Positions 1-64,000 are shown, counted from the stretch's first letter. The stretch is DNA of 64,000 nt from an uncultured Planctomycetota bacterium (GCA_963845755.1 CAWJTV010000027.1:96001-160000); one strand, 5' to 3'. Numbers and translations: made by a program. The notes: generated by a model not told the origin, from the sequence alone.

Positions 1-1529
1 CCGTAGGCGACGTCGATTGTGTAGGAACCGGGCTTCAGGCCGTGGATGCCGGGCTGGTTCGGCCGGCCATTCCAGGCCGTGGTCAGCGTGACGGTCCGGC
101 CCGCCTGGAGATGCTTCCATGTGGAGGCGGGGATGCGGCGGGTCCTCCGAAAGACCACCTGCGTGCCGTCCAGGACCGTGATCTGTTCGCGGGACTGGAC
201 CGACGCCGAGGCCGGCTTGGCCGCACCCATGCCCGTGATCCTCAGGCGGATGTGGACGCTCTCGCTGACCTGGTAATCCGCATGGTTCGTGGTCACCGTG
301 GAGTTGATCAACGGCGCGACCTGTCCCGTCGAGGACGAACCGTCACCCCCGGTCCCCGATGTGGACGTATTGCCGGACGACGACGCGCTCACGACCTGGA
401 ATGTGGCCGTATTGCCGTTCAGATCGAAGGCGTTGGAAATCTCAAGGGTGTAGGTACCCGGCACCGGGTCACCGACCGGCCACATCTGGGTCTGTGTCCA
501 GGATTGACCTGGCTGAAGAGTCGACCATCCTGCGAAGTACGGCCCGGGCAAGTTTTCCAGGTCCAAGCTCAGCGTGGGCGAAGGTTGATCGAACTCGAAC
601 CCGGTCTGTCCCATGGGGACCACTACGGGTTGGTCGCTCACGTTCGTCTCGGTGAAGGTCATCGTCACCGTCTGGCCGTCTTGATAGACGGGCTGATCCG
701 TGGTGACACGCGACACGATCGCCCCGGAAGGCGGGGGCGCGATCTGGAAGTCGGCGGTGAATTCGCCCGGAGCGGCCGGAACATCATAAACCTCCGCGAC
801 GAATTCACCTGTCAGGTTTTCCAGGGTGTAAGGACTAAAACCGGGTGGGTGATAGGTGTACTGGTTTGTGATCGTTTGCCCCGGGGTGATCGTCTCAAAG
901 GTCGGGCCGATCGGGTCCATTTCGGGCAGCTCGGGCTGACCGTTATGCACGATCTGGTAGAGGGGATTCGCGATCACGATCGTGATCGTCTGATCGGAGG
1001 TGTTCGTCTCGGTGTAGGTGAGCTGGACCGGTTGGCCCATCAGGTAGGTCGTCTGATCGGTCGTCAAGGCGCCCTGGAGCGGATCGGTGATCTGGAACGT
1101 CGCCGTATCTTCCTGCGGGGCATTGAGATTCGAGACCGTGAACGTGCCAAACTGGTTGACCGCCGCGTTCGTGTTGGCGCCTGGCTGGTAGAAGGTCTCC
1201 GGCATCGTGCCATCCCAGGTCGCCGTCTGGGACACGGACTGCCCCGGTTGAAGCGTCAACGAGGTGGGGGGCTGACCGGCGTTATCCGGGTTTGACTCCC
1301 AGAGCGGGCCATTCCAGCCCAGGCTTTGCTCGGAGACGGAGAAATCCGTCGGGCTGAGCGAGACCGTCACGGCCTGGTCGCCCGTGTTCGTCTCGGTGAA
1401 CGTGATCTGGATCGGCTGACCCACCTGGTAGGTCGTTTGATCCGTCGTCAACGAGTAAGAGATGCCCGACAGGAGACAGCGGCCTTCGAGTTCATCGACA
1501 CCCAAGGCCATCCGTGAGCGACGCATCAT
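1..1529 (-). CDS. Planctomycete exported protein with LExRxLL motif and about 4 tandem Ig-like/BsuPI-like repeats (3' end outside window)
   Basis: Hand translation from ATG 1529 gives MMRRSRMALGVDELEGRCLLSGISYSLTTDQTTYQVGQPIQITFTETN. The TTD..Y..GQ....TFTETN unit recurs. It is absent from the ORF track because no stop lies in the window; ORF 42..1295(+) is its antisense shadow. Confidence 0.8.
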   Translation of the reverse strand, partial: MMRRSRMALGVDELEGRCLLSGISYSLTTDQTTYQVGQPIQITFTETNTGDQAVTVSLSPTDFSVSEQSLGWNGPLWESNPDNAGQPPTSLTLQPGQSVSQTATWDGTMPETFYQPGANTNAAVNQFGTFTVSNLNAPQEDTATFQITDPLQGALTTDQTTYLMGQPVQLTYTETNTSDQTITIVIANPLYQIVHNGQPELPEMDPIGPTFETITPGQTITNQYTYHPPGFSPYTLENLTGEFVAEVYDVPAAPGEFTADFQIAPPPSGAIVSRVTTDQPVYQDGQTVTMTFTETNVSDQPVVVPMGQTGFEFDQPSPTLSLDLENLPGPYFAGWSTLQPGQSWTQTQMWPVGDPVPGTYTLEISNAFDLNGNTATFQVVSASSSGNTSTSGTGGDGSSSTGQVAPLINSTVTTNHADYQVSESVHIRLRITGMGAAKPASASVQSREQITVLDGTQVVFRRTRRIPASTWKHLQAGRTVTLTTAWNGRPNQPGIHGLKPGSYTIDVAY

Positions 1530-2214
1530 GGCTAGCCCCGTTCGGAAGATGTCTGGCAGGAGAGGAAGCCCCCTTTCGTCTAGTCGCAAATTGCCCCGAA
1601 GCTCGGCCTCATGGATCGAAAGACAAGCATTTTCGGTGAAGTCGAGATCCTTGGCGGCCCAGACGCGGGTGGTGACCCGGGATTTTGGAACGGAGGCCGT
1701 AAATCTTTTCCAAGCCAGGAGATCGATTTTCGTGGCTGGTTTCCCTTAACTCCTTAGATGGCTGGAACTTGCGCCGGACATCCAATGATCCCGGGTCACC
1801 ATTGAGGCGCGCCGCGAGTTTGATTGCTTCATTCTAATCGACCAATCGCCGCGGTCAAAGCGATGATGCAAGACAGCCGCAGCGCCTGCAAAAAGGTCTG
1901 CCCCTGACTCCCCTCGTGCCCCTAACTCCCGTCGGGGCTTGAATCCGCTGACCCTACGCAGGTCCTCAGCTTCGAGTCGATTGCGCCCGACAGGGAGATG
2001 GCGGCTCGAGCGCATGGCAAACCCGCCAGCCGGTCGGGACGACAGATCGATACTCCAAAGTTATGGGCGCATGACGTGGCGCGACGGTCGATCACCGTCT
2101 GCTGGGGACCAATAAGCGTCGGACGACAAAGGGGGCCAGGCTTCCTCCGAAGCCGCAACCGCCGCTATGATTGTGGTAGCGACGGTGGTAAGCAGGAGGG
2201 TCAGGAACAGCCGC

Positions 2215-2757
2215 ATGACAGTCCAGGGATCACCGGACGCCATCGAGCCGGACCAGGTCGTGGAAATCTTCGCGGAGTTCACGACGGCCGATGATCTGGC
2301 TCTGCGATTTCCGGCGGACGGATGCTACGCCCGGACACATCTTATGGTCCGGCGGCTGCTCGACCGAGGCTTGGCCCCGTTGAAGGTCTGGGCGTTTGCC
2401 GCCAGCGCCACGGATCCTCTTTGGACAGATACCTCCGACCACCCAGATGGGCGAGTCGAATGGCAGTATCACGTCGCTCCGGTTCTCGTAGTGGGGGGGC
2501 CGGCCGGCGACCTGCGAGAGATGGTTTTTGATCCCCTTCTCTTCGACCGCCCGGTTCCTGTCGAGGAGTGGCGAAGAGCGCTCCACGACACACCGACTCT
2601 GATACGAACGGCTCCTGGGGAACCGCCTCTACCCGCCCGCGGAGGGACCGGATACTGGCCCTGGCCGGATCCCCTCGAAGGGACCGACGTACATGCGCGC
2701 GAGACCTCGAAGACTACCGGACGTGGAACGCTTAGAGGGCCCGATTGCAGGGAGTAG
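2215..2757 (+). CDS. Protein-glutamine glutaminase (papain-fold deamidase) catalytic domain protein
   Basis: Motifs FPADGCYARTHLM, WQYHVAP and VFDPLLF match the Cys-His-Asp motifs of Chryseobacterium-type protein glutaminase. The start is 2215 or 2167. A 1-nt indel near 2705 is likely, giving an alternative end ETLEDYRTWNA*. Confidence 0.8.
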   Translation: MTVQGSPDAIEPDQVVEIFAEFTTADDLALRFPADGCYARTHLMVRRLLDRGLAPLKVWAFAASATDPLWTDTSDHPDGRVEWQYHVAPVLVVGGPAGDLREMVFDPLLFDRPVPVEEWRRALHDTPTLIRTAPGEPPLPARGGTGYWPWPDPLEGTDVHARETSKTTGRGTLRGPDCRE

Positions 2758-2761
2758 CGCC

Positions 2762-3403
2762 ATGGTTGAAGCACTGACGATCCGAACACGACTGCTGGTC
2801 GTTCGAGAGATTCAGGAAGACGAGGGCGATGTCGAACTCCGTTTCCAGCAGGGGAGCCACGGGCGCCTCGATCTCCATGAGGCGAACTCTGCGACCTATC
2901 TCCGACTCGCCCTGCGCAGTCACGAGCGCCAGCATCCCGTGGGCGTCACCTTCGGAGAAGGAGATACGATCGCGGAACTGATCCGCGCCGACAACGACGT
3001 GCCCCTCCAACTCTGGGAAGAGGAACCCGATCGAGTCCGGGTGCACTTCCAGGGCCACGACGGCGTTTTCTGCCTGAAACGCGACCATCCCGAGTTCACC
3101 CGAATCAGCATGCTGGTGGGTGATGCGATCCGGCAGAAGGTCCGAGTTTGGTTCGTCGCTCAGAAACCCGCCCTGGCGCTGCTGGATGTCCTGCCGGCCG
3201 GATGGGCGGTCGCCTCATCTCAAACTCACAACGGAGGCGGTTCTACGGCGGCAGTTGAGTTTGTCGATGGCCCTCTGGATGGCCTCAGGTTCGAGCACAC
3301 GCAGATCAACACGATCGCGAGGATCATGCCGGCATCTGGGGTAGCACTTCAGATCCGGGGCTTTGAACTGAAGATCGAGCAGCCAACGGACGACGGCCCA
3401 TAA
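2762..3403 (+). CDS. Hypothetical protein with two repeats resembling the protein-glutaminase pro-domain; candidate inhibitor/immunity protein
   Basis: GGGAG RBS precedes ATG 2762, directly after the glutaminase gene. Internal repeat: VELRF..GRL....YLRLA.RS.....PVGV versus VRVHF..GVFCL..DHPEF..I..LV.DA......VWFV. Confidence 0.6.
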   Translation: MVEALTIRTRLLVVREIQEDEGDVELRFQQGSHGRLDLHEANSATYLRLALRSHERQHPVGVTFGEGDTIAELIRADNDVPLQLWEEEPDRVRVHFQGHDGVFCLKRDHPEFTRISMLVGDAIRQKVRVWFVAQKPALALLDVLPAGWAVASSQTHNGGGSTAAVEFVDGPLDGLRFEHTQINTIARIMPASGVALQIRGFELKIEQPTDDGP

Positions 3404-3623
3404 GCCGATCGCGGCCCCGCCGTTTTGGTTTCCGCCCAAGGATCGGCCAACTGAAGCAAGAGAACAAGAAATAATGAAATCAGAATAACATTCGTCCAAT
3501 GATGTCAGTTCCCGAGGCCATTTGTCGCCGGGAGAAGAAAGAAACCAACACCCACTCTCAGCGGCCCGGCCCGCTGAGAGCGACCTTTGCATCCCCTGAA
3601 GCCGTTGTGGCGGGCAGGGTTCG

Positions 3624-3932
3624 CTACAGCGGATCGTTACGCAACACCACTTCGATGCCAAGGTGATGCTCGGTGTCATCCACTCGGACGCGCCATCCGT
3701 TCTCTTCGCGGATAGGCTCATAGTGGTCTCGCGTGTTGTCCGATCTCGTCCTATAGACAACCAGATTCGGTCCCTCGCGACCATCGCGCCTGGCTCCTTC
3801 GGTGCGGCGGAGCCACGTTCCCAAGAAAACCGCGAACCACCCGGTGCTCGCGTTTGCCTTAACGACATACTCACCGCGCGCTCCGAGACTTTTTTTCAAC
3901 CCATCCGCAACGCTTTGCGTCTGCATCGCCAA
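3624..3932 (-). CDS. Hypothetical protein or gene fragment
   Basis: 102-aa ORF with protein-like composition in a lower-GC stretch; no motif recognised. Confidence 0.3.
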   Translation of the reverse strand: MAMQTQSVADGLKKSLGARGEYVVKANASTGWFAVFLGTWLRRTEGARRDGREGPNLVVYRTRSDNTRDHYEPIREENGWRVRVDDTEHHLGIEVVLRNDPL

Positions 3933-4134
3933 GATACCATAAAGATGACCAACAAGACCGGAGCCGAAACTCGCATCGATCCCGGCTGGGGATTAATGAC
4001 CTGCCGCCCATCGATAGCCCGCAATTCCGCCGCGCTTTCCGGTAGACTGTGAGATATCCAAGGCGGCCGGTCATCGATCGGCGAGCAACGACGCGCGTTA
4101 CTCCATTGCTCGCGAGATCGACCGAAAGAATCGA

Positions 4135-4452
4135 TCAACCCCGGAACTTGGTCTTGGGGGCCTTTTCCACCAACTGGTGCAGGGTGTGCATGATGTTGTA
4201 GGCCGAGAGCTCGCAGAGCAGGTGCGTCACCTCTTCGTGGATCTCGTCGCCGAGCTTGGGCTCGACGGCCTTCATCAGCGCGACGACGCGGGCTTCCTGC
4301 TCCTTGAGTTCATGGGCCTCGATGCGGCCGTCGGCCATCGCGTCCAGGAACGTCCCGAGCCGTTCCGCGTACTGGCCGATCAGCGGCGTGTCGGCTGTCG
4401 CGTCCAGCCAATCGGTGCGATGCTTGCCTGCGGTGTCGGTCTTCTTGCTCAT
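4135..4452 (-). CDS. Small helical hypothetical protein (105 aa) with a TerB/EF-hand-like ADGxIxxxE motif; last gene of the PspA-AAA cluster
   Basis: MSKKTDT...MADGRIEAHELKEQE...KTKFRG, with strong GC3 bias. The upstream extension in the ORF track is translated repeat DNA. Confidence 0.75.
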   Translation of the reverse strand: MSKKTDTAGKHRTDWLDATADTPLIGQYAERLGTFLDAMADGRIEAHELKEQEARVVALMKAVEPKLGDEIHEEVTHLLCELSAYNIMHTLHQLVEKAPKTKFRG

Positions 4453-4516
4453 GGGGTTCGCCTCGTCTAGGTGATCGGATCTTCGTTCAGAGGATGTGAA
4501 AGGAGCGGGAAATCTT

Positions 4517-4579
4517 CGAGATTCCGGATTCGAGATTCCGGATTCGAGATTCCGGATTTCGAGATTCCGGATTCGAGAT
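4517..4579. repeat. Tandem repeat (GAGATTCCGGATTC) x about 4
   Basis: Read directly: gagattccggattc gagattccggattc gagattccggatttc gagattccggattc gagat. A related run lies at about 48043-48076. Confidence 0.9.
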
Positions 4580-4669
4580 AGAGCGAACGGAAAACCTGGG
4601 GCACACAGGACCAACATTTATTTTCTCTCTTGAATTTGTGCTTCTGAATCGATCTTCCACGTCTTTCGT

Positions 4670-6496
4670 TCACTCTTCGATCAATCGTCGGATCGCGGCC
4701 ATCCGTTCCTGGAGCTGGGCTCGCCCGTCGGGCCCGGCCACGCGCGCCTGCCACTCCTCGGGCAGGAAGGACCTCGACGTGCACTCCAGGACCGCCGCCA
4801 GCTCTTGCTTCTCCTTCTCCAGCCCCTGGGCGGAGGGGATGAAATCGTCGAGGGAACCGGCGAGATCCTCGCGGGTGATCGGCTCGCGTCCCTGGGTCAA
4901 CGCATGGCGCTTGGCGGCCAGCACGATACTCTCGATGTCGGCCCCGCTGAGGCCGCGGCCGGCGAGGTTCTCGGGCAGGGCGTCGGGGGTCAGGCTGGTC
5001 TTGTTCTTGCGGGCCATCGCCCGGATCATGAACCGCACCTCGTCCTCGTCTCGTGGGCTGAACAGGGGCAGATGGACCTCGGCGCGACCCTGGCGCTTCA
5101 GGTCGATCGGCAGGAAGTCGGGCCGGCTGGTCAGGAGCATCCAGATCAGCTTGCCCCGGTATCGGGTGTCGCCCATCTGGCCGGCGATCATCGAGAAGAC
5201 CCGGCTGGAGGTGCCGGAATCCCCCCCGGCCTCGCGGTTGCCCAGCGCCGCGTCGGCCTCGTCGATCACGATGACGACCGGCCCCATCGCCCGGAGTACC
5301 GTGAGGATCTGCTCGAGGTTCCCCTCGGTCTCGCCGACGTACTTCGACCGGAAATTGCGGAGCTTGACGCAGGGGATCCCCACCGAGCCGGCGAAGCATT
5401 CGGCCAGGTAGGTCTTGCCGGTGCCCACGGGCCCGCAGATCAGGTATCCCATGGGAGCGGCGTCGAGCCGGCCCTGACCGAGCAGCGCGGCGTCCTCGGT
5501 GAGCCGGCGCTTGATCGCGTCGCTGCCGACGAAATCGTCGAGCGTGTGCGGCGGCTCGACGAACTCGACCAGGCCGCGCGCCTGGCGCTCGATCAGCCCT
5601 TTCTTCAGCCGCTTGAGGCCCGTGGTATCGAGCTTCCGCCCGGACTGGGCGGCGGCGGCCAGCAGTCGCTCGAGATTCGTCAGGTTCAACCCGCTGGTCA
5701 GCTCGGCCAGTTGTTGCGGGGCGAAGTCGGCGAGGTTTCCCGTCTTTCCGTCTCGCTCATCGTATCCCTTGATGAACCGCTCCCGCGCCGCGATGTCCGG
5801 CATGGGGACATCGAGGGAAGCCACGTGCGCGCTGCCGATCAGCCGCTCGTTGATCTCGGCCAGTTGGTCGCACAGGAGGCAGAAGGCGATATTGTGCTGC
5901 TTGATGTAGGGGTTCTGGGCCCACGACAGGAGCCGGACCAGCCGCGTCCCCTGGGTCCCGGCCATCTGGCCCAGCTCCGCCGAGGGGACCAGGTACTGGG
6001 CGTATTCGAAGATCACGCCGATGCTGATCTGTTTGGCGGAGTCCTCTTCCATCAGGATCTGGCGGACGAGCTGATCGAGCAGGGCGAGGACCGCGTCGGG
6101 GTCGCGGGGCCAGGACTTGGGCTCGCCGATCCGCTCGACCGCCTTCACGACCATCCGGCGCAGGCGGTCGGCGTCGCGGCCGGCGAAGACGCGGAGTCCC
6201 TGGCTGAGGTCATAGCGAAAGACGACGTCCCAGGAGCCGAAGACCTGCGTGGCCAGGAAATCGGGCAGGCTGCCGTAACCCGCGACGGCGCCGCCGGCCT
6301 CGGTCTGCGGCACGAGGTCGTGGACGTTGCCGTGGAGCAGGAACACGCAGGTCGTGCCGGCAAAGTAGAGTTCGGCGAATTCGCGCGCCCAGACCGGGTA
6401 CCAGGCAGGCACGGCGCGCGCCGGCTCGCCGGGCAGCGTCGTGGACGGCGCTGCCGGCGAGAGGGGCTCGTTCGTTCTCGGCTGGGTTGAGCTCAT
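4670..6496 (-). CDS. Classical-clade AAA ATPase with an N-terminal degenerate P-loop-like domain
   Basis: Walker A GPVGTGKT, pore loop SKYVGE, Walker B IVIDEAD, SRH TSRPDFLPIDLKRQGR and lid GLSGADIE. The N-terminal half (FLLHGNVHD, VIFEYA) lacks an intact Walker A. Confidence 0.92.
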   Translation of the reverse strand: MSSTQPRTNEPLSPAAPSTTLPGEPARAVPAWYPVWAREFAELYFAGTTCVFLLHGNVHDLVPQTEAGGAVAGYGSLPDFLATQVFGSWDVVFRYDLSQGLRVFAGRDADRLRRMVVKAVERIGEPKSWPRDPDAVLALLDQLVRQILMEEDSAKQISIGVIFEYAQYLVPSAELGQMAGTQGTRLVRLLSWAQNPYIKQHNIAFCLLCDQLAEINERLIGSAHVASLDVPMPDIAARERFIKGYDERDGKTGNLADFAPQQLAELTSGLNLTNLERLLAAAAQSGRKLDTTGLKRLKKGLIERQARGLVEFVEPPHTLDDFVGSDAIKRRLTEDAALLGQGRLDAAPMGYLICGPVGTGKTYLAECFAGSVGIPCVKLRNFRSKYVGETEGNLEQILTVLRAMGPVVIVIDEADAALGNREAGGDSGTSSRVFSMIAGQMGDTRYRGKLIWMLLTSRPDFLPIDLKRQGRAEVHLPLFSPRDEDEVRFMIRAMARKNKTSLTPDALPENLAGRGLSGADIESIVLAAKRHALTQGREPITREDLAGSLDDFIPSAQGLEKEKQELAAVLECTSRSFLPEEWQARVAGPDGRAQLQERMAAIRRLIEE

Positions 6497-6543
6497 TCTG
6501 AACTTGGTCCTGTCACGGATAGTCGATCTCAGAACGGACCCGA

Positions 6544-6969
6544 TCATTCATTCACGCGGAGACGCGGAGACGCGGAGGGAGAAGGGATATAACCATTGAC
6601 GATCCGACGCAAACCTTCCTTGAGGGTCGCGCCACCGAAGTTGATCAGCAATCCGACCGGAAGGTTCAACAGCCGTAGATACGTCAGCAGTTGCTTCGAA
6701 TGGACTGGGGCGAGGTTCTCAACCGATTTCAATTCTACGATCACGAGGCCCTCGACCAGCAGATCAACACGCAAACCTTCGTCGAAGTGCAGGCCGTCGC
6801 ATTCGAACTCAACAGCCGCTTGTCGTGCAACATGCAGGCCGCGCCGTTCTAACTCCCGCGCCAGTACCATCTCGTAAACCGATTCCAGCAGTCCCGGTCC
6901 CAGAACACGATGCAGCTTCATGGCCGCATCCACGATTTCTCCCGTAATCTCATCGATCTCGATCATCAT
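6544..6969 (-). CDS. GxxExxY protein (PD-(D/E)xK nuclease-like)
   Basis: LGPGLLESVYE, RVDLLVE, VIVELKS, QLLTYLRL and GLLINFG motifs. True start is the MM at 6969. Confidence 0.93.
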   Translation of the reverse strand: MMIEIDEITGEIVDAAMKLHRVLGPGLLESVYEMVLARELERRGLHVARQAAVEFECDGLHFDEGLRVDLLVEGLVIVELKSVENLAPVHSKQLLTYLRLLNLPVGLLINFGGATLKEGLRRIVNGYIPSPSASPRLRVNE

Positions 6970-7042
6970 ACGGTTCTCACGCATCTCTGTGTGAATCGAG
7001 ATTCTGATGCGATTCTCTCCGCGTCTCCGCGTCTCCGCGTGA
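6552..7042. mobile_element. GxxExxY cassette bounded by perfect 26-bp inverted repeats TC(ACGCGGAG)3
   Basis: 6552-6577 TCACGCGGAGACGCGGAGACGCGGAG is the exact reverse complement of 7017-7042. Mobility is inferred. Confidence 0.65.
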
Positions 7043-7078
7043 GACGAGATCCTGCTCCGATTCTTCCCCACAGGAGAC

Positions 7079-7837
7079 TCAGATTTCAGGCAGCGGCTCG
7101 AGCGTCCGGGCCGCGGGGCCCAGCTCCTTGGCCGACTGCGACGCCTTGGTTGTCTCGGGCGTGACGAGTCCGGCCTGCTTCTCGAACTCTCGCAGCGCGT
7201 CCTCGGCCATCGTCTTCTCCACGGCGATGTCGCGCTGGATGTCTTCCAGGCCCTCGCCTGACATGTCGGCCGCGACCCGGACCCGAGCCCGGTTGCGGTC
7301 GATCTGCCCCTGGAGCTCCTGCTCGGCCTGGCCGAAGTCGGTGGTGACGTCGAAATGGAACTGGTTGGCGAGCTGGGCAATCTCCGCTTCGGCCCGGCTC
7401 ATCTTGAGGTCGGCGTCGTACTTGCTGATCTTGTGCTTCACCTCGTCGAGCTTCTTGACCGCATGCTGGATCTTCAACAGGTTGTTCTGATACGCCTGCT
7501 CGTGCAGGGCGAGTTGCCTCTCGTTCTCGGCCAGGTCGTCCTTGGCCCGCTTCAGGTCCAGCGCGAACCTGGCCGCCGTGTCGCGATCGCCGGCGTTGAG
7601 GTAGGCCTTGATCTTCGCCTCGATCAGGGCGACTTGCTTCCGCTGGCCCTCCACCTGGCGGAGCACCCGCTCGACCAGCGCACGATACTGCGCCAGGCCC
7701 TCGCGGCCCTCGCGGATCTGATCGACGGAGCGGTCGTACTCCAGTTGCATCTCGGCGATCGGGTCATAGCCCCGGATCGCATTGGCCAGCTTGTTGAATT
7801 GCGCCGCGATGGCGTTCCAGAGCTTACCCAGGATCAT
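7079..7837 (-). CDS. PspA/IM30 (Vipp1, ESCRT-III superfamily) protein
   Basis: 252 aa and all-helical. It has an N-terminal amphipathic helix (MILGKLWNAIAAQFNKLANAI), DP before the long hairpin, and the typical hairpin turn AYLNAGDRDTAARFAL. Confidence 0.85.
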   Translation of the reverse strand: MILGKLWNAIAAQFNKLANAIRGYDPIAEMQLEYDRSVDQIREGREGLAQYRALVERVLRQVEGQRKQVALIEAKIKAYLNAGDRDTAARFALDLKRAKDDLAENERQLALHEQAYQNNLLKIQHAVKKLDEVKHKISKYDADLKMSRAEAEIAQLANQFHFDVTTDFGQAEQELQGQIDRNRARVRVAADMSGEGLEDIQRDIAVEKTMAEDALREFEKQAGLVTPETTKASQSAKELGPAARTLEPLPEI

Positions 7838-7852
7838 GGTCGCCCCTCAGAA

Positions 7853-8055
7853 AGGATGAAGGATGAAGGATGAAGGATGAGTCAGAGCAGATCGGATTTC
7901 GCTTTCTGCCTTTCTCAAAGTCCTCCAGGGCGCATTGGCCTCTTTCACCCCAACAGATTCGGAATGACATGCAGCATGCCGCGAAGGCTGATTCTAGCCG
8001 AAGGGGAGCACGTTTTTCCACGAGGAGGTCCGGACGATTCATCCTTCATCATTCA
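7853..8055. repeat. (GGATGAA)n heptamer repeats in inverted arrangement around about 155 bp of spacer
   Basis: aggatgaaggatgaaggatgaaggatga at 7853-7880 and ttcatccttcatcattca at 8038-8055. Confidence 0.8.
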
Positions 8056-8070
8056 GATGAATCCTTTCCG

Positions 8071-11038
8071 TCACCAGGTCCCCTGTCCCGAGTCGCTCGA
8101 CCAGGTGCCGGCGCCGGTATCCGATTCGGGCTGGGGGACGCTCGGGGGCTCGACCGGGTCCGGGGGAGCCGAAGCCGCCTGGACGACCTGATCGAGGATG
8201 GCGCCGGCCGCGACCGCCGCGGCGGTGGCCCCGGCGCTGAGCGTCGAGCCGAACGGAGAGCCGTCGTGGCTGGCTTGGTAGCGTCGACGGTCGGCATCGG
8301 CCTGCATCTCCCGCCACGAGGCTTGCTGGACCGCGGCCTGATGGGCCTGGCGCGCATGCTGGACGGCCCCGCCGGCACATTGGATCGCCTGCTCGTACTC
8401 CTGGGCGTGGAGCAGTTGCTGGGCACGTTCCAGCGCGGCGTCCGCGCCGGAAGTATCCACGCTGACACCCATCGCGAAGTATCCTTGCGTCTGCTGGATC
8501 GCCCGGGCGGCGTCGGCGATCTCGGCCTCGGCCTGGCCGGCCAGCCGGATGTCCTCCCGGGCGAGGCGTTCGGCCTGCTCCAGGTCGTTGCCGGCATCGC
8601 GGACCGAGGCCAGCAGCCGGGTCCACTCGCCGCGCGACGTCGACAGGTCGAGCCCGACCTGGTCCAGCACCTCGGCGGCGGCCCGGAACCGCTGGTTGGC
8701 GGCGACCCGATCTTCCCGACGGCTGGACAGGAGTCTGGCGACGCGGTCGAGCTCCTGGCGTGCCCGGTCGTACTCCTCGCGCAACTGATCGTAGGTCCGG
8801 ACATCGGCCTCCGCCTGCGACTGCGCGATCGCCAGCTCCTCGAGGGCTTGCGACAACGCGCGGCCCACCGCCGACCAGTCGGGGCGGGATTCCCCGAAGC
8901 CGGCCAGGACCTCGTCCCGGGCGCGGAGGGCGGAGTCCAGGCTTCCCCGGGCGATCTCGCCGACGAGCGGGTCATGCTGGCGGAAGTAGCCCTCGACGCG
9001 ACGAGCGCGGGTCTCCAGCTCCCCGCGCTGCTTCTGGCATTCGGCCCGCGCCGCCGACAGAAGATTCAACTGCTCGCCCAACCCGGACATCAGGCGCAGG
9101 GCAATCTGTTGCTGCTGGGCGAGCTGTTCGAGCCGCTTCGCTCCGGCGAGGTATTGCTGAGAGCGGGCGGATGCCATCGTGGCGGCGTCCGCGGCCAGGC
9201 GGTCGAACGTCGCGACCAGGGCGCGCGTCTGGTCGAGGTTCCGCGCCACGGCCTGCCACGAGCTCGGCGCGAAGCCGCGCTGGAGCTCCTGGTGGTACGA
9301 CTCGGCCTGCGGGATCGCCGAGCGCAGGCGCTCGGTCTCCCGCTGTCGGCCCGCTTGTTCCCGCTCGCAGTACGCCCGGGCCTTCTGGACCTGCTCGACG
9401 ACGCTCCGGGCTTGATCGAGCATCGACCGCGCCGCGTCCAGGGCCTTGGCCGCCTCGTCGGGATTCCCCGCTTGCAACGAAGCCAGGGACTGTGCATGAA
9501 CCTGGTTCCCCTGTTCGAGGAAGGGATCCGGGTTCCCTCCTTCCTCGACCAGTTTGAGCCCCTGCGCCCGGTGATTGGCCACCTGCTGCTCGAGGCCCGC
9601 GAGCGCGGACTTGACCTGTTGCGCACCCTGGAACTGCTTCGCAACGCCCTCCAGCCGGCCGATTAGCCCCTCGGCCCGGGATCGCAGGGCCTCCAGTGCC
9701 GAGCCGGCGCCGATCGGGTCGGCCGTCAATCGCGCGCCGGCCTGGTCCGCTCCGGCGCCGATGGCCGCCTGGTCGTCCTCGTAGGGAGTCAGGGGCAAGC
9801 CCAGTTTCCGGACGGTTTCGAGCTGAGCCCCGATCCGGTCCTTGGCCTCGCCGAGGGCCTGGAGCAAGCCGCGCGCCGACTCGTGCGCCTGGTTGAGCCG
9901 GTCCATGTCCGCAGTGCAAGACCGGGCGCCCGTCTCGATCTCCTCGAACGCGCGGTTCTGCTCCAGCAGCGACTCGGCGTCGTCCAGCTTCTTCCGCTGG
10001 AGTGGCGAGATGACGCTGGCCGCGAGCTTCTGCGCCCGGTCGACGGCGTCCATGACCTGGAGCCAGCGATCCCAGAGCTTGGCCAGCGCGCCTTGCACGG
10101 CCTCATAGAGCGCCTGGGTCTCGCCGGTCAAGGGCGCCTGGAAATCCGGGTCGGTGGCCGGCAGGAGCTTGAGCCGCTCCTTGAGGGCGTCGAGTTGGTC
10201 CATGACATCGGTCGCCTTCGACCGGACCTCCTTGAACCGACTTGCCACCCGGCCCTTGAGCCGACGATGGGCCATCCAGATCAGGCCGACGATGGCCAGG
10301 ACCACCGCAATCAGCGACAGGCCGATTCCGAGGATCACCTCGCGGCCCAGCGATCGCCCCGTGTGTTCCGCGGGCATCGGCGTCTGTGCAATCACGCCAG
10401 GCTGCACGGTCCCCGGCCGATTGGACGGGACCGGTGGCGCGGGGGAAGTCTTGACCTCGGGCGCCGGCTTGGCCGCGACCTCGCGCGCGGCAACCCAGCG
10501 ATCGGTTTCCTGGAGCAGCGCGGCGATCGCCTCCGGATACTTCTCTTGCTTGGCGAGCTTGATGAACGTCGAGGAGCGCCCGACCAGGTCGCGCTGGATC
10601 ACATCACGATGAAGCCCCAGGTCTCGCAGGGCCGTCCCGGGATGAACGGCGATCTTGCGGTTTTCCAGGTCCACCAGGACGACGACCGACCGCTGGGGAT
10701 CCAGCGACAACCCCCGCGCCTTCGCCTGGTCGTGCCATGTCTCATACAGCGAATCCACGTACTTGATCTCGTCCGACGTACCGGGTCCCGACGAGCGCAC
10801 GATCGCCACGTAATACGTCTGCCGGGAGGATTTCTCCAGCCCCGCGATCTGTCCGGGCGAGCGCGGGATACCGATCGGGCACGCCCGCGACGTAGACCCG
10901 ACGGCCATCGAACGCAGGGAACGGCGTCTTGTCCTGCGCCCGCGATGGAGAACCGGCCAGCATCACCCCGAGAGCGATCCATGCGACCCGGCCGATCGGC
11001 CGAAATCGAACCCGGGTCGTCCGCATTGCCAACATCAT
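8071..11038 (-). CDS. Signal peptide + TPM domain + single TM helix + about 650-aa cytoplasmic coiled-coil protein (frameshift near 10855)
   Basis: ORF 10742..11038 supplies the signal peptide (WIALGVMLAGSPSRA-QD). A 1-nt shift joins it to ORF 8071..10908, which has TPM-like SVVVLVDLENRKIAVHPG...YPEAI, the TM VILGIGLSLIAVVLAIVGLIWM, heptad-rich helices and the tail GTWSSDSGQGTW. Confidence 0.82.
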
Positions 11039-11719
11039 GGAACCACACGGCTGGAGCGCCGTCCCAAAGATCGTGAACCTCGTACCCGAAGAGGGGATGT
11101 CCGCCCTTCCGACCGTGGTGGAAGGCCGACCCGTGATGATAACACGAGCCGCACCGTGTCGACGAGGATAGCGATTCCTCTTCGATCCGATCCCACGAGA
11201 CCGAGCCCGGCATCAGGGCGATCGCTGGAGGATCTCCGCCTCGATCCGCTGGCCGAGCCTCAAGGGTGTCGGTTCGAGCAAGGCGATCCGCTTCGGAGCC
11301 GCGAAGCTGCCGCTCACGTGGAATTGTGTCACCTGACACCGAGGGCAGGACGTCTGTGCTTCCGCGTGGCCTGCCGGTTCGGTGTTGCGCGGGCGGACCT
11401 TCCCGGCGATGGGGTGCACCACCTCGAGCGGCGGGTATCCCGATCGATCCCCGGGTGGAGCTCTATGGTCGTCTGCTGTTCCTGGGAGGGGATTCCGCCG
11501 CCTGAGCGACTATCGAGGCTTGCGGTTGAACGTCGTGCGTGGCTGAGATTGGCCGCCCAGCACGAGATCACGATCCGCATGACGCTCGTCGCGCAGGCGC
11601 AGAATCGTCCGACCATGGCCTTCGCGCGTTACCCGCGGCACGCGACCAGCTCGTGGTCCGCCGTGAGCTAAAATATTTATATTTATTAATGCATTCAATT
11701 ATTGAGTTAATCGGAGTCC

Positions 11720-14700
11720 TCAGCCGGTCTCCGTCAACGTCAAGTCGTGATTGTCCCATACCGGCTTCAAGGACCGAGCGCGCGGTGGTGCCAGGCCGAT
11801 CTCCCTGGTGAAGATGCCGGTGTACTCCGCGAAGGTCAAGATCTGGAAGCTGGCGCCGACGGCGGGCACGTAGTTGTCCAGCAGCGACACTTCCAGGGTC
11901 CCGGCCAGCGTGGCGATGCCCGTGATCGCGAGCCGGCCATACTGGTCGGGCCCTGCGATCCGGATGAGCAGCAGGCCGGCCGCCGTCTGCGTGTAGTTCC
12001 CCTGGATGGTCAGGGTTCCGAAGGGGTCGCCGGGCTCGACCGTGGCGGCATTGGTCACGTCGGCCTGGATCGTGCCGGCGCCGGTCAGGACGCCTCCGCC
12101 GAGGTTGACGTTGGCCGCGATGAGCAGGCCATCGACCGTGGTTGTCCCGGCCCACTGGTCATAATTGGCGCCGGTGGTGCTGAAGGTGCCGCCCGCGGCG
12201 ATGATCACGGCGCCGGCGTTGCCGAAGGGGCCCTGTGAGGTCACCGTGCCGCCGCTCGCGACCGTGACCGAGCCGCCGTTGACGACCTCCGTCAGCGTCA
12301 TCTGGCCGGCCCCGTTCTGGGCCACCGTGCCCAGGTTGTCGATCGGGCCGGTGATGGTACTGCTGGGATTTTCGCCGGAGAGCGTGATGCCCTGGTTCAC
12401 GATCACCGTCTGAATGCCGTCAATGAACATGGTGGCGCCAGCGCCGCTCAGATGGACGGTGGCGCTCTGGACGAGCGGGCCGACTGCGAGGGTACTGCCG
12501 GTGCTGTCGAAGAAAACCACGGTGGCGTCGGCGCCGGAGACGTTCAGGTCGGTGTCGAGGGTCAGCCCGTTGATTATAAAGATGTTAGCATCTGAACCCG
12601 ACATGTCCAGCGTGCCGTCCAGGGTCACTCCGCTGAGCTCACCATAGAAGGCCACCAGGTCGTCAGGGCCGTTCGTGGTGATCGTTCCCTGGTTGATTTC
12701 GCCGTTACAGATCAAGGGACCGGTGGAGGCGTTCAGGACCAGGCTCCCACGGGTAATCGGGTTGTCCGCGGGGCTGTTTTCGATGGTGCCAATCAGGTAT
12801 ACCGTGTAGTCGGACAGGTCGAGGTTGGCGCCGAGCTGGTGGAAATGATCCTCGAACTCGTCGGTGCTGAAGTCATCGCCCAGGTAGACGGTGGCGCCCT
12901 TGGCGATCGCCAGGGTGCCGGAGTTTGTCCAGATGTAACTCGGATTCGGCGAGTCGCTCAGGTAGGAGTTGCCCAGGCTCACCGTCGAGGAGGAATCCAC
13001 GTTGATCGTGCCCTGGTTGGTCCAGTTGTCGTACAGGAGCAGCGTGGCGCCCTGGGTGGCGGTGATGGTGCCGTCGGCATTGTTCTTCCAGGCGATGTCA
13101 GCGGGGAAGCCGTTGATGTCGTAGGACCCCTGGCTGTTGAAGAGAACAACGCCGCCGTTGCTAACCTGGATGGAGCCGTCATTGATGACCCCAGAGATGT
13201 CGAGCTCGCCGGCAACGTTCTGCTCGATGGTACCCAGGTTGTCGATCGGCCCTATGATGGCGCTACCGGATGGATTCCTCATTGGAAATGGTGATGCCCC
13301 GGGCCAGGGTCACCGTCGGGCTGGCCGCGCCGTCGAGACTGTTGTGATTATCGATGCCGGCACCACCGCCGTTCAGGTGAATGGTGGCATTCTGGACAAG
13401 AGGACCCACCGCCACGGTACTACCGTCGAGGAAGTTCAGGTCGGCGCCGTCACCGGAGAGGTACAGGTCGGTGTCGAGCGTCAGACCGCCCATGACACCG
13501 ACGACGGGATAAACCCCGGGATAAACCCCCGACATATCCAGGGTGCCGTCCAGCGTCACGCCGTCGAGAGTGCCCCAGTTCGCGATCAGGTCGTCCGTGC
13601 CGTCCGTGGTGATCGTCCCCCGGTCGATTTCGGCCGAGAAGGCGAAGATTCTGGACCCCAGGATCAGCGGGCCGGTCGAGGCATCCAGGGCCAGGATCCC
13701 GCCGGTGATCGGATTGTCGGCGGGACTGTTGTCGAGGGTCCCGATCAGATTGACCGTGTACTGGGACAGGTTGAGGTCGACACCCAGGCTCTGGAAGCCG
13801 TTCTCGTACTCATCGGTGGTGAAGAAGTCACCCAGGTTGATGGTGGCGCCAGGGGCGATCGAAAGCACTCCCGAGTTTTTCCAGATGTCGCGGGCGCCGG
13901 CAAGGTTGAAGGAGAAGTTGCCCAGGCTCACCGTGGAGGCGGCATCCACCGTGATGGTACCGTTGTTGGTCCAGTTGTCGTACAGGTTCAGCGTGGCGCC
14001 GGTCGCCGTGATGGAGCCGTTGGCGGTGGTACTCCAGTCGCCCTGAAGGGTCAGGCTCGTCGAGGCCGGCACGTTGACCGCGCCATCCACAACGACGCCG
14101 TCCAGGGTGCCGCCCGCACTTGTGGTGACGATGGGGGAGGTGCCCGTGATGGTGCCCGCGACGATTTCGCCGCCGGAGAGGTACAGGGGATCGGTCGAGG
14201 CGCCCAGGGTCAGGGTGCCACCGGTGGTCGGGTTGTCCGCGGGGCTGTTGTCGAGGGTCCCGATCAGATTGACCGTGTACTGGGACAGGTTGAGGTGGGC
14301 GCCGAGGTTCTGGAAGCCGCTCTCGAACTCGTCGGTCGTGAAATCATCGCCCAGGTTGACGGCGGCGTCGGGGGCGATCGCCATCGTGCCGGAGTTTTTC
14401 CAGATGTCGCTGGTGGCCGGCGAATCGCTGGCGTAGTTGGCCGGGCTGCCGAGGCTCACCGTCGAGGAGGCGTCCACGCGGATCATGCCATCGTTGGTCC
14501 ACTGGTCGTAGAGGTCTAACGTCCCGCCCTGGGTTGCCGTGATCGTGCCGCGAGCGTTGTTGATCCACGGTTGGCCGGGAACGAGGCCGATCGATGCACC
14601 AAAGAAACCTGTGAAGGCGACAGCGACCTGGCTGTCAACGGTGACGGTGCCGCCCTGGCTGACCTCGACGGTGCCGTCGTTGGCGAGCTCCACAACGGTC

Positions 14701-17258
14701 ATCTGGCCGTCCGTGTTCTGCTCGATCGTGCCCTGGTTGTCGATTGGCCCATAAACGCCGCTGCTGGTGCTCTCGCCGGAGATGGTGATGCCGCGGCCCA
14801 CGGTCACCGTCTGGCTGGGGTCGTTGTTCAGCAGTGCGTTCTGGCCGGTGTTGTTGAACAGGAAAGCACCGGCGCCGCTCAGGTGGATGGTGGCGTTCTG
14901 GACGAGCGGGCCCGCTTCCACCGTGCTGCCGTCGTTGAATTGCAGGTCGGCACCCGAGCCGGAGAGGTCCAGGTCGGTGTTGAGCGTCAGCCCATCAACG
15001 ACCGCCACGGTGGCCCCGTCCGCCGACATGTCCAGGGTTCCGTTCAGGGTCACGCCGTCGAGGGTGCCGCTCGCCGCCGCGAGGGCGGCGCCACCCGTGG
15101 TGGTGATGGTGCCGCCGTCGATGCGGCCGCCGTTCAGGGACCAGCTACCGGTGCTGCTGGTTTGGCCCGGCACCAGCGCCAGCGTTCGATGCCGGTTGTC
15201 CAAGGTGCCGATCAGCTCCACGATGTTGCTGTCCAGGTCGAGCGAGTCGAGGTTGTGAGAGGTGTCGGTGAGCCAGCCGCCCAGCTCGACGGTTGCGTCG
15301 TCGGCGCTGATCGTGCCGTGATTGACCCAGGCGTCGTTTTTGGCATCCGGATCACTCGCAGCCGCGTTCCAGTAATCGCCCAGGATGAGAGTCGAGCCAG
15401 TCGCGGCCGTGATGGTCCCTCTGTTGGTCCAACTGCCTTCCAGCTCCAGGGTCGAGTTGTCCAGCGCCTGGAGCGTGCCGTTGAGCACGCCCCCGTCCAC
15501 GATGCCGATCGCGGTAGGGGGGACCGTGATGGTTGTGCCCGAAGACACGCGGGCGCTCTTGAGCACGCCCCCCATCAGGTTGACGAGGTCGCCGGGCCTG
15601 TCCGCCTGGAACGTGCCCAGGGACCCGCCGCCGGATAGATCGACGGTGCCGGAGTCGAGGTTCAGCGTCACACCGCGGGCCGTCACCGTGAGGCTCCGAA
15701 TCGTGTCGTAGCTCGTGATGGCGTGGTTGACGACGGCGCCGGCGACGTCGATCACCACGTTATCGTCGGGGCCGGGCAGGGCGGATTCGGGAACGTTATG
15801 CCACGCGGGATCCACCCAGGACCAGTTGCCGGGGTCATCCCAGTTGCTGTCGCCCGCGTCGCCGGTCCAGTAGAGGGTCGCCGGGGTCGCGGGGCGGCTG
15901 TCGATCTTGACGAGATCGGGGATGAGGTACTGCGCGTTGGGGGTGCCGAGTCCGGTCACGAGATCGTAGCCGGGGCCGGCCGAGTAGCCATTGTCGCCCT
16001 GGGTGATGTCGTCGAAGGCACGCGGATCGGTCTGCGCGATCTGATAGAGCGCGGGCAAGAGCTGGGTGCCGCCGTCGAAGGTGTTCTCTCCCTTCGCGGC
16101 CCGCGCCTGGTCGGCGATGGCGATCAGGGCGGCCCATTGCGGGGCGCCGATGCTGGTGCCGCCGAACTGCCCCCAGTGGATCTCTGGCGGAGAGCTCAAC
16201 GAGTCGTAGATCGGGACGCCCGTGAGGGGATCGGCGTCATAGGCGACGTCGGGGTCGGTGCGGTAGATCGTGGTTTGGGTGACGGCGCCCTGCTGGTACA
16301 GCGGCTGGGCCTCGAATTGACTGACGCCGCCGCCGCTGGCGATGTACGGATTCGGGTTTACGGGGAGGTTCGCATCGCTGCCGAGGCTCCAGCCGACCTC
16401 CTGGGAGCGATCCGGGTTGCCGTTCTGGTCCGGGGGCAGCGTGGTGCCGCCGACGGCGATCACGTTGGGCGAAACGTTCTGCCAGGCCGGTGGAGCGCCG
16501 AAATCGCCGCTGGACGTGACAAAGGCGACACCCTGGTGGCCGGCGGGGGTGGTGTAAAGGCTGTCATAGGCGTCTTCATTGTTGAACTCGCCGCTGAGGT
16601 CGTAGCTCATGGAGACGACGCAGACGTTGGGCTGGCTGGCCGCGAACTGGACGGCCGTGTCCAGGTCGTTGGGATAGGGACTGTCGGCCTGGACCAGCAG
16701 GATGTCGGCGCCCGGCGCGATGGCGTGGGCCCATTCCACGTCGATGCTTTCCTCCACGTCCCAGCCCGAAGTGCCTGGCCCGGGGACGTCCTGGGGGCTG
16801 CCGCCGTACTGATTGACCACCTGGAGGAAGTGCGTGTCGGTGGCGTTGCCGGCGGCGCCGCCGATCTGGAAGGTCTCGTCGAACTGCTGCACGTCGCCGC
16901 GGATGTCCGGGTCGCCGAAGGCATCGACGATGGCGATGGTCTCTCCTTGGCCCGCCCGGTTCTCGTTCGAGATGCCGGGGACCTGGTCGAAGCCATAAGC
17001 GTCGCGGACCTGAGCCGGAGTGTAGCCGGTGGGGCCCGGCGCGTCCTGCGGCCGTGCTGGGACAAGGTTGAGGACGGCCGAGGACGAGGCGGAGGAACTC
17101 GCCGCCGGACTCGGGTGGCCGGGCGGGAGCTTGGGGAAGACGGGGGCGGCGAGCAGCCGGCGGTCTTCGAGTTGGTCGACGACCAGGCGAAGCCGGGTGA
17201 CCCGACGCCCGGTCTTGCTCCTGGGTTTCCTGGACCAGCCCTGGAATGGGGATGCCAC
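11720..17258 (-). CDS. Large exported S53 (sedolisin/kumamolisin-like) peptidase with a long beta-helix repeat region (frameshift near 13283)
   Basis: LEDRRLL motif, then S53 motifs EESIDVEWAHAIAPGA, SSGD, PDVA, GGTSIGAP and GYDLVTGLGTP, then G/T/N-rich repeats. GTG start at 17258 has an AGGAG RBS. The repeat ITxSxENPS..I.GPIDN spans the frameshift. Confidence 0.85.
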
Positions 17259-17441
17259 GGTGCTAGGCTCCTGGTTGGGACCGAAGATCGGGATGAGCAG
17301 TATGCCGGTTGCGTTCTGCGTGTCGTTGCCCGGCACATTCATAGTGCCGAACGGCTTGCCCGGGGCGATCAGCGCGGTGTTGATCACCTTGGCCTGAATG
17401 GTGCTGGTCCCGTTGACGTGGCTGATGACGTTCATCAACGA

Positions 17442-18491
17442 CTACGTCTCGATGTAGGTCCCGTCGATGTTCGGATCGATCACGGCGGTATTGTTGATTG
17501 TGTTCGCCAGGGTAAAGGCGTCGATATCGACGGTGGCTGCGATCGCAATGAAGAGACCGCCGCCGTAACTTGATGCCTGGCTGGAGCCGGCACCGGGGAC
17601 CGCATTATTGTTGTCCACGGTGGTGGTCGTCAGGACGACCTGTCCGGCGGCGACGTAAAGGGCGCCGCCGTAGGCATTGCCTCCGGTATTGAAGACTACC
17701 GATGAACCGCCCCAGGCGTAATTCCCCGTGATCGTGGTGTTGGCAATGCTGGCGGTGCCACCGGCAATGTACAGAGCCCCGCCGTACGCATCACCGGCCG
17801 GTTCGCTTGGCCCGAACAAGTTGCCGACCTGCGCCCCGCCGTGGGCTTGGTTGCCCTCCATGAGCGTGCCGTTTTCCAAGGTCAGCGACCCGTTGGACCA
17901 AATGCCCCCGCCGGCGTTGCTGGTCCCGCCCCCTTCGTTCGGGTATGGAGAGCCCGCATAGTTTTGCCACACGGTCACCCCGCTGAGCACCAGCGTGCCC
18001 TCGTTCAAGATGCCGCCACCGCCCCCGGCGACGCCTGCGCCAAAGACCATCCCATGATGCAGCGTCAGGTCTTGCAACGTCAGAGACGCCCCGGCAGCCA
18101 CGTCGAGCAGGCGGTACGTGATACCGTACGGGAACCCGTCAGTCAGAGGCCGCTCGATGGTATCGCCGTTGCCGAGGATCGTCAGGTTGTCATTGGCGGC
18201 GATGACCGGCAGGCCGTTACCGCCGTTGGTGGTGTTGTTCCTCGCGGTCAAGTTATAGGGCGAAGTTGTCGGGGCCGTCAGCGTGATGGTATTCGACCCG
18301 CCGGCCTTGTTGGAGGCGTTGATGTCGGCGATCAGGGCCGTCGCGTCGGCGGCGGAGTAAGTCGTCAGCAGGACGCGGTCGTCGAGTTGCTCCAGGACCG
18401 GGCGTGTGCCCCGGCGTGCCGGCCGCGGCAGAGGACGCCGGCTCCGGGAGGGCCCCGATCTCCATGATGCCGGGAACGAATGGAACCGCAT
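17442..18491 (-). CDS. Planctomycete exported protein with GGG(I/L) beta-helix (Pmp-like) repeats
   Basis: LEQLDDRVLL motif, repeated GGGI/YGGAL motifs and a GAGGAG RBS. Confidence 0.85.
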   Translation of the reverse strand: MRFHSFPASWRSGPSRSRRPLPRPARRGTRPVLEQLDDRVLLTTYSAADATALIADINASNKAGGSNTITLTAPTTSPYNLTARNNTTNGGNGLPVIAANDNLTILGNGDTIERPLTDGFPYGITYRLLDVAAGASLTLQDLTLHHGMVFGAGVAGGGGGILNEGTLVLSGVTVWQNYAGSPYPNEGGGTSNAGGGIWSNGSLTLENGTLMEGNQAHGGAQVGNLFGPSEPAGDAYGGALYIAGGTASIANTTITGNYAWGGSSVVFNTGGNAYGGALYVAAGQVVLTTTTVDNNNAVPGAGSSQASSYGGGLFIAIAATVDIDAFTLANTINNTAVIDPNIDGTYIET

Positions 18492-18505
18492 CGTCAGTCT
18501 CCTCT

Positions 18506-18617
18506 CACGAGCTGGTCTGCGATCGAATGCCGGTTCAGGCCCTCCGGCGCGCAGACGGAGCCGCCGAGGCCGGCCGGGTCGGTGAGACTTCCGCTTGGTG
18601 GCGAGGATTCGCCAGCC
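18506..18617 (-). promoter_or_regulatory. Copy 1 of a duplicated ~110-bp upstream leader
   Basis: Similar to 19709-19818, sharing cacgagYtggtctgcgatcgaatgccggt ... gcagacggagc ... gtggcgaggaYtcgcc. Confidence 0.6.
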
Positions 18618-18710
18618 GCACTTTCCTCAAGGATAAACCGAACATGAAATATGACATCGTACATTGATATCTTGAGCTCTCGACCCGATCTCAATCGGAA
18701 CCGGATACCG

Positions 18711-19595
18711 TCACGTTCGACGGGATGATCCTCTCTGGACGTGCCGAGAGAAAACCAGTAGGACCAGTGTGCCGGTCCCGAGGAGGGTTATCGCGGCAGG
18801 CTCCGGTACGCTGCCAGCCATCGTGTCGAGGGTGTATCCGGTGGACAGGCCGGAGACTGTGCCGATCGCGGTCGCCACCCCTGTTGCCGTGTTGATGGTA
18901 AAGATGGACGGGTTTGTGGGTGCGAAGGTGTCGATGCCGTAAAGGGTCGTCCCGTTGGTGACGAGTGCCAGAGGGTCGGCCGATCCCAGGCCGGAGCCTA
19001 CCGCGGTGGCGCCTCCGGTGCTCAGATCGACCACGTAGAGAGTGGAGACGTCGTTCGCGTTCCAGGCGTCGAAGTAGAGCCTCTCATCCGGCCCGAAAGC
19101 CAAGTTGCCGCTGTTGAAACTCCCGAACGATGTACCCAGGGTCCCTACGACGCTCGAGCTGGTGCCGTCGGCGGAAATGTGTTCGAGGGTTGCCGGGAAT
19201 GGCCCGGGTAGCGCACCGGTCTGGTCCACGGCGAAAAAGCCTGCCGCTCCGTCCGAGGCGAGCCCGGTGAAGCCAAAGGAATTGCTGGGCGCGGTAACCG
19301 TGCCAAACCGAGACGTCGCGCCCGAAGGACTGATCGTGTAGACGTTGAAGTTGACATTCCCGCCGTAGAGGGTTCCGCCGGGACCGGCGGTCAGGGAGCC
19401 GAATAGTGGGTTCACCGCCGAAATCCCTGTGAACTGGCCGGTCGTCAGGTCCATCGTCCCGAACAGGTTCGTGGTGCCGTTGTCCGCGGTGGCGTACACC
19501 ACGATGTCCGCCCTTGTCTTCGCTGGCGCGCCCAGCGCCAGGAGTAGCGCCGCCGCCGTCGCGTGAAACCACCGTCGTTTCGCAAAGCTTTTCAT
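18711..19595 (-). CDS. PEP-CTERM sorting domain exported protein (beta-propeller-like)
   Basis: Signal peptide, C-terminal VPEPAAITLLGTGTLVLLVFSRHVQRGSSRRT and a GGAGG RBS. Confidence 0.9.
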   Translation of the reverse strand: MKSFAKRRWFHATAAALLLALGAPAKTRADIVVYATADNGTTNLFGTMDLTTGQFTGISAVNPLFGSLTAGPGGTLYGGNVNFNVYTISPSGATSRFGTVTAPSNSFGFTGLASDGAAGFFAVDQTGALPGPFPATLEHISADGTSSSVVGTLGTSFGSFNSGNLAFGPDERLYFDAWNANDVSTLYVVDLSTGGATAVGSGLGSADPLALVTNGTTLYGIDTFAPTNPSIFTINTATGVATAIGTVSGLSTGYTLDTMAGSVPEPAAITLLGTGTLVLLVFSRHVQRGSSRRT

Positions 19596-19645
19596 CGATC
19601 ACCTCCCCGTTGGTATCGAGTCGAACTGCCGGTTCCCACATCCAT

Positions 19646-19706
19646 GGGGTCAGATCCGTTTAACGTTTTTGAGTTGAAGGATAAATCGAAAACCGGATCT
19701 GACCCC
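19646..19706. repeat. 13-bp inverted repeat element GGGGTCAGATCCG...CGGATCTGACCCC (REP/MITE-like)
   Basis: Perfect inverted repeat around an AT-rich 35-bp loop. Confidence 0.75.
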
Positions 19707-19708
19707 TG

Positions 19709-19818
19709 CACGAGTTGGTCTGCGATCGAATGCCGGTGCAGATCCTCCGGCGCAGACGGAGCGCCCGGGGCCGGCCAGGTGGTTGAGACTCCTGCTCAGT
19801 GGCGAGGACTCGCCGGCC
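19709..19818 (-). promoter_or_regulatory. Copy 2 of the duplicated ~110-bp upstream leader
   Basis: Direct-repeat similarity to 18506-18617. Confidence 0.6.
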
Positions 19819-19865
19819 TCTTCTTCTCGTTTCCCGTGTGTCGGCTAATCTCTTCTTGAGCTGGT

Positions 19866-22469
19866 TTACGGCTTGGTCGCCGTCTTCGCCGGGGCCTTCG
19901 CTGCTGCCAGCTTTTTCTGCCACTCGTTCGCCGTGTCTTGCTTCCCCGTCGCTTCGTAGAGCTGTACGAGCCGCTCCAGGGCCTCGTTCAGTAGGATCTT
20001 CTTCGGCACGGGCATCTTCGCCTCGCGCTGCTTCATTCCCTGGTAGCCGGCCAGCAGCAGCGGCTCGGCGCCGGCATAGTTTTTCTGGCCCAGGAGCGCG
20101 GCGCCCAGCATGGATTTCGTGTCAAACGTGGTCCACGCGTCGGGCTCCTTCTTCTCGCGGATCGCAAGGCACTCGCGGAGGAGCGTCTCGGCCTTGGCGG
20201 TCTGGCCGACCCGGATGTAGCCCCTGCCGAGGCTCTGCATCACCTTGAGAGTGTGAGGGTGGCCGGGGCCGAGCCGAACCTTGATCGGCTTGAGCGCCTC
20301 CTCGAGCAGCGGCAGGGCCAGGTCGAACTTGCCGGCGGCCTGGTAGCCCCAGGCGAGATTGTTCATGCTCTGGAGCCTGTCGGGGTGATCGGGGCTGAGC
20401 CGAACCTTCCTCCGCGCGAGCGTCTCCTCGTAGAGCGGCAGGGCCAGGGCGAGCTTGCCGTCGTCCTGGTAGCCCAGGGCGAGATTGTTCATGCTTTCGA
20501 GCGTGTCGGGGTCGTCAGGGCCGAGCGTCGCCTTCCTCCGCTTGAGCGTTTCCTCGAACAACGGCAGGGCCAGGTCGAGCTTGCCAGCGGTCCAGTAGCC
20601 CATGCCGAGGTTGTTCATGGTTGTGAGTGTGCGAGGGTCGTCGGGTCCGAGTTGAACCGTAATCCGCCTGAGCGTCTCCTCGAACAACGGCAGGGCCAGG
20701 TCGAGCTTGTTAGCGACGCCGTAGCCCCAGGCGAGATGGTTCATGCTTTGGAGCGTGTCGGGGTGGTCGGGACCGAGCTGAACCTTCCTTCGCGCGAGCG
20801 TCTCCTCGAACAGGGGCAGGGCCAGGTCGAGCTTGCCGGCGGCCTGGTAGCCCGCGGCGAGGTTGTTCATGCTTGTGAGTGTGTGGCGGTCGTCGGGTCC
20901 GAGCCTGGCCGTGAAGGTCGTCCGGGCTTTGGCGAACAAGGGGATGGCCTTCTCCGGATAACCGAGGCCGAGCTGGGACTCACCCAGGGTCATTTGCATC
21001 CGAGCGACGGCCAATGGATCGCCGATGGCCTCGCCTTCGAGCTGGGCGGTCGCCTGGTCGAGCCGTTCGCCCAGCAGGGCCTGGAGCGGTTTGCCTTCCT
21101 TCTCCGCGGCTAGCGGATTCAGATCCTTGAAAATCGAGCCCAGGATCTCGTTGGCCTTCTCGATTTGCGCCAGCCGCTTCCGGGCCGTCCTCAATCCCAC
21201 CGTCGTGCCGATCACTCCCGCCACAAGCGCCAGCACCACCAGGCTCGCAGCCAGCACCGGCCCCCGGTTCCGCCGCACGAACTTGCTCAAGCGATACCGC
21301 GCCGAGGGCGGACAGGCGGCCACCGGCTCGTCTTTCAGATAGCGTTCCACGTCCGCCGCGAAGGCGCTGGCGGTCTCGTAACGCCGCGTCCGGTCCTTCT
21401 CCAGCGCCTTCATCACGATCCAGTCCAGCTCGCCCCGGAAGAGCTGGCTCAGCCGTTTCGGGTCGCTCTGCCGGCGGGCCGACACGGTCGTCCCCGCCGG
21501 CCCCAGCGTGCTGATGCGCGTGCTCGGCTTGGGCGGCTCTTCCTCCCGGATGATCCGCCGCATCTCGTCGTAGGCCGCATCATGGAAGCGATTCCGGTCA
21601 AACGGCGTCGTGCTCGTCAGCAGCTCGTAGAGCAGAACGCCCAGGGAATAGATGTCGCTGCGCGTGTCCACGTCCAGGCCGCTCAGGGCCGCTTGCTCCG
21701 GCGACATGTACAACGGCGTGCCGATCATCTGGGCGAAGTTGGTGAACAGCGTCTTGTCGGTCAACTGCTGGCCGGCCGCCTTGGCGATGCCGAAATCGAT
21801 GACCTTCACCACCGGCGTGCCGTCGTGCAGCGTGACCAGCACGTTCGACGGCTTGATGTCGCGGTGAATGATGCCTTTCTGGTGGGCGTGCTGCACCGCC
21901 TGAGAAACGTGAACGAACAGCTCCAGACGGTCGTCGAGCGTCATCTGGCTCTGGTCGCAAAACTCGGTGATCGGGATGCCCCTGACCAGCTCCATGACGA
22001 AGTATGGCCGGCCCGAGACGGTTTCGCCGCCGTCGAAGACCTGGGCGATGTTCGGATGATCCATCAGCGCCAGCGCCTGCCGCTCGGCCTCGAAGCGGGC
22101 GACGACCTGGCGCGTGTCCATGCCCGGCTTGAGCACCTTCAGGGCGACCTTGCGGCGGACGGGCTGCGTCTGCTCGGCCATGAAGACGACACCCATGCCG
22201 CCTTCGCCGATCTGCTCCAGGAGCTTGTAGTGGCCGATCACCGTGCCCGGGCCTTCGCCACGAGGCTGGTCGGTGGTGGCCGCCGGGTCGTTGGCGGCAC
22301 CGCCATGAATGCTGCCCATCGCCTGGTGGGCGTGAAGTAGTGCATCGACCCGTCCGCGCAGATCGGCGTCGGCGCCGCAGGCCTGGTCCAGGAAGGCAGG
22401 CCATTCGTCGGCCGCGCGGTCCACGGCGGTCAGGAAAATCGATCGGGCCTGGTGTTCGATCACGGTCAT
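19866..22469 (-). CDS. Hanks-type Ser/Thr protein kinase with TM helix and 42-aa TPR repeats
   Basis: IGEGGMG, VALK, HRDIKPSN, DFG and GTPLYMSPE motifs, followed by repeated LGPDHPDTL.SMNNLA units. Confidence 0.96.
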   Translation of the reverse strand: MTVIEHQARSIFLTAVDRAADEWPAFLDQACGADADLRGRVDALLHAHQAMGSIHGGAANDPAATTDQPRGEGPGTVIGHYKLLEQIGEGGMGVVFMAEQTQPVRRKVALKVLKPGMDTRQVVARFEAERQALALMDHPNIAQVFDGGETVSGRPYFVMELVRGIPITEFCDQSQMTLDDRLELFVHVSQAVQHAHQKGIIHRDIKPSNVLVTLHDGTPVVKVIDFGIAKAAGQQLTDKTLFTNFAQMIGTPLYMSPEQAALSGLDVDTRSDIYSLGVLLYELLTSTTPFDRNRFHDAAYDEMRRIIREEEPPKPSTRISTLGPAGTTVSARRQSDPKRLSQLFRGELDWIVMKALEKDRTRRYETASAFAADVERYLKDEPVAACPPSARYRLSKFVRRNRGPVLAASLVVLALVAGVIGTTVGLRTARKRLAQIEKANEILGSIFKDLNPLAAEKEGKPLQALLGERLDQATAQLEGEAIGDPLAVARMQMTLGESQLGLGYPEKAIPLFAKARTTFTARLGPDDRHTLTSMNNLAAGYQAAGKLDLALPLFEETLARRKVQLGPDHPDTLQSMNHLAWGYGVANKLDLALPLFEETLRRITVQLGPDDPRTLTTMNNLGMGYWTAGKLDLALPLFEETLKRRKATLGPDDPDTLESMNNLALGYQDDGKLALALPLYEETLARRKVRLSPDHPDRLQSMNNLAWGYQAAGKFDLALPLLEEALKPIKVRLGPGHPHTLKVMQSLGRGYIRVGQTAKAETLLRECLAIREKKEPDAWTTFDTKSMLGAALLGQKNYAGAEPLLLAGYQGMKQREAKMPVPKKILLNEALERLVQLYEATGKQDTANEWQKKLAAAKAPAKTATKP

Positions 22470-22556
22470 GGGATCCTCGTCGGCGCATCGCCTCTATCAA
22501 CCAGTGCGACGCGGCCTGGCGCGTTTTCTCACGGCGGACGAAAAATCTTCAGGCCG

Positions 22557-23118
22557 CTATGGGTTCTTCAACAGTTCGCTGTGCAGCCAGGCGCGTGCGT
22601 AAGACCAGTGCCGGTAGGCCGTCGCCGTCGAGACGCCGAGCACCGCAGCGGCCTGGTCGAGGGCCAGACCGGCAAAATACCGGAGCTTGACGAGTTCACC
22701 CGCGAGGTGGTCGAGGGCCGCCAGTCGCACGAGCGCGTCGTCCAGGGCCACGAGCTGGTCGGGGGAGATGGAGGTCGTTACGTCGAGTTCCTCGAAGTTG
22801 ACGCGCCGCCAGTCGCCGCCATGTTTCTCCCGCCCCTTGCAGCGCAGCGTTTTCGATCAGGATCCGTCGCATCGCTTCGGCGGCCGCGGCGAAGAAATGG
22901 CCGCGGCTGTTCCAGTGCTGGGCCTGCTTCACGTCAACCAACCGGAGGTAGGCCTCGTGGACCAGGGCCGTCGCTTGCAGGGTCTGGCCGGGCCGTTCGT
23001 TCGCCATCCTCTCGGCGGCCAGCTTGCGCAGCTCGTCGTAGACCAGGGGCAGGAGTTGGTCAGCGGCCTGCGAGTCGCCTTGCTCAAGCTCAGATAGGAT
23101 GCGCGTCACTGCGCTCAT
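22557..23118 (-). CDS. ECF sigma factor, planctomycete TIGR02999 type (frameshift near 22845)
   Basis: [29 protein letters not shown] and [14 protein letters not shown], then after a 1-nt shift [10 protein letters not shown]...WSYARAWL. It lies directly upstream of the kinase. Confidence 0.92.
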
Positions 23119-23325
23119 CAGCTACCCCTCCCAGAGGTGGGTTCGCACTCGCGTGAGTGTAACCGCTCGCGAAGCCGGTTGCCAGGGTGCGCGGGCACGG
23201 TCCGAGGCATTGCTGCTCACGCACCGTAAAGAGCGGACCTGGGTGAGATCCATCCCACTCCAAGAACCCTGAACCGGCTGGGTACAATCGTGGCGGGGAT
23301 AGCTCACGAGCGTTGAGGGCGGGAC

Positions 23326-24336
23326 ATGATGAATCTGATCGACCGGCTCAAGCAATGGTCCGAGATCCAGCGCGTGCGCCCGATCCACGAGGCGCCGGAC
23401 GTCGCGGGCGGACGGGATGCCGAGCTGCTGCTGAAGGAGCTGGTCGGTGCGTCCTTCCAGGCCCATTCGGCCTACCTCTTCGCCGGGCGGCGCATCCCCT
23501 CGAAACGCCAGGGGCGCCGGCGCGAGATCGACCTGATCGTCTGCACGCCCAAGATGATCCACCTGATCGAGGTGAAGAACTGGTCGGGCCGGCTGGACGT
23601 CCGGGACGGGGTCTGGTGCCAGACCCGCCGCAATGGTCAGGTCGTGGAGCACCCGGACCTGTTCGAGGCGAACCGGCAGAGGCAGGATGCGGTCGTGGAG
23701 TATCTCCACGAGCGGGGCCTGTCCCTCGCCGAATCGTTCATTCGGGACCACATCGGCCCGAAGATCATCCTGATGAACCCGCACCTGGAGCTCGAGCGCG
23801 CGATCGAGGAGCGTCCCGACGTCATCTCGCGTCGGGAGCTGGACGATTATCTCGGGCGACAGCCGCAGCGCGGGCGCGGCGAACGGATGTTCTCCTCGTT
23901 GATCGAGCTCTGCCGCGACCGCGAATCGCAACTCGAAGCGGCCTCGGCGCGATCCGCATGGGTCGAGATTCCCAACGATCCGTACCAGCGGATGGTCGCC
24001 CTGCTGGCGCAGGCCGGGACCTGGGACCGGCTCCATCTCCATGGTACGAAGGTCATCACGGGCGACGTGCTGGAACTGGCCATCGGCCGGAAGTCTTACT
24101 TCCGGCGCGAGCTGAAGGAACTGGCGGCCGATCTCCCGCTCCGGCTCCATTGGACGAGAGGGGGCGCGCTGGGGCTGGCGAAGGCCATGTCAGGCCGAGG
24201 CGCCATGGGAGTCCTCTACCTTGGCCGGACTCGCATGGAGGTCTCGCCGAGCGACACTGTCAGGTTCCACGCGGTTGGCGAGCCGGAACCGGCATCGCAC
24301 AAGCTGGTCGAGGTGAATCAGATCATCCTGGGATGA
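23326..24336 (+). CDS. NERD nuclease-related domain protein
   Basis: REIDLIV...IHLIEVKNWSG motif. Confidence 0.8.
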   Translation: MMNLIDRLKQWSEIQRVRPIHEAPDVAGGRDAELLLKELVGASFQAHSAYLFAGRRIPSKRQGRRREIDLIVCTPKMIHLIEVKNWSGRLDVRDGVWCQTRRNGQVVEHPDLFEANRQRQDAVVEYLHERGLSLAESFIRDHIGPKIILMNPHLELERAIEERPDVISRRELDDYLGRQPQRGRGERMFSSLIELCRDRESQLEAASARSAWVEIPNDPYQRMVALLAQAGTWDRLHLHGTKVITGDVLELAIGRKSYFRRELKELAADLPLRLHWTRGGALGLAKAMSGRGAMGVLYLGRTRMEVSPSDTVRFHAVGEPEPASHKLVEVNQIILG

Positions 24337-24367
24337 CTCAGGCTGTGAGGTCCACCGACTCCCGGCT

Positions 24368-24682
24368 TCAGGCCGCGACCGTCCGGGCCGGGTCGAGCCG
24401 TTGGCAGAGCAAGAGTTGCAACGGCTGCTGCTCCAATTCCTCGAATGTCGATGACGTTTCGAGGAGTTTGTGCATCCGTTCCAGCTCGTCGCGGTGGTCC
24501 TCGCCGTCGTAGTCCTCCTCATCCAGCATGACTTCGATGCTGGACAGGGCGGCGTCTCGGGCCGCTTCGAACGTTTCGTAGTGGTCGTACTGTTCCGGGT
24601 CGAACAGACCATCTGGATCGAGGATCACCGTGTCCACGGCATCGATCGGGAGATGAACGTAGGGCTTCGAGAGAAAATGCAT
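24368..24682 (-). CDS. Acidic hypothetical protein (104 aa)
   Basis: AAGGAG RBS before MHFLSKPY...; this is the C-terminal part of the artefactually long ORF 24368..25732. Confidence 0.7.
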   Translation of the reverse strand: MHFLSKPYVHLPIDAVDTVILDPDGLFDPEQYDHYETFEAARDAALSSIEVMLDEEDYDGEDHRDELERMHKLLETSSTFEELEQQPLQLLLCQRLDPARTVAA

Positions 24683-25110
24683 GAGGCGATCATACTCCTT
24701 TAACAAGGGGCGGTTGCGGTTGCTGCATGAAAGTCTACGCCGGGCGGAAAGGGTTGGTTCACGAAAAAACCTGTAGGTCTGACGCCCGACCGAGCGAGGA
24801 AGTTCCCGGGAGTCCAGCCGCGGGCTGCTTTCGTTCCCGGTTGTCCGCGCGCCGCAATGCGACGCTCCTGCGGTTCTTGAAGCACTACGGCATGATATCT
24901 CGCGTGTGACAGGGGCCGGTCTTCGGGAATCGTCGATCCGATGCTTCTCTTTCCGATCCGCAGCCGTGGGAGGGAAGAGCGGCGTCGGATCGCGGAGTCT
25001 CGGCGCAGCCAGGAACACGCCCCTCGTTGTGAGGGGCGTGCCCGGATGATCGCCTCGTTGGGAGTGGTGGCTTCGGCTGGGTCGCGCATCGTCGCGGCGT
25101 TGCGAATCCA

Positions 25111-25594
25111 TCAACCGACGCTGGCGGCCACATCGTCGGCCAGGCGTTCCAGCACCTCGCGGGTGAGCTGGCAGGGAACCTTCCGGCGCGCTGCGCGTTC
25201 CTTCGTCGAACGCGTAGCGTTCCATCCTTAACGAACCGTTCTGGAAGAGGTGGACCTGGTAGTAGCCGCGCTGCTCGGCGCGGGCGGTCGGGTTCTGGCT
25301 GCGGATCTGGACTTCGCCGCCGCCGGCATCGATCTCGAAGAGCTTCAGCGGCTCCATGAGGTAGGTCACCCGGCCGGCCAGCCGCTCGGCCCAGCCGCGG
25401 AGGGCCTCCGACGTCCACTCGGGCCGGCTCGTCGTGGCGAACTCCAGCGTGGTGAACGCCAGGCCGACCGAATCGAGGGCCGAGAGGTTCAAGGTCAGGC
25501 GGTTCGGACCGTCCTCGACCGTGACCGCGCACGGCGGGTCGTGGACCTTCGTGTTTTCATCAAGCACGGCGTCGATCTTTTTGCTCAGGCTCAT
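25111..25594 (-). CDS. Hypothetical protein overlapping the spoVR 3' end (frameshift near 25190)
   Basis: [10 protein letters not shown]...RVTYLMEPL..E.D...VQIRS...YYQV; the shifted frame continues PCQLTREVLERLADDVAASVG*. Confidence 0.72.
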
Positions 25595-27120
25595 GAGACG
25601 AACCTCCCAATGGGCGGATTGAATGATCGGTTCCATCGAACGAAAGCAGCGTGGGCCGCCCGTCGACGCAGGTCTCCAGATGGACCGGGCGCGTCCAGAG
25701 GCGGTGCAAGTGCCGGAGCGTGTCCTGAGCATGGTCGAGCCTCAGGTCCACGCCGAAGTACTCGTGCTGCAAGTAAAGCTCACCGCGGTTGCGGTGATTG
25801 GCATCCTTCACCCGGATGATCGGCTGCCCGAAATTGGTCAGGTTGAACAGCAGCCGTTCCTTGATCTTCTTGAACTCCCGGCTCTCGATCTCGTACATCT
25901 CGGTCTGGTCGTTGTGGCGATAGCTGAAGAGCTGGTATCGGCGGCAGAAGTCCACGGTCAGGAACGTGTCGATGAAGGTCACGTCGTTGTGAATCCGCCG
26001 GACCTCGAAGATCTTCTGGCGACCTAACCCCATCGCCTTGTCCCAGTTCCGCCGCATGTCGTAGTTGTCACACTCGTCCCATTCCGAGCCGAACTGGCCC
26101 TTGTTCCAGCGTTCCTCGATGTCGCGGAGCAGTTCGATGCCCAGCTTGTAGGGATTGAGCCGGCCCGGCTGGGTGGCCATCGTCCCGGAGTGATGGTCGG
26201 CGTAGTCGAGCAGCTCGGAAGGATGGAGGGTCTTCTGCGTCATGATCGTCGAGTGCCAGAACGAGGCCCAGCCCTCGTTCATGATCTTGGTCTGCCCCTG
26301 GGGCGCGAAGTAATACGCTTCCTCCCGGATGATCGCCAGGACGTCGTGCTGCCAGGCCTTCAGCGGTGCGTGCTCGAGGAGGAACAGCAACACGTCGCGC
26401 TCCGGCTGCTCCGGGAGCGACTGCGGCTTGGCCCTCTCCTTTTCCCGATCGCTGTCCCGTTTCCGCGCCTCCTCCTTGAGGACACTCGGTGGGTTGATGA
26501 ACGAGTCCATGTAATCCTTGCTCTGGAACCGCGTCGGCTGCTCCTCTTCCTCTCCGTTGGCGGCGAAGTCGTAGCGGTTGACCTCCTCGCGCCGTTTGAT
26601 ATGTGGCGAATAGATGTCGATCAGGTTCTCCAGCGACAGGCAGTTGTCGATGAAGTTCTCGACGGTTTCCTCGCCGTAGCGGTCCATGTGCGCGCGGATC
26701 CGCGTGCCGTGGTTGGCCGTCTCATCCATCATCTTGCGGTTGGTCTGGCTGAACCAGACGGTTGTTCTTGAAGAAGTCATTGTGGCCGTAGACATGCGCC
26801 ATGACGAGCTTCTGGTCAACCATCTGGTTGCAGCGCAGGAGATAGGCATAGCACGGGTCGTTGTTGATGACCATCTCGTAGATCTTCTGGAGCCCGTAGC
26901 GGTAGCCCTTGGAGAGCTGCTGGAACTCCATGCCGAACCGCCAGTGGGGATACCGATTCGGGAAGCCGCCGAGGGCGGCGACCTCGGAGATCTCGTCGTA
27001 GTCGCAGACCTCGAAGATCGTGTCGTAGAAGTCCAGGCCGTAGGCGCGCGCGTGCGCCTCGGTCTCGATCTGCATGTCGCGAAGATCCGGCGGCAGGCTG
27101 TGAACGTTGAGGGTCGACAT
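25560..27120 (-). CDS. spoVR: SpoVR/YcgB family protein (frameshift near 26760)
   Basis: [54 protein letters not shown] and NPYKLG motifs. Confidence 0.95.
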
Positions 27121-27196
27121 GAGTTTGATTCCGTTTTATGAGGACACCGGTCCACTCTCTTTACGATCTCAACCGGTCGAATGTTGGATTCGATTC

Positions 27197-27890
27197 TCAG
27201 CCGGGCCCTCCGGCTTGTCGTCGGACGCGGGGCTTGAGCGTGCGGCGGACCCAGGCTCGGAGCGTCCGGGCCCATTCGGTCTCGGATACGGTTTGAGTCC
27301 GACTAACCCACTCGTGCAACTCGATCCGCGGCCAGGAACGGGAAGGCCGCACTGGTCGCCGACGGGGCGTACCGGCCATTCGGCTGAAGGACCAGGATAA
27401 CCACCTTCGCCACGTTGCAAATCCAGACCTCGGGCACTCGGAACCGCCGATAGACCTCGACCGCCGCATCGGCGTCGTGTGAGTGGACGGCTTCGATGGC
27501 CAGGTCTGGGGGCGGGTCGTTCTTGAGATGAAGGTTATCCTTGCCGCGAATTCGAGCCTCATTGGCCAGGTAGTAAGTCTGGTCACCCTCGACGCCGCCG
27601 TTCTTGGCCCGACGGCGGAAGGTCGTCGAACCTGCCGCAACGAAAGGGATGTTGAGGGCGACCACGACTTCAGTGACAAACCAATCGAGACGAGTCTTGA
27701 GCCGTTCGTGCGGAAATGACGGCGACATGAGCCACACCGTCCCATCGAGATAAACCATGCGAGGCGCGGGACGCTCGCGGCGGAGCCGCAGGAGCGTCAA
27801 GTAGCCATTCCAGCCAATGTCGCGGAGTGCGACGCACTGGTCGCCCTCAGCGTCTCGGGTGGACTCAATGATTGCCGTCGCCGTGCTCAT
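27197..27890 (-). CDS. Uma2/DUF820 family endonuclease (frameshift near 27325)
   Basis: RMVYLDG...MSP..PHE, GVEGD, PPPDLAIE and VPEVW motifs; the helical tail continues in ORF 27197..27745. Confidence 0.85.
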
Positions 27891-27917
27891 GAACGGCCCC
27901 AATCGATTGAGGAAGAC

Positions 27918-28578
27918 TTAACTCTTTGCGATTAAAGGAAGAACGTCGCTAACCTTGATCCGCCCTAGCTCGCGGCCTTCGAGGATCACGAGCACTTCGT
28001 CGTCCTGACGGTAAACCTGGCTATCCCGATAACCTGCCGCCTTGCCCCGGCCCGAAGGGGACGAGTAGACCTCGATCTGGCGCTGGGCAGGTTACGATCC
28101 AGTAGACCGGGATCTTGATCGCCGCGTACCGCGCCACTTCGATCCACGATCCATCGCGTAGGACGGAATCGGCCACTTCGACCAACATCCCGAGGTCGGC
28201 GACCGGGGATCCTGCTGAGCGATAGTCGGTCGTCGCGGTCCTCGGGCCACCGCGATGTCGGGCTCCGGGTACGCCAGTACGGCCGAGTCACAACGGACTT
28301 CTCCTCGCGGATCGACCCAGGCCGGCTTGAGGACGTCCCGGAGATGCTCGCCGAGTTCCCTGACGGCGAAGTTGTGCGGATCATGTCTTGACCATCTTGT
28401 CAACCAGCAGGCCCCCCAGCAGCTCGACATGGTCCTCATCGCGGAAGATCCCGGCGTCGATCATTTTGAGGAACTGCCGCACGGTCAGCCGATAGGGGAC
28501 CAAGCCGGAGGCGGTCGCCGGGCGTGCGCCGGGAGGCGGTGCGGTCGGGATTGCCGTCTGGGACTGGGTCGACATCAT
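27918..28578 (-). pseudogene. Uma2/DUF820 family endonuclease with several frameshifts (pseudogene or sequencing error)
   Basis: YRLTVRQFLKMIDAGI..VELLGG, PEPDIAV, IPVYWIV and QIEVY pieces lie in different frames. Confidence 0.75.
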
Positions 28579-29156
28579 CGGGTCTCGGTCTCGTTCTGGT
28601 ACTGCTTCTCGGCCTCGGCGAGGTCGAGTTTCTTACGATTCAGTTCGGTTGACAGCCTGGCGAACTCGCTTTTCCTCATGTCAACCAATACGGCAAAGGG
28701 GTTCTGAAAACCCTTCAGGATACCGAGGAGTTCCTTGGCGGCTCCTTTCTCTCCCTTGGCGAGATCCGCCACTGCTTGCGAGAGTTTTGTTCCGTCGACG
28801 CCCTTGAGTTCATCGGCTCCGCCCGAGCGAATCCGCTCGATGATCTCGGAGGTTTCTTTGTCGCTCTTTCCCCTTAGCTCGAGAGCCCCGGCGCCGAGCG
28901 TGTCGAACGTCGTGAGTTCCGTGATCCCGACCAACTCCATGGCTTTTGCCAAGTTCGCCCGCGCCCTTCGGAACTCGACTTGCAAGACATCCACCTCGGT
29001 TCGCAGGGTGATGACTCGCTCCCGGAGCTGAGCCCTGCCCGAGGCCGAAGGATCGGCCTTCTCAGCCGTTTGTTGGGCTCGCGAAAACGTCGCAGCCCCA
29101 ACTCCCACCAAAATGATGAGCCCCAATCCCAACCCGAGGGTTCGCGCGATTCTCAT
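28575..29156 (-). CDS. Exported/membrane-anchored coiled-coil hypothetical protein
   Basis: N-terminal hydrophobic segment followed by helical heptads; 193 aa. Confidence 0.7.
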   Translation of the reverse strand: MRIARTLGLGLGLIILVGVGAATFSRAQQTAEKADPSASGRAQLRERVITLRTEVDVLQVEFRRARANLAKAMELVGITELTTFDTLGAGALELRGKSDKETSEIIERIRSGGADELKGVDGTKLSQAVADLAKGEKGAAKELLGILKGFQNPFAVLVDMRKSEFARLSTELNRKKLDLAEAEKQYQNETETR

Positions 29157-29189
29157 CCCTGGCCTCGCTTCCTGAAGACCTGAAAACGG

Positions 29190-30293
29190 TCACCGTCCGC
29201 GTCCGAGGAACTCCTTGATTGAGTCGTAAATGCCTTCCTTGTTCCGGATTTCCGATAACGCCAGGTTCTCCTCCTCCTCGAACGCCTCCTCAAGCTCGCG
29301 GTAGAATTCGCCCGAGCCGTAGGGGCTTTCGACCTGTCCGTAGCAGAAGAGGTTGCATTTGGGGAGGAGCTGGTCGCGCAACAGGCTGATGCAGTGTCGG
29401 TTGTCCTCGCCCCAGTTGTCGCCGTCGGAGAAGTGGAACACGTAGATGTTCCAATCCACCTGGGGATGCTGGTCGTCGATGATCTTGTTGGCCAGGTTGT
29501 AGGCCGAGCTGATCCGGGTCCCGCCGCTCTCTCTCGTGTGGTAGAACGTGTGCTCGTCCACTTCCCGGGCGACGGCATCATGGATGATATAGCGCGTGGT
29601 CACGCCGTCGTACTGGCTCTTGAGCCAGGCATCGATCCAGAACGACTCGGTGCGGACGATCTCCTTCTGGTCGTCGGTCATGGAGCCGGAGACGTCCATG
29701 AGGTAGAAGATGACGGCGTTGAACTGGGGGAGCGAGATCGGGTTCCAGGACCGGTAGAGCTTGTCCTCGCGGATCGGGATGACGAGAGGCTCCTTGGGGT
29801 CGTAGGCGTTGGAGGCGATCTGGCGCTTGAGGGCTTTCTTGTAGGTGCGTTTGAAGTGACGGAGGCTTTCCGGCCCGGTCTGGCGGATGCCGGTGTATTT
29901 GTCTTTTTCCTCGACGATGTTGGCGCGGCCCTTGGGCTCGATGTGGGGGAGGGCGAGCTCCTCGCCGAGGATCTGCGCGATCTCGTCCATGGTGAGCTCG
30001 ACTTCGAGGATATGGTGGCCGGGGGCCTCGCCGGCGCCGGTGCCCGCTTCGCCGTCGCCGGACCGACCGATCGGCGTACCGACGTCGCCGGGACCCTGGC
30101 CGACTCCGCCGCGGTTCTTGGTCCCGTAGCGGAACTCGGGGATCTCGATCTGGGGCAGGGGGATGGAAACCAGCTCGCCCCCGGTCTTGCCGATCATCTC
30201 GCCGTGCGTGATGTATTTCCGCAGGTCGGACTTGATCTTGCCGCGGACAATCTGCTTGAACCGGTTGGCGTCGCGATCAATTTTTCGAACCAC
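29190..30293 (-). CDS. yeaH: YeaH/YhbH (DUF444, UPF0229) vWA-like protein
   Basis: [36 protein letters not shown] and HFSDGDNW motifs; GTG start with GGAGG RBS. Confidence 0.93.
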
Positions 30294-30670
30294 GGCCGTT
30301 TGGCCCTCCCCGTTAGAGCCGGCGTGCGGACAAGAGGTCCGCACCATGCCACAATTGGGGGCCTCTCCGTACGATCGCCCCGAAATACAACGCCGCTTGC
30401 CCGGAAGCGCAGCAGTTCGCGATCCGGTCTCAGCGGTCCACCGAGCCGAAAATCAAAAGATCGATTGGGGGAAAACCGACCTGGAAACGATCGGTCGAGG
30501 GGGGTCGAGACGATTCAGAGTGCTTTCTGTCCGGTTGTCAGCGCCGGTGACCCAAGATGTCCCTCAGCAAATTGTATTCCCCAACCCCGTAAGTGGCCAA
30601 GAGCAATGCGCAGTCCGTTTCCTGTTTTCATCAGCGTCGATCTTCGCAGAATCGGCCCGTTCCTGTCGGC

Positions 30671-31351
30671 TCAGCCCTGGTCCGGCCCAGGCCGTGCTTC
30701 CTGGACGCCCTGCCAGAACTCCAGGTACTTCTCGCGGACGTAAGGATTGAGCTCTTCGGCGAGCTCGGCGGGAAGGCGACGTTTCTCGATCAAGGCGACC
30801 ACGTCAACGAAGTCCTTCATGCGGTGGATCCCACCAGTCATTCCGGACGCCAGTTTCAACTCGACGAGCTTGGGCAGAGACAGGACGCGGATGCCATCGA
30901 TAATCACGCTGGCCTGTTCCGGTTGCGGAAAGGCGACGGATTTCGGCTTGCCGTCACCCGGGAATTCTCCCGCGATGAGAAACTCAATCCGGACTCCATA
31001 TTCCGAATCGCGGAGGTTCTTGCTGCTGGCGAATGGAGGAACGTAACCAAGACCTTCCAGGCGAGCATGGATGGTCTTGAGGCCATCGCGGCTGACCAAG
31101 ATGTCCACGTCTTCGGTGAATCGACGATGACCGTGCTTGAACAGTGCCATGCCGCCACAAACAGCGTACGGGATCTCAAGCTCCTCGAGACGTCGCGCAA
31201 TCTTTTGAAGCGTCTCCTGGACGGCACTCTTCTCCTCGAAATAACGGCTCCCCTCGCTCAAAGCCCACCTCCCATCGCGATCGAGAAGTTCTTCGTAAAC
31301 GGGAGTACTCGTTCCGAGAGACTGGGCAGATTCCATGGCGTGCATCCCCAT
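30671..31351 (-). CDS. Nucleotidyltransferase-fold (Pol beta superfamily) protein
   Basis: YAVCGGMAL..HG..RFTEDVDILV and LVELKLASG...KDFVDV motifs. Confidence 0.8.
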   Translation of the reverse strand: MGMHAMESAQSLGTSTPVYEELLDRDGRWALSEGSRYFEEKSAVQETLQKIARRLEELEIPYAVCGGMALFKHGHRRFTEDVDILVSRDGLKTIHARLEGLGYVPPFASSKNLRDSEYGVRIEFLIAGEFPGDGKPKSVAFPQPEQASVIIDGIRVLSLPKLVELKLASGMTGGIHRMKDFVDVVALIEKRRLPAELAEELNPYVREKYLEFWQGVQEARPGPDQG

Positions 31352-31422
31352 CCGCGGCGGCTGGGATCAGTCCCCAGAAAACTGGAGACTGATCCCCCCG
31401 GCCGGGTTCACAGGTTCGCGTC

Positions 31423-33483
<2,061 letters not shown>

Positions 33484-34197
33484 GAGATATTTCCCTCCTG
33501 AAGGCAGCTCGATCCGGCCCTTCGGTAGTCATCGACGAGGCGCCGCGGAGTTCGGCCCGTCCGAGCGAACCGAACCGGACCCCGCCCCGGTGCGACGCGC
33601 GCACCATGGGGCGTCCTCATCAATTCTGTGTGAGGGCTCGGCCAAATTGTCAACGCGTCACTTCGACGATGGGGGAAGCCCGAACGAATCGGTGGCCATC
33701 GGGCTGATGGCAAACAAAGCAAGCAGTTAGGGGGGACGGACGAGGTGGTCTCCGCGGTCACGAGAACGCTCGGGACCGGTCTTCGCTTCGACACGAACTC
33801 CGGCCCGCCTCGTTCATTACAACCCCGACTTCCTCCCCCTGTCAAGCGAAGCGATGCGGGAACGCAACGGCCCGCGCCGGTTTCGCGACGATCGGAGAAC
33901 CCCCTCGGGCGGCCGGATCGCAACCTTTTCCTCCCCTCTTAATCATGAAACATTTCGCTGCCACCGGTCGTCAAAAAAAATGTTCCCCGGATTTCACCGA
34001 CCGGAGTTGCTCGATCACGATAGCCACCGGCGTGCCAAACCCTCCGAGAACCGGGGTCGATCGGCCGTTGCAGCTCGCTTCCAGCCCGGCGCCGCGCGTT
34101 CGGCAATCGGCATAAACGGCTTTCTTCGGCTCCCCGATCATTTTACAATTGTCTCAGATGTGAGGAAGGCGGTCGTCGGATCGTGAAAGGTTGAGGT

Positions 34198-35556
34198 ATG
34201 GCAACGAGTACGGGAGTCGAGTCCTCGAAACGAGGGCGACTGCGGCGCTGGCTCAGCGGCGTCCGGCCGCTGGCTGTCGGGATCATGGTCGGCCTTGCCC
34301 TGATCCTGGGCATTTCGGTCTGGCGGATCCGGACCCTGGGCGGGCTCCCGGATATCGGCGACCCGTTCGCCGTGGTCGAGGCGCTCCGGCCGGTCGAGAT
34401 CCCGGACGAGCAGAATGCTTATGCCGGGTACGCGACGGCTCACCCAGGCCCCGTTCGACTTCCCAAGGAGTTCCCCCGGGGCGACTTCAAGAACCTGACC
34501 TGGGCGAAGACCAACCCGACCGTCCGTACGTTCGTGGAACAGGAACGACCGGCTCTGGAGAACTGGCGCGTGGCGAGCGAGCGGCCGGACGCCCTCTATC
34601 ACGAACTGGGAACGATCGCGCCGGATACGCTCCTGGGCCTGGCCCAGGACATGAGGTACCTGGCGCACCTGGCCGGCGTGGAGGGGACACGCTTCGAGGA
34701 GGAAGGGGCCATGGACCAGGCGTGGATCTGGTATCGGGCCATGCTCCGGTTCAGCCGCCACGTGGGACGGCATGGGGGGTTGATAGAGCGACTCGTGGGA
34801 GCCGCGGTCCACGAACATGCCGCACACCGGATCCTGCACTGGTCCGCCGACCCACGCCTCGACGCCAAACAACTCCGTCACGCCCTGGACGAGACGCTCG
34901 CCGCCGATGCCCTGACCCCGCCGCTCTCCGACGCACTGAAGTACGAATACCTGATGTATCTCCGCGACCTGCGCGAGCTGCGCGTCATGGTCATGGATGT
35001 CCCCTTGCCCGGGGGAAAGAACGGCCTCCTGGAGAACATGACGTCTCGGATGGGAATCGAGGTCCCGGTCCGACGAATCTGGCTCCGCGCCAGCAATGAT
35101 TCGGAACGGAGCCGTCGGGCCATGCGGCTCCTGTTCGCCAACTGGCTGGCGCAGGTGGACCGGCCCGCCGCGCAACGGGCCCCGATCGCGATCAAGGAGC
35201 CGGTCATGATCTATGCGGCCGATCCGACCGCTCCGTTCACCGCCCGCGCCGTGGCTCCCGAGGTTCTGAACAAAGCGATCGATCACAATTCCTTGAGCCG
35301 GGCCATATTCCATTTTGATGAGCCCGTCATCGGGCAATACCGGTCCGAGGTCTGGGAGGGAAACGGCACGCTAGCCCGCGAGCGACGGCGGCGCTCGGCG
35401 CTGATCGTCCGGCTGGCTGCCGAGTTATACCGTCGCGAGCATAGTCGGTTTCCCCCGACCGCCGGTGTGCTCTTGGGCCCTTATCTCAGGGAATTGCCCG
35501 AGGGGATCGCGGCGAAGGACCCGATCCCGGCAGGTTTGGACTCAGAAAAACCGTAG
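34198..35556 (+). CDS. Membrane-anchored hypothetical protein, paralogue 1 of 3
   Basis: N-terminal TM helix, LPDIGDPF, NAY, WYRAMLRFSR and C-terminal LAAELYRRE...LLGPYLRELPEG. Confidence 0.85.
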   Translation: MATSTGVESSKRGRLRRWLSGVRPLAVGIMVGLALILGISVWRIRTLGGLPDIGDPFAVVEALRPVEIPDEQNAYAGYATAHPGPVRLPKEFPRGDFKNLTWAKTNPTVRTFVEQERPALENWRVASERPDALYHELGTIAPDTLLGLAQDMRYLAHLAGVEGTRFEEEGAMDQAWIWYRAMLRFSRHVGRHGGLIERLVGAAVHEHAAHRILHWSADPRLDAKQLRHALDETLAADALTPPLSDALKYEYLMYLRDLRELRVMVMDVPLPGGKNGLLENMTSRMGIEVPVRRIWLRASNDSERSRRAMRLLFANWLAQVDRPAAQRAPIAIKEPVMIYAADPTAPFTARAVAPEVLNKAIDHNSLSRAIFHFDEPVIGQYRSEVWEGNGTLARERRRRSALIVRLAAELYRREHSRFPPTAGVLLGPYLRELPEGIAAKDPIPAGLDSEKP

Positions 35557-35603
35557 AACCCGGCCCGAGTACTCGGCACAGGGACCGAGAGAGTGCGATC
35601 GCC

Positions 35604-36979
35604 ATGACATCGACGGCACAGCTCAGAGCGTGGGATGGGCCCAGGCGACTTCCGATGGCTTCGGAGTCGCCTGGCCCGACGGCTGGCTCTTGGCGTCTCC
35701 GTCGGATTCCTCGTTCTCATCTGCGTCGCGATCTGGCGAAAGTGGGGCGCGGACGACCTGCCGGATATTGGCGACCCGTTCGACGTCGCCGAGGCGCTGC
35801 GGCCGGTCAACCTCCCGGACGAACAGAACGCCTACGCCGTCTACGCAACGTCCTACCCGGGGCGCGTTGAGTTCCCTGCCAACTGGACTTTGACCACGGT
35901 CAACTTCAAGGGCATGACGTGGACGACGGCCGGCCAGGCCGTCCGCGCGTTTGTGGACGAGAAACGACCGGCCCTGGAGAAGTGGCGTGTGGCGTGCGAG
36001 CGGCCGGACGCCCTTTTTCTCCAGCCGGGGCAGCAAGCGAAGGGTCGGCCCATCCCGTTGCTGTGGCATGACATGTGGTTGCTGTCGGTGATGGCGGGTC
36101 TGGAAGGCTCGCGACTGGAGGACGAGGGCGCGATGGGCCAGGCGTGGGACTGGTATCGAGCCATGCTCCGGTTCAGCCGCCTCGGGGGTCGCCACGGGGG
36201 TATTCCAGGTGTCGGTGCGCAAGTGCACGAACAGGCCACAATCCGCATCCTCCACTGGGCGTCCGACCCCCGCGTCGATGCCACGCAACTCCGGAAGGCT
36301 CTCCAGGACACCCTGGCCGCCGATGCCCTGACTTCTCCCCTCTCCGAAGTATTAAAGTGCTCATATCTGTATTTCGTCAACCCGGACTTCATGCGGTTCC
36401 TGCGGGACTTCGGACGCCCCGTACCCCCTTTGCCGGGAGGGGAACACGGGCCGCTGGACCAGATGGCCTCTCTGGTCGGAGTGAGGGTGCCGGCGCGAGT
36501 GGCCTGGCTCCGCGCCGGCAACGACGTGGAGCAAGCTCACCGCGCCCTCAAACTGCTGTTCGCCAACTGGCTGGCGCAGGTGGACCGGCCCGCCGCGCAA
36601 CGGGCCCCTGCCGCGATCAAGGACCCGGTCTGGATCTACGCCGACGATCCGCCCGCTCCGCCCGCCGCGCACGGTGGCTCCCGATCGCCTGGCGAAGGCG
36701 ATCGAACACAATCCCTTTGCCAGGACGCTCTTCTTTCTGGATCGCCCTCCGGGTTCCAGGCCTCTCGAGCCGGTCTGGGAGGAGAATGGCGAGCTCGACC
36801 GCGAGCGGCGGCGGCGCCCGGTGCTGATCGTCCGCCTGGCCGCCGAGCTCTACCGCCGCGAGCAGGGCGCGGCCCCGGTAACGGCCGGTGCCTTGCTCGG
36901 TTCTTATCTCAAGGAACTGCCCGAGGGGATCGGGGCAAGTGACCCGATCCCGGCAGGGTTGGAGTTCGAAAAGCGGTAG
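35604..36979 (+). CDS. Membrane-anchored hypothetical protein, paralogue 2 of 3 (frameshifts near 35648 and 36670)
   Basis: Collinear with paralogues 1 and 3 when ORFs 35604, 35635 and 36674 are joined. Confidence 0.8.
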
Positions 36980-37005
36980 AGTCCGGCTCGGGGTTTGTTC
37001 CATAA

Positions 37006-37914
37006 GAGCGCTCGGAAAAAATGAATCCACTGGCACGCTGTCTGCTCTTGAGTCCTTCGGAGAGTGATCTCCCGAACCGAAGGAGGACCACCATGAAACC
37101 CCTTGTCTCCGATGCGCTGTGGAAGCGCCTGGAGCCCTTGCTGCCACCCCCGCCTCCGCGCCGCTTCCGCTTCCCGGGACGCAAACCCCTGGACTACCGC
37201 AAGATCCTCACCGGCATCTTGTTCGTGCTCAAGACCGGCATCGCCTGGGACGACTTGCCCGCCGACCTCGGCTGCGGCTGCGGCAAGACCTGCCGGTCCT
37301 ACCTGCAGGCGTGGCAGCAGGCCGGTGTCTGGCGCCAGTTGCACGCCGTCTTGCTGGCCGAGCTGAACGGCGCTGACGCGATCGACTGGGAGCGGGCGCT
37401 GATCGACGCCTCCTTCGCCAAGGCCCCGGAAGGGGGCGAGGATACCGGCCCGAATCCGACGGACCGGAGCAAATCCGGCAGCAAGCACCACGTGATGACC
37501 GACGCCCAAGGCGTGCCGCTGGCGGCGACGGTGACCGCCGCCAACGTCCCCGAGATCACCCAGGTCTTCACGACGCTCGACGACATGCCGCCGGTGGGCG
37601 GCAAGCCGGGGCCGAAGCGGCAGAAGCCCGACCGCTTGCAGGGGGATCGGGGCTACGACTCGGAACCGGTGCGGCAGGGTTTGCGCGGCCGGGGGACCAC
37701 GCCGGTGCTGGCGGCCCGCAATACGGAGCACGGCAGCGGTTTGGGCAAGTCCCGCTGGTACGTAGAGCGGACCATCGCGTGGCTGCACTCCTTCGGCCGG
37801 CTGCGCCGCCGTTTGGATCGGCTCACCGAGATTCAAGACGCGTTCCTCAAGTTAGCATGTTCCTTGATCTGTTTGAGGCTCCTGGGCCAGTGAACTCATT
37901 TTTTCCGAGCGCTC
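37006..37914 (+). mobile_element. IS5-family insertion sequence, 909 bp, TAA target duplication
   Basis: Terminal IR GAGCGCTCGGAAAAAATGA (37006-37024 and 37896-37914; 19 bp perfect, extendable with 2 mismatches). TAA flanks at 37003-37005 and 37915-37917. Confidence 0.93.
37093..37893 (+). CDS. IS5-family DDE transposase
   Basis: SDALWKRLEPLLP, GILFVLKTGIAW, IDAS, GDRGYD and RWYVERTIAWL motifs; AGGAGG RBS. Confidence 0.95.
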   Translation: MKPLVSDALWKRLEPLLPPPPPRRFRFPGRKPLDYRKILTGILFVLKTGIAWDDLPADLGCGCGKTCRSYLQAWQQAGVWRQLHAVLLAELNGADAIDWERALIDASFAKAPEGGEDTGPNPTDRSKSGSKHHVMTDAQGVPLAATVTAANVPEITQVFTTLDDMPPVGGKPGPKRQKPDRLQGDRGYDSEPVRQGLRGRGTTPVLAARNTEHGSGLGKSRWYVERTIAWLHSFGRLRRRLDRLTEIQDAFLKLACSLICLRLLGQ

Positions 37915-37931
37915 TAAGGACCGGAAGCCGA

Positions 37932-38002
37932 GGTTGTAGGGTGGGTGAAACCCACCGAATGCCGGAAAACTTACGTCGGTGGGTTTCACCCACCCTACAA
38001 CC
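37932..38002. repeat. GTAG-type REP doublet (27-bp perfect inverted repeat)
   Basis: GGTTGTAGGGTGGGTGAAACCCACCGA and its exact reverse complement at 37976-38002; each arm has GTAG followed by an internal palindrome. Confidence 0.85.
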
Positions 38003-38025
38003 GGGACCACGGGAGTGCGATTGCC

Positions 38026-39366
38026 ATGTCAATGACGGCACAGCCCCGGCGCTTCCGATGGCTCCGCAGTCGTCTGGGGCGACGGCTGGCCATGGGGATC
38101 TCGTTTGGACTGATCGCTTTCGTCGGCGTCGCGGTCTGGCGGATGTGGAGCACGGACGACCTGCCCGATATCGGCGACCCGTTCGACGTGGCCGAGGCAC
38201 TCCGGCGGGTCAACCTGCCGGACGATCAGAACGCCTACGCTGTTTACGCGACCATCCCTTCGAGCCGATCATCACCCTGGAAAGTCTTCCCCAATGTCGA
38301 TTTTAGCACCTTGACCTGGTCGGTCGCCAAGTCGGAGATCCGAGCATTCGTGGAACAACAACGACCGTCGCTGGAGAAGTGGCGAGAGGGGAGCGATCGT
38401 CCGGATGCCCTTTATCAACAACCGGAAGAGACCGCGGGGAATCAGGCGGTACCGACGCTGACGCAGGACATGCGGGATCTGGCCATCTTGGGAGCGCTGG
38501 AAGGATCGCGCCTGGAGGAGGCGGGAGCAATGAGCCAGGCGTGGGACTGGTATCGGGCCATGCTCCGGTTCAGCCGGCTGGTGGGCCGCCATGGGGGTTC
38601 GCGCTACCTTGGTGCGCGGCTACACGAGCCAGCCACGGGCCGCATCCTCCACTGGGCGGCCGACCCGCGCGTCGATGCCAGCCAGCTCCGCAAAGCCCTC
38701 GACGACACCCTGGCCGCCGATGCGCTGACGCCGCCGTTCTCCGAAGCGATCAAGCTCGAGTATCTGGGCCTCAGCGGTTCGGATGGCCCGCGAGTCCTGC
38801 GGGATTTTGGTATCCCGTTGCCCCCCCTGCCGGGGGGCGAAAACGGGCCTATGCAACAGATGGCCAGTTTGGTTGGGGCAGGCGGCTCGGCGCGAGTTTC
38901 CTGGCTCCTCGCCAACAACAACGTTGAACGGAGCCGCCCCGCCATCCGGCTGTTGTACGCCAACTGGCTGGCCCAGATCGACCGTCCCGCCTCGAAACGA
39001 GCCCCGGTCGCCATTGAGGATCCGGTCTTGATCTATGCAGCCGATCCGATCGCCCCGCCCGCCGCTCGCACCGTGGTTCCCGAGCTTCTGGCCAAGGCGA
39101 TCCAACGCAATGCCTACGCCCGGGCCATCCTCTACGTCGATCACGCCCACCACCACCCGTTTCGCCCACCACAGTGGGAGGGGAATGGTCTGCTGGCCCG
39201 CGAGCGACGGCGGCGATCGGCGCTGATCGTTCGCCTCGCCGCCGAGTTATACCGCCGCGAGCAGGGCGCCGCCCCAGCCACGGCCGGGGCTTTGCTCGGT
39301 CGTTATCTCAAGGAACTGCCCGAGGGGCTCGCGCCGGGCGACCCGATCCCGACGGGCATCGAGTAG
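38026..39366 (+). CDS. Membrane-anchored hypothetical protein, paralogue 3 of 3
   Basis: Same motifs as paralogues 1 and 2; its upstream leader gggacc...gagtgcgatYgccATG is shared with paralogue 2. Confidence 0.85.
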   Translation: MSMTAQPRRFRWLRSRLGRRLAMGISFGLIAFVGVAVWRMWSTDDLPDIGDPFDVAEALRRVNLPDDQNAYAVYATIPSSRSSPWKVFPNVDFSTLTWSVAKSEIRAFVEQQRPSLEKWREGSDRPDALYQQPEETAGNQAVPTLTQDMRDLAILGALEGSRLEEAGAMSQAWDWYRAMLRFSRLVGRHGGSRYLGARLHEPATGRILHWAADPRVDASQLRKALDDTLAADALTPPFSEAIKLEYLGLSGSDGPRVLRDFGIPLPPLPGGENGPMQQMASLVGAGGSARVSWLLANNNVERSRPAIRLLYANWLAQIDRPASKRAPVAIEDPVLIYAADPIAPPAARTVVPELLAKAIQRNAYARAILYVDHAHHHPFRPPQWEGNGLLARERRRRSALIVRLAAELYRREQGAAPATAGALLGRYLKELPEGLAPGDPIPTGIE

Positions 39367-39367
39367 G

Positions 39368-40822
39368 TCAGGCTCTCCAGCCCGACGCGAATGGCGGGTC
39401 GCCGGTCACGAGGCCGGTGCCGCGACCGTCGGCAGGGCCTCCTGGTGCGCAGGATTCCCGATGGGGTTCGTCGTTTGAGTGGGCCCGCCGCGCAGGGGGA
39501 GCGGCCATCGTGGCGGTCGGCAGAGAGCGTCCGGCCAGCTCGATGAGCGCGGCCAGCGTCCAGAGCCCGACCGGCAGCGTCGCGAAGTGGGCGTACGCGT
39601 CGGCCGCACCGAGGACCCAAGTCTGCACCGGCAGGAGCAGTACGATGGCATAAGCGGCCGCCGACAGCGCCGTCGCGGCGACGGCCGCCATGGCCAGCGC
39701 GACGACCACATGGCCGCCGTCGTCGGCGAGGAACCGCCAGTAGCCCGCGAGCGCCTCGCCGATCCGGCCGCGGGACCATGCGACGACCCCCACCAGTCCG
39801 ACGGCGACCAGCGCCACCGCCTGGAGGTCGGCCAGTCCCCAGCCGAGCTGCCAGCGGATGTAGTCGCCCAGCGCCGTCGAGTAGACCGAAGTCGGCAGAT
39901 GGGCCTGGGCCAGGAAGACGAATGTGGCCATGTAGCGGGCCGGCAACGCCAGGGCGCACGCCAGGGCCGTGCCCGGCAACAGGGCGATCGCCTGAAAAGG
40001 ATCGAGCCGGTCCTCACCCCCCGAGTCGAGTCCGGCATTGCGCAGCTCGGCCAGCAGCCAGCCGAGCAGGAGGCCGTCGACGACCAGCATCGACATCGGG
40101 ATCAAGACCGCCTCGACGATCAGGCAGCCCCCCATCGGCAGCGCCACGTAGCCCGCCGCCCGCGAGACGATCCGGTAGAGGATGTACAACGCGCCGATCC
40201 CCCAGACCAGCGTTGTCCAGCCCGGCCGCGGACGCACCCGCCGACCCACCAACTCGCCCGAACCTCCCGATTTCTGGGGGTCGATCAACGCGCGGAAGAC
40301 CACGATGGCGGCCACGATCAACAGCGGGAGGTTGTCTCCCAGGCCCGCCACGTCGCGCAGCGGGGTCAAGCCGGCCAGGATCCCCTGTTCCAGCGCCAGC
40401 TCTCCGTGTCGGCGCGACCTGGTCAGCAGCATCAAGTCGATCTTGCCGCTGTCATAGGAGTAGACCGCCGTCTCGGCGGTCGTCCAGGAGACGACCGTGA
40501 ACGCGATCGCCGCCGCGATCGTCCGGTTCGACCGCCACACGCGTCGCGTCGCGGCCCGCGCCAGCCGGAAGTGGCCGGGCATGTCGAAGAATTGCCGCAG
40601 CGCCTTGAGCGGTCCCTGGGCCATCATCGCCACGATCAACAGGATCGTCAGCCCCGCCAGGAGGGACCAGAGCCCTCGGAAACCGGGCGCCGACTCGGGT
40701 GAGGAGAGCGTCAGCCCCGCACACCATCGTCGCAAGGCCAGTGCCAGCGGAGTCACTGAACTGGGATTCGTGCCGCCCGGCTGGGCCTGGGCCCAGACCA
40801 GCAGCCGCATCATCAGATCCAT
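39368..40822 (-). CDS. Multi-pass membrane protein of unknown function
   Basis: 484 aa with about 9-10 hydrophobic segments. Confidence 0.8.
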   Translation of the reverse strand: MDLMMRLLVWAQAQPGGTNPSSVTPLALALRRWCAGLTLSSPESAPGFRGLWSLLAGLTILLIVAMMAQGPLKALRQFFDMPGHFRLARAATRRVWRSNRTIAAAIAFTVVSWTTAETAVYSYDSGKIDLMLLTRSRRHGELALEQGILAGLTPLRDVAGLGDNLPLLIVAAIVVFRALIDPQKSGGSGELVGRRVRPRPGWTTLVWGIGALYILYRIVSRAAGYVALPMGGCLIVEAVLIPMSMLVVDGLLLGWLLAELRNAGLDSGGEDRLDPFQAIALLPGTALACALALPARYMATFVFLAQAHLPTSVYSTALGDYIRWQLGWGLADLQAVALVAVGLVGVVAWSRGRIGEALAGYWRFLADDGGHVVVALAMAAVAATALSAAAYAIVLLLPVQTWVLGAADAYAHFATLPVGLWTLAALIELAGRSLPTATMAAPPARRAHSNDEPHRESCAPGGPADGRGTGLVTGDPPFASGWRA

Positions 40823-41105
40823 CGCCGCCGCGCCCCCTCATCCGAATTGGGTCGATATCCGTCACCAGGCGGAAGCTCGTCGAACCGGACCCATTCCCCG
40901 TCCCGTGCGGGAGGTCGATGTGCCCGCGCTCGTTTCGAGCGACGAGACTTGCTTTCCGAAACGTATGACGATTGTACTCGGCCCGCGAGATGAAGGCCAG
41001 CTATCTGAACAAACGATTCGCGACTTCTCGCCGAGCATTCACGCTTCGAGAGGGCCTGCCTCCATGACCACGGGCCCACCACGCCCGCGGTCACCAGGGT
41101 GGTCT

Positions 41106-42218
41106 TCACCGAGGAGTCTCAACAGCCCGGGACTCCGGCGTCTTCCCGGCCAGAGCGAAGGTGCGGATCCGGCCGGCTCGGTCCAGGGCGACGACGTGAC
41201 TCCCATCGGCCGAGACCAGCAGAGGGGTCTTCTCGAGTCCCTCGCCGAGGATGCGCGATCCGCGATGGCCTGATTGGACGCGCGGCCGGCCGGTACCCGG
41301 CTCGAACCCGAGCCTGGCGGAATGCAACCGGAAGGCATTCTCATCGTCGCGTCGACTCAGGTAGACCAGGTGAATCTCCCCCTCCGGGTTGTAGGCGACG
41401 TTCGGGTAGCGTTCGGAACGCTTGGCACCGCGGTCGTCGTCGGTGGTCGGGCTGGACAATGGCCCGGCCGACAGGATCGTATCGGCCGCGTCGTTCATCT
41501 CGAGCCACCAGAGTCGGGACGGCTGGAAGACCGAGCCCGGCGTCGGGCTCGGTCGTAGGCTCAAGGACACGATGACAAACCGACGAAGCCTCGGCTCCGC
41601 GGACCAGACGGGCTCGGCCAGGAAGACTTCGCCCAGTCCTGGGGTCTTGACTTGCCAGGTCACGGGGACGGTGGACCGCGCGCGCACAAAGTCTTCCGTC
41701 GTGGGACCCGCCCCGGATTCGTCGCCTGGCGTGGGGAGCCGGCAGCAGTGCAGCCGTCCATCTCCGGCCGGAAACAGCAAGCTCAACGGCTGGCCAGGAA
41801 TCCAGCAGGCGCGTCCTGTCGGGAGGATTTCCGTCACGACGCGGCTGAGCACGGCGGAGTCGGAGACTCGGAACATCCCCAGGCCGCAGAACGGCCCATC
41901 GTCCCGGTTCACCCATCGCCCCACGGCCACCAGGTCCCCACTCGGGTCGCGCAAGGGAGACACGCTCACGATGCTCCACTGATCCCCTTCCGGCAGCCGC
42001 AAGGGCGTGCGGTCCCCGGACGACTGGTCGATCAGGTCATACCGTTTCGAGTTTGGGAAGTCGTGAGGCAGCGCATCGTGCCGCGAGGGCTCGACCAGGA
42101 TTGAGGTCCACTTCGGGTGCGCAGGTGATCCGCCACCCATCGCCCCGATCCCGAGCGCCACGAGCGTCCACCCCATGACGAGAGCGGCCAGCGAACGTAC
42201 CAGGTTCATCAAGCTCAT
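41106..42218 (-). CDS. Exported hypothetical protein, probable beta-propeller
   Basis: Hydrophobic N-terminus, then VSP, EPVWS, RYPNV and LVSADG blade-like motifs. The start is uncertain. Confidence 0.65.
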   Translation of the reverse strand: MSLMNLVRSLAALVMGWTLVALGIGAMGGGSPAHPKWTSILVEPSRHDALPHDFPNSKRYDLIDQSSGDRTPLRLPEGDQWSIVSVSPLRDPSGDLVAVGRWVNRDDGPFCGLGMFRVSDSAVLSRVVTEILPTGRACWIPGQPLSLLFPAGDGRLHCCRLPTPGDESGAGPTTEDFVRARSTVPVTWQVKTPGLGEVFLAEPVWSAEPRLRRFVIVSLSLRPSPTPGSVFQPSRLWWLEMNDAADTILSAGPLSSPTTDDDRGAKRSERYPNVAYNPEGEIHLVYLSRRDDENAFRLHSARLGFEPGTGRPRVQSGHRGSRILGEGLEKTPLLVSADGSHVVALDRAGRIRTFALAGKTPESRAVETPR

Positions 42219-43238
42219 CAGCAAGGTGTCCTTCACGAGGAGACCGCCCGCCGAGGCAACCCCATCTGGAGCTCGATCGCTCACGGCGGTACTGCGATCC
42301 CGTTCCGCGCGCCACGCCCACCATCTTCAGCCGGGCAAGGCCGGCTTCCTGTGGCGGTCGTTGCGGTGCCGGTGCCCGAGGGGACGTCCCGACGATCGGC
42401 GGCTCAACGGAGAGTTGCGCCAACGGCGAACATCCTGCCGGCCGGTGAGAGGGAATGCCGGCTGCTCCCGCGACAGCAGGGACGGGAGTCTTCCCAGGGT
42501 CGGAGATCGGGTCTCGATTTCCGTCGGCCAGCCCTGAACCCAACGAAGGGCCCGGACCATGCCAGGAGTCAAGGTGGGAAAGGCACGGGCGGACCAGTAC
42601 GGGTAAACCGCACGGGCGGCCCATATCAAGACGATCGGTTCAGGAACGCAAGTCCCGGGCCAGTTCGCTCGATCCGACGCACAACGGCCGACAGGGTGAT
42701 CGCCGGCCGGCTCAATTCCGCGAACCTAAAGCGAGATTGTACCACGGTTTCCCGAGTATTCTGCGGCAGCCTCGATCCGGACCTCAGAGGATGGAAGAAA
42801 ACCATTCAAAACGACAAAATCCCGAGTAAGAAACGGCGTAAGTTATTTCAAAATAGAGATTTACGTTCATTGAATTCTGAATCCGAAATCTTCGATCCCT
42901 TTTTTTTCACATCGTCTCGACGGCATCGATCTGGTGTCCTGGTCTTGTGCGACCCCCGGGCAGGCTGCCGAGAAAGCCGGCAACGCTCCGCGTGCCCGTC
43001 AGGAATGACTCCCCGGGGCCGGCGTGCCGTTATACCCTCTCCCAGACTCGCGCGACAGATGCAGGAACTGGTCCGGAGGTTTACCGCTCATACGGCCGGC
43101 GAGGACGGGGTGCGCCGGTAACTGCGACGGTTACTCCGTCCGCCGTATCGGTATGAGAAGACCGGAGGCGATTTGATTGACGAATCGCCGGAACTCGGCA
43201 ATCGACGGGACGGAGGCTCATAATAAATATTTATTTAT

Positions 43239-44258
43239 TCAAATCTCAAATACATGCTTGGCGTTGTTCCGGAAGACCTCGGCGTGATGCTCCCTCGGGA
43301 TGAGAGACTCGATGAGCCGTCGATAGGAACCCAGCGGAGCCAGCGGCCAGTCGCTGCCGTAGAGGAATTTCTTGTAGTCACCGACATATCCGATCGCTTT
43401 CTTCAAGTCGGAAAACGCGAGACCGGGAGCCGAGTCGGGTACCTTCGCCGCGTCCAGCAGACCCTGGATCTCCTGGTCGCTTCCGACGAATAGACCCGAG
43501 AGATCGGCCCAGACGTTGGGGTTCTTGAAGACGACTTCGGCTGCGTCCATCAACCAGGGGTTGCCGAGGTGGGCCAGGACGAATCGGACCTCGGGATGAT
43601 CGACGGCGACTTCATCCATTCTCAAGGGATGAGCATACTTTAACTTTGCTGTCGTTGACCAGTTGTCGCCGGTGTGCACGATAACGGGCAGATGGTACTT
43701 TGCGGCGAGCGTGTAGTACGGGACGTAATTCGGGTCTTCGGGGCCGTAGTGCAGGTAGCCGAGGTACGCCTTGAGGGCGACGATCTTCTCGCGATGACGA
43801 TTGATCTGTGCCTCGACGGCCCTCAGATGGTCGGGCTCGGTGTGCCTCGGGTCGGCGACGCCGATTGCCTTCAGCCCCGGTATGGACTGGGCGAGCGCGA
43901 GGGTGCCGGCAATCCCCAACGGGTCTCCTTTCATGCCGCCCAGGGACCCCATCCCGAAGGCGATCACGATCTCCGCCTTCTCCATCTCACGCTTGAGACG
44001 GTCCGCCATCGCTGCGGGCGGCCCCTTGTAGAGTTCCTCGACATCCGCCGGAATGGGCTTGATCCCGGGGACACCCGCAGGAACAACGTGAATGTGTGTG
44101 TCGATCCCCGGATTGTCCGAGGGAGGCACTTTCGAAACCGAGGAAGGGCTGGTCAATTCCTGAATACCACCAAGAGCGCCGACCAACGCTGTTCCGCCCG
44201 AGAGCCGGAAAACTGCCCGACGGGTCGGTCCGGTTCTTGACTGTGTGTCACGACTCAT
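43239..44258 (-). CDS. Amidohydrolase_2 family metal-dependent hydrolase with Tat-like signal
   Basis: TRRAVF leader, IDTHIH, PVIVHTG, FVLAHLGNPW and LYGSDWP motifs; GGAGG RBS. Confidence 0.9.
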   Translation of the reverse strand: MSRDTQSRTGPTRRAVFRLSGGTALVGALGGIQELTSPSSVSKVPPSDNPGIDTHIHVVPAGVPGIKPIPADVEELYKGPPAAMADRLKREMEKAEIVIAFGMGSLGGMKGDPLGIAGTLALAQSIPGLKAIGVADPRHTEPDHLRAVEAQINRHREKIVALKAYLGYLHYGPEDPNYVPYYTLAAKYHLPVIVHTGDNWSTTAKLKYAHPLRMDEVAVDHPEVRFVLAHLGNPWLMDAAEVVFKNPNVWADLSGLFVGSDQEIQGLLDAAKVPDSAPGLAFSDLKKAIGYVGDYKKFLYGSDWPLAPLGSYRRLIESLIPREHHAEVFRNNAKHVFEI

Positions 44259-44529
44259 GCCACGGCCTCCCCCGTAATCTTGTGAATGGATCGCGAGACC
44301 CCGTTCGATTCTACACCAGAATCCGTGGCATACACTCTCACCCCAACCCAGCCGAGACCGTGGCGGTCGATCAATGCGGAGACGTCGGGATCCCGAGCGG
44401 GGATTCTCCGGGGAACCGGGTCTTGCGAAGGATGGCTCAAGGCGATCGATCACATCAACTGAACACGATGCGATTTCTGCCTACTTTTTGTTGCGATCAT
44501 TTCCGGAAGGCGGCAACGTGTTCGTGTGC

Positions 44530-44559
44530 TTGAATCGAGCGTTCAGGTCTTACTAGAAT
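44530..44559 (+). promoter_or_regulatory. Putative sigma70 promoter for moxR
   Basis: TTGAAT-N18-TAGAAT, about 125 bp before the ATG. Confidence 0.4.
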
Positions 44560-44682
44560 AAGGCTGCCGTCCTGGCCGCTCCGTCACCCTTCGCTGGTGC
44601 GCGGCGCGGCCCGTCGGATTGCAAGCGGGGGCGTTCCCCGTGTCATCGCTCCCACACGCCCGAAGAGAGGTCAGAGTACCGC

Positions 44683-45709
44683 ATGTCCACGGCCGGCGAC
44701 CGAATCACACAACTCCTTGACGAATTTCGACATTCGCGCGACGTCATGGTCGCCGAGCTGAGCAAGGTCATCATCGGTCAGCGCGAGGTCATCGAGCTGA
44801 TCCTGGCGGCGATCTTCACCCGGGGACACATCCTGCTGGTCGGCGTCCCGGGCCTGGCCAAGACCCTGCTGGTCAGCTCGATCGCCCGGATCCTCGACGT
44901 GAGCTTCAAGCGCATCCAGTTCACGCCCGACCTGATGCCGTCGGACATCACGGGGACCAACGTGCTGGAGGAGCCCGAAGCGGGCCGCCGGTCGTTCCGA
45001 TTCGTCGCCGGGCCGATCTTCGCCAATATCATTCTGGCCGACGAGATCAATCGAACGCCCCCCAAGACCCAGGCGGCGCTCCTCCAGGCGATGCAGGAAC
45101 GCGAGGTTACCGTCGGCCAGGAGACGATGCATCTCCCGGACCCCTTCTTCGTGATCGCGACCCAGAACCCGATCGAGCAGGAAGGGACCTACCCGCTCCC
45201 CGAAGCCCAGCTCGACCGGTTCATGTTCGACATCCGCATCGGTTATCCGACGCTGGATGAAGAGAAGAAGATTCTCCTGGCAACGACCAAGGGGGAGGTC
45301 CCCGACCTGAAGAAGGTGCTCTCGGGCAAGGCGATCGTCAACCTCCAGAAGCTCGTCACCTCGGTACCCGTCTCGGAGTACACCGTCGATTACGTGGCGC
45401 GGTTGGTCCGGGCGACCCGGCCGGCCGACGAGAAGGCCCCTCAATTCATCAAAGAGCTGGTCGATTATGGAGCCGGTCCGCGCCGGCCAGAACTTAATCC
45501 TCGGCGGCAAGGCCATGGCCGCGATGGACGGCCGATTCAGCGTCTCGCTCGACGACATTCGCAAGGTGGCGGTCCCCGTCTTGAGGCACCGGATCAGCAC
45601 GAATTTCCAGGCGCAGGCCGAAGGCCAGTCAACTGACACGCTGATCAAGCGGCTGGTCAGCGAGATCCGCGAGCCCGAGCCGCCCAAGTATGAAAGAGCG
45701 GCGCGGTAG
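44683..45709 (+). CDS. moxR: MoxR family AAA+ ATPase (frameshift near 45480)
   Basis: [30 protein letters not shown] and [22 protein letters not shown]; the C-terminal VLRHRI lies in ORF 45467..45709. Confidence 0.95.
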
Positions 45710-45750
45710 GGCGTTATGGAATTAGCGGAACCGCGCCCGATTGAAATGGA

Positions 45751-47127
45751 TCAATCGCTCACGCCGACCAGGACATATTCGCCCCGAGCCAGAGCGCGGG
45801 CCTTGCGCATCCAGGCGGCGAGCAGGTAGATCCCGGCCGCGGCCAGTCCCAGGGCCAGTCCCGCCCAGAGTCCGAAGACGCCGAACCCGCCGCTGAAAGC
45901 CAGAAGGTAGCCCATGGGTAGGCCGAGGCACCAGTGTGACACGAGGTTGCAGACCATGGGCGTGTGGGTATCGCCGGCGCCGCGCATGGCGCCGGTCGAG
46001 ACCCCTTGCAAACCGTCGAAGAGCTGGAAGGCGGCGGCGACCAGCATCAGCGAGCCGGCACTGGCGATCACGGCCGGATCGGTGGTGAACACGGAGACGA
46101 GGGCTCGGGGCATCATCGCAAACACGAGCCCGGCGCAGGCCATGAAGCCGGCCCCCAGCGCCAGTGCGGTCCAGCCGGCATGTCCGGCCGCGACCGGCTC
46201 GCCCCGTCCCAGCGCCTGCCCGACCCGCACCGCACCCGCGGTCGACAATCCCATCGGAATCATGAACGTCACGCTGGCGATGTCGAGCACCACGTGATGC
46301 GCCGCCAGGGCGACCGGGTCGAGCATCCCGGCCAGCGTCGTCGCCGCCGCGAACACGCCGACTTCCAGCGTCAGATGGACCGCCGCCGGCAGCCCCAGTC
46401 CGATGAGTCTCCCGAGCTGCACCGGACGCAGGCGCAGGGGCACCCGGATTAGCCCCGTCCGATGCCGCAGGTCGTAAACCAACGCGTAGCCGATCAGCAC
46501 GACGGCCATGTACGCTCGCGCCAGCGCGGTGGACCACCCCGACCCCACGACTCCCAGGGCGGGTGCACCCCAGTTCCCGTAGATCAGGACCCAGTCGCCC
46601 AGCGCGTCGAGCGCATTGGCGCTGATCAGGGCAAACATCACCGGCTTGGCCAGCCCCATCGCCTGCAAATATCGGCGAAACGCGAAGAATAGCAGGAGCG
46701 GCAACGTGCTCCAGATCTGCACCCGGAGGAACGGGACGGCCTGTCCTAGGACCGCCGGATGCAGGCCCACGCGATCCAGCAAGGGGATGCACGCCAGCAG
46801 CAGACCCATGACCATCGGCGCGAAGATCAGGCAGAGGTACACGCCCTGGACCAGCCACCGATGGCACTCGTCGCGACGCCCGGCGCCGAACGCCTGCGCG
46901 ACCAGGGTATCCAGACCCAGCAGCAGGCCCAGCCCGAAGACGGCCACCGTGAAATACAGCATATTGCCGATACTGACCGCCCCGATGGCCTCGGCTCCCA
47001 GCCGCCCGACGAAGATCGTGTCGACGACCCCCATCGCCATCCAGCCCAACTCGCCGGCAATCACCGGCCAGGCCAGGCTCAGCGTGGGCCGCAACTCCAT
47101 CCGGAATCCTCGCCAGATCCGTTGCAT
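45751..47127 (-). CDS. MATE family efflux transporter (NorM-like)
   Basis: LAWP, VDTIFVGRLG, VAQAFGA, RVGQALG, FQLFDGLQ and GAMRGAGDT motifs; about 12 TM helices. Confidence 0.95.
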   Translation of the reverse strand: MQRIWRGFRMELRPTLSLAWPVIAGELGWMAMGVVDTIFVGRLGAEAIGAVSIGNMLYFTVAVFGLGLLLGLDTLVAQAFGAGRRDECHRWLVQGVYLCLIFAPMVMGLLLACIPLLDRVGLHPAVLGQAVPFLRVQIWSTLPLLLFFAFRRYLQAMGLAKPVMFALISANALDALGDWVLIYGNWGAPALGVVGSGWSTALARAYMAVVLIGYALVYDLRHRTGLIRVPLRLRPVQLGRLIGLGLPAAVHLTLEVGVFAAATTLAGMLDPVALAAHHVVLDIASVTFMIPMGLSTAGAVRVGQALGRGEPVAAGHAGWTALALGAGFMACAGLVFAMMPRALVSVFTTDPAVIASAGSLMLVAAAFQLFDGLQGVSTGAMRGAGDTHTPMVCNLVSHWCLGLPMGYLLAFSGGFGVFGLWAGLALGLAAAGIYLLAAWMRKARALARGEYVLVGVSD

Positions 47128-47149
47128 GGTATCTCCCGCCCCCGATTCG

Positions 47150-47194
47150 GAAGGCTGAAGGATGAGTCAGACCGGATTAATTCATCCTTCATCT
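47150..47194. repeat. Mini (GGATGAA)-type inverted element
   Basis: gaaggctgaaggatgagtcaga...ttcatccttcatc; shares GAAGGATGAGTCAGA with the element near 7873-7885. Confidence 0.7.
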
Positions 47195-47460
47195 TTTCTC
47201 CGAAGCCCTCCCTCGGACACCACCTGCCGGCTAGGAGTTCACCGCTTCGGTCCCCGCAGTCCGGGCCGACCATGTTGGACTTCGCGGACGTAGTCTGTCA
47301 ATCGACCGGAGAAGCCGCATCCGGTGTCACGGCTCGCGAGGTTCGCTTGACACCACCGGAGGCGCGGGACCAAACTCGGGGAAGGAGCCCTTCTGCCCGA
47401 AGATACCCGGCCCACTCGAGGCCGATCATCCGCCAGGCTCGAGCCGCGAGGCCCGCGATC

Positions 47461-47996
47461 ATGACGACCCCGCAGACGCCGCAACCGCCCTTCGAGCCCG
47501 AGTCGCCCGCCGGCACCGAGACCGATCCGCGTTTCCCGTCCGGACCCTGGCCGGGTTCTTCCTCATGGCTGCTCTGCCGGGCCGCCATCAGATGGAGCTA
47601 CACCTCAGCTTCTGCCGGGGGGTCATGACGGGCGAGGGCCGCGACTGGGTCGGTTCGTTTCTGATTCGCGGCCAGTACAAACTCGACAGCGGCAAGTGCC
47701 ACTGGACTAAACGCTATATCGGCAAGCACGACGTCGCCTATCAAGGCTACAACGAGGGAAAGGGTATCTGGGGCCTCTGGGAGATCCCGCCGTTCTCGCG
47801 GGGCGGATTCCACATCTGGCCGGAGGCGATGGGTGACCCCACGTCCCCCCACCTTGCCGAGGCCATCGATACCCCGGTTGAAGCCCCCGACGACCCGGAT
47901 CCCGTACCCGAAGCCGAGGTCGGCGTCGGTGTCGCCGAACCCGAACCGGTCGGCGCATCGGCCGATATCGATTCGCTGTTGGTCATTGGTCATTAA
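47461..47996 (+). CDS. Hypothetical beta-rich protein (frameshift near 47550)
   Basis: DPRFPSGPW joined to GFFL...GEGRDWVG.F...KRYIGKHDVAYQG...GIWGLW...GGFHIWP. Confidence 0.72.
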
Positions 47997-48170
47997 CCAT
48001 GGGAGAGGAGACCGACAACCGCCAGTCGTCGCTACTCCAGAAGGATTCCGGACTCGAGATTCCGGATTCCGGAATCATCCCTATGATGCAATCTCGAATG
48101 TGAGTTGAGAATTTCCCAGACGCGCGCACGGCGCAGAGATTCGACCGAAAAGGAGTCTACTGACCAATGG

Positions 48171-49466
48171 CTACGGGCTACTCACCGCCCTGAGCCGGTG
48201 ATAGTTGGCCAGGCCGACATTGCCCTGCTTCTCATAGTAATCGGCGAGCAATTGATTGGTTGGGGCATGATTCGGGTCCACTCGGAGGATTTCCGTGGCC
48301 CACTTCAGCCCCTCGTGCTGATGTCCGTGGACGAACATCCACAGGGCGACCTGGTAACGCGCGTCGCGATCATTGGGATTGTTGAGGAGCTTGTTGCGGA
48401 GTTGCAGGATGTCCTCCTGCTCGTTGCGGAGCCGCGCCGCGACCTGGTCCTCCGTCCGGGCCCGCGCCTCATCGCCCGAAAGCTTCAGGGCCTGGGCGTA
48501 GGAATAGCGGATCTCGTAGTCGTAGGGGGCGACCTGGGTGAGGAGTTCGAGGCGGCGGCCCGCTTGGCGGAAACGTCTGAGCCGCATGTCGGTCTGGGCC
48601 ATTTCCTTGAGCGCATCGGGCTGACGGGGATCGAGACGGAGGGCTTCCTCGAAGTAGTGCGTGGCCCCGTCGAGATCGTCGTTCTGGAAGGCATTGCGCC
48701 CCAGTCCGACCAGGGCCGAGGCATCGCCGGGCTTCCGCGCGAGGTAGGCGCGGAACTGCTGTTCGGCCTCGTCGAATCGGCGCATCTTGGTGAGCTGCTC
48801 GGCCAGTCCGAGACGGGCCTTGTCGAGGTCGGGGTCCCGCTCCAGCGCCGCCTGATAGTTCCGGACCTGGATCTCGGGCTCGGCCGCCGACCGCGAGGCG
48901 ACCTCATTGCTCGCCAGGTAGGGCTGGGGATCCTCGGCGCGCAGGGTCCGCCAGCGCTCGATCGGTTCGGCGGCCTGGGAAAGCCGGTAGGTGGCCAGGT
49001 AGATCCGCGCCAGCTCCCGGGCCACCTCGGTCCGGGGCTCCCGGTTGCGGTCGAACGCGTCCCGCAGGAGCGGCTCGGCCTCGCTGATATGGCCGGCTCG
49101 GGCCTGGCAAACCCCGGTCAGCGGTCTCAACACATCGGGATCGAAACCGAGCCGCGATGCCCGATCGAGGCCCTCGATCGCTTCCTCGGGGTGCTGGTCG
49201 ACCAGGGCTATCCATGCCCGGTAGTATTGGGCCTCTCCCGAGCGCGGCTGTTTTCGGATCCAACGCTGTATCAGGCCCCGCGCTTGGTCGTATCGTCGCG
49301 CGGCGAGCAATCCCCGGACTGACCTGGCCAGGCGGAAGACCTGATACTGATCGTATGCGAAGGACGCACCGGCCACCACGAGCACCAAGATCAGCCCCGC
49401 CACGATTCGCGGGTGGCGGCCGACAAGTGACGAGGGGCGGCTGGGCGGGTTGTCAGCTCGTTGCAT
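48171..49466 (-). CDS. Membrane-anchored TPR protein
   Basis: One TM helix followed by many TPR units (ALERDPD, ALRLDP). The start is uncertain (49466-49538). Confidence 0.88.
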   Translation of the reverse strand: MQRADNPPSRPSSLVGRHPRIVAGLILVLVVAGASFAYDQYQVFRLARSVRGLLAARRYDQARGLIQRWIRKQPRSGEAQYYRAWIALVDQHPEEAIEGLDRASRLGFDPDVLRPLTGVCQARAGHISEAEPLLRDAFDRNREPRTEVARELARIYLATYRLSQAAEPIERWRTLRAEDPQPYLASNEVASRSAAEPEIQVRNYQAALERDPDLDKARLGLAEQLTKMRRFDEAEQQFRAYLARKPGDASALVGLGRNAFQNDDLDGATHYFEEALRLDPRQPDALKEMAQTDMRLRRFRQAGRRLELLTQVAPYDYEIRYSYAQALKLSGDEARARTEDQVAARLRNEQEDILQLRNKLLNNPNDRDARYQVALWMFVHGHQHEGLKWATEILRVDPNHAPTNQLLADYYEKQGNVGLANYHRLRAVSSP

Positions 49467-49705
49467 CGGTTCCGGCGCGAGGCGCGTCTCGATAATCGGT
49501 TGGCAGGCCATGACCTGACCCGCAGGCGCACCTTCCACAATACCCGCTTGCCGCGCGAGATGGCTATCCGCTGGAGCCGATCCTGGACCCTGGGCCTGAG
49601 GCGGGAGTCAACATCGATGGCCGGGTTGACCGGGCCGATCCGGCTCGGATCGGCTTGATTCCGCCCCGGCCCGAGCGGAAGTCCCGCGGTGGTTCCGGAG
49701 CCGCC

Positions 49706-50797
49706 TCAATCGGGACAGTGACGGCGATCCGGGTCCCCCCTCCCCAGCTCATGTCCCGGATCGTCGTGAGGGGACAACGAGGTCCGAGGGGCACCCGGGA
49801 CTTTCATCTTCGAGACGGCGCGCGACGAGAACCGCATGGGGAGTAACGCTTGAAGGTCGGAGAATCCCCCACCCGTAGTGAGCACGGCCATACATGTACC
49901 GAAGACCACTGAGAAAGAGAGGACGAAGAAGATCAAGACGACCGAGCCGAACCGGGCGACTCTGGGAAATCGGCGACTGGGCTCGCGGATTGTCTCGGCC
50001 GGCTCCGGCGGCTCGACGCCCAGGGATTCCGGATCCGACGGGGGCGACGGATCGGGGGGGGCCCCGAGCGAGCCGGGGGGGACCGCCAATCGCACCGTCT
50101 TCCAGACCAGGTCGACCGGGACGACTTCGGCGAAGACCCGCCCGCGCGCGACGGCCGTCAGCAGGAAGGCCGCCGAGAGGGCCAGTCCGCGCTTGGTCAA
50201 CCGCGACCGGAGCAGGTCGCGCGCCCGCGACAACCGTCCCTTGACCGTCCCCACCGGCCAGTGCAACAGCTCCGCGACTTCCTCGTTCGTTTTGCCCTCG
50301 AGATAGCTCAGGATCACCGGGATCCGGTACTTCTCCGGTAGCCGATCGATCTCTTCATGCAGGACCGGCCGCAGCTCGTTCCAGGCCGCATGCTCGTCTT
50401 GGTCGTCCGGTTCATTCTCCGGCAGTACCATGGCCATCCCTTGTCTTTCGAGCACCTGGCGACGGACCGTGCTGGCGCGCAACTTGATGGCGATGCGATA
50501 GGCGACCTCGTGGAGCCAACCGGAAAGGACCCGGCGATCTCGGATGGAAGCCCCCTTCCGTGCCAGCACCAGGAAGGTGGCCTGGAACGCGTCCTCGGCG
50601 TCCTGGACCTGATTGAGCACGTGCCGGCAGATCCCCAGCACCATCGGCCCGTGGCGCACCACCAGCGTCCGAAACGCCTCCTGGGAATCGGGCTCCTCAC
50701 CGCTGAGGAATTGCTCCAGCAACTCCTCGTCCGAGAACTCCAAGGTACCCGACGAACCTTCGTGTCTTATCAGCCTCTTCGCCAGCGAACTTGCCAT
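49706..50797 (-). CDS. ECF sigma-70 factor with C-terminal extension and TM helix
   Basis: SDEELLEQF, RHGPMVLGICR, DAEDAFQATFLVL and GTVKGRLSRAR motifs; GAGGAG RBS. Confidence 0.92.
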   Translation of the reverse strand: MASSLAKRLIRHEGSSGTLEFSDEELLEQFLSGEEPDSQEAFRTLVVRHGPMVLGICRHVLNQVQDAEDAFQATFLVLARKGASIRDRRVLSGWLHEVAYRIAIKLRASTVRRQVLERQGMAMVLPENEPDDQDEHAAWNELRPVLHEEIDRLPEKYRIPVILSYLEGKTNEEVAELLHWPVGTVKGRLSRARDLLRSRLTKRGLALSAAFLLTAVARGRVFAEVVPVDLVWKTVRLAVPPGSLGAPPDPSPPSDPESLGVEPPEPAETIREPSRRFPRVARFGSVVLIFFVLSFSVVFGTCMAVLTTGGGFSDLQALLPMRFSSRAVSKMKVPGAPRTSLSPHDDPGHELGRGDPDRRHCPD

Positions 50798-51045
50798 GTT
50801 GGCGGCTCCTCGTATCCTCACCAGTTTATCGTATCTCGACTCAAATGTCCGGTTACAACATCCCGAACGATTCGAGGTTCTCCTGGTTCCGGACGCTCTG
50901 CTCTGTGAGGAAGACAGCTTGACGGATTCGATGTGTCGATTGGGTGTCCCGGATCTTCAGGGAAGGGACTGCGGCTCTCCGACCAGTCATGAGTGAAATT
51001 AGGTGCGCCGGGACTACCGATTCGGGTCGGCCTGGAGGTCCTTCA

Positions 51046-51134
51046 AGGGGCGTAGCCCCGTCCGAGCCGCCGTGGGGGGATTGTCGGACATCCACGGCGT
51101 GAAAGCTTGTTGCTCGGACGGGGCTTCGTCCCCT
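51046..51134. other. Nested stem-loop in the long intergenic region upstream of the ECF sigma gene
   Basis: 14-bp stem 51054-51067/51112-51125, inner 8-bp stem 51068-51075/51092-51099 and outer AGGGG/CCCCT. Confidence 0.55.
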
Positions 51135-51902
51135 GCGGAGAAATCGCAGCGCCCGGCTGAGATCAGAGCGGTTTTCCCGCGAAAAAGCGGGGTTTCGTCC
51201 GGGCCTCTTCCCGGCGTATTCCGGCTTGGCCCGACTCACGCTCTCGCGCTGGGATCAGTTTTCCCCACGTGAGGTCTCGATCGGTTGTCCTGGAGGTGGA
51301 GGGCACAGTTACGACCCGCCCCTCGGCAATCGAAGCTGCTCCGGTTCCCGGGATGGCGCATCGTATCGGTACTGGGCACGACTCTCTCACCAGTCGCGCC
51401 GGTTGCCTCGACTTTTCATCGAGGATGTGGATCTCGTCCTCGACGGCCATCACGGTGGTAGGTCCTGGCTGAGATTCCGGGCAGGGCCATACGCTCGCGC
51501 CATGGGACGCAACGTCGTAAACCTGGATTGCAAAATCCTCCTCAATAAAAGAGTGGGCGACTCGACGAATGGTTACAGAAACCCGAAAAAAAAAGTGCCC
51601 ACGAGCGAGATTGGTGAGTTTTCGGACGATTGCCGCGGCGTTCGACTCCCACGGGATTTTATCCTAACCCGATGAAACGGCGAAGGATCCGTCAGTCATC
51701 GCCCTGGCGGGCGCGCCGGGTTAATCCGAGGTTCCTGATGGCACTTCCCCATCCAGGCTCATTGAGCCAAGAAAACAACGCGACGGCAACGCATCGGGGA
51801 TCGGTGGTGGCCAGACGCTGCAGATTGCCCTGAATCCCCCCTTTCTACAGACCCGTGGAGGCGAGGATGGTTCGATAACTTCGCGACCGTCCGCAACCGG
51901 CG

Positions 51903-53894
51903 TCAAAGAGGGGTCTTGACGAATTCTGGGGTCTCGACGACGCGGGGGCAGTTGGGCAGGGAGTTGAGGAAGGTGCGGCCGTAGGGCTTGGTGAGGACGC
52001 GGGGGTCGAGGATCACGACGATGCCCCGGTCGGTCTTGGTGCGGATCAGCCGGCCGAATCCCTGCTTGAGTTTGATGACGGCTTCGGGGACTTGATATTC
52101 GAAGAACGGGCTGCCGCCGCGGCGGCGGATCTCCTCGAGCCGGGCTTCCAGGAGGGGATGGCTCGGGACGGAGAACGGCAGCCGGGTAATGATGACGTTC
52201 GAGAGCGCCTCGCCGGGCACGTCCACTCCCTGCCAGAAGCTGTCGGCCCCGAAGATGACGCTGTTGACGTCGGCCTTGAAGGCGTCGACCATCTTCGAGC
52301 GGGGCATGCCTTCGCCCTGGGCGAAGACGGCGATGTTGCGCCGGGCCAGCCAGGGGGTCAGTGCGCGCGAGGCGGCCTCGAGCATCTTGTACGAGGTGAA
52401 CAGGACGAACGCCTTGCCCTGGGTCCGCTCGAGATAATGCGCGATGGCCCCGATGGCGTCCTTTTCGAACTGGCCGGGCTGATCGGACGGGTCCGAGAGG
52501 TTGGTAGGGAGATGGACGGTCACCTGCTGGGCGTAGTCGAAGGGGCTGCCCAGAGCGAGGGTCTCGGCGGCGGTCAGACCGATCCGGGCGCGGATGAAGT
52601 CGAAGCGTGGCGGCGAGCCGACGCAGAGCGTGGCCGAGGTCAGCACGCAGGTGGGGACCTCGGTGAACAGCAGGTTGCGCAGAGCGGGGCCGACGTCCAG
52701 GGGCGCCGCGGCCAGCCGGATCCGCCGTCGGGTGCGGTTCTCCATCTCGACCCAGTAGACGGCACCTTCGGCCGACTGCCGCATCCAGTGGGCGATCTGA
52801 TCGGCCAGCGACCGGCACCGGTCCTCGGCGGCGATCAACTCGATCTTGTCCTCGGGCTTCTCGATCCCGAGCCTTCGAGTGCCCTGATCGATGGCGGTCG
52901 CCAGCCGGCGCAGCTCCTCGCAGAGGAACTCGCTCCAGCCGGGCGGCTGGCGGACCCGGCCGTTGAAGCCGGCGGGCTGGCGTTGGTACCAGTCGGCGAT
53001 CCGATCGAAGAAGTCCTCGGCCGCCGTCCGGGTCCGCTGCACCTGCTGCATCGCCCCGTCGAGCTTGTGGCTGGCCAGCAGGCCCTTGCGCGACTTCTCG
53101 CTGAAAAGCCGCGCGAGAATGTAATCGATCCCCAGGTTGGTAAGCTGCAAGCCCAGGTGCTCGCCCGCGACGGCCTCCAGCGTATGGGCCTCGTCGAGCA
53201 CGGCCACGTCGTAGTCTGGCAACAGCCCGTGGCCCTCCCCCCGCAGCGCCAGGTCGGCGACGAACAGCGCATGATTGACCACCAGCACGTTGGCCGAGCG
53301 CATCCGCCGCCGGGCCTTGTAGAAGAAACATTCGCTATGTCGGGGGCACTCGCGGCCCAGGCAGTTGCCGTCCTCGCTCTGCACGGCCTCCCAGACGCTG
53401 GGCATCGGCCGGAAGTCGAGGTCGGAGCGGCTGCCGTCGGTCGTCCGGCCCGCCCACATCCGGATCGTCGCGAGCTGGTCGACCTCCTCGGGCCGCTGGA
53501 ACAGGGTATCCTGGCGCTGGACGGCCACATCCAGCCGTCGCAGGCTGATGTAGTTCGATCGCCCCTTGACCAGGACCGCCGTGAACTCCTCCGGCATCAC
53601 CGCGCGGAGGAACGGGATGTCCTTCTGGAGCAACTGCTCCTGGAGCGCGATCGTATGCGTCGAGACGACGATCTTCTTCTTGGGGTCGGCCGTCGCCTGG
53701 ATGGCCGGGACCAGGTAGGCGAAGCTCTTGCCCACGCCCGTCCCCGCCTCGACGATCAGGTGGCCGGGCTTCTCGATGGCGCGCGCGACCGCCTGGGCCA
53801 TCGCGAGCTGCTCCCGGCGGTGCTCGTAGCTGGGCAGCCGCCGCGCAATGGCGCCCCCGGGGCCAAGGATCGAGACCGGGTCCAGATGTGCCAT
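51903..53894 (-). CDS. dinG: DinG/YoaA family ATP-dependent DNA helicase
   Basis: Q motif RREQ, EAGTGVGKS, LVKGRSNY, DEAH, LTSATL, LFTSY, SFWQGVDVPG and KQGFGRLIR. Confidence 0.95.
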   Translation of the reverse strand: MAHLDPVSILGPGGAIARRLPSYEHRREQLAMAQAVARAIEKPGHLIVEAGTGVGKSFAYLVPAIQATADPKKKIVVSTHTIALQEQLLQKDIPFLRAVMPEEFTAVLVKGRSNYISLRRLDVAVQRQDTLFQRPEEVDQLATIRMWAGRTTDGSRSDLDFRPMPSVWEAVQSEDGNCLGRECPRHSECFFYKARRRMRSANVLVVNHALFVADLALRGEGHGLLPDYDVAVLDEAHTLEAVAGEHLGLQLTNLGIDYILARLFSEKSRKGLLASHKLDGAMQQVQRTRTAAEDFFDRIADWYQRQPAGFNGRVRQPPGWSEFLCEELRRLATAIDQGTRRLGIEKPEDKIELIAAEDRCRSLADQIAHWMRQSAEGAVYWVEMENRTRRRIRLAAAPLDVGPALRNLLFTEVPTCVLTSATLCVGSPPRFDFIRARIGLTAAETLALGSPFDYAQQVTVHLPTNLSDPSDQPGQFEKDAIGAIAHYLERTQGKAFVLFTSYKMLEAASRALTPWLARRNIAVFAQGEGMPRSKMVDAFKADVNSVIFGADSFWQGVDVPGEALSNVIITRLPFSVPSHPLLEARLEEIRRRGGSPFFEYQVPEAVIKLKQGFGRLIRTKTDRGIVVILDPRVLTKPYGRTFLNSLPNCPRVVETPEFVKTPL

Positions 53895-53952
53895 GTCGCT
53901 CTCGGAGGGTCCGCCGCAATCGTCATAACAAGGAATTGATAAGAATCATCGA

Positions 53953-54390
53953 TCAAGTCCGGGTTGCTGCTCGGTATTTGGCGATCGCGGCGGCCGCGGA
54001 GGTTTTTCTCGCCGAGTCCGCGGCGAAGTCATCCAGGTGTTCGATGGCCTGCCGGGCTTTTTCGGCGGCGGATCGGGCATTTGAGAGTTTCTCCACTCGG
54101 GTAGCACTCATGTCGTAGTCTGCGCGGTTTCTCTCGTTGCGCATGTCATCGATTGATCTGCCAACATTGTCGAGCACGGCATCTCCACTTTGCTGAAGGT
54201 AGATCACCAGCTTCTTGTGCTTACTATCCCCTTTGCCCGGAGAATGTCCGATCGAGGTGAGAATATCCGCCGCGACGTTCAGCGCAGCAAAGTAGGCCCG
54301 GCTGATCGCCGAGCGATACGCGGCCGGCCCGGTCGCAGGTCGTCTCACGACGATATCGATGGCGACCTGATTGAAATCACGGGGATCCAT
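53953..54390 (-). CDS. HEPN domain protein
   Basis: RSAISRAYFAA, H (SKHK) and RNRADY motifs. Confidence 0.8.
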   Translation of the reverse strand: MDPRDFNQVAIDIVVRRPATGPAAYRSAISRAYFAALNVAADILTSIGHSPGKGDSKHKKLVIYLQQSGDAVLDNVGRSIDDMRNERNRADYDMSATRVEKLSNARSAAEKARQAIEHLDDFAADSARKTSAAAAIAKYRAATRT

Positions 54391-54405
54391 GAGGATTCGC
54401 ACCCG

Positions 54406-54726
54406 TTAGATGATGTCGGTGGCGAGGCGGATCAACCGGACCTCCGGCAATTTGGCGAATTGCGTCCAGGCTCCGCCATAATGCCAATCTGCCGCCACGC
54501 ATTCCGAGACACTGCCTTGAATCTGAATCTCGAGGACGAGGTACTCCTCGCCATTGTCGGGATCCTGCTCAAACACGACGACGGGTTTCCCCACGATCGT
54601 GAAATACTCTCGCGCCAATTCCAGGGCTTTGGCCAGATGGTCGAAGAGGGCATGACGTTCGCAGAACTCGCGGACTTCGTCGGTGAGCGGCGGCATCTCG
54701 ACGGCCAGAACGGGATTCGGCAACAT
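54406..54726 (-). CDS. Small acidic protein, putative partner/antitoxin of the HEPN protein
   Basis: 106 aa with an AAGGAG RBS; its stop lies 15 bp before the HEPN start. Confidence 0.65.
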   Translation of the reverse strand: MLPNPVLAVEMPPLTDEVREFCERHALFDHLAKALELAREYFTIVGKPVVVFEQDPDNGEEYLVLEIQIQGSVSECVAADWHYGGAWTQFAKLPEVRLIRLATDII

Positions 54727-54895
54727 GGTGTACTCCTTACAAGGTTCGTGGGCGAAACCATGAGTCGGAAACTTGGCGGCCCGCCAGCATGATGTCCAGC
54801 ATGGATTTCCGCCGTCAGTGTCGCGCAGGGATTGCCGGTCGCCCTCCGGGCCGACCGCGTTATTGTAACACAGGAAACTGCGGCCGCGCCCCTGC

Positions 54896-55926
54896 CTACG
54901 ACCGCTCGATCAATCCCTGGGCGGGGCTGGAGGCGGTGGCGTAGAGTTTCCGGGGGATGCGGCCGGCGGCGGCGGCGAGGCGGCCGGCCTCGACGGCCAG
55001 GCGCATGGCGTGGGCCATGCGGAGCGGATCCGAGGCGCCGGCGATACCGGTGTTGAGCAGCACACCGTCGCAGCCGAGTTCCATGGCGATGGCCACGTCG
55101 CTGGCGGTGCCGACCCCGGCGTCAACGATGACGGGATAGGACGGGTCACCCCCCTTGAGATCCTCGAGGATGATCCGGATGTTGTTGGGGTTGAGCACGC
55201 CCTGGCCGCTGCCGATGGGGCTGCCGGCGGGCATGACGCTGGTGGCGCCGGCTTCCTTGAGCCGGCGGGCCATGATGGGGTCGTCGCTGGTGTAGCAGAG
55301 GACCTGGAAGCCCTCCTGGACCAGCACACGCGTGGCCTCGAGCGTGGCGACCGGGTCGGGAAGGAGCGTGCGGGAGTCGGCCAGCACCTCGAGCTTGACC
55401 CAGTCGGCGCCGGGGTTTTCCAGGCCCGCCAGCAGCTCGCGCCCAGCCGCGCCGTCCGGAGGGCGTCCTCGGCGGAGAAGCAGCCGGCCGTGTTAGGCAA
55501 GATGGTGTATCGCTTCGGGTCGAGATAATCCAGGAGGTTCCGGCCCTGGCGGTCGAACAGGCGCTCGCGGCGGACGGCGACCGTGACGACCTCGGCACCG
55601 CTGGCATCCAGGCAGTCGCGCATCAGATCCAGCGTCGCGTACTTACCCGTCCCGACGAACAGCCGGCTGTGCACGGCGTGCGTGCCGATCGTCAGCGGCT
55701 CGTGCCCGAGGCCGGGGGCCGCGCCCGAGCCGCCACCGACCAGGGTGACGATCTCCAGGACGTCGCCGGTCGCGAGCGCGGTCTCACCCAATCGGGACCG
55801 CGTGACGAGATCCTTGTTGATCTCCACGGCGACGTGTTCCGGCTTGACGCCCAGGTGCCGCAGCAATTCGGCAACAGTCAGCGGCCCGGGCACCTCGCGT
55901 CGCTCGCCGTTAATGATGACCTGCAC
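54896..55926 (-). CDS. thiG: ThiS-ThiG fusion (sulfur carrier + thiazole synthase; frameshift near 55440)
   Basis: MQVIINGE...[10 protein letters not shown] is in frame with [10 protein letters not shown] and LPNTAGC. After the shift come [24 protein letters not shown] and DGVLLNT. Confidence 0.93.
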
Positions 55927-56105
55927 AATCTCACCTCAGTGGCCGGTTGCAAGTTGCGATGAGCAACTGTCATCGTATCGCCCGCGGCGCGGCAGGGTCA
56001 AGTCGCGGTGGACCGGTGAGGGCGGCCTGGCACCGCAATTGCACTCGATCCTGCGGTGGGGATTCCATCCGAGTGGAAACGTCATCCCGACCAGGAGAGA
56101 TACCC

Positions 56106-56574
56106 ATGAGATTCTTCGAGCTGATCTGCGGCGCTAGGACTTGTCGTCGTGGGGAATTCCGTGTCGATCGCCCAGGATGCCGGCGCGACTGCGGTCAAGG
56201 CCGATACCATCCGCTCGCCCGAAGCCCTGATCGGCCGCTATGTCATCGTCTCCGGCGAGAAGGACGGACTGACAGAGCCCGCGGGGCGAATCAAGGGCAC
56301 GACCGTCGTCTTCACCAAGGACACCGTCGTGGTCACCGACAAGGAGAAGAAGGAGATCTACTCGGCCTCCTATAAACTCAAGACGACGACGAATCCTTGC
56401 GACATCACCATGACCAGCCGCGCCGGGTCGTCCCCGGGGGAAATCGCCCGGGGCCTGATCCAGAAGGAAGGGAATAAGGTGCGATTAATCTATGCCTTGC
56501 CCACCGGAGAAATCCCGTCCGGGTTCAAGACCAAGGAAAAGCAACTGATGTTCGTCATGGAGAAGGCGCAATAA
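56106..56574 (+). CDS. Planctomycete TIGR03067-like exported beta-barrel protein (frameshift near 56135)
   Basis: AGGAG RBS, then LIGRYVIVSGEKDG, YKL...NP..I and GLI..EG..VRLIY..P...P.GF. Confidence 0.75.
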
Positions 56575-56777
56575 TGCTCGGGTCGACGTCGACGAGCCGG
56601 GACGCACCGGTGGCGCAGGCCAAAGGATGTGAGTAATCGGGCGTCGTCATGCGAAGGCGCAACGACACCTACGCCGGAACCCGAGGGTCGCCGTGCGGCC
56701 CGCGGGCCCCAACGCGCAGCCGCGGGGCGCGGTCGATCCAGCAGCAAGTGATCTCACGAAAATTACGCTAAATTTCC

Positions 56778-56806
56778 TTGATTTTCAGAACATTCACCTC
56801 TAAACT
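56778..56806 (+). promoter_or_regulatory. Putative sigma70 promoter for the DUF1559 gene
   Basis: TTGATT-N17-TAAACT in an AT-rich patch. Confidence 0.45.
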
Positions 56807-57085
56807 GTGAATCAGTTATCGGAATCACGAGGCCGCGATGGAATGGGCTTCGAGGACTCCATCCGAGCGTCCGTCCCTCCTCCAGGATATCCGCTCAAAT
56901 CGGGATTTCGGTCGTCATCGCGTCCTGCTGATCCTCTCCTGGGGAACTGGTCACGGCTGCCGGCGAGATCGCGCCGCCGTGAGACGACCCGTCGCTAAGC
57001 CGAGATGATGAACGACGCAGGGCGACGGAATGGTTCCGTCGTCTCTCTTCGAATCGACTCGAGCGCCCGGAGTGGGGGACTCGCC

Positions 57086-58168
57086 ATGATTTCCATCTTC
57101 GTCCACCGCAGGCCAAAAACCGGATTCACCCTGATCGAGCTCCTGGTTGTGATCGCCATCATCGGGGTGCTGATCGCACTCTTGTTGCCCGCGGTCCAGA
57201 GTGCCCGCGAGGCGGCGCACCGCGCCCAGTGCACCAACAACCTGAAACAGATCGCCCTGGCGGCCCACAACTATGAGTCGGCCAATGGCAGCTTCCCGAT
57301 CGGCAACCGGGGCTTGCAGTTGGTGTACCCCGGCCTTCCTCCTTGCGGAATCCTCGATGGTTCCGCCTATCCCGTCGGGCATACCGCATTCGTATTCATC
57401 CTGCCGTATCTGGAAAATGCGCCCCATTACAACGCCTATAACATCGTGCGCAACTATGACAGCGTCTCGAATGTCACAGGCATCTCGATCAAGGTGGCGG
57501 GGTATATCTGCCCATCGGACACCGATGCCGCGCCCGATCCCACGGGTACGATCACGGTCACCCAAGCGTCCTACGGCACGGCGCGCGGGCTCTGGGAAAC
57601 GCTCGCGTTCGGCTGGCAGACCACATCTACGCTCCCCGATCCCAAAGGCATGTATGCGAGTACGTGCAATCAGGGCCCGGGCGACGGCATGTTCAGCGTA
57701 GAATGGTCTCATACGATCTCGTCCGTGACCGATGGCCTGAGCAACACGTTCTTGTTCGGCGAAATGTCGCGATTTCGGAACGAACCTCCGGGGTCGAATT
57801 TCTTGTTCAACCTTATCGGGGGGGTCTGGGCCGGCCCGCCGTGGAACGCCATGTCTTCTTTCTGGCCGAACGACGTCCGGATCACCAGTGGCGCGACCGC
57901 CGTCCCGAAGCTGAATGCCCCGCCCGACACGACAGGGAACGTCTTGAACGCCTGCTTCGCCACGGTCTCGTTTCCGCCGGACTGGATCACGGTTCCGGCC
58001 TGTCAAAACTATGGACAATTTGGCTTCCGGAGCCTCCATGCGAGTGGCGCGAATTTCGCGATGGCGGACGGCTCGGTCCGATTTGTCAAGGACAGCATCA
58101 ACGTCCCGACCTATCGCGCCCTGGCGACCCGAGCCGGCGGCGAAGTCGTCGGCGCCGATCAGTATTGA
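57086..58168 (+). CDS. DUF1559 prepilin-type N-terminal cleavage/methylation protein
   Basis: GFTLIELLVVIAIIGVLIALLLPAVQSAREAA, CPSD, DGLSNT..GE and H-X9-DG (HASGANFAMADGSV). Confidence 0.96.
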   Translation: MISIFVHRRPKTGFTLIELLVVIAIIGVLIALLLPAVQSAREAAHRAQCTNNLKQIALAAHNYESANGSFPIGNRGLQLVYPGLPPCGILDGSAYPVGHTAFVFILPYLENAPHYNAYNIVRNYDSVSNVTGISIKVAGYICPSDTDAAPDPTGTITVTQASYGTARGLWETLAFGWQTTSTLPDPKGMYASTCNQGPGDGMFSVEWSHTISSVTDGLSNTFLFGEMSRFRNEPPGSNFLFNLIGGVWAGPPWNAMSSFWPNDVRITSGATAVPKLNAPPDTTGNVLNACFATVSFPPDWITVPACQNYGQFGFRSLHASGANFAMADGSVRFVKDSINVPTYRALATRAGGEVVGADQY

Positions 58169-58291
58169 TGGGCGTCATCCGACATGGGAGCAGGCGCTTC
58201 GAAACCCGCCCGATCGACTGCGAGCATCGTCCTCCCGATCGGGACGGGAGCGGGGCGGGCAGACCGCCCTTCGGCTCGTGGAGAGAGACTC

Positions 58292-58510
58292 ATGATGAGA
58301 TATACGGGGATGCTGATAGGATTATTCATCGCCGTGCTGGCGATCGGCTGCGGCTCCGAGAGCTCGCCGCTGGCCTCGGAACCGGCCATTGCCCGGACGC
58401 CGGGACCCGTCGTCGAAAAGGGCTCCAAGGTTGCCCTCAAGAAGAAAAAGAAAGAGCCCGGCATCGGCGCCGTGCCCAACCCGTCCAAGAAACCACGATT
58501 GCCGCTTTGA
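58292..58510 (+). CDS. Small lipoprotein
   Basis: Signal with lipobox LAIG-C, downstream of DUF1559. Confidence 0.7.
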   Translation: MMRYTGMLIGLFIAVLAIGCGSESSPLASEPAIARTPGPVVEKGSKVALKKKKKEPGIGAVPNPSKKPRLPL

Positions 58511-58659
58511 GAGGTGGCGATCGGCCCACGGCACTATGCTGCTCAGCGTACGTTTCTCGCCCCCTGCTCGCCGGCCCGTGGGCCGGCGGGCGCCACAGCC
58601 GGCAACTTCCGAGAAGCCTCAGCCGCGTAACTCCTATAATCCGGCGCAGATGCACCGCT

Positions 58660-58945
58660 TCAGGCGGAGTAAGCACGCGGGACCGGCCCGCTCAGCAGCG
58701 GCTCGATGGATGGCGGCTCGGTAACGGACCCGAGGTTCTCGCCGAAACCGCCACCTGGCGCCGCGATCACGCGGTAGATTGTGTTGACCTGATTGACGAG
58801 CAGCGAGCCATTGTTGGGGTCGGCCGTCGCAAGGAAGCCTATTCTGTCGGGCGTGCCGTCGGCGAGGACGGTCTGCACCTTCGTGGCAATGCTTACCTCG
58901 ATCAGATCGCCGCCGACGGCATACGCGCACAGATCACCTTCCAGT
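58660..58945 (-). pseudogene. Relic of a PEP-CTERM protein 3' end
   Basis: ...DPNNGSLLVNQVNTIYRV.A.PGGGFG...SVTEPPS, resembling a decayed VPEP motif with no TM tail and no signal peptide. Confidence 0.45.
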
Positions 58946-59005
58946 CATGAATGCTCCTCAAGTTGTCAGTGTTGAACATAAAATTGGAATATTTCAGCCT
59001 TATCG

Positions 59006-60502
59006 CTACAGGGCGCCGAGGAACGCGATGAGATCCTCCTTCTCCCGATGGGAGAAGCCGATGGAGAAGCGGGTGTCGTAGAAATCCACCACGGCGCCCA
59101 GGTCGGCGGCGAGGCCGTTGTGGAAGTACGGTGGCCGCGCGGCGAGGCCGCGCAGGATGGGGCCCTTGAACTTGCCGATGTCCTTCCAGACGCCCGTGAG
59201 CAGGGCTCGGCCCGGATCGGTTGTCTTGCGGATCTCGCCGGTCTGCAAGTTCTGGAAGGTGTAGAGGGGCATGTCGGACGTGCGCCGCGCCGCGTCGGTC
59301 ACGCCGATGTCGATCGGGAAGGCGACCGAGTGGTCGCCGATATTGGGAGCATCGTGGCAGGTCGTGCAGGTGCCCTGGATGACCGGCAGGCCCAGGGCAT
59401 CGTTGAGTCCGCCGACGCCCGTGATGGCGATCGGCTTCGTGCCGAAGAGCTTGGCACCGCGCGCGATTGCAGCCCGGTTTTTTTCCCGAGAGCCGGCCCA
59501 GGCACTGAAGAGCGTCATCGCGTCCGGATTGAACGGGGCCCCGCTCGTATCCGCCCCGAGGACGTCGTTGATTGTGACGTAGAACGGCTGCATGGCCACG
59601 TAGGCCGGCCCTCCCTGGGCACCCCGGGCGTCGAGCTCTCCGACGTGATGGATTCTCTGCTGGGCCGTCGCGAGGTTCAGCTCGAACTGAACGATGGCTT
59701 GCGCGACATCGTCCGTCAGCGGGCGCCCTGCGCGTGCCCCGTTGTTGCGTCGTTGGCCTGGTGCTTCAGGTCGTTGAACAGGGCCACCGCGTTCTGGTCG
59801 GGCGTCGCGGTCGCGAGGATGGGTGTCGTGCCCATCGGCGCGAACGACTCGCGGCCGTCCCACATCACGGTGGTGAGGAACCGGAGGTTCGTCGCGGGAA
59901 GGGGACGCCGGAAGAGCGAGAGCTGGGAGGCGCTCGCGAAGCCGTAAGGGTCGTCGACGCCCACGAGCGCGAATTCGGCGCCCGACGGGACGGGCAGGCC
60001 GATCCGGATCAGGCCCTTGTCGAGCAACATGCTGAACGCCTTGCGCCGGGCCTTGACCGTGGAGACGTCCGCGTACGGCGAGTTCGAGCCGTCAACGGTG
60101 CGGAAGATAGGGTCCAGCCCATTTGTCGTCGAGAACCGTTGCTGCAATTCAGCCGGCGTGATCGTCCAGGCCGACGATGCCACATGGCAGGAGGAGCAGG
60201 ACCTCCCGTTGGTTCCGAGGCTCTGGAAGAATGGGTTCGAGAAGTCCAGCGGATTGCCGTCGACCGCGATGGTGCGGAGCACGCCCGAGGGATCCCTCGT
60301 GTCGATCTCGCTCGGCTGGCCGCTCGCGAACGGTCCGGAGGCCAGTAAGATGACGAGAGCTACCGCGTAAACCTCGAAGGAATGGCCGCATTGACCCGGG
60401 CGGAGCCGGTCTCGCCGGGCACGTCAGCGACGGGCCAGCGGGTCGCGGCCCTTTCCGATTCCAGACCGATTTGATGAATCTCATGATAGGTCCTTTCTTC
60501 AT
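59006..60502 (-). CDS. Di-heme cytochrome c, CCP/MauG superfamily-like (frameshifts near 60360 and 59730)
   Basis: CSSCH in NGRSCSSCH and CTTCH, plus DPGRAL and [21 protein letters not shown]. The start is uncertain. Confidence 0.82.
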
Positions 60503-60689
60503 GAACCGAGCCACGGGCTGCGAAACAGGGGAACTGACGATCCTTCCGGGTACGGAGTCCGTCCGTCCCGACGATTTGCGGCGTTGAACTGTCGGCTCTG
60601 ACTGTTCAGCCGCTTGGGTTCCGGTGTTGAAAATGAGGAAGCAGGGATCAGAAGTGTCGTGGCTCTTGGCACGTCCTCCGACCTCTCTG

Positions 60690-63600
60690 TCAGTCTTTCG
60701 TCCCGACGAGTCCCAGGAGCTCTTCGGTCTCGGCCCGGAATGCGGCGAGCTCTTCGATCTCAGGCCTGGGGAGGGCGATTGCCGCCTCGGTCCAGCGATT
60801 CGCGCAATCGTAGGAGTCGCGAGCCCGGGCGGTCTCGCCCAGGCGGTGGAGGCTCATGGCCATGACGTACAGGTCGAAGGCCAGCGTCCTGTCATCTTGG
60901 CGCTTGAGGTTGGGCCGGAGGACTTCCACCGCCTCGCGATAGCGGCCGGCACGGTAATAGGCCACGCCGAGCGTGTTGCGGACATTCGAATTGTCCGTCA
61001 GTCGCAGGGCTTTCTCGGCCAGGGACAGAGCCGCCGCCACGTCGCGCAGCGCCTCGGGCGCCGTCAGGTAAGCCCAGGCCAGATTGTTGCAGAGGTTCGC
61101 CGAGTTCGGGTTCGCCTCGACCTCACGGCGGCAACGCTCGATGGTCTGCTGCGCGCTCTGCTTACGGATCAAGTCGAGCCTGGCACGGTCAACGGGAAGG
61201 ACCCGGATCGTCACGGGTTCGGCGCTGGCCATCTTCCCGGCTACGGGAGGCGGAAAAGCCGGCCAATCCCAATCGAGGTTCATGTCCTCGAGCCGCGATC
61301 GGATCGCCCTCAAGTCCCAGATGTGGATCGCATGGGCATGGACGGCGATCGTCACGAGTTGGGTCCCGTCGGGCGTGAAGCCCTGCCAGGCGGCCCGGTC
61401 GCCGTGCGGGTCCTCGAGCTTGGCCACGGTCCGGCCGGTGGCCACCTCTTTCAGATGAATGACGGCCGGGACCATCTCCAGGGCCATCAGGCGGCCGTCC
61501 GGGGAGAACGCCACCCAGCCGGGGAATTGAGTGGCGTCGCGGGGCAGCCGCCGGATCGGCTGCAAGGTCTCCACGTCCCAGAAGGCGAACTCGTCGCCGC
61601 GGGCGATGATCAGGTCGCGGCTATCGGGCGTGAAGAAGACGACCGTACGTTTTCCCGTGACCCATTCGTGGACCATCTGACCGGTGCCGGCATTCCAGAG
61701 CCGGACGCGGTCGGAGTGCCAGCCGCTGCTCGCCGCCCATCGGCCATCTCCGCTGAGGGCACGGACCTCTCCCTGCGGGTGTTTCCCCAGGGACTGCCGC
61801 ACCGTCCCTGTTTCCAGGTCCAGGATCGTGTTCGAACCGCCTTCTTCCGTGACCACCCCCAGAGTGCGGCCGTCCGGACTGCGTGCAAACCAGGCCCGGC
61901 TCAGGGGAGACAGTTGCCGCGGCGGGCCGAGACGGAGACGCTTCCCCTGCGGATCCTCGCTCGTGACCGGCCAGCGCATCAGGCCATCCAGACCGCTCGT
62001 CAGAAGGCTCCAGGACGGGATATCGGTCGTGACGGAGCTTCGCTCGCCTCGCCCCTCGCCATCGAAGAAGACATAGGTCGTCCATGCGGGCAGCCCGGCC
62101 AACTCCCGCCCACTGTGCAGGTCCCACAGCCGGGTCCCTTCGTTCATGCCCACGGCCAGCAGGCGACCATCCGGGCTGATGTCGCCGTAGCCATAGCCCC
62201 CCTCTCCGGCACCCTCGCTGCTGACCAGGGTGCGATACTCACGGTTCAGCGTCACCGCCAGCAGATCGGCCCGCTCGCCGTTCTTTGTGACCCCAAGCCA
62301 CCGGCCGTCGGCGCTGAATCGCGCGCTGAATCGCGCACCGCTGACGGCGGTCAAGCGCATCAGTTGCCGCCCGGAAGACGGTTGCCACAGGATCAACATG
62401 CCGTCCCAGCCGTGCGAAGCCATGAGGTCACCCTCGGGGTGAAACGTCACCGCCGTGACGTTCTGCGCGTGGCCCCCCAGGGTCGCCACCTTGCGCTTCG
62501 CGGCCACGTTCCAGATTTGAATGCGCGGGTCGGAACCCCCAACCGCCAGACGTTCCCCGTCCGGGTGCCAGGCGACGACCTGGTTGCTCATCTCACCGAC
62601 GGGGAGGTCCGTGAGATGCGTCCCGCTCGCCGCGTCGTAGACGGAAACGACGCGGGAATAGCGGTACCCGACGGCCAGTTTGCGGCTATCCGGCTGGAAT
62701 GCCAGTGCGGTGACGCGATCGGGCGACCGCCAGCGGCGAACTTCCCGTCCCGTCGCCAGATCGAAGCAGAGGACCCACCTTTGCTGGCCGACCGCCAGAA
62801 TTCGGCCGTCCGGGCTGAACGCATGGCTCTCGCACCCGTGGGGCTCGTCCCGGAAGACCGGCTGCCCGTCGGACACGCGCCACACGCGCAGCGGAGACGC
62901 TCCTCCCAGGCCGAGCAGGAACGTGTCGTCGGGGCTGAAGTACAGATGCCCCGACATGGGGCCCGAGGCGATGCGCCGGATCTCCTGGTCGTCGGGGATG
63001 CTGCGGATGCTGATGCCCCCTCGGGTGTCGGCTCGGGCATAGAGCTGGTACTGCCCGCCGTACGCGACCATGGTCGTGCCGTGAGGCAAGGACGGCCAGC
63101 CGGGCACGCGTCGGAGGTCGGGCAAGGCCATCGCGGCGATGGCCTCGTCGCGCAGCCGCTCGTCGGGGTGGATGCCCGCGGCACGGGTCAGTGAGGCGAG
63201 ACTGTCCAGCCGCTGGCCCATCTGCCGGCTGAAGCGGCCGGCGCGGGCCTGGTTCAACAGCGCCAGGAACAACTGTCCTGTGGCGTCCCGCTCGCTCTTC
63301 TGGGCCGCCGCCAGGGCGGCCTCTTTCTGTTTCGCCTCGATCACGGCTATGCCCTGCGCCGAGGTGGCGCGAAGCATGCCCCAGGTCGTGCCGATGATTC
63401 CACCCACCAGGGCCAGGACCACCAAGAAAGCCGTCAGGACCGGCCCCTTGTTCCGCCGCACGAACTTCCGCAGCCGATAGCGGACCGACGGCGGACCGGC
63501 CACGACCGGCTCATCGGCCAGGTATCGCTGCAAGTCCATTGCCAGTCCGTTCGCCGTCTCGTACCGTCGGTTGCGGTCTTTCTCCAGGGCCTTCATCACG

Positions 63601-64000
63601 ATCCAGTCGAGGTCACCCTTGATGAGTCGACCCAGTTCGGCGGGTTCCGTGCTGCGGTGGGCGGCGATCGATGCCAGGCTGATCTCCGGCATCGCGGCTC
63701 CCGACTCTCGGGCGGGACCTGGGCAAGCGCGATTCCGGCTTGTTGTGTCCGACCGGTTGAGCTCCCACAGGCGCGTGCTCGGCCTGGGCGGTTCTTCCTC
63801 GCGAATCATCCGAAGGACCTCGTCGAACGCCGTCCCGTTCATCCGCTGGGTTTCGAACGGCGTCGAGCCGGTCAATAATTCATACAAGAGAACGCCGAGA
63901 GAATAGATGTCGCTACGGGTATCGATGTCAAGGGCGTGGAACGACGCTTGCTCGGGGCTCATGTAGTCCAGCGTACCGACGAGCTGGCCGCACTGCGTGA
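60690..64000 (-). CDS. Ser/Thr kinase with WD40 repeats and C-terminal TPR (5' end outside window)
   Basis: [25 protein letters not shown], a TM helix, repeated FSPDG/WD blades and NNLAW TPR. Confidence 0.95.

Follow-up and report, generated by a model that had tools for sequence, protein, structure and literature searches.

Does a planctomycete PspA paralogue come with an ATPase of its own, and which of the two would act on the other? We analyzed a stretch of 64,000 nucleotides from an uncultured Planctomycetota bacterium (GCA_963845755.1 CAWJTV010000027.1:96001-160000; the whole stretch is called the window below), in which positions 4135 to 11038 had been read in a first-pass annotation as a four-gene operon for ESCRT-III/Vps4-like membrane remodeling. 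The genes and their neighborhoods point to an Isosphaeraceae-type form of a PspA-centered envelope module in which a dedicated AAA ATPase would remodel PspA, a reading that we hold with somewhat better than even confidence.

Gene layout and conserved core

All of the described genes are co-oriented on the minus strand, interspersed with repeats and 1 inserted cassette, as the first-pass annotation had it, and its gene identities (TPM-coiled coil, PspA/IM30, classical AAA, and small protein) were correct. The core members are a divergent PspA/IM30 paralogue of 252 aa (7079-7837), an AAA ATPase of 625 aa (4670-6547), and a helical protein of 105 aa (4135-4452). Of 74 related loci, 71 have a same-strand PspA gene immediately 5' of the ATPase; the small gene occupies the position immediately 3' of the ATPase in 71 of 73, and both neighbors are kept where ATPase identity is as low as 55%. 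These three genes form the conserved core, and the pairing is real and conserved. Stop and start codons of PspA and the ATPase overlap by 4 nt in 5 loci (L049, L059, L063, L066, and L078), which probably reflects translational coupling and was counted for the PspA-ATPase association. The 2 genes are 531 nt apart in the window, with a foreign cassette in between, and co-transcription is therefore not required.

The neighborhood also recurs among more distant relatives. Out of 20 divergent ATPase loci (N-domain 23-33% identical to that of the window; searched within the retrieved sequence, which extends some 7 to 8 kb on most sides), 12 had a same-strand match to the PspA profile, with 5 of these directly adjacent. 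Among the 5 ATPase-positive genomes of the window's family, a PspA-like gene lies beside the ATPase in 3 (G415, G416, and G417), G401 carries both genes on separate contigs, and G412 had no PspA at E≤1e-5. A PF04012 search of the window's own genome returned only 2 matches in 14.3 Mb. Wide spacers, the separation of PspA from the ATPase by a foreign cassette, and the contig split in a same-genus genome would suit neighbors brought together by chance without a common function, but the linkage counts down to 55% identity, and a link that recurs in 12 of the 20 divergent loci despite so few PF04012 matches, make this the least credible of the explanations considered, very unlikely indeed. Searches with the PADLOC anti-phage defense models gave generic matches only: the AAA domain scored 53 bits with IetA, and coiled coil about 20 bits with LmuB/JetC.

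The expectation in the first-pass annotation that the genes stay together in relatives thus held for the PspA-ATPase-small protein part and failed for the TPM gene, which is missing from all 32 distant loci. The four-gene set as a conserved unit had to be given up: the TPM gene is lineage-confined and frameshifted, and in the same-genus genome the set is split over 2 contigs (TPM-PspA on one and ATPase-small gene on the other), with PspA and the ATPase both interior to long contigs.

Inserted cassette and repeats

The cassette carries a GxxExxY / PDDEXK_3 gene of 140 aa (6544-6966, minus strand; PF13366, E 2.5e-38; TIGR04256, E 3.7e-39). Its left inverted repeat (7014-7042, 29 nt, made up of 8-nt units) is 97% complementary to the right repeat (6552-6580, 29 nt), which overlaps the last codons of the cassette gene. 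The cassette was missing from 79 of 79 related loci, and the same-genus genome has a copy 83% identical to it on a third contig. This GxxExxY / PD-(D/E)XK cassette is an insertion outside the system.

Two tandem arrays were also identified, one of 14-nt units between the ATPase and the small gene (4515-4579), look-alikes of which are scattered in the same-genus genome, and one of 7-nt units, which directly precedes the PspA start (7857-7883) and recurs in inverted orientation at 8036-8055. A promoter-like site on the minus strand (8020-7991) is the single site observed against 0.7 expected by chance.

A probable divergent PspA/IM30 paralogue

The window PspA matched PF04012 at E 4.7e-7 and 30.1 bits, below the 33.9-bit cut-off, with the match covering positions 1-206 of the 220 in the model. 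All 47 aligned orthologues matched the family at E≤1e-3 (best 1.5e-15), and 2 of 5 orthologous copies in the genomes of relatives scored above the cut-off (G416 at 40.7 bits and G417:C226 at 34.0 bits). Alignment by hhalign to 4 canonical PspAs gave E 3.5e-4 and a probability of 37%, with 193 columns in register, and phmmer returned a match to Synechocystis Vipp1 (7o3w; E 0.026, residues 5-234). A PDB search with the profile of the 47 orthologues gave no chain at E≤0.01, and BLASTP against the canonical PspA of the same genome was not significant (E 4.9). The PspA/IM30 assignment is therefore weak by some measures, namely the sub-cut-off Pfam score and the PDB and BLASTP results. Outside the core, the C-terminal tail motif KELGP is conserved, with L-G-P invariant, and may serve as a docking motif.

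A tandem AAA ATPase with a single active domain

The ATPase (PF00004, E 2.8e-22) divides into 2 parts. Residues 331-625 (4670-5557, minus strand; PF00004 and motifs) comprise an active classical AAA domain, its lid, and a C-terminal helical extension. We identified Walker A (GPVGTGKT) at residue 372, Walker B (VIVIDE) at 425, the pore loop KYVG within SKYVGE at 401-406, and RQGR at 485-488, the site of the second-region-of-homology arginines by motif reading. The positions of Walker A, Walker B, KYVG, and RQGR were invariant in 52 sequences, bearing out the substrate-threading pore loop and intact second region of homology proposed at first, and each full-length ATPase had exactly 1 Walker A (52 of 52). 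The protein is a classical AAA with catalytic motifs and pore loop intact, and its active domain is probably a working unfoldase-type domain. Walker A and B, the aromatic pore loop, and these arginines are shared across the classical clade and do not single out Vps4.

Residues 45-330 (5558-6415, minus strand) matched no Pfam family even at E≤10. They form a predicted degenerate, D1-like AAA-fold domain with a conserved HGNVHD motif, and a Walker A was found in none of 46 such N-domains. In the AF2 model of the ATPase (mean pLDDT 80.8, with residues 1-44 predicted to be disordered), the N-domain (50-324) aligned by VIA with the AAA domain of PAN (3h4m_A; Z 13.4, rmsd 3.8, 214 residues aligned), and the ATPase with D1-D2 of NSF (6mdn_A; Z 14.2, rmsd 5.4, 376 aligned). 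Foldseek aligned the ATPase with D1-D2 chains of p97/Cdc48 over 542-630 columns (E about 1e-15 to 1e-14), and the D1-D2 alignments from Foldseek and VIA also include Rix7. An hhalign comparison of N-domain and C-domain was weak (E 0.006, probability 6%), but Walker B, sensor 1, and the lid of the 2 domains line up. On these models, the ATPase is an AAA fold without Walker A placed before 1 active classical AAA domain, in a p97/NSF-like tandem, and the single AAA domain assumed in the first-pass annotation gives way to 2 AAA-fold domains. The best PDB sequence matches of the active domain are to D2 of VAT/Cdc48/p97 (E 7e-32 and below), and by structure Vps4, FtsH, PAN, and p97 D2 tie for its large subdomain (Z 13.2-14.3). 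No DNA-binding domain was identified in the ATPase by Pfam or NCBIfam profile searches.

Relatives of the N-domain comprise 2,909 cluster representatives at E≤1e-3, and fusions to PspA or to the small protein were absent from the best 150 of these. One representative, P0066, has the N-domain fused to an FtsH-type AAA and an M41 peptidase, which suggests that this domain can serve general protein quality control.

The small helical protein

The third core member, delineated by an alignment of 49 sequences, matched no family in Pfam or NCBIfam. Its AF2 model consists of 3 helices (pLDDT 75). The gene starts at 4452 and not, as first annotated, at 4617, since the longer ORF crosses the tandem repeat.

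A lineage-specific TPM-coiled-coil gene

The TPM-TM-coiled-coil gene (8071-11038, minus strand) had been taken as one open frame but consists of 2 ORF pieces in different frames. The 5' piece (10742-11038), placed by orthologue alignment, encodes the signal peptide and the first TPM residues; its translation shows a basic N-region and, after it, a hydrophobic stretch, and 7 intact orthologues align with it in frame -1. The same 7 orthologues pass in tblastn from frame -1 to frame -2 at about 10848-10859, where a short G/C run holds 1 extra base compared with relatives. The same-genus genome has 1 base fewer at this site, and a soil-metagenome contig that is 93% identical lacks 1 letter at 10854. 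The frameshift may be an assembly error or a real mutation; the same-genus orthologue is also broken, but at a different place.

The remainder (8071-10908), a 945-aa ORF delineated with PF04536, the EzrA model, and the translation, contains in order the predicted TPM domain, a Pro-rich linker, 1 TM helix, a coiled coil, and a low-complexity tail. The TM helix is followed by basic residues, and the coiled coil of ~700 aa, read from the translation, is predicted to be cytoplasmic. The TPM part, split by the frameshift, scored 18.3 bits against PF04536 (cut-off 22.1), whereas 5 of 5 full-length orthologues passed with 24.7-37.8 bits. Matches to the EzrA model stayed below its cut-off of 39.6, with 21.4 bits for the window rod and 29.7-37.7 bits in 3 of 5 orthologues, and may reflect coiled-coil composition only. 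Of 30 close loci, 22 have the gene, and none of the 32 distant loci does; it is a lineage-specific addition confined to close relatives of the window.

Distribution in the phylum and distant planctomycete loci

Of 401 genomes sampled across the phylum, the ATPase N-domain was identified in 63 (29 of the 243 of high quality), and the window's own family yielded it in 5 of its 18 genomes. The ATPase also occurs in cultured strains of Singulisphaera, Paludisphaera, and Aquisphaera. Such a patchy distribution counts against a core role in division. A division or endomembrane machine of the FtsZ-less planctomycetes could draw on the sub-threshold EzrA matches of the TPM rod and on the precedent of some archaea, which divide by ESCRT-III with Vps4; the TPM gene is frameshifted in the window, however, the EzrA matches may be compositional, and with the N-domain in so few genomes the link to division raised in the first-pass annotation is weak and this explanation highly improbable.

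In 21 of 29 distant loci, outside the window's group, further genes follow the triad of PspA, ATPase, and small gene, namely those for an SBP-OmpA protein, a permease, an ABC ATPase, and a TM-coiled-coil protein; a VWA protein is also encoded in 10 of the 29. These neighbors fit an assembly chaperone as described by Ravi et al. (mSystems 2024, PMC11237479), who propose a chaperone-like role for TPM, band-7, and AAA+ partners. PspA and the ATPase would then build or maintain a trans-envelope complex together with membrane partners (the TPM-coiled-coil protein in the window; SBP-OmpA, ABC, and TM-coiled-coil proteins elsewhere), with solute transport or wall tethering as the real output and PspA recycling secondary. 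None of the 29 loci in the window's group has the transporter part, and no match to it lies within the 64-kb window, so the window's lineage has lost the transporter and retained the triad, and the triad therefore works without it. We consider an assembly chaperone distinctly improbable, although less so than a division machine.

Proposed mechanism

ATP-driven remodeling of PspA is the best reading of the locus, and we place it a little above an even chance, inferring from genes and their linkage that the ATPase acts on PspA. The divergent PspA, as an ESCRT-III superfamily protein, would form membrane-bound assemblies. A hexameric classical AAA, with an inactive D1-like and an active D2-like ring, would thread PspA subunits or pull on them and so disassemble or remodel these assemblies, and it may grip PspA by the conserved C-terminal tail. 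The 105-aa helical protein would be a cofactor or adaptor. The TPM-TM-coiled-coil protein would act as membrane anchor and periplasmic sensor in the window's lineage, its place being taken in other planctomycetes by the SBP-OmpA protein, the ABC transporter, and the TM-coiled-coil protein.

The reverse relation, modeled on PspF, must be weighed here, since the conserved linkage fits it equally well and linkage alone gives no direction of action. The PspA paralogue would then regulate or adapt the ATPase, keeping it inactive or bringing it to damaged membrane, and the ATPase would extract or unfold other (membrane) proteins. In E. coli, PspA binds the AAA+ protein PspF and inhibits it (PMC7619361), and the fusion of P0066 to an FtsH-type AAA and M41 peptidase points the same way, although it is known from 1 representative only. 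PspF, however, is an NtrC-type enhancer-binding AAA+ rather than a classical AAA equipped with a threading pore loop, and the conserved core encodes no other candidate substrate. We judge this reversal unlikely, though it deserves more weight than an assembly chaperone.

Remodeling of PspA by the ATPase could also be taken further, to a bacterial form of ATP-driven recycling of an ESCRT-III-type polymer that would have evolved independently of Vps4. A p97-like tandem AAA whose first ring is dead, assisted by a helical adaptor of ~100 aa, would strip subunits from PspA by way of its conserved tail. Isosphaeraceae would have rewired the module, with a periplasmic TPM domain in place of the wall-tethered ABC/SBP-OmpA sensor; that domain would sit on an EzrA-like TM rod of 700 aa, which would hold PspA in position at the cytoplasmic membrane. 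This extended version is tentative, and we would sooner doubt than accept it.

Comparison with known systems

The window ATPase resembles that of ESCRT-III/Vps4 and CdvB/CdvC in being a classical AAA whose pore loop is of the threading kind, and in that its gene adjoins one assigned to the ESCRT-III superfamily, the product of which carries a conserved tail at its C-terminus. It differs from Vps4 and CdvC in lacking an MIT domain and in having 2 AAA-fold domains instead of 1. The CdvC model NF041006 gave 42 bits against a cut-off of 650, and no Vps4 chain was found among the best 60 of the 262 PDB sequence matches of the window ATPase. The Vps4-like architecture of the first-pass annotation was rejected on the missing MIT domain, the tandem fold (its N-terminal 280 residues being a degenerate AAA fold), and the NF041006 score. 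Type II AAA proteins (p97/Cdc48/VAT, NSF, Rix7, and AFG2/Drg1) share the tandem AAA fold, with VIA Z 13-14 over both domains, but in the window D1 has no Walker A (0 of 46 relatives) and there is no double-psi-barrel N-domain. The CDC48 family model TIGR01243 scored 65.6 bits against a cut-off of 802.65; membership in Cdc48/p97/VAT was rejected on this score together with the Walker-A-less D1 and the missing barrel.

E. coli PspA is functionally paired with an AAA+ protein, as is proposed for the window PspA, but PspF, as described, is an NtrC-type transcription activator with an HTH, whereas the window ATPase is a classical AAA. The Bacillus subtilis pspA-ydjGHI (samGHI) operon is reported to include the TPM protein YdjH (PMC8581546, PMC13713150); by that description, the window differs in its rod of ~700 aa and its AAA ATPase, and no homologue of the SPFH protein YdjI or of YdjG was seen in the window's flanks. 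The archaeal Halo_adaptin loci described by Makarova et al. 2024 (PMC10936438) have an MIT-less Vps4-like ATPase downstream of a weakly PspA-like protein, and, compared by description, differ from the window in the VAT-type N-domain of that ATPase.

The closest likeness is to the associations catalogued in silico by Ravi et al., and the PspA-tandem AAA association is one already predicted from genome comparisons in 2024. Their catalogue pairs PspA with an "inactive classical AAA + classical AAA" protein, for which ATP-dependent membrane remodeling likened to Snf7/Vps4 is proposed, and also with a TPM and coiled-coil partner; a long operon has PBPB-OmpA, an ABC transporter, and 'TM+Snf7'. The first-pass view that the set is uncharacterized thus stands for experiments, with none on the PspA-tandem AAA pairing found in the literature searched, but not for the PspA-tandem AAA and PspA-TPM associations, both present in that catalogue. 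The main text of that paper has no word beginning with planctomycet-, and the accessible part of its supplement names Planctomycetes only for another, Vps4-like ATPase. The likeness is one of architecture and neighborhood, the exemplars AEY64320.1 and CKH37208.1 being compared by description only. As described there, the dyad agrees with the window in ATPase architecture, adjacency to PspA, and proposed ATP-dependent remodeling, and the long form agrees with the distant planctomycete loci in SBP-OmpA, permease, ABC, and TM-coiled coil. The window's group differs from the published dyad in having no transporter part and in the TPM gene upstream (22 of 30 loci), and the window adds to it a helical protein of ~100 aa as a fixed third member.

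Gene content and layout of the locus

All genes of the set proposed in the first-pass annotation were identified on the minus strand, with corrections to the TPM gene (a frameshift), to the start of the small gene and to the ATPase, which is tandem. The TPM-TM-coiled-coil gene comprises a 945-aa ORF at 8071-10908 together with 10742-11038 in another frame, and is followed by genes for a PspA/IM30 protein of 252 aa (7079-7837), a GxxExxY protein of 140 aa (6544-6966), an AAA ATPase of 625 aa (4670-6547), and a small protein of 105 aa (4135-4452). The 233-nt spacer between TPM and PspA contains a 7-nt tandem array immediately 5' of the PspA start (7857-7883) and an inverted copy (8036-8055), the PspA and ATPase genes are 531 nt apart with the GxxExxY gene inside the gap, and the 217-nt spacer between the ATPase and small genes contains a 14-nt tandem array (4515-4579). 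Across the 64-kb window, the three units (7, 8, and 14 nt) form exact arrays at this locus only. A 160-aa ORF reaching 4617 was rejected as the small gene, being a read-through artefact of the 14-nt array; 49 of 49 aligned orthologues begin near 4452. The Rfam scan of window positions 1-14000 gave no match, and we found 2 terminator-like sites versus 4.4 expected by chance and 1 promoter-like site versus 0.7. The matches listed for the 7.4-kb stretch included no RNA run; soil-metagenome contigs matched it in short pieces only (shares of 0.18 and 0.02) and do not bear on transcription.

The GxxExxY gene and its repeats look like a small mobile cassette inserted between PspA and the ATPase. The element (6544-7042) is flanked by 29-nt inverted repeats composed of tandem 8-nt units, the right one coding for the last residues of the GxxExxY / PD-(D/E)XK protein, and the cassette stop shares a 4-nt ATGA overlap with the first ATG of the ATPase ORF. 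The cassette was present in 0 of 79 related loci (from the best 80 of 159 ATPase relatives), and a homologue 83% identical to it was identified in a same-genus genome, on a third contig apart from those carrying TPM-PspA and ATPase-small. Dozens of sites in the same-genus genome match look-alikes of the 14-nt and 7-nt spacer arrays.

Elsewhere in the window, two very large minus-strand ORFs at 11720-17438 (520 and 1391 aa), rich in Gly/Thr/Asn repeats and with long internal repeats in common, had no Pfam match at E ≤ 0.001. A 196-aa plus-strand protein (2167-2757) matched Gln_deamidase_2 (PF18626, E 1.1e-24) and is unrelated to the PspA-ATPase locus. The genome assembly totals 14.27 Mb over 49 contigs, with completeness of 87.9% and contamination of 3.3%; it and the same-genus genome (13.1 Mb) are large relative to the other sampled genomes of the family (5.6 to 10.8 Mb).

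TPM gene and PspA

Seven intact TPM orthologues (963-1026 aa) follow the window in frame -1 over the signal peptide and the first part of TPM, and in frame -2 from about 10848-10859. At this site a short G/C run is one base shorter in the same-genus genome, and one letter is absent at 10854 in a soil-metagenome contig with 93% identity. An assembly error is plausible, because TPM copies are fragmented in many related MAGs; the same-genus orthologue is intact at the site and is itself disrupted some 2.4 kb from the gene start. The PF04536 TPM part scored 18.3 bits versus the Pfam cut-off of 22.1 bits, which was passed by 5 of 5 full-length orthologues. Matches of the rod to the EzrA model were under cut-off and may reflect coiled-coil composition only. 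Read by eye, the translation shows a hydrophobic helix with basic residues after it, which predicts a TPM domain on the outer side of the membrane and a cytoplasmic rod.

The window PspA matched PF04012 end to end with a score slightly below the cut-off, and the family was matched by all 47 aligned orthologues at E ≤ 1e-3 (best 1.5e-15). Matches were weak both to Vipp1 (7o3w) by phmmer (E 0.026) and to four canonical PspAs by hhalign (E 3.5e-4, probability 37%), and a PDB search with the profile of the 47 orthologues returned nothing at E ≤ 0.01. BLASTP found no significant similarity between the window protein and its own genome's canonical PspA, which is encoded on a different contig (G000:C33:56573-57226, locus L080), scores 125 bits to PF04012, and adjoins a predicted membrane protein. 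Because the same genome also has this canonical copy, the AAA-linked PspA would represent a second, very divergent paralogue. Its tail past the core is conserved, with an invariant L-G-P.

Architecture of the ATPase

We placed the ATPase among AAA families from model scores and PDB ranks. A classical AAA domain (PF00004, E 2.8e-22) makes up its C-terminal half, with a single Walker A, Walker B, KYVG pore loop, and RQGR, at positions invariant in 52 sequences. The nearest solved chains by sequence were VAT, Cdc48, p97, AFG2, and Rix7 (E 7e-32 to 1e-27), with FtsH at 1.7e-17, and no Vps4 chain was among the best 60 of 262 PDB matches. NCBIfam models ranked in the order CDC48 (65.6 bits), PAN, FtsH, IteA, and CdvC (42 bits), all far under their cut-offs.

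The AF2 model (mean pLDDT 80.8, pTM 0.73) matched p97/Cdc48 D1-D2 chains in Foldseek over 542-630 columns (E about 1e-15 to 1e-14). Residues 50-324 superposed on the whole AAA module of PAN (3h4m_A; Z 13.4, rmsd 3.8, 214 aligned) and residues 45-486 on NSF D1-D2 (Z 14.2, rmsd 5.4, 376 aligned), and Walker A was found in 0 of 46 N-domains (residues ~45-330). Given these tandem superpositions and the N-domain without Walker A, the ATPase is, as modelled, a type II protein built like p97/NSF, with an inactive first domain and no MIT domain. The active large subdomain tied structurally among Vps4, FtsH, PAN, and p97 D2 (Z 13.2-14.3), so structure does not place this subdomain within the classical AAA clade. 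The Vps4-like assignment of the first-pass annotation was not borne out, with two AAA-fold domains, no MIT, and a CdvC score far under cut-off; the ATPase shares the Vps4 principle at most and is not a Vps4 family member.

Of 1.84 billion cluster representatives, a profile of the N-domain matched 2,909 at E ≤ 1e-3, including 1,764 at ≤ 1e-10 and 435 at ≤ 1e-30. Relatives of 818-856 aa (proteins P0001, P0006, P0009, and P0082) have two degenerate copies before the active AAA and are thus three-domain proteins, and one representative (P0066) joins the degenerate domain to an FtsH-type AAA plus an M41 peptidase. No fusion to PspA or the small protein was found in the best 150 of the 2,909. Atlas rows for the N-domain name Acidobacteriota, Actinomycetota, and Pseudomonadota, as leads only.

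Small protein

The small protein belongs to no Pfam or NCBIfam family, and its C-terminus is conserved across 49 aligned sequences. The predicted model has three helices (pLDDT 75), without a Foldseek match in the PDB at E ≤ 10. A wide VIA search returned generic helical hairpins only (best Z 5.9, under the meaningful level for helical models), the best E of the protein's profile against the PDB was 0.11, and its Atlas look-alikes were unnamed planctomycete clusters only. An MIT-like or TerB/EF-hand-like adaptor was also considered and is without support, because neither an MIT nor a TerB-like fold was among the VIA matches listed.

Conservation and distribution

Scanning species-representative genomes, we identified 159 ATPase relatives, of which the best 80 represent 79 distinct loci. 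Among these, PspA lies immediately 5' of the ATPase on the same strand in 71 of 74 loci with enough sequence, with a 4-nt overlap of PspA stop and ATPase start in 5 loci, and the small gene lies immediately 3' in 71 of 73. Chance adjacency of the genes is, next to these counts, extremely improbable. Some of the relatives' loci are putatively outside the phylum, by their labels Deltaproteobacteria, Binatia, or Acidimicrobiales only. The earlier expectation that the genes stay together thus stands for PspA, the ATPase, and the small protein but not for the TPM gene, which is immediately upstream in 22 of 30 loci with ATPase identity of at least 66% (close loci) and in 0 of 32 below 66% (distant loci). 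In the 8 close loci without TPM directly upstream, it was found elsewhere in the locus in 4. The proposal of a conserved four-gene unit fails on this distribution and on the same-genus genome, where the locus (G401:C33 and G401:C12; L108 and L109) is split between TPM-PspA in a 529-kb contig and ATPase-small in a 316-kb contig, both internal.

In 21 of 29 distant loci the triad is followed by genes for an SBP-OmpA fusion, ABC permease, ABC ATPase, and 2-TM coiled-coil protein, and 10 of the 29 also encode a VWA protein. The window and 29 close loci have none of these genes. A role as assembly chaperone for a trans-envelope complex could be read from the distant neighbourhoods; set beside the close ones, we regard it as quite unlikely. 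In the neighbourhoods of 20 much more divergent ATPases taken from the phylum sample (23-33% N-domain identity to the window protein, alignment A4), 12 loci had a same-strand PspA-profile match inside the sequence fetched, adjacent in 5 of these, and the small protein was identified in 0 of 20.

Of the 401 genomes in the phylum sample, the N-domain was identified in 63, or in 29 of 243 when only high-quality genomes are counted. In the window's own family it was identified in 5 of 18 genomes, some of which are 60-80% complete; it was absent from 3 of 6 family genomes at ≥ 90% completeness. Because of this distribution, the PspA-ATPase system is accessory. The first-pass annotation had pointed out that planctomycetes lack FtsZ and have invaginated membranes. 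A role in their division is very improbable; most of the phylum can dispense with the system, so it does not serve planctomycetes as their division machine.

Proposed function and comparison with known systems

We lean, with moderate confidence, towards a PspA-based membrane module, judged from the encoded proteins and their neighbourhoods. A PspA polymer at the membrane would be remodelled or recycled by its dedicated tandem AAA ATPase, the small protein would act as cofactor of the ATPase, and in this lineage the TPM rod would take the place of the transporter/OmpA/TM-coiled-coil partners. A complex prediction for ATPase residues 45-625, the small protein, and PspA as partner, with alignments and without controls, gave a score of 0.12 and a mark of 0.32 and speaks neither for nor against binding. 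The same gene pair could also be read the other way around, with the ATPase regulated or targeted by PspA in the manner of PspA-PspF, which we consider unlikely.

The remodelling idea is not new. Passages of Ravi et al. 2024 (PMC11237479) describe PspA as occasionally co-occurring with a two-AAA+-domain protein whose N-terminal domain is inactive, in a dyad that may lie in longer operons with ABC ATPase, permease, PBPB-OmpA, and TM-Snf7, and suggest from genome context an ATP-dependent membrane remodelling comparable to Snf7/Vps4; YdjH, with TPM and a coiled coil, is described there as a conserved PspA partner. According to a passage of a 2025 review (PMC7619361), bacteria appear to be without a Vps4-like ATPase, and a part of Makarova et al. 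2024 (PMC10936438) confines ESCRT systems to archaea and eukaryotes. The open-access literature and bioRxiv yielded no experimental study of a PspA-linked tandem AAA, and none for planctomycetes. Within this literature the set can still be called uncharacterised in the experimental sense, but the PspA-tandem AAA and PspA-TPM links were already made in silico by Ravi et al. 2024.

The locus bears on the open question of how bacterial PspA/Vipp1 polymers are disassembled. A PspA that nearly always has a dedicated AAA ATPase of the threading type encoded beside it makes an obvious candidate for the energy-dependent step still missing, and the PspA-AAA family has cultured carriers, among them strains of Singulisphaera, Paludisphaera, and Aquisphaera. 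The locus adds that the core is a three-gene unit including a small helical protein, that the membrane/periplasmic partner is exchangeable (a TPM rod here, an ABC/SBP-OmpA and TM-coiled-coil set elsewhere), and that most of the phylum does without the system.

In its active large subdomain the ATPase is no closer to Vps4 than to FtsH, PAN, and p97 D2, and no Vps4 chain ranks among the best 60 of its 262 sequence matches. With p97/NSF it shares the tandem AAA fold, although its D1-like domain has no Walker A. The dyad of Ravi et al. likewise sets an inactive and an active AAA next to PspA, whereas its transporter part is absent from the window's close loci, and the TPM gene may be compared with YdjH of B. 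subtilis, a PspA partner described as joining TPM to a coiled coil.
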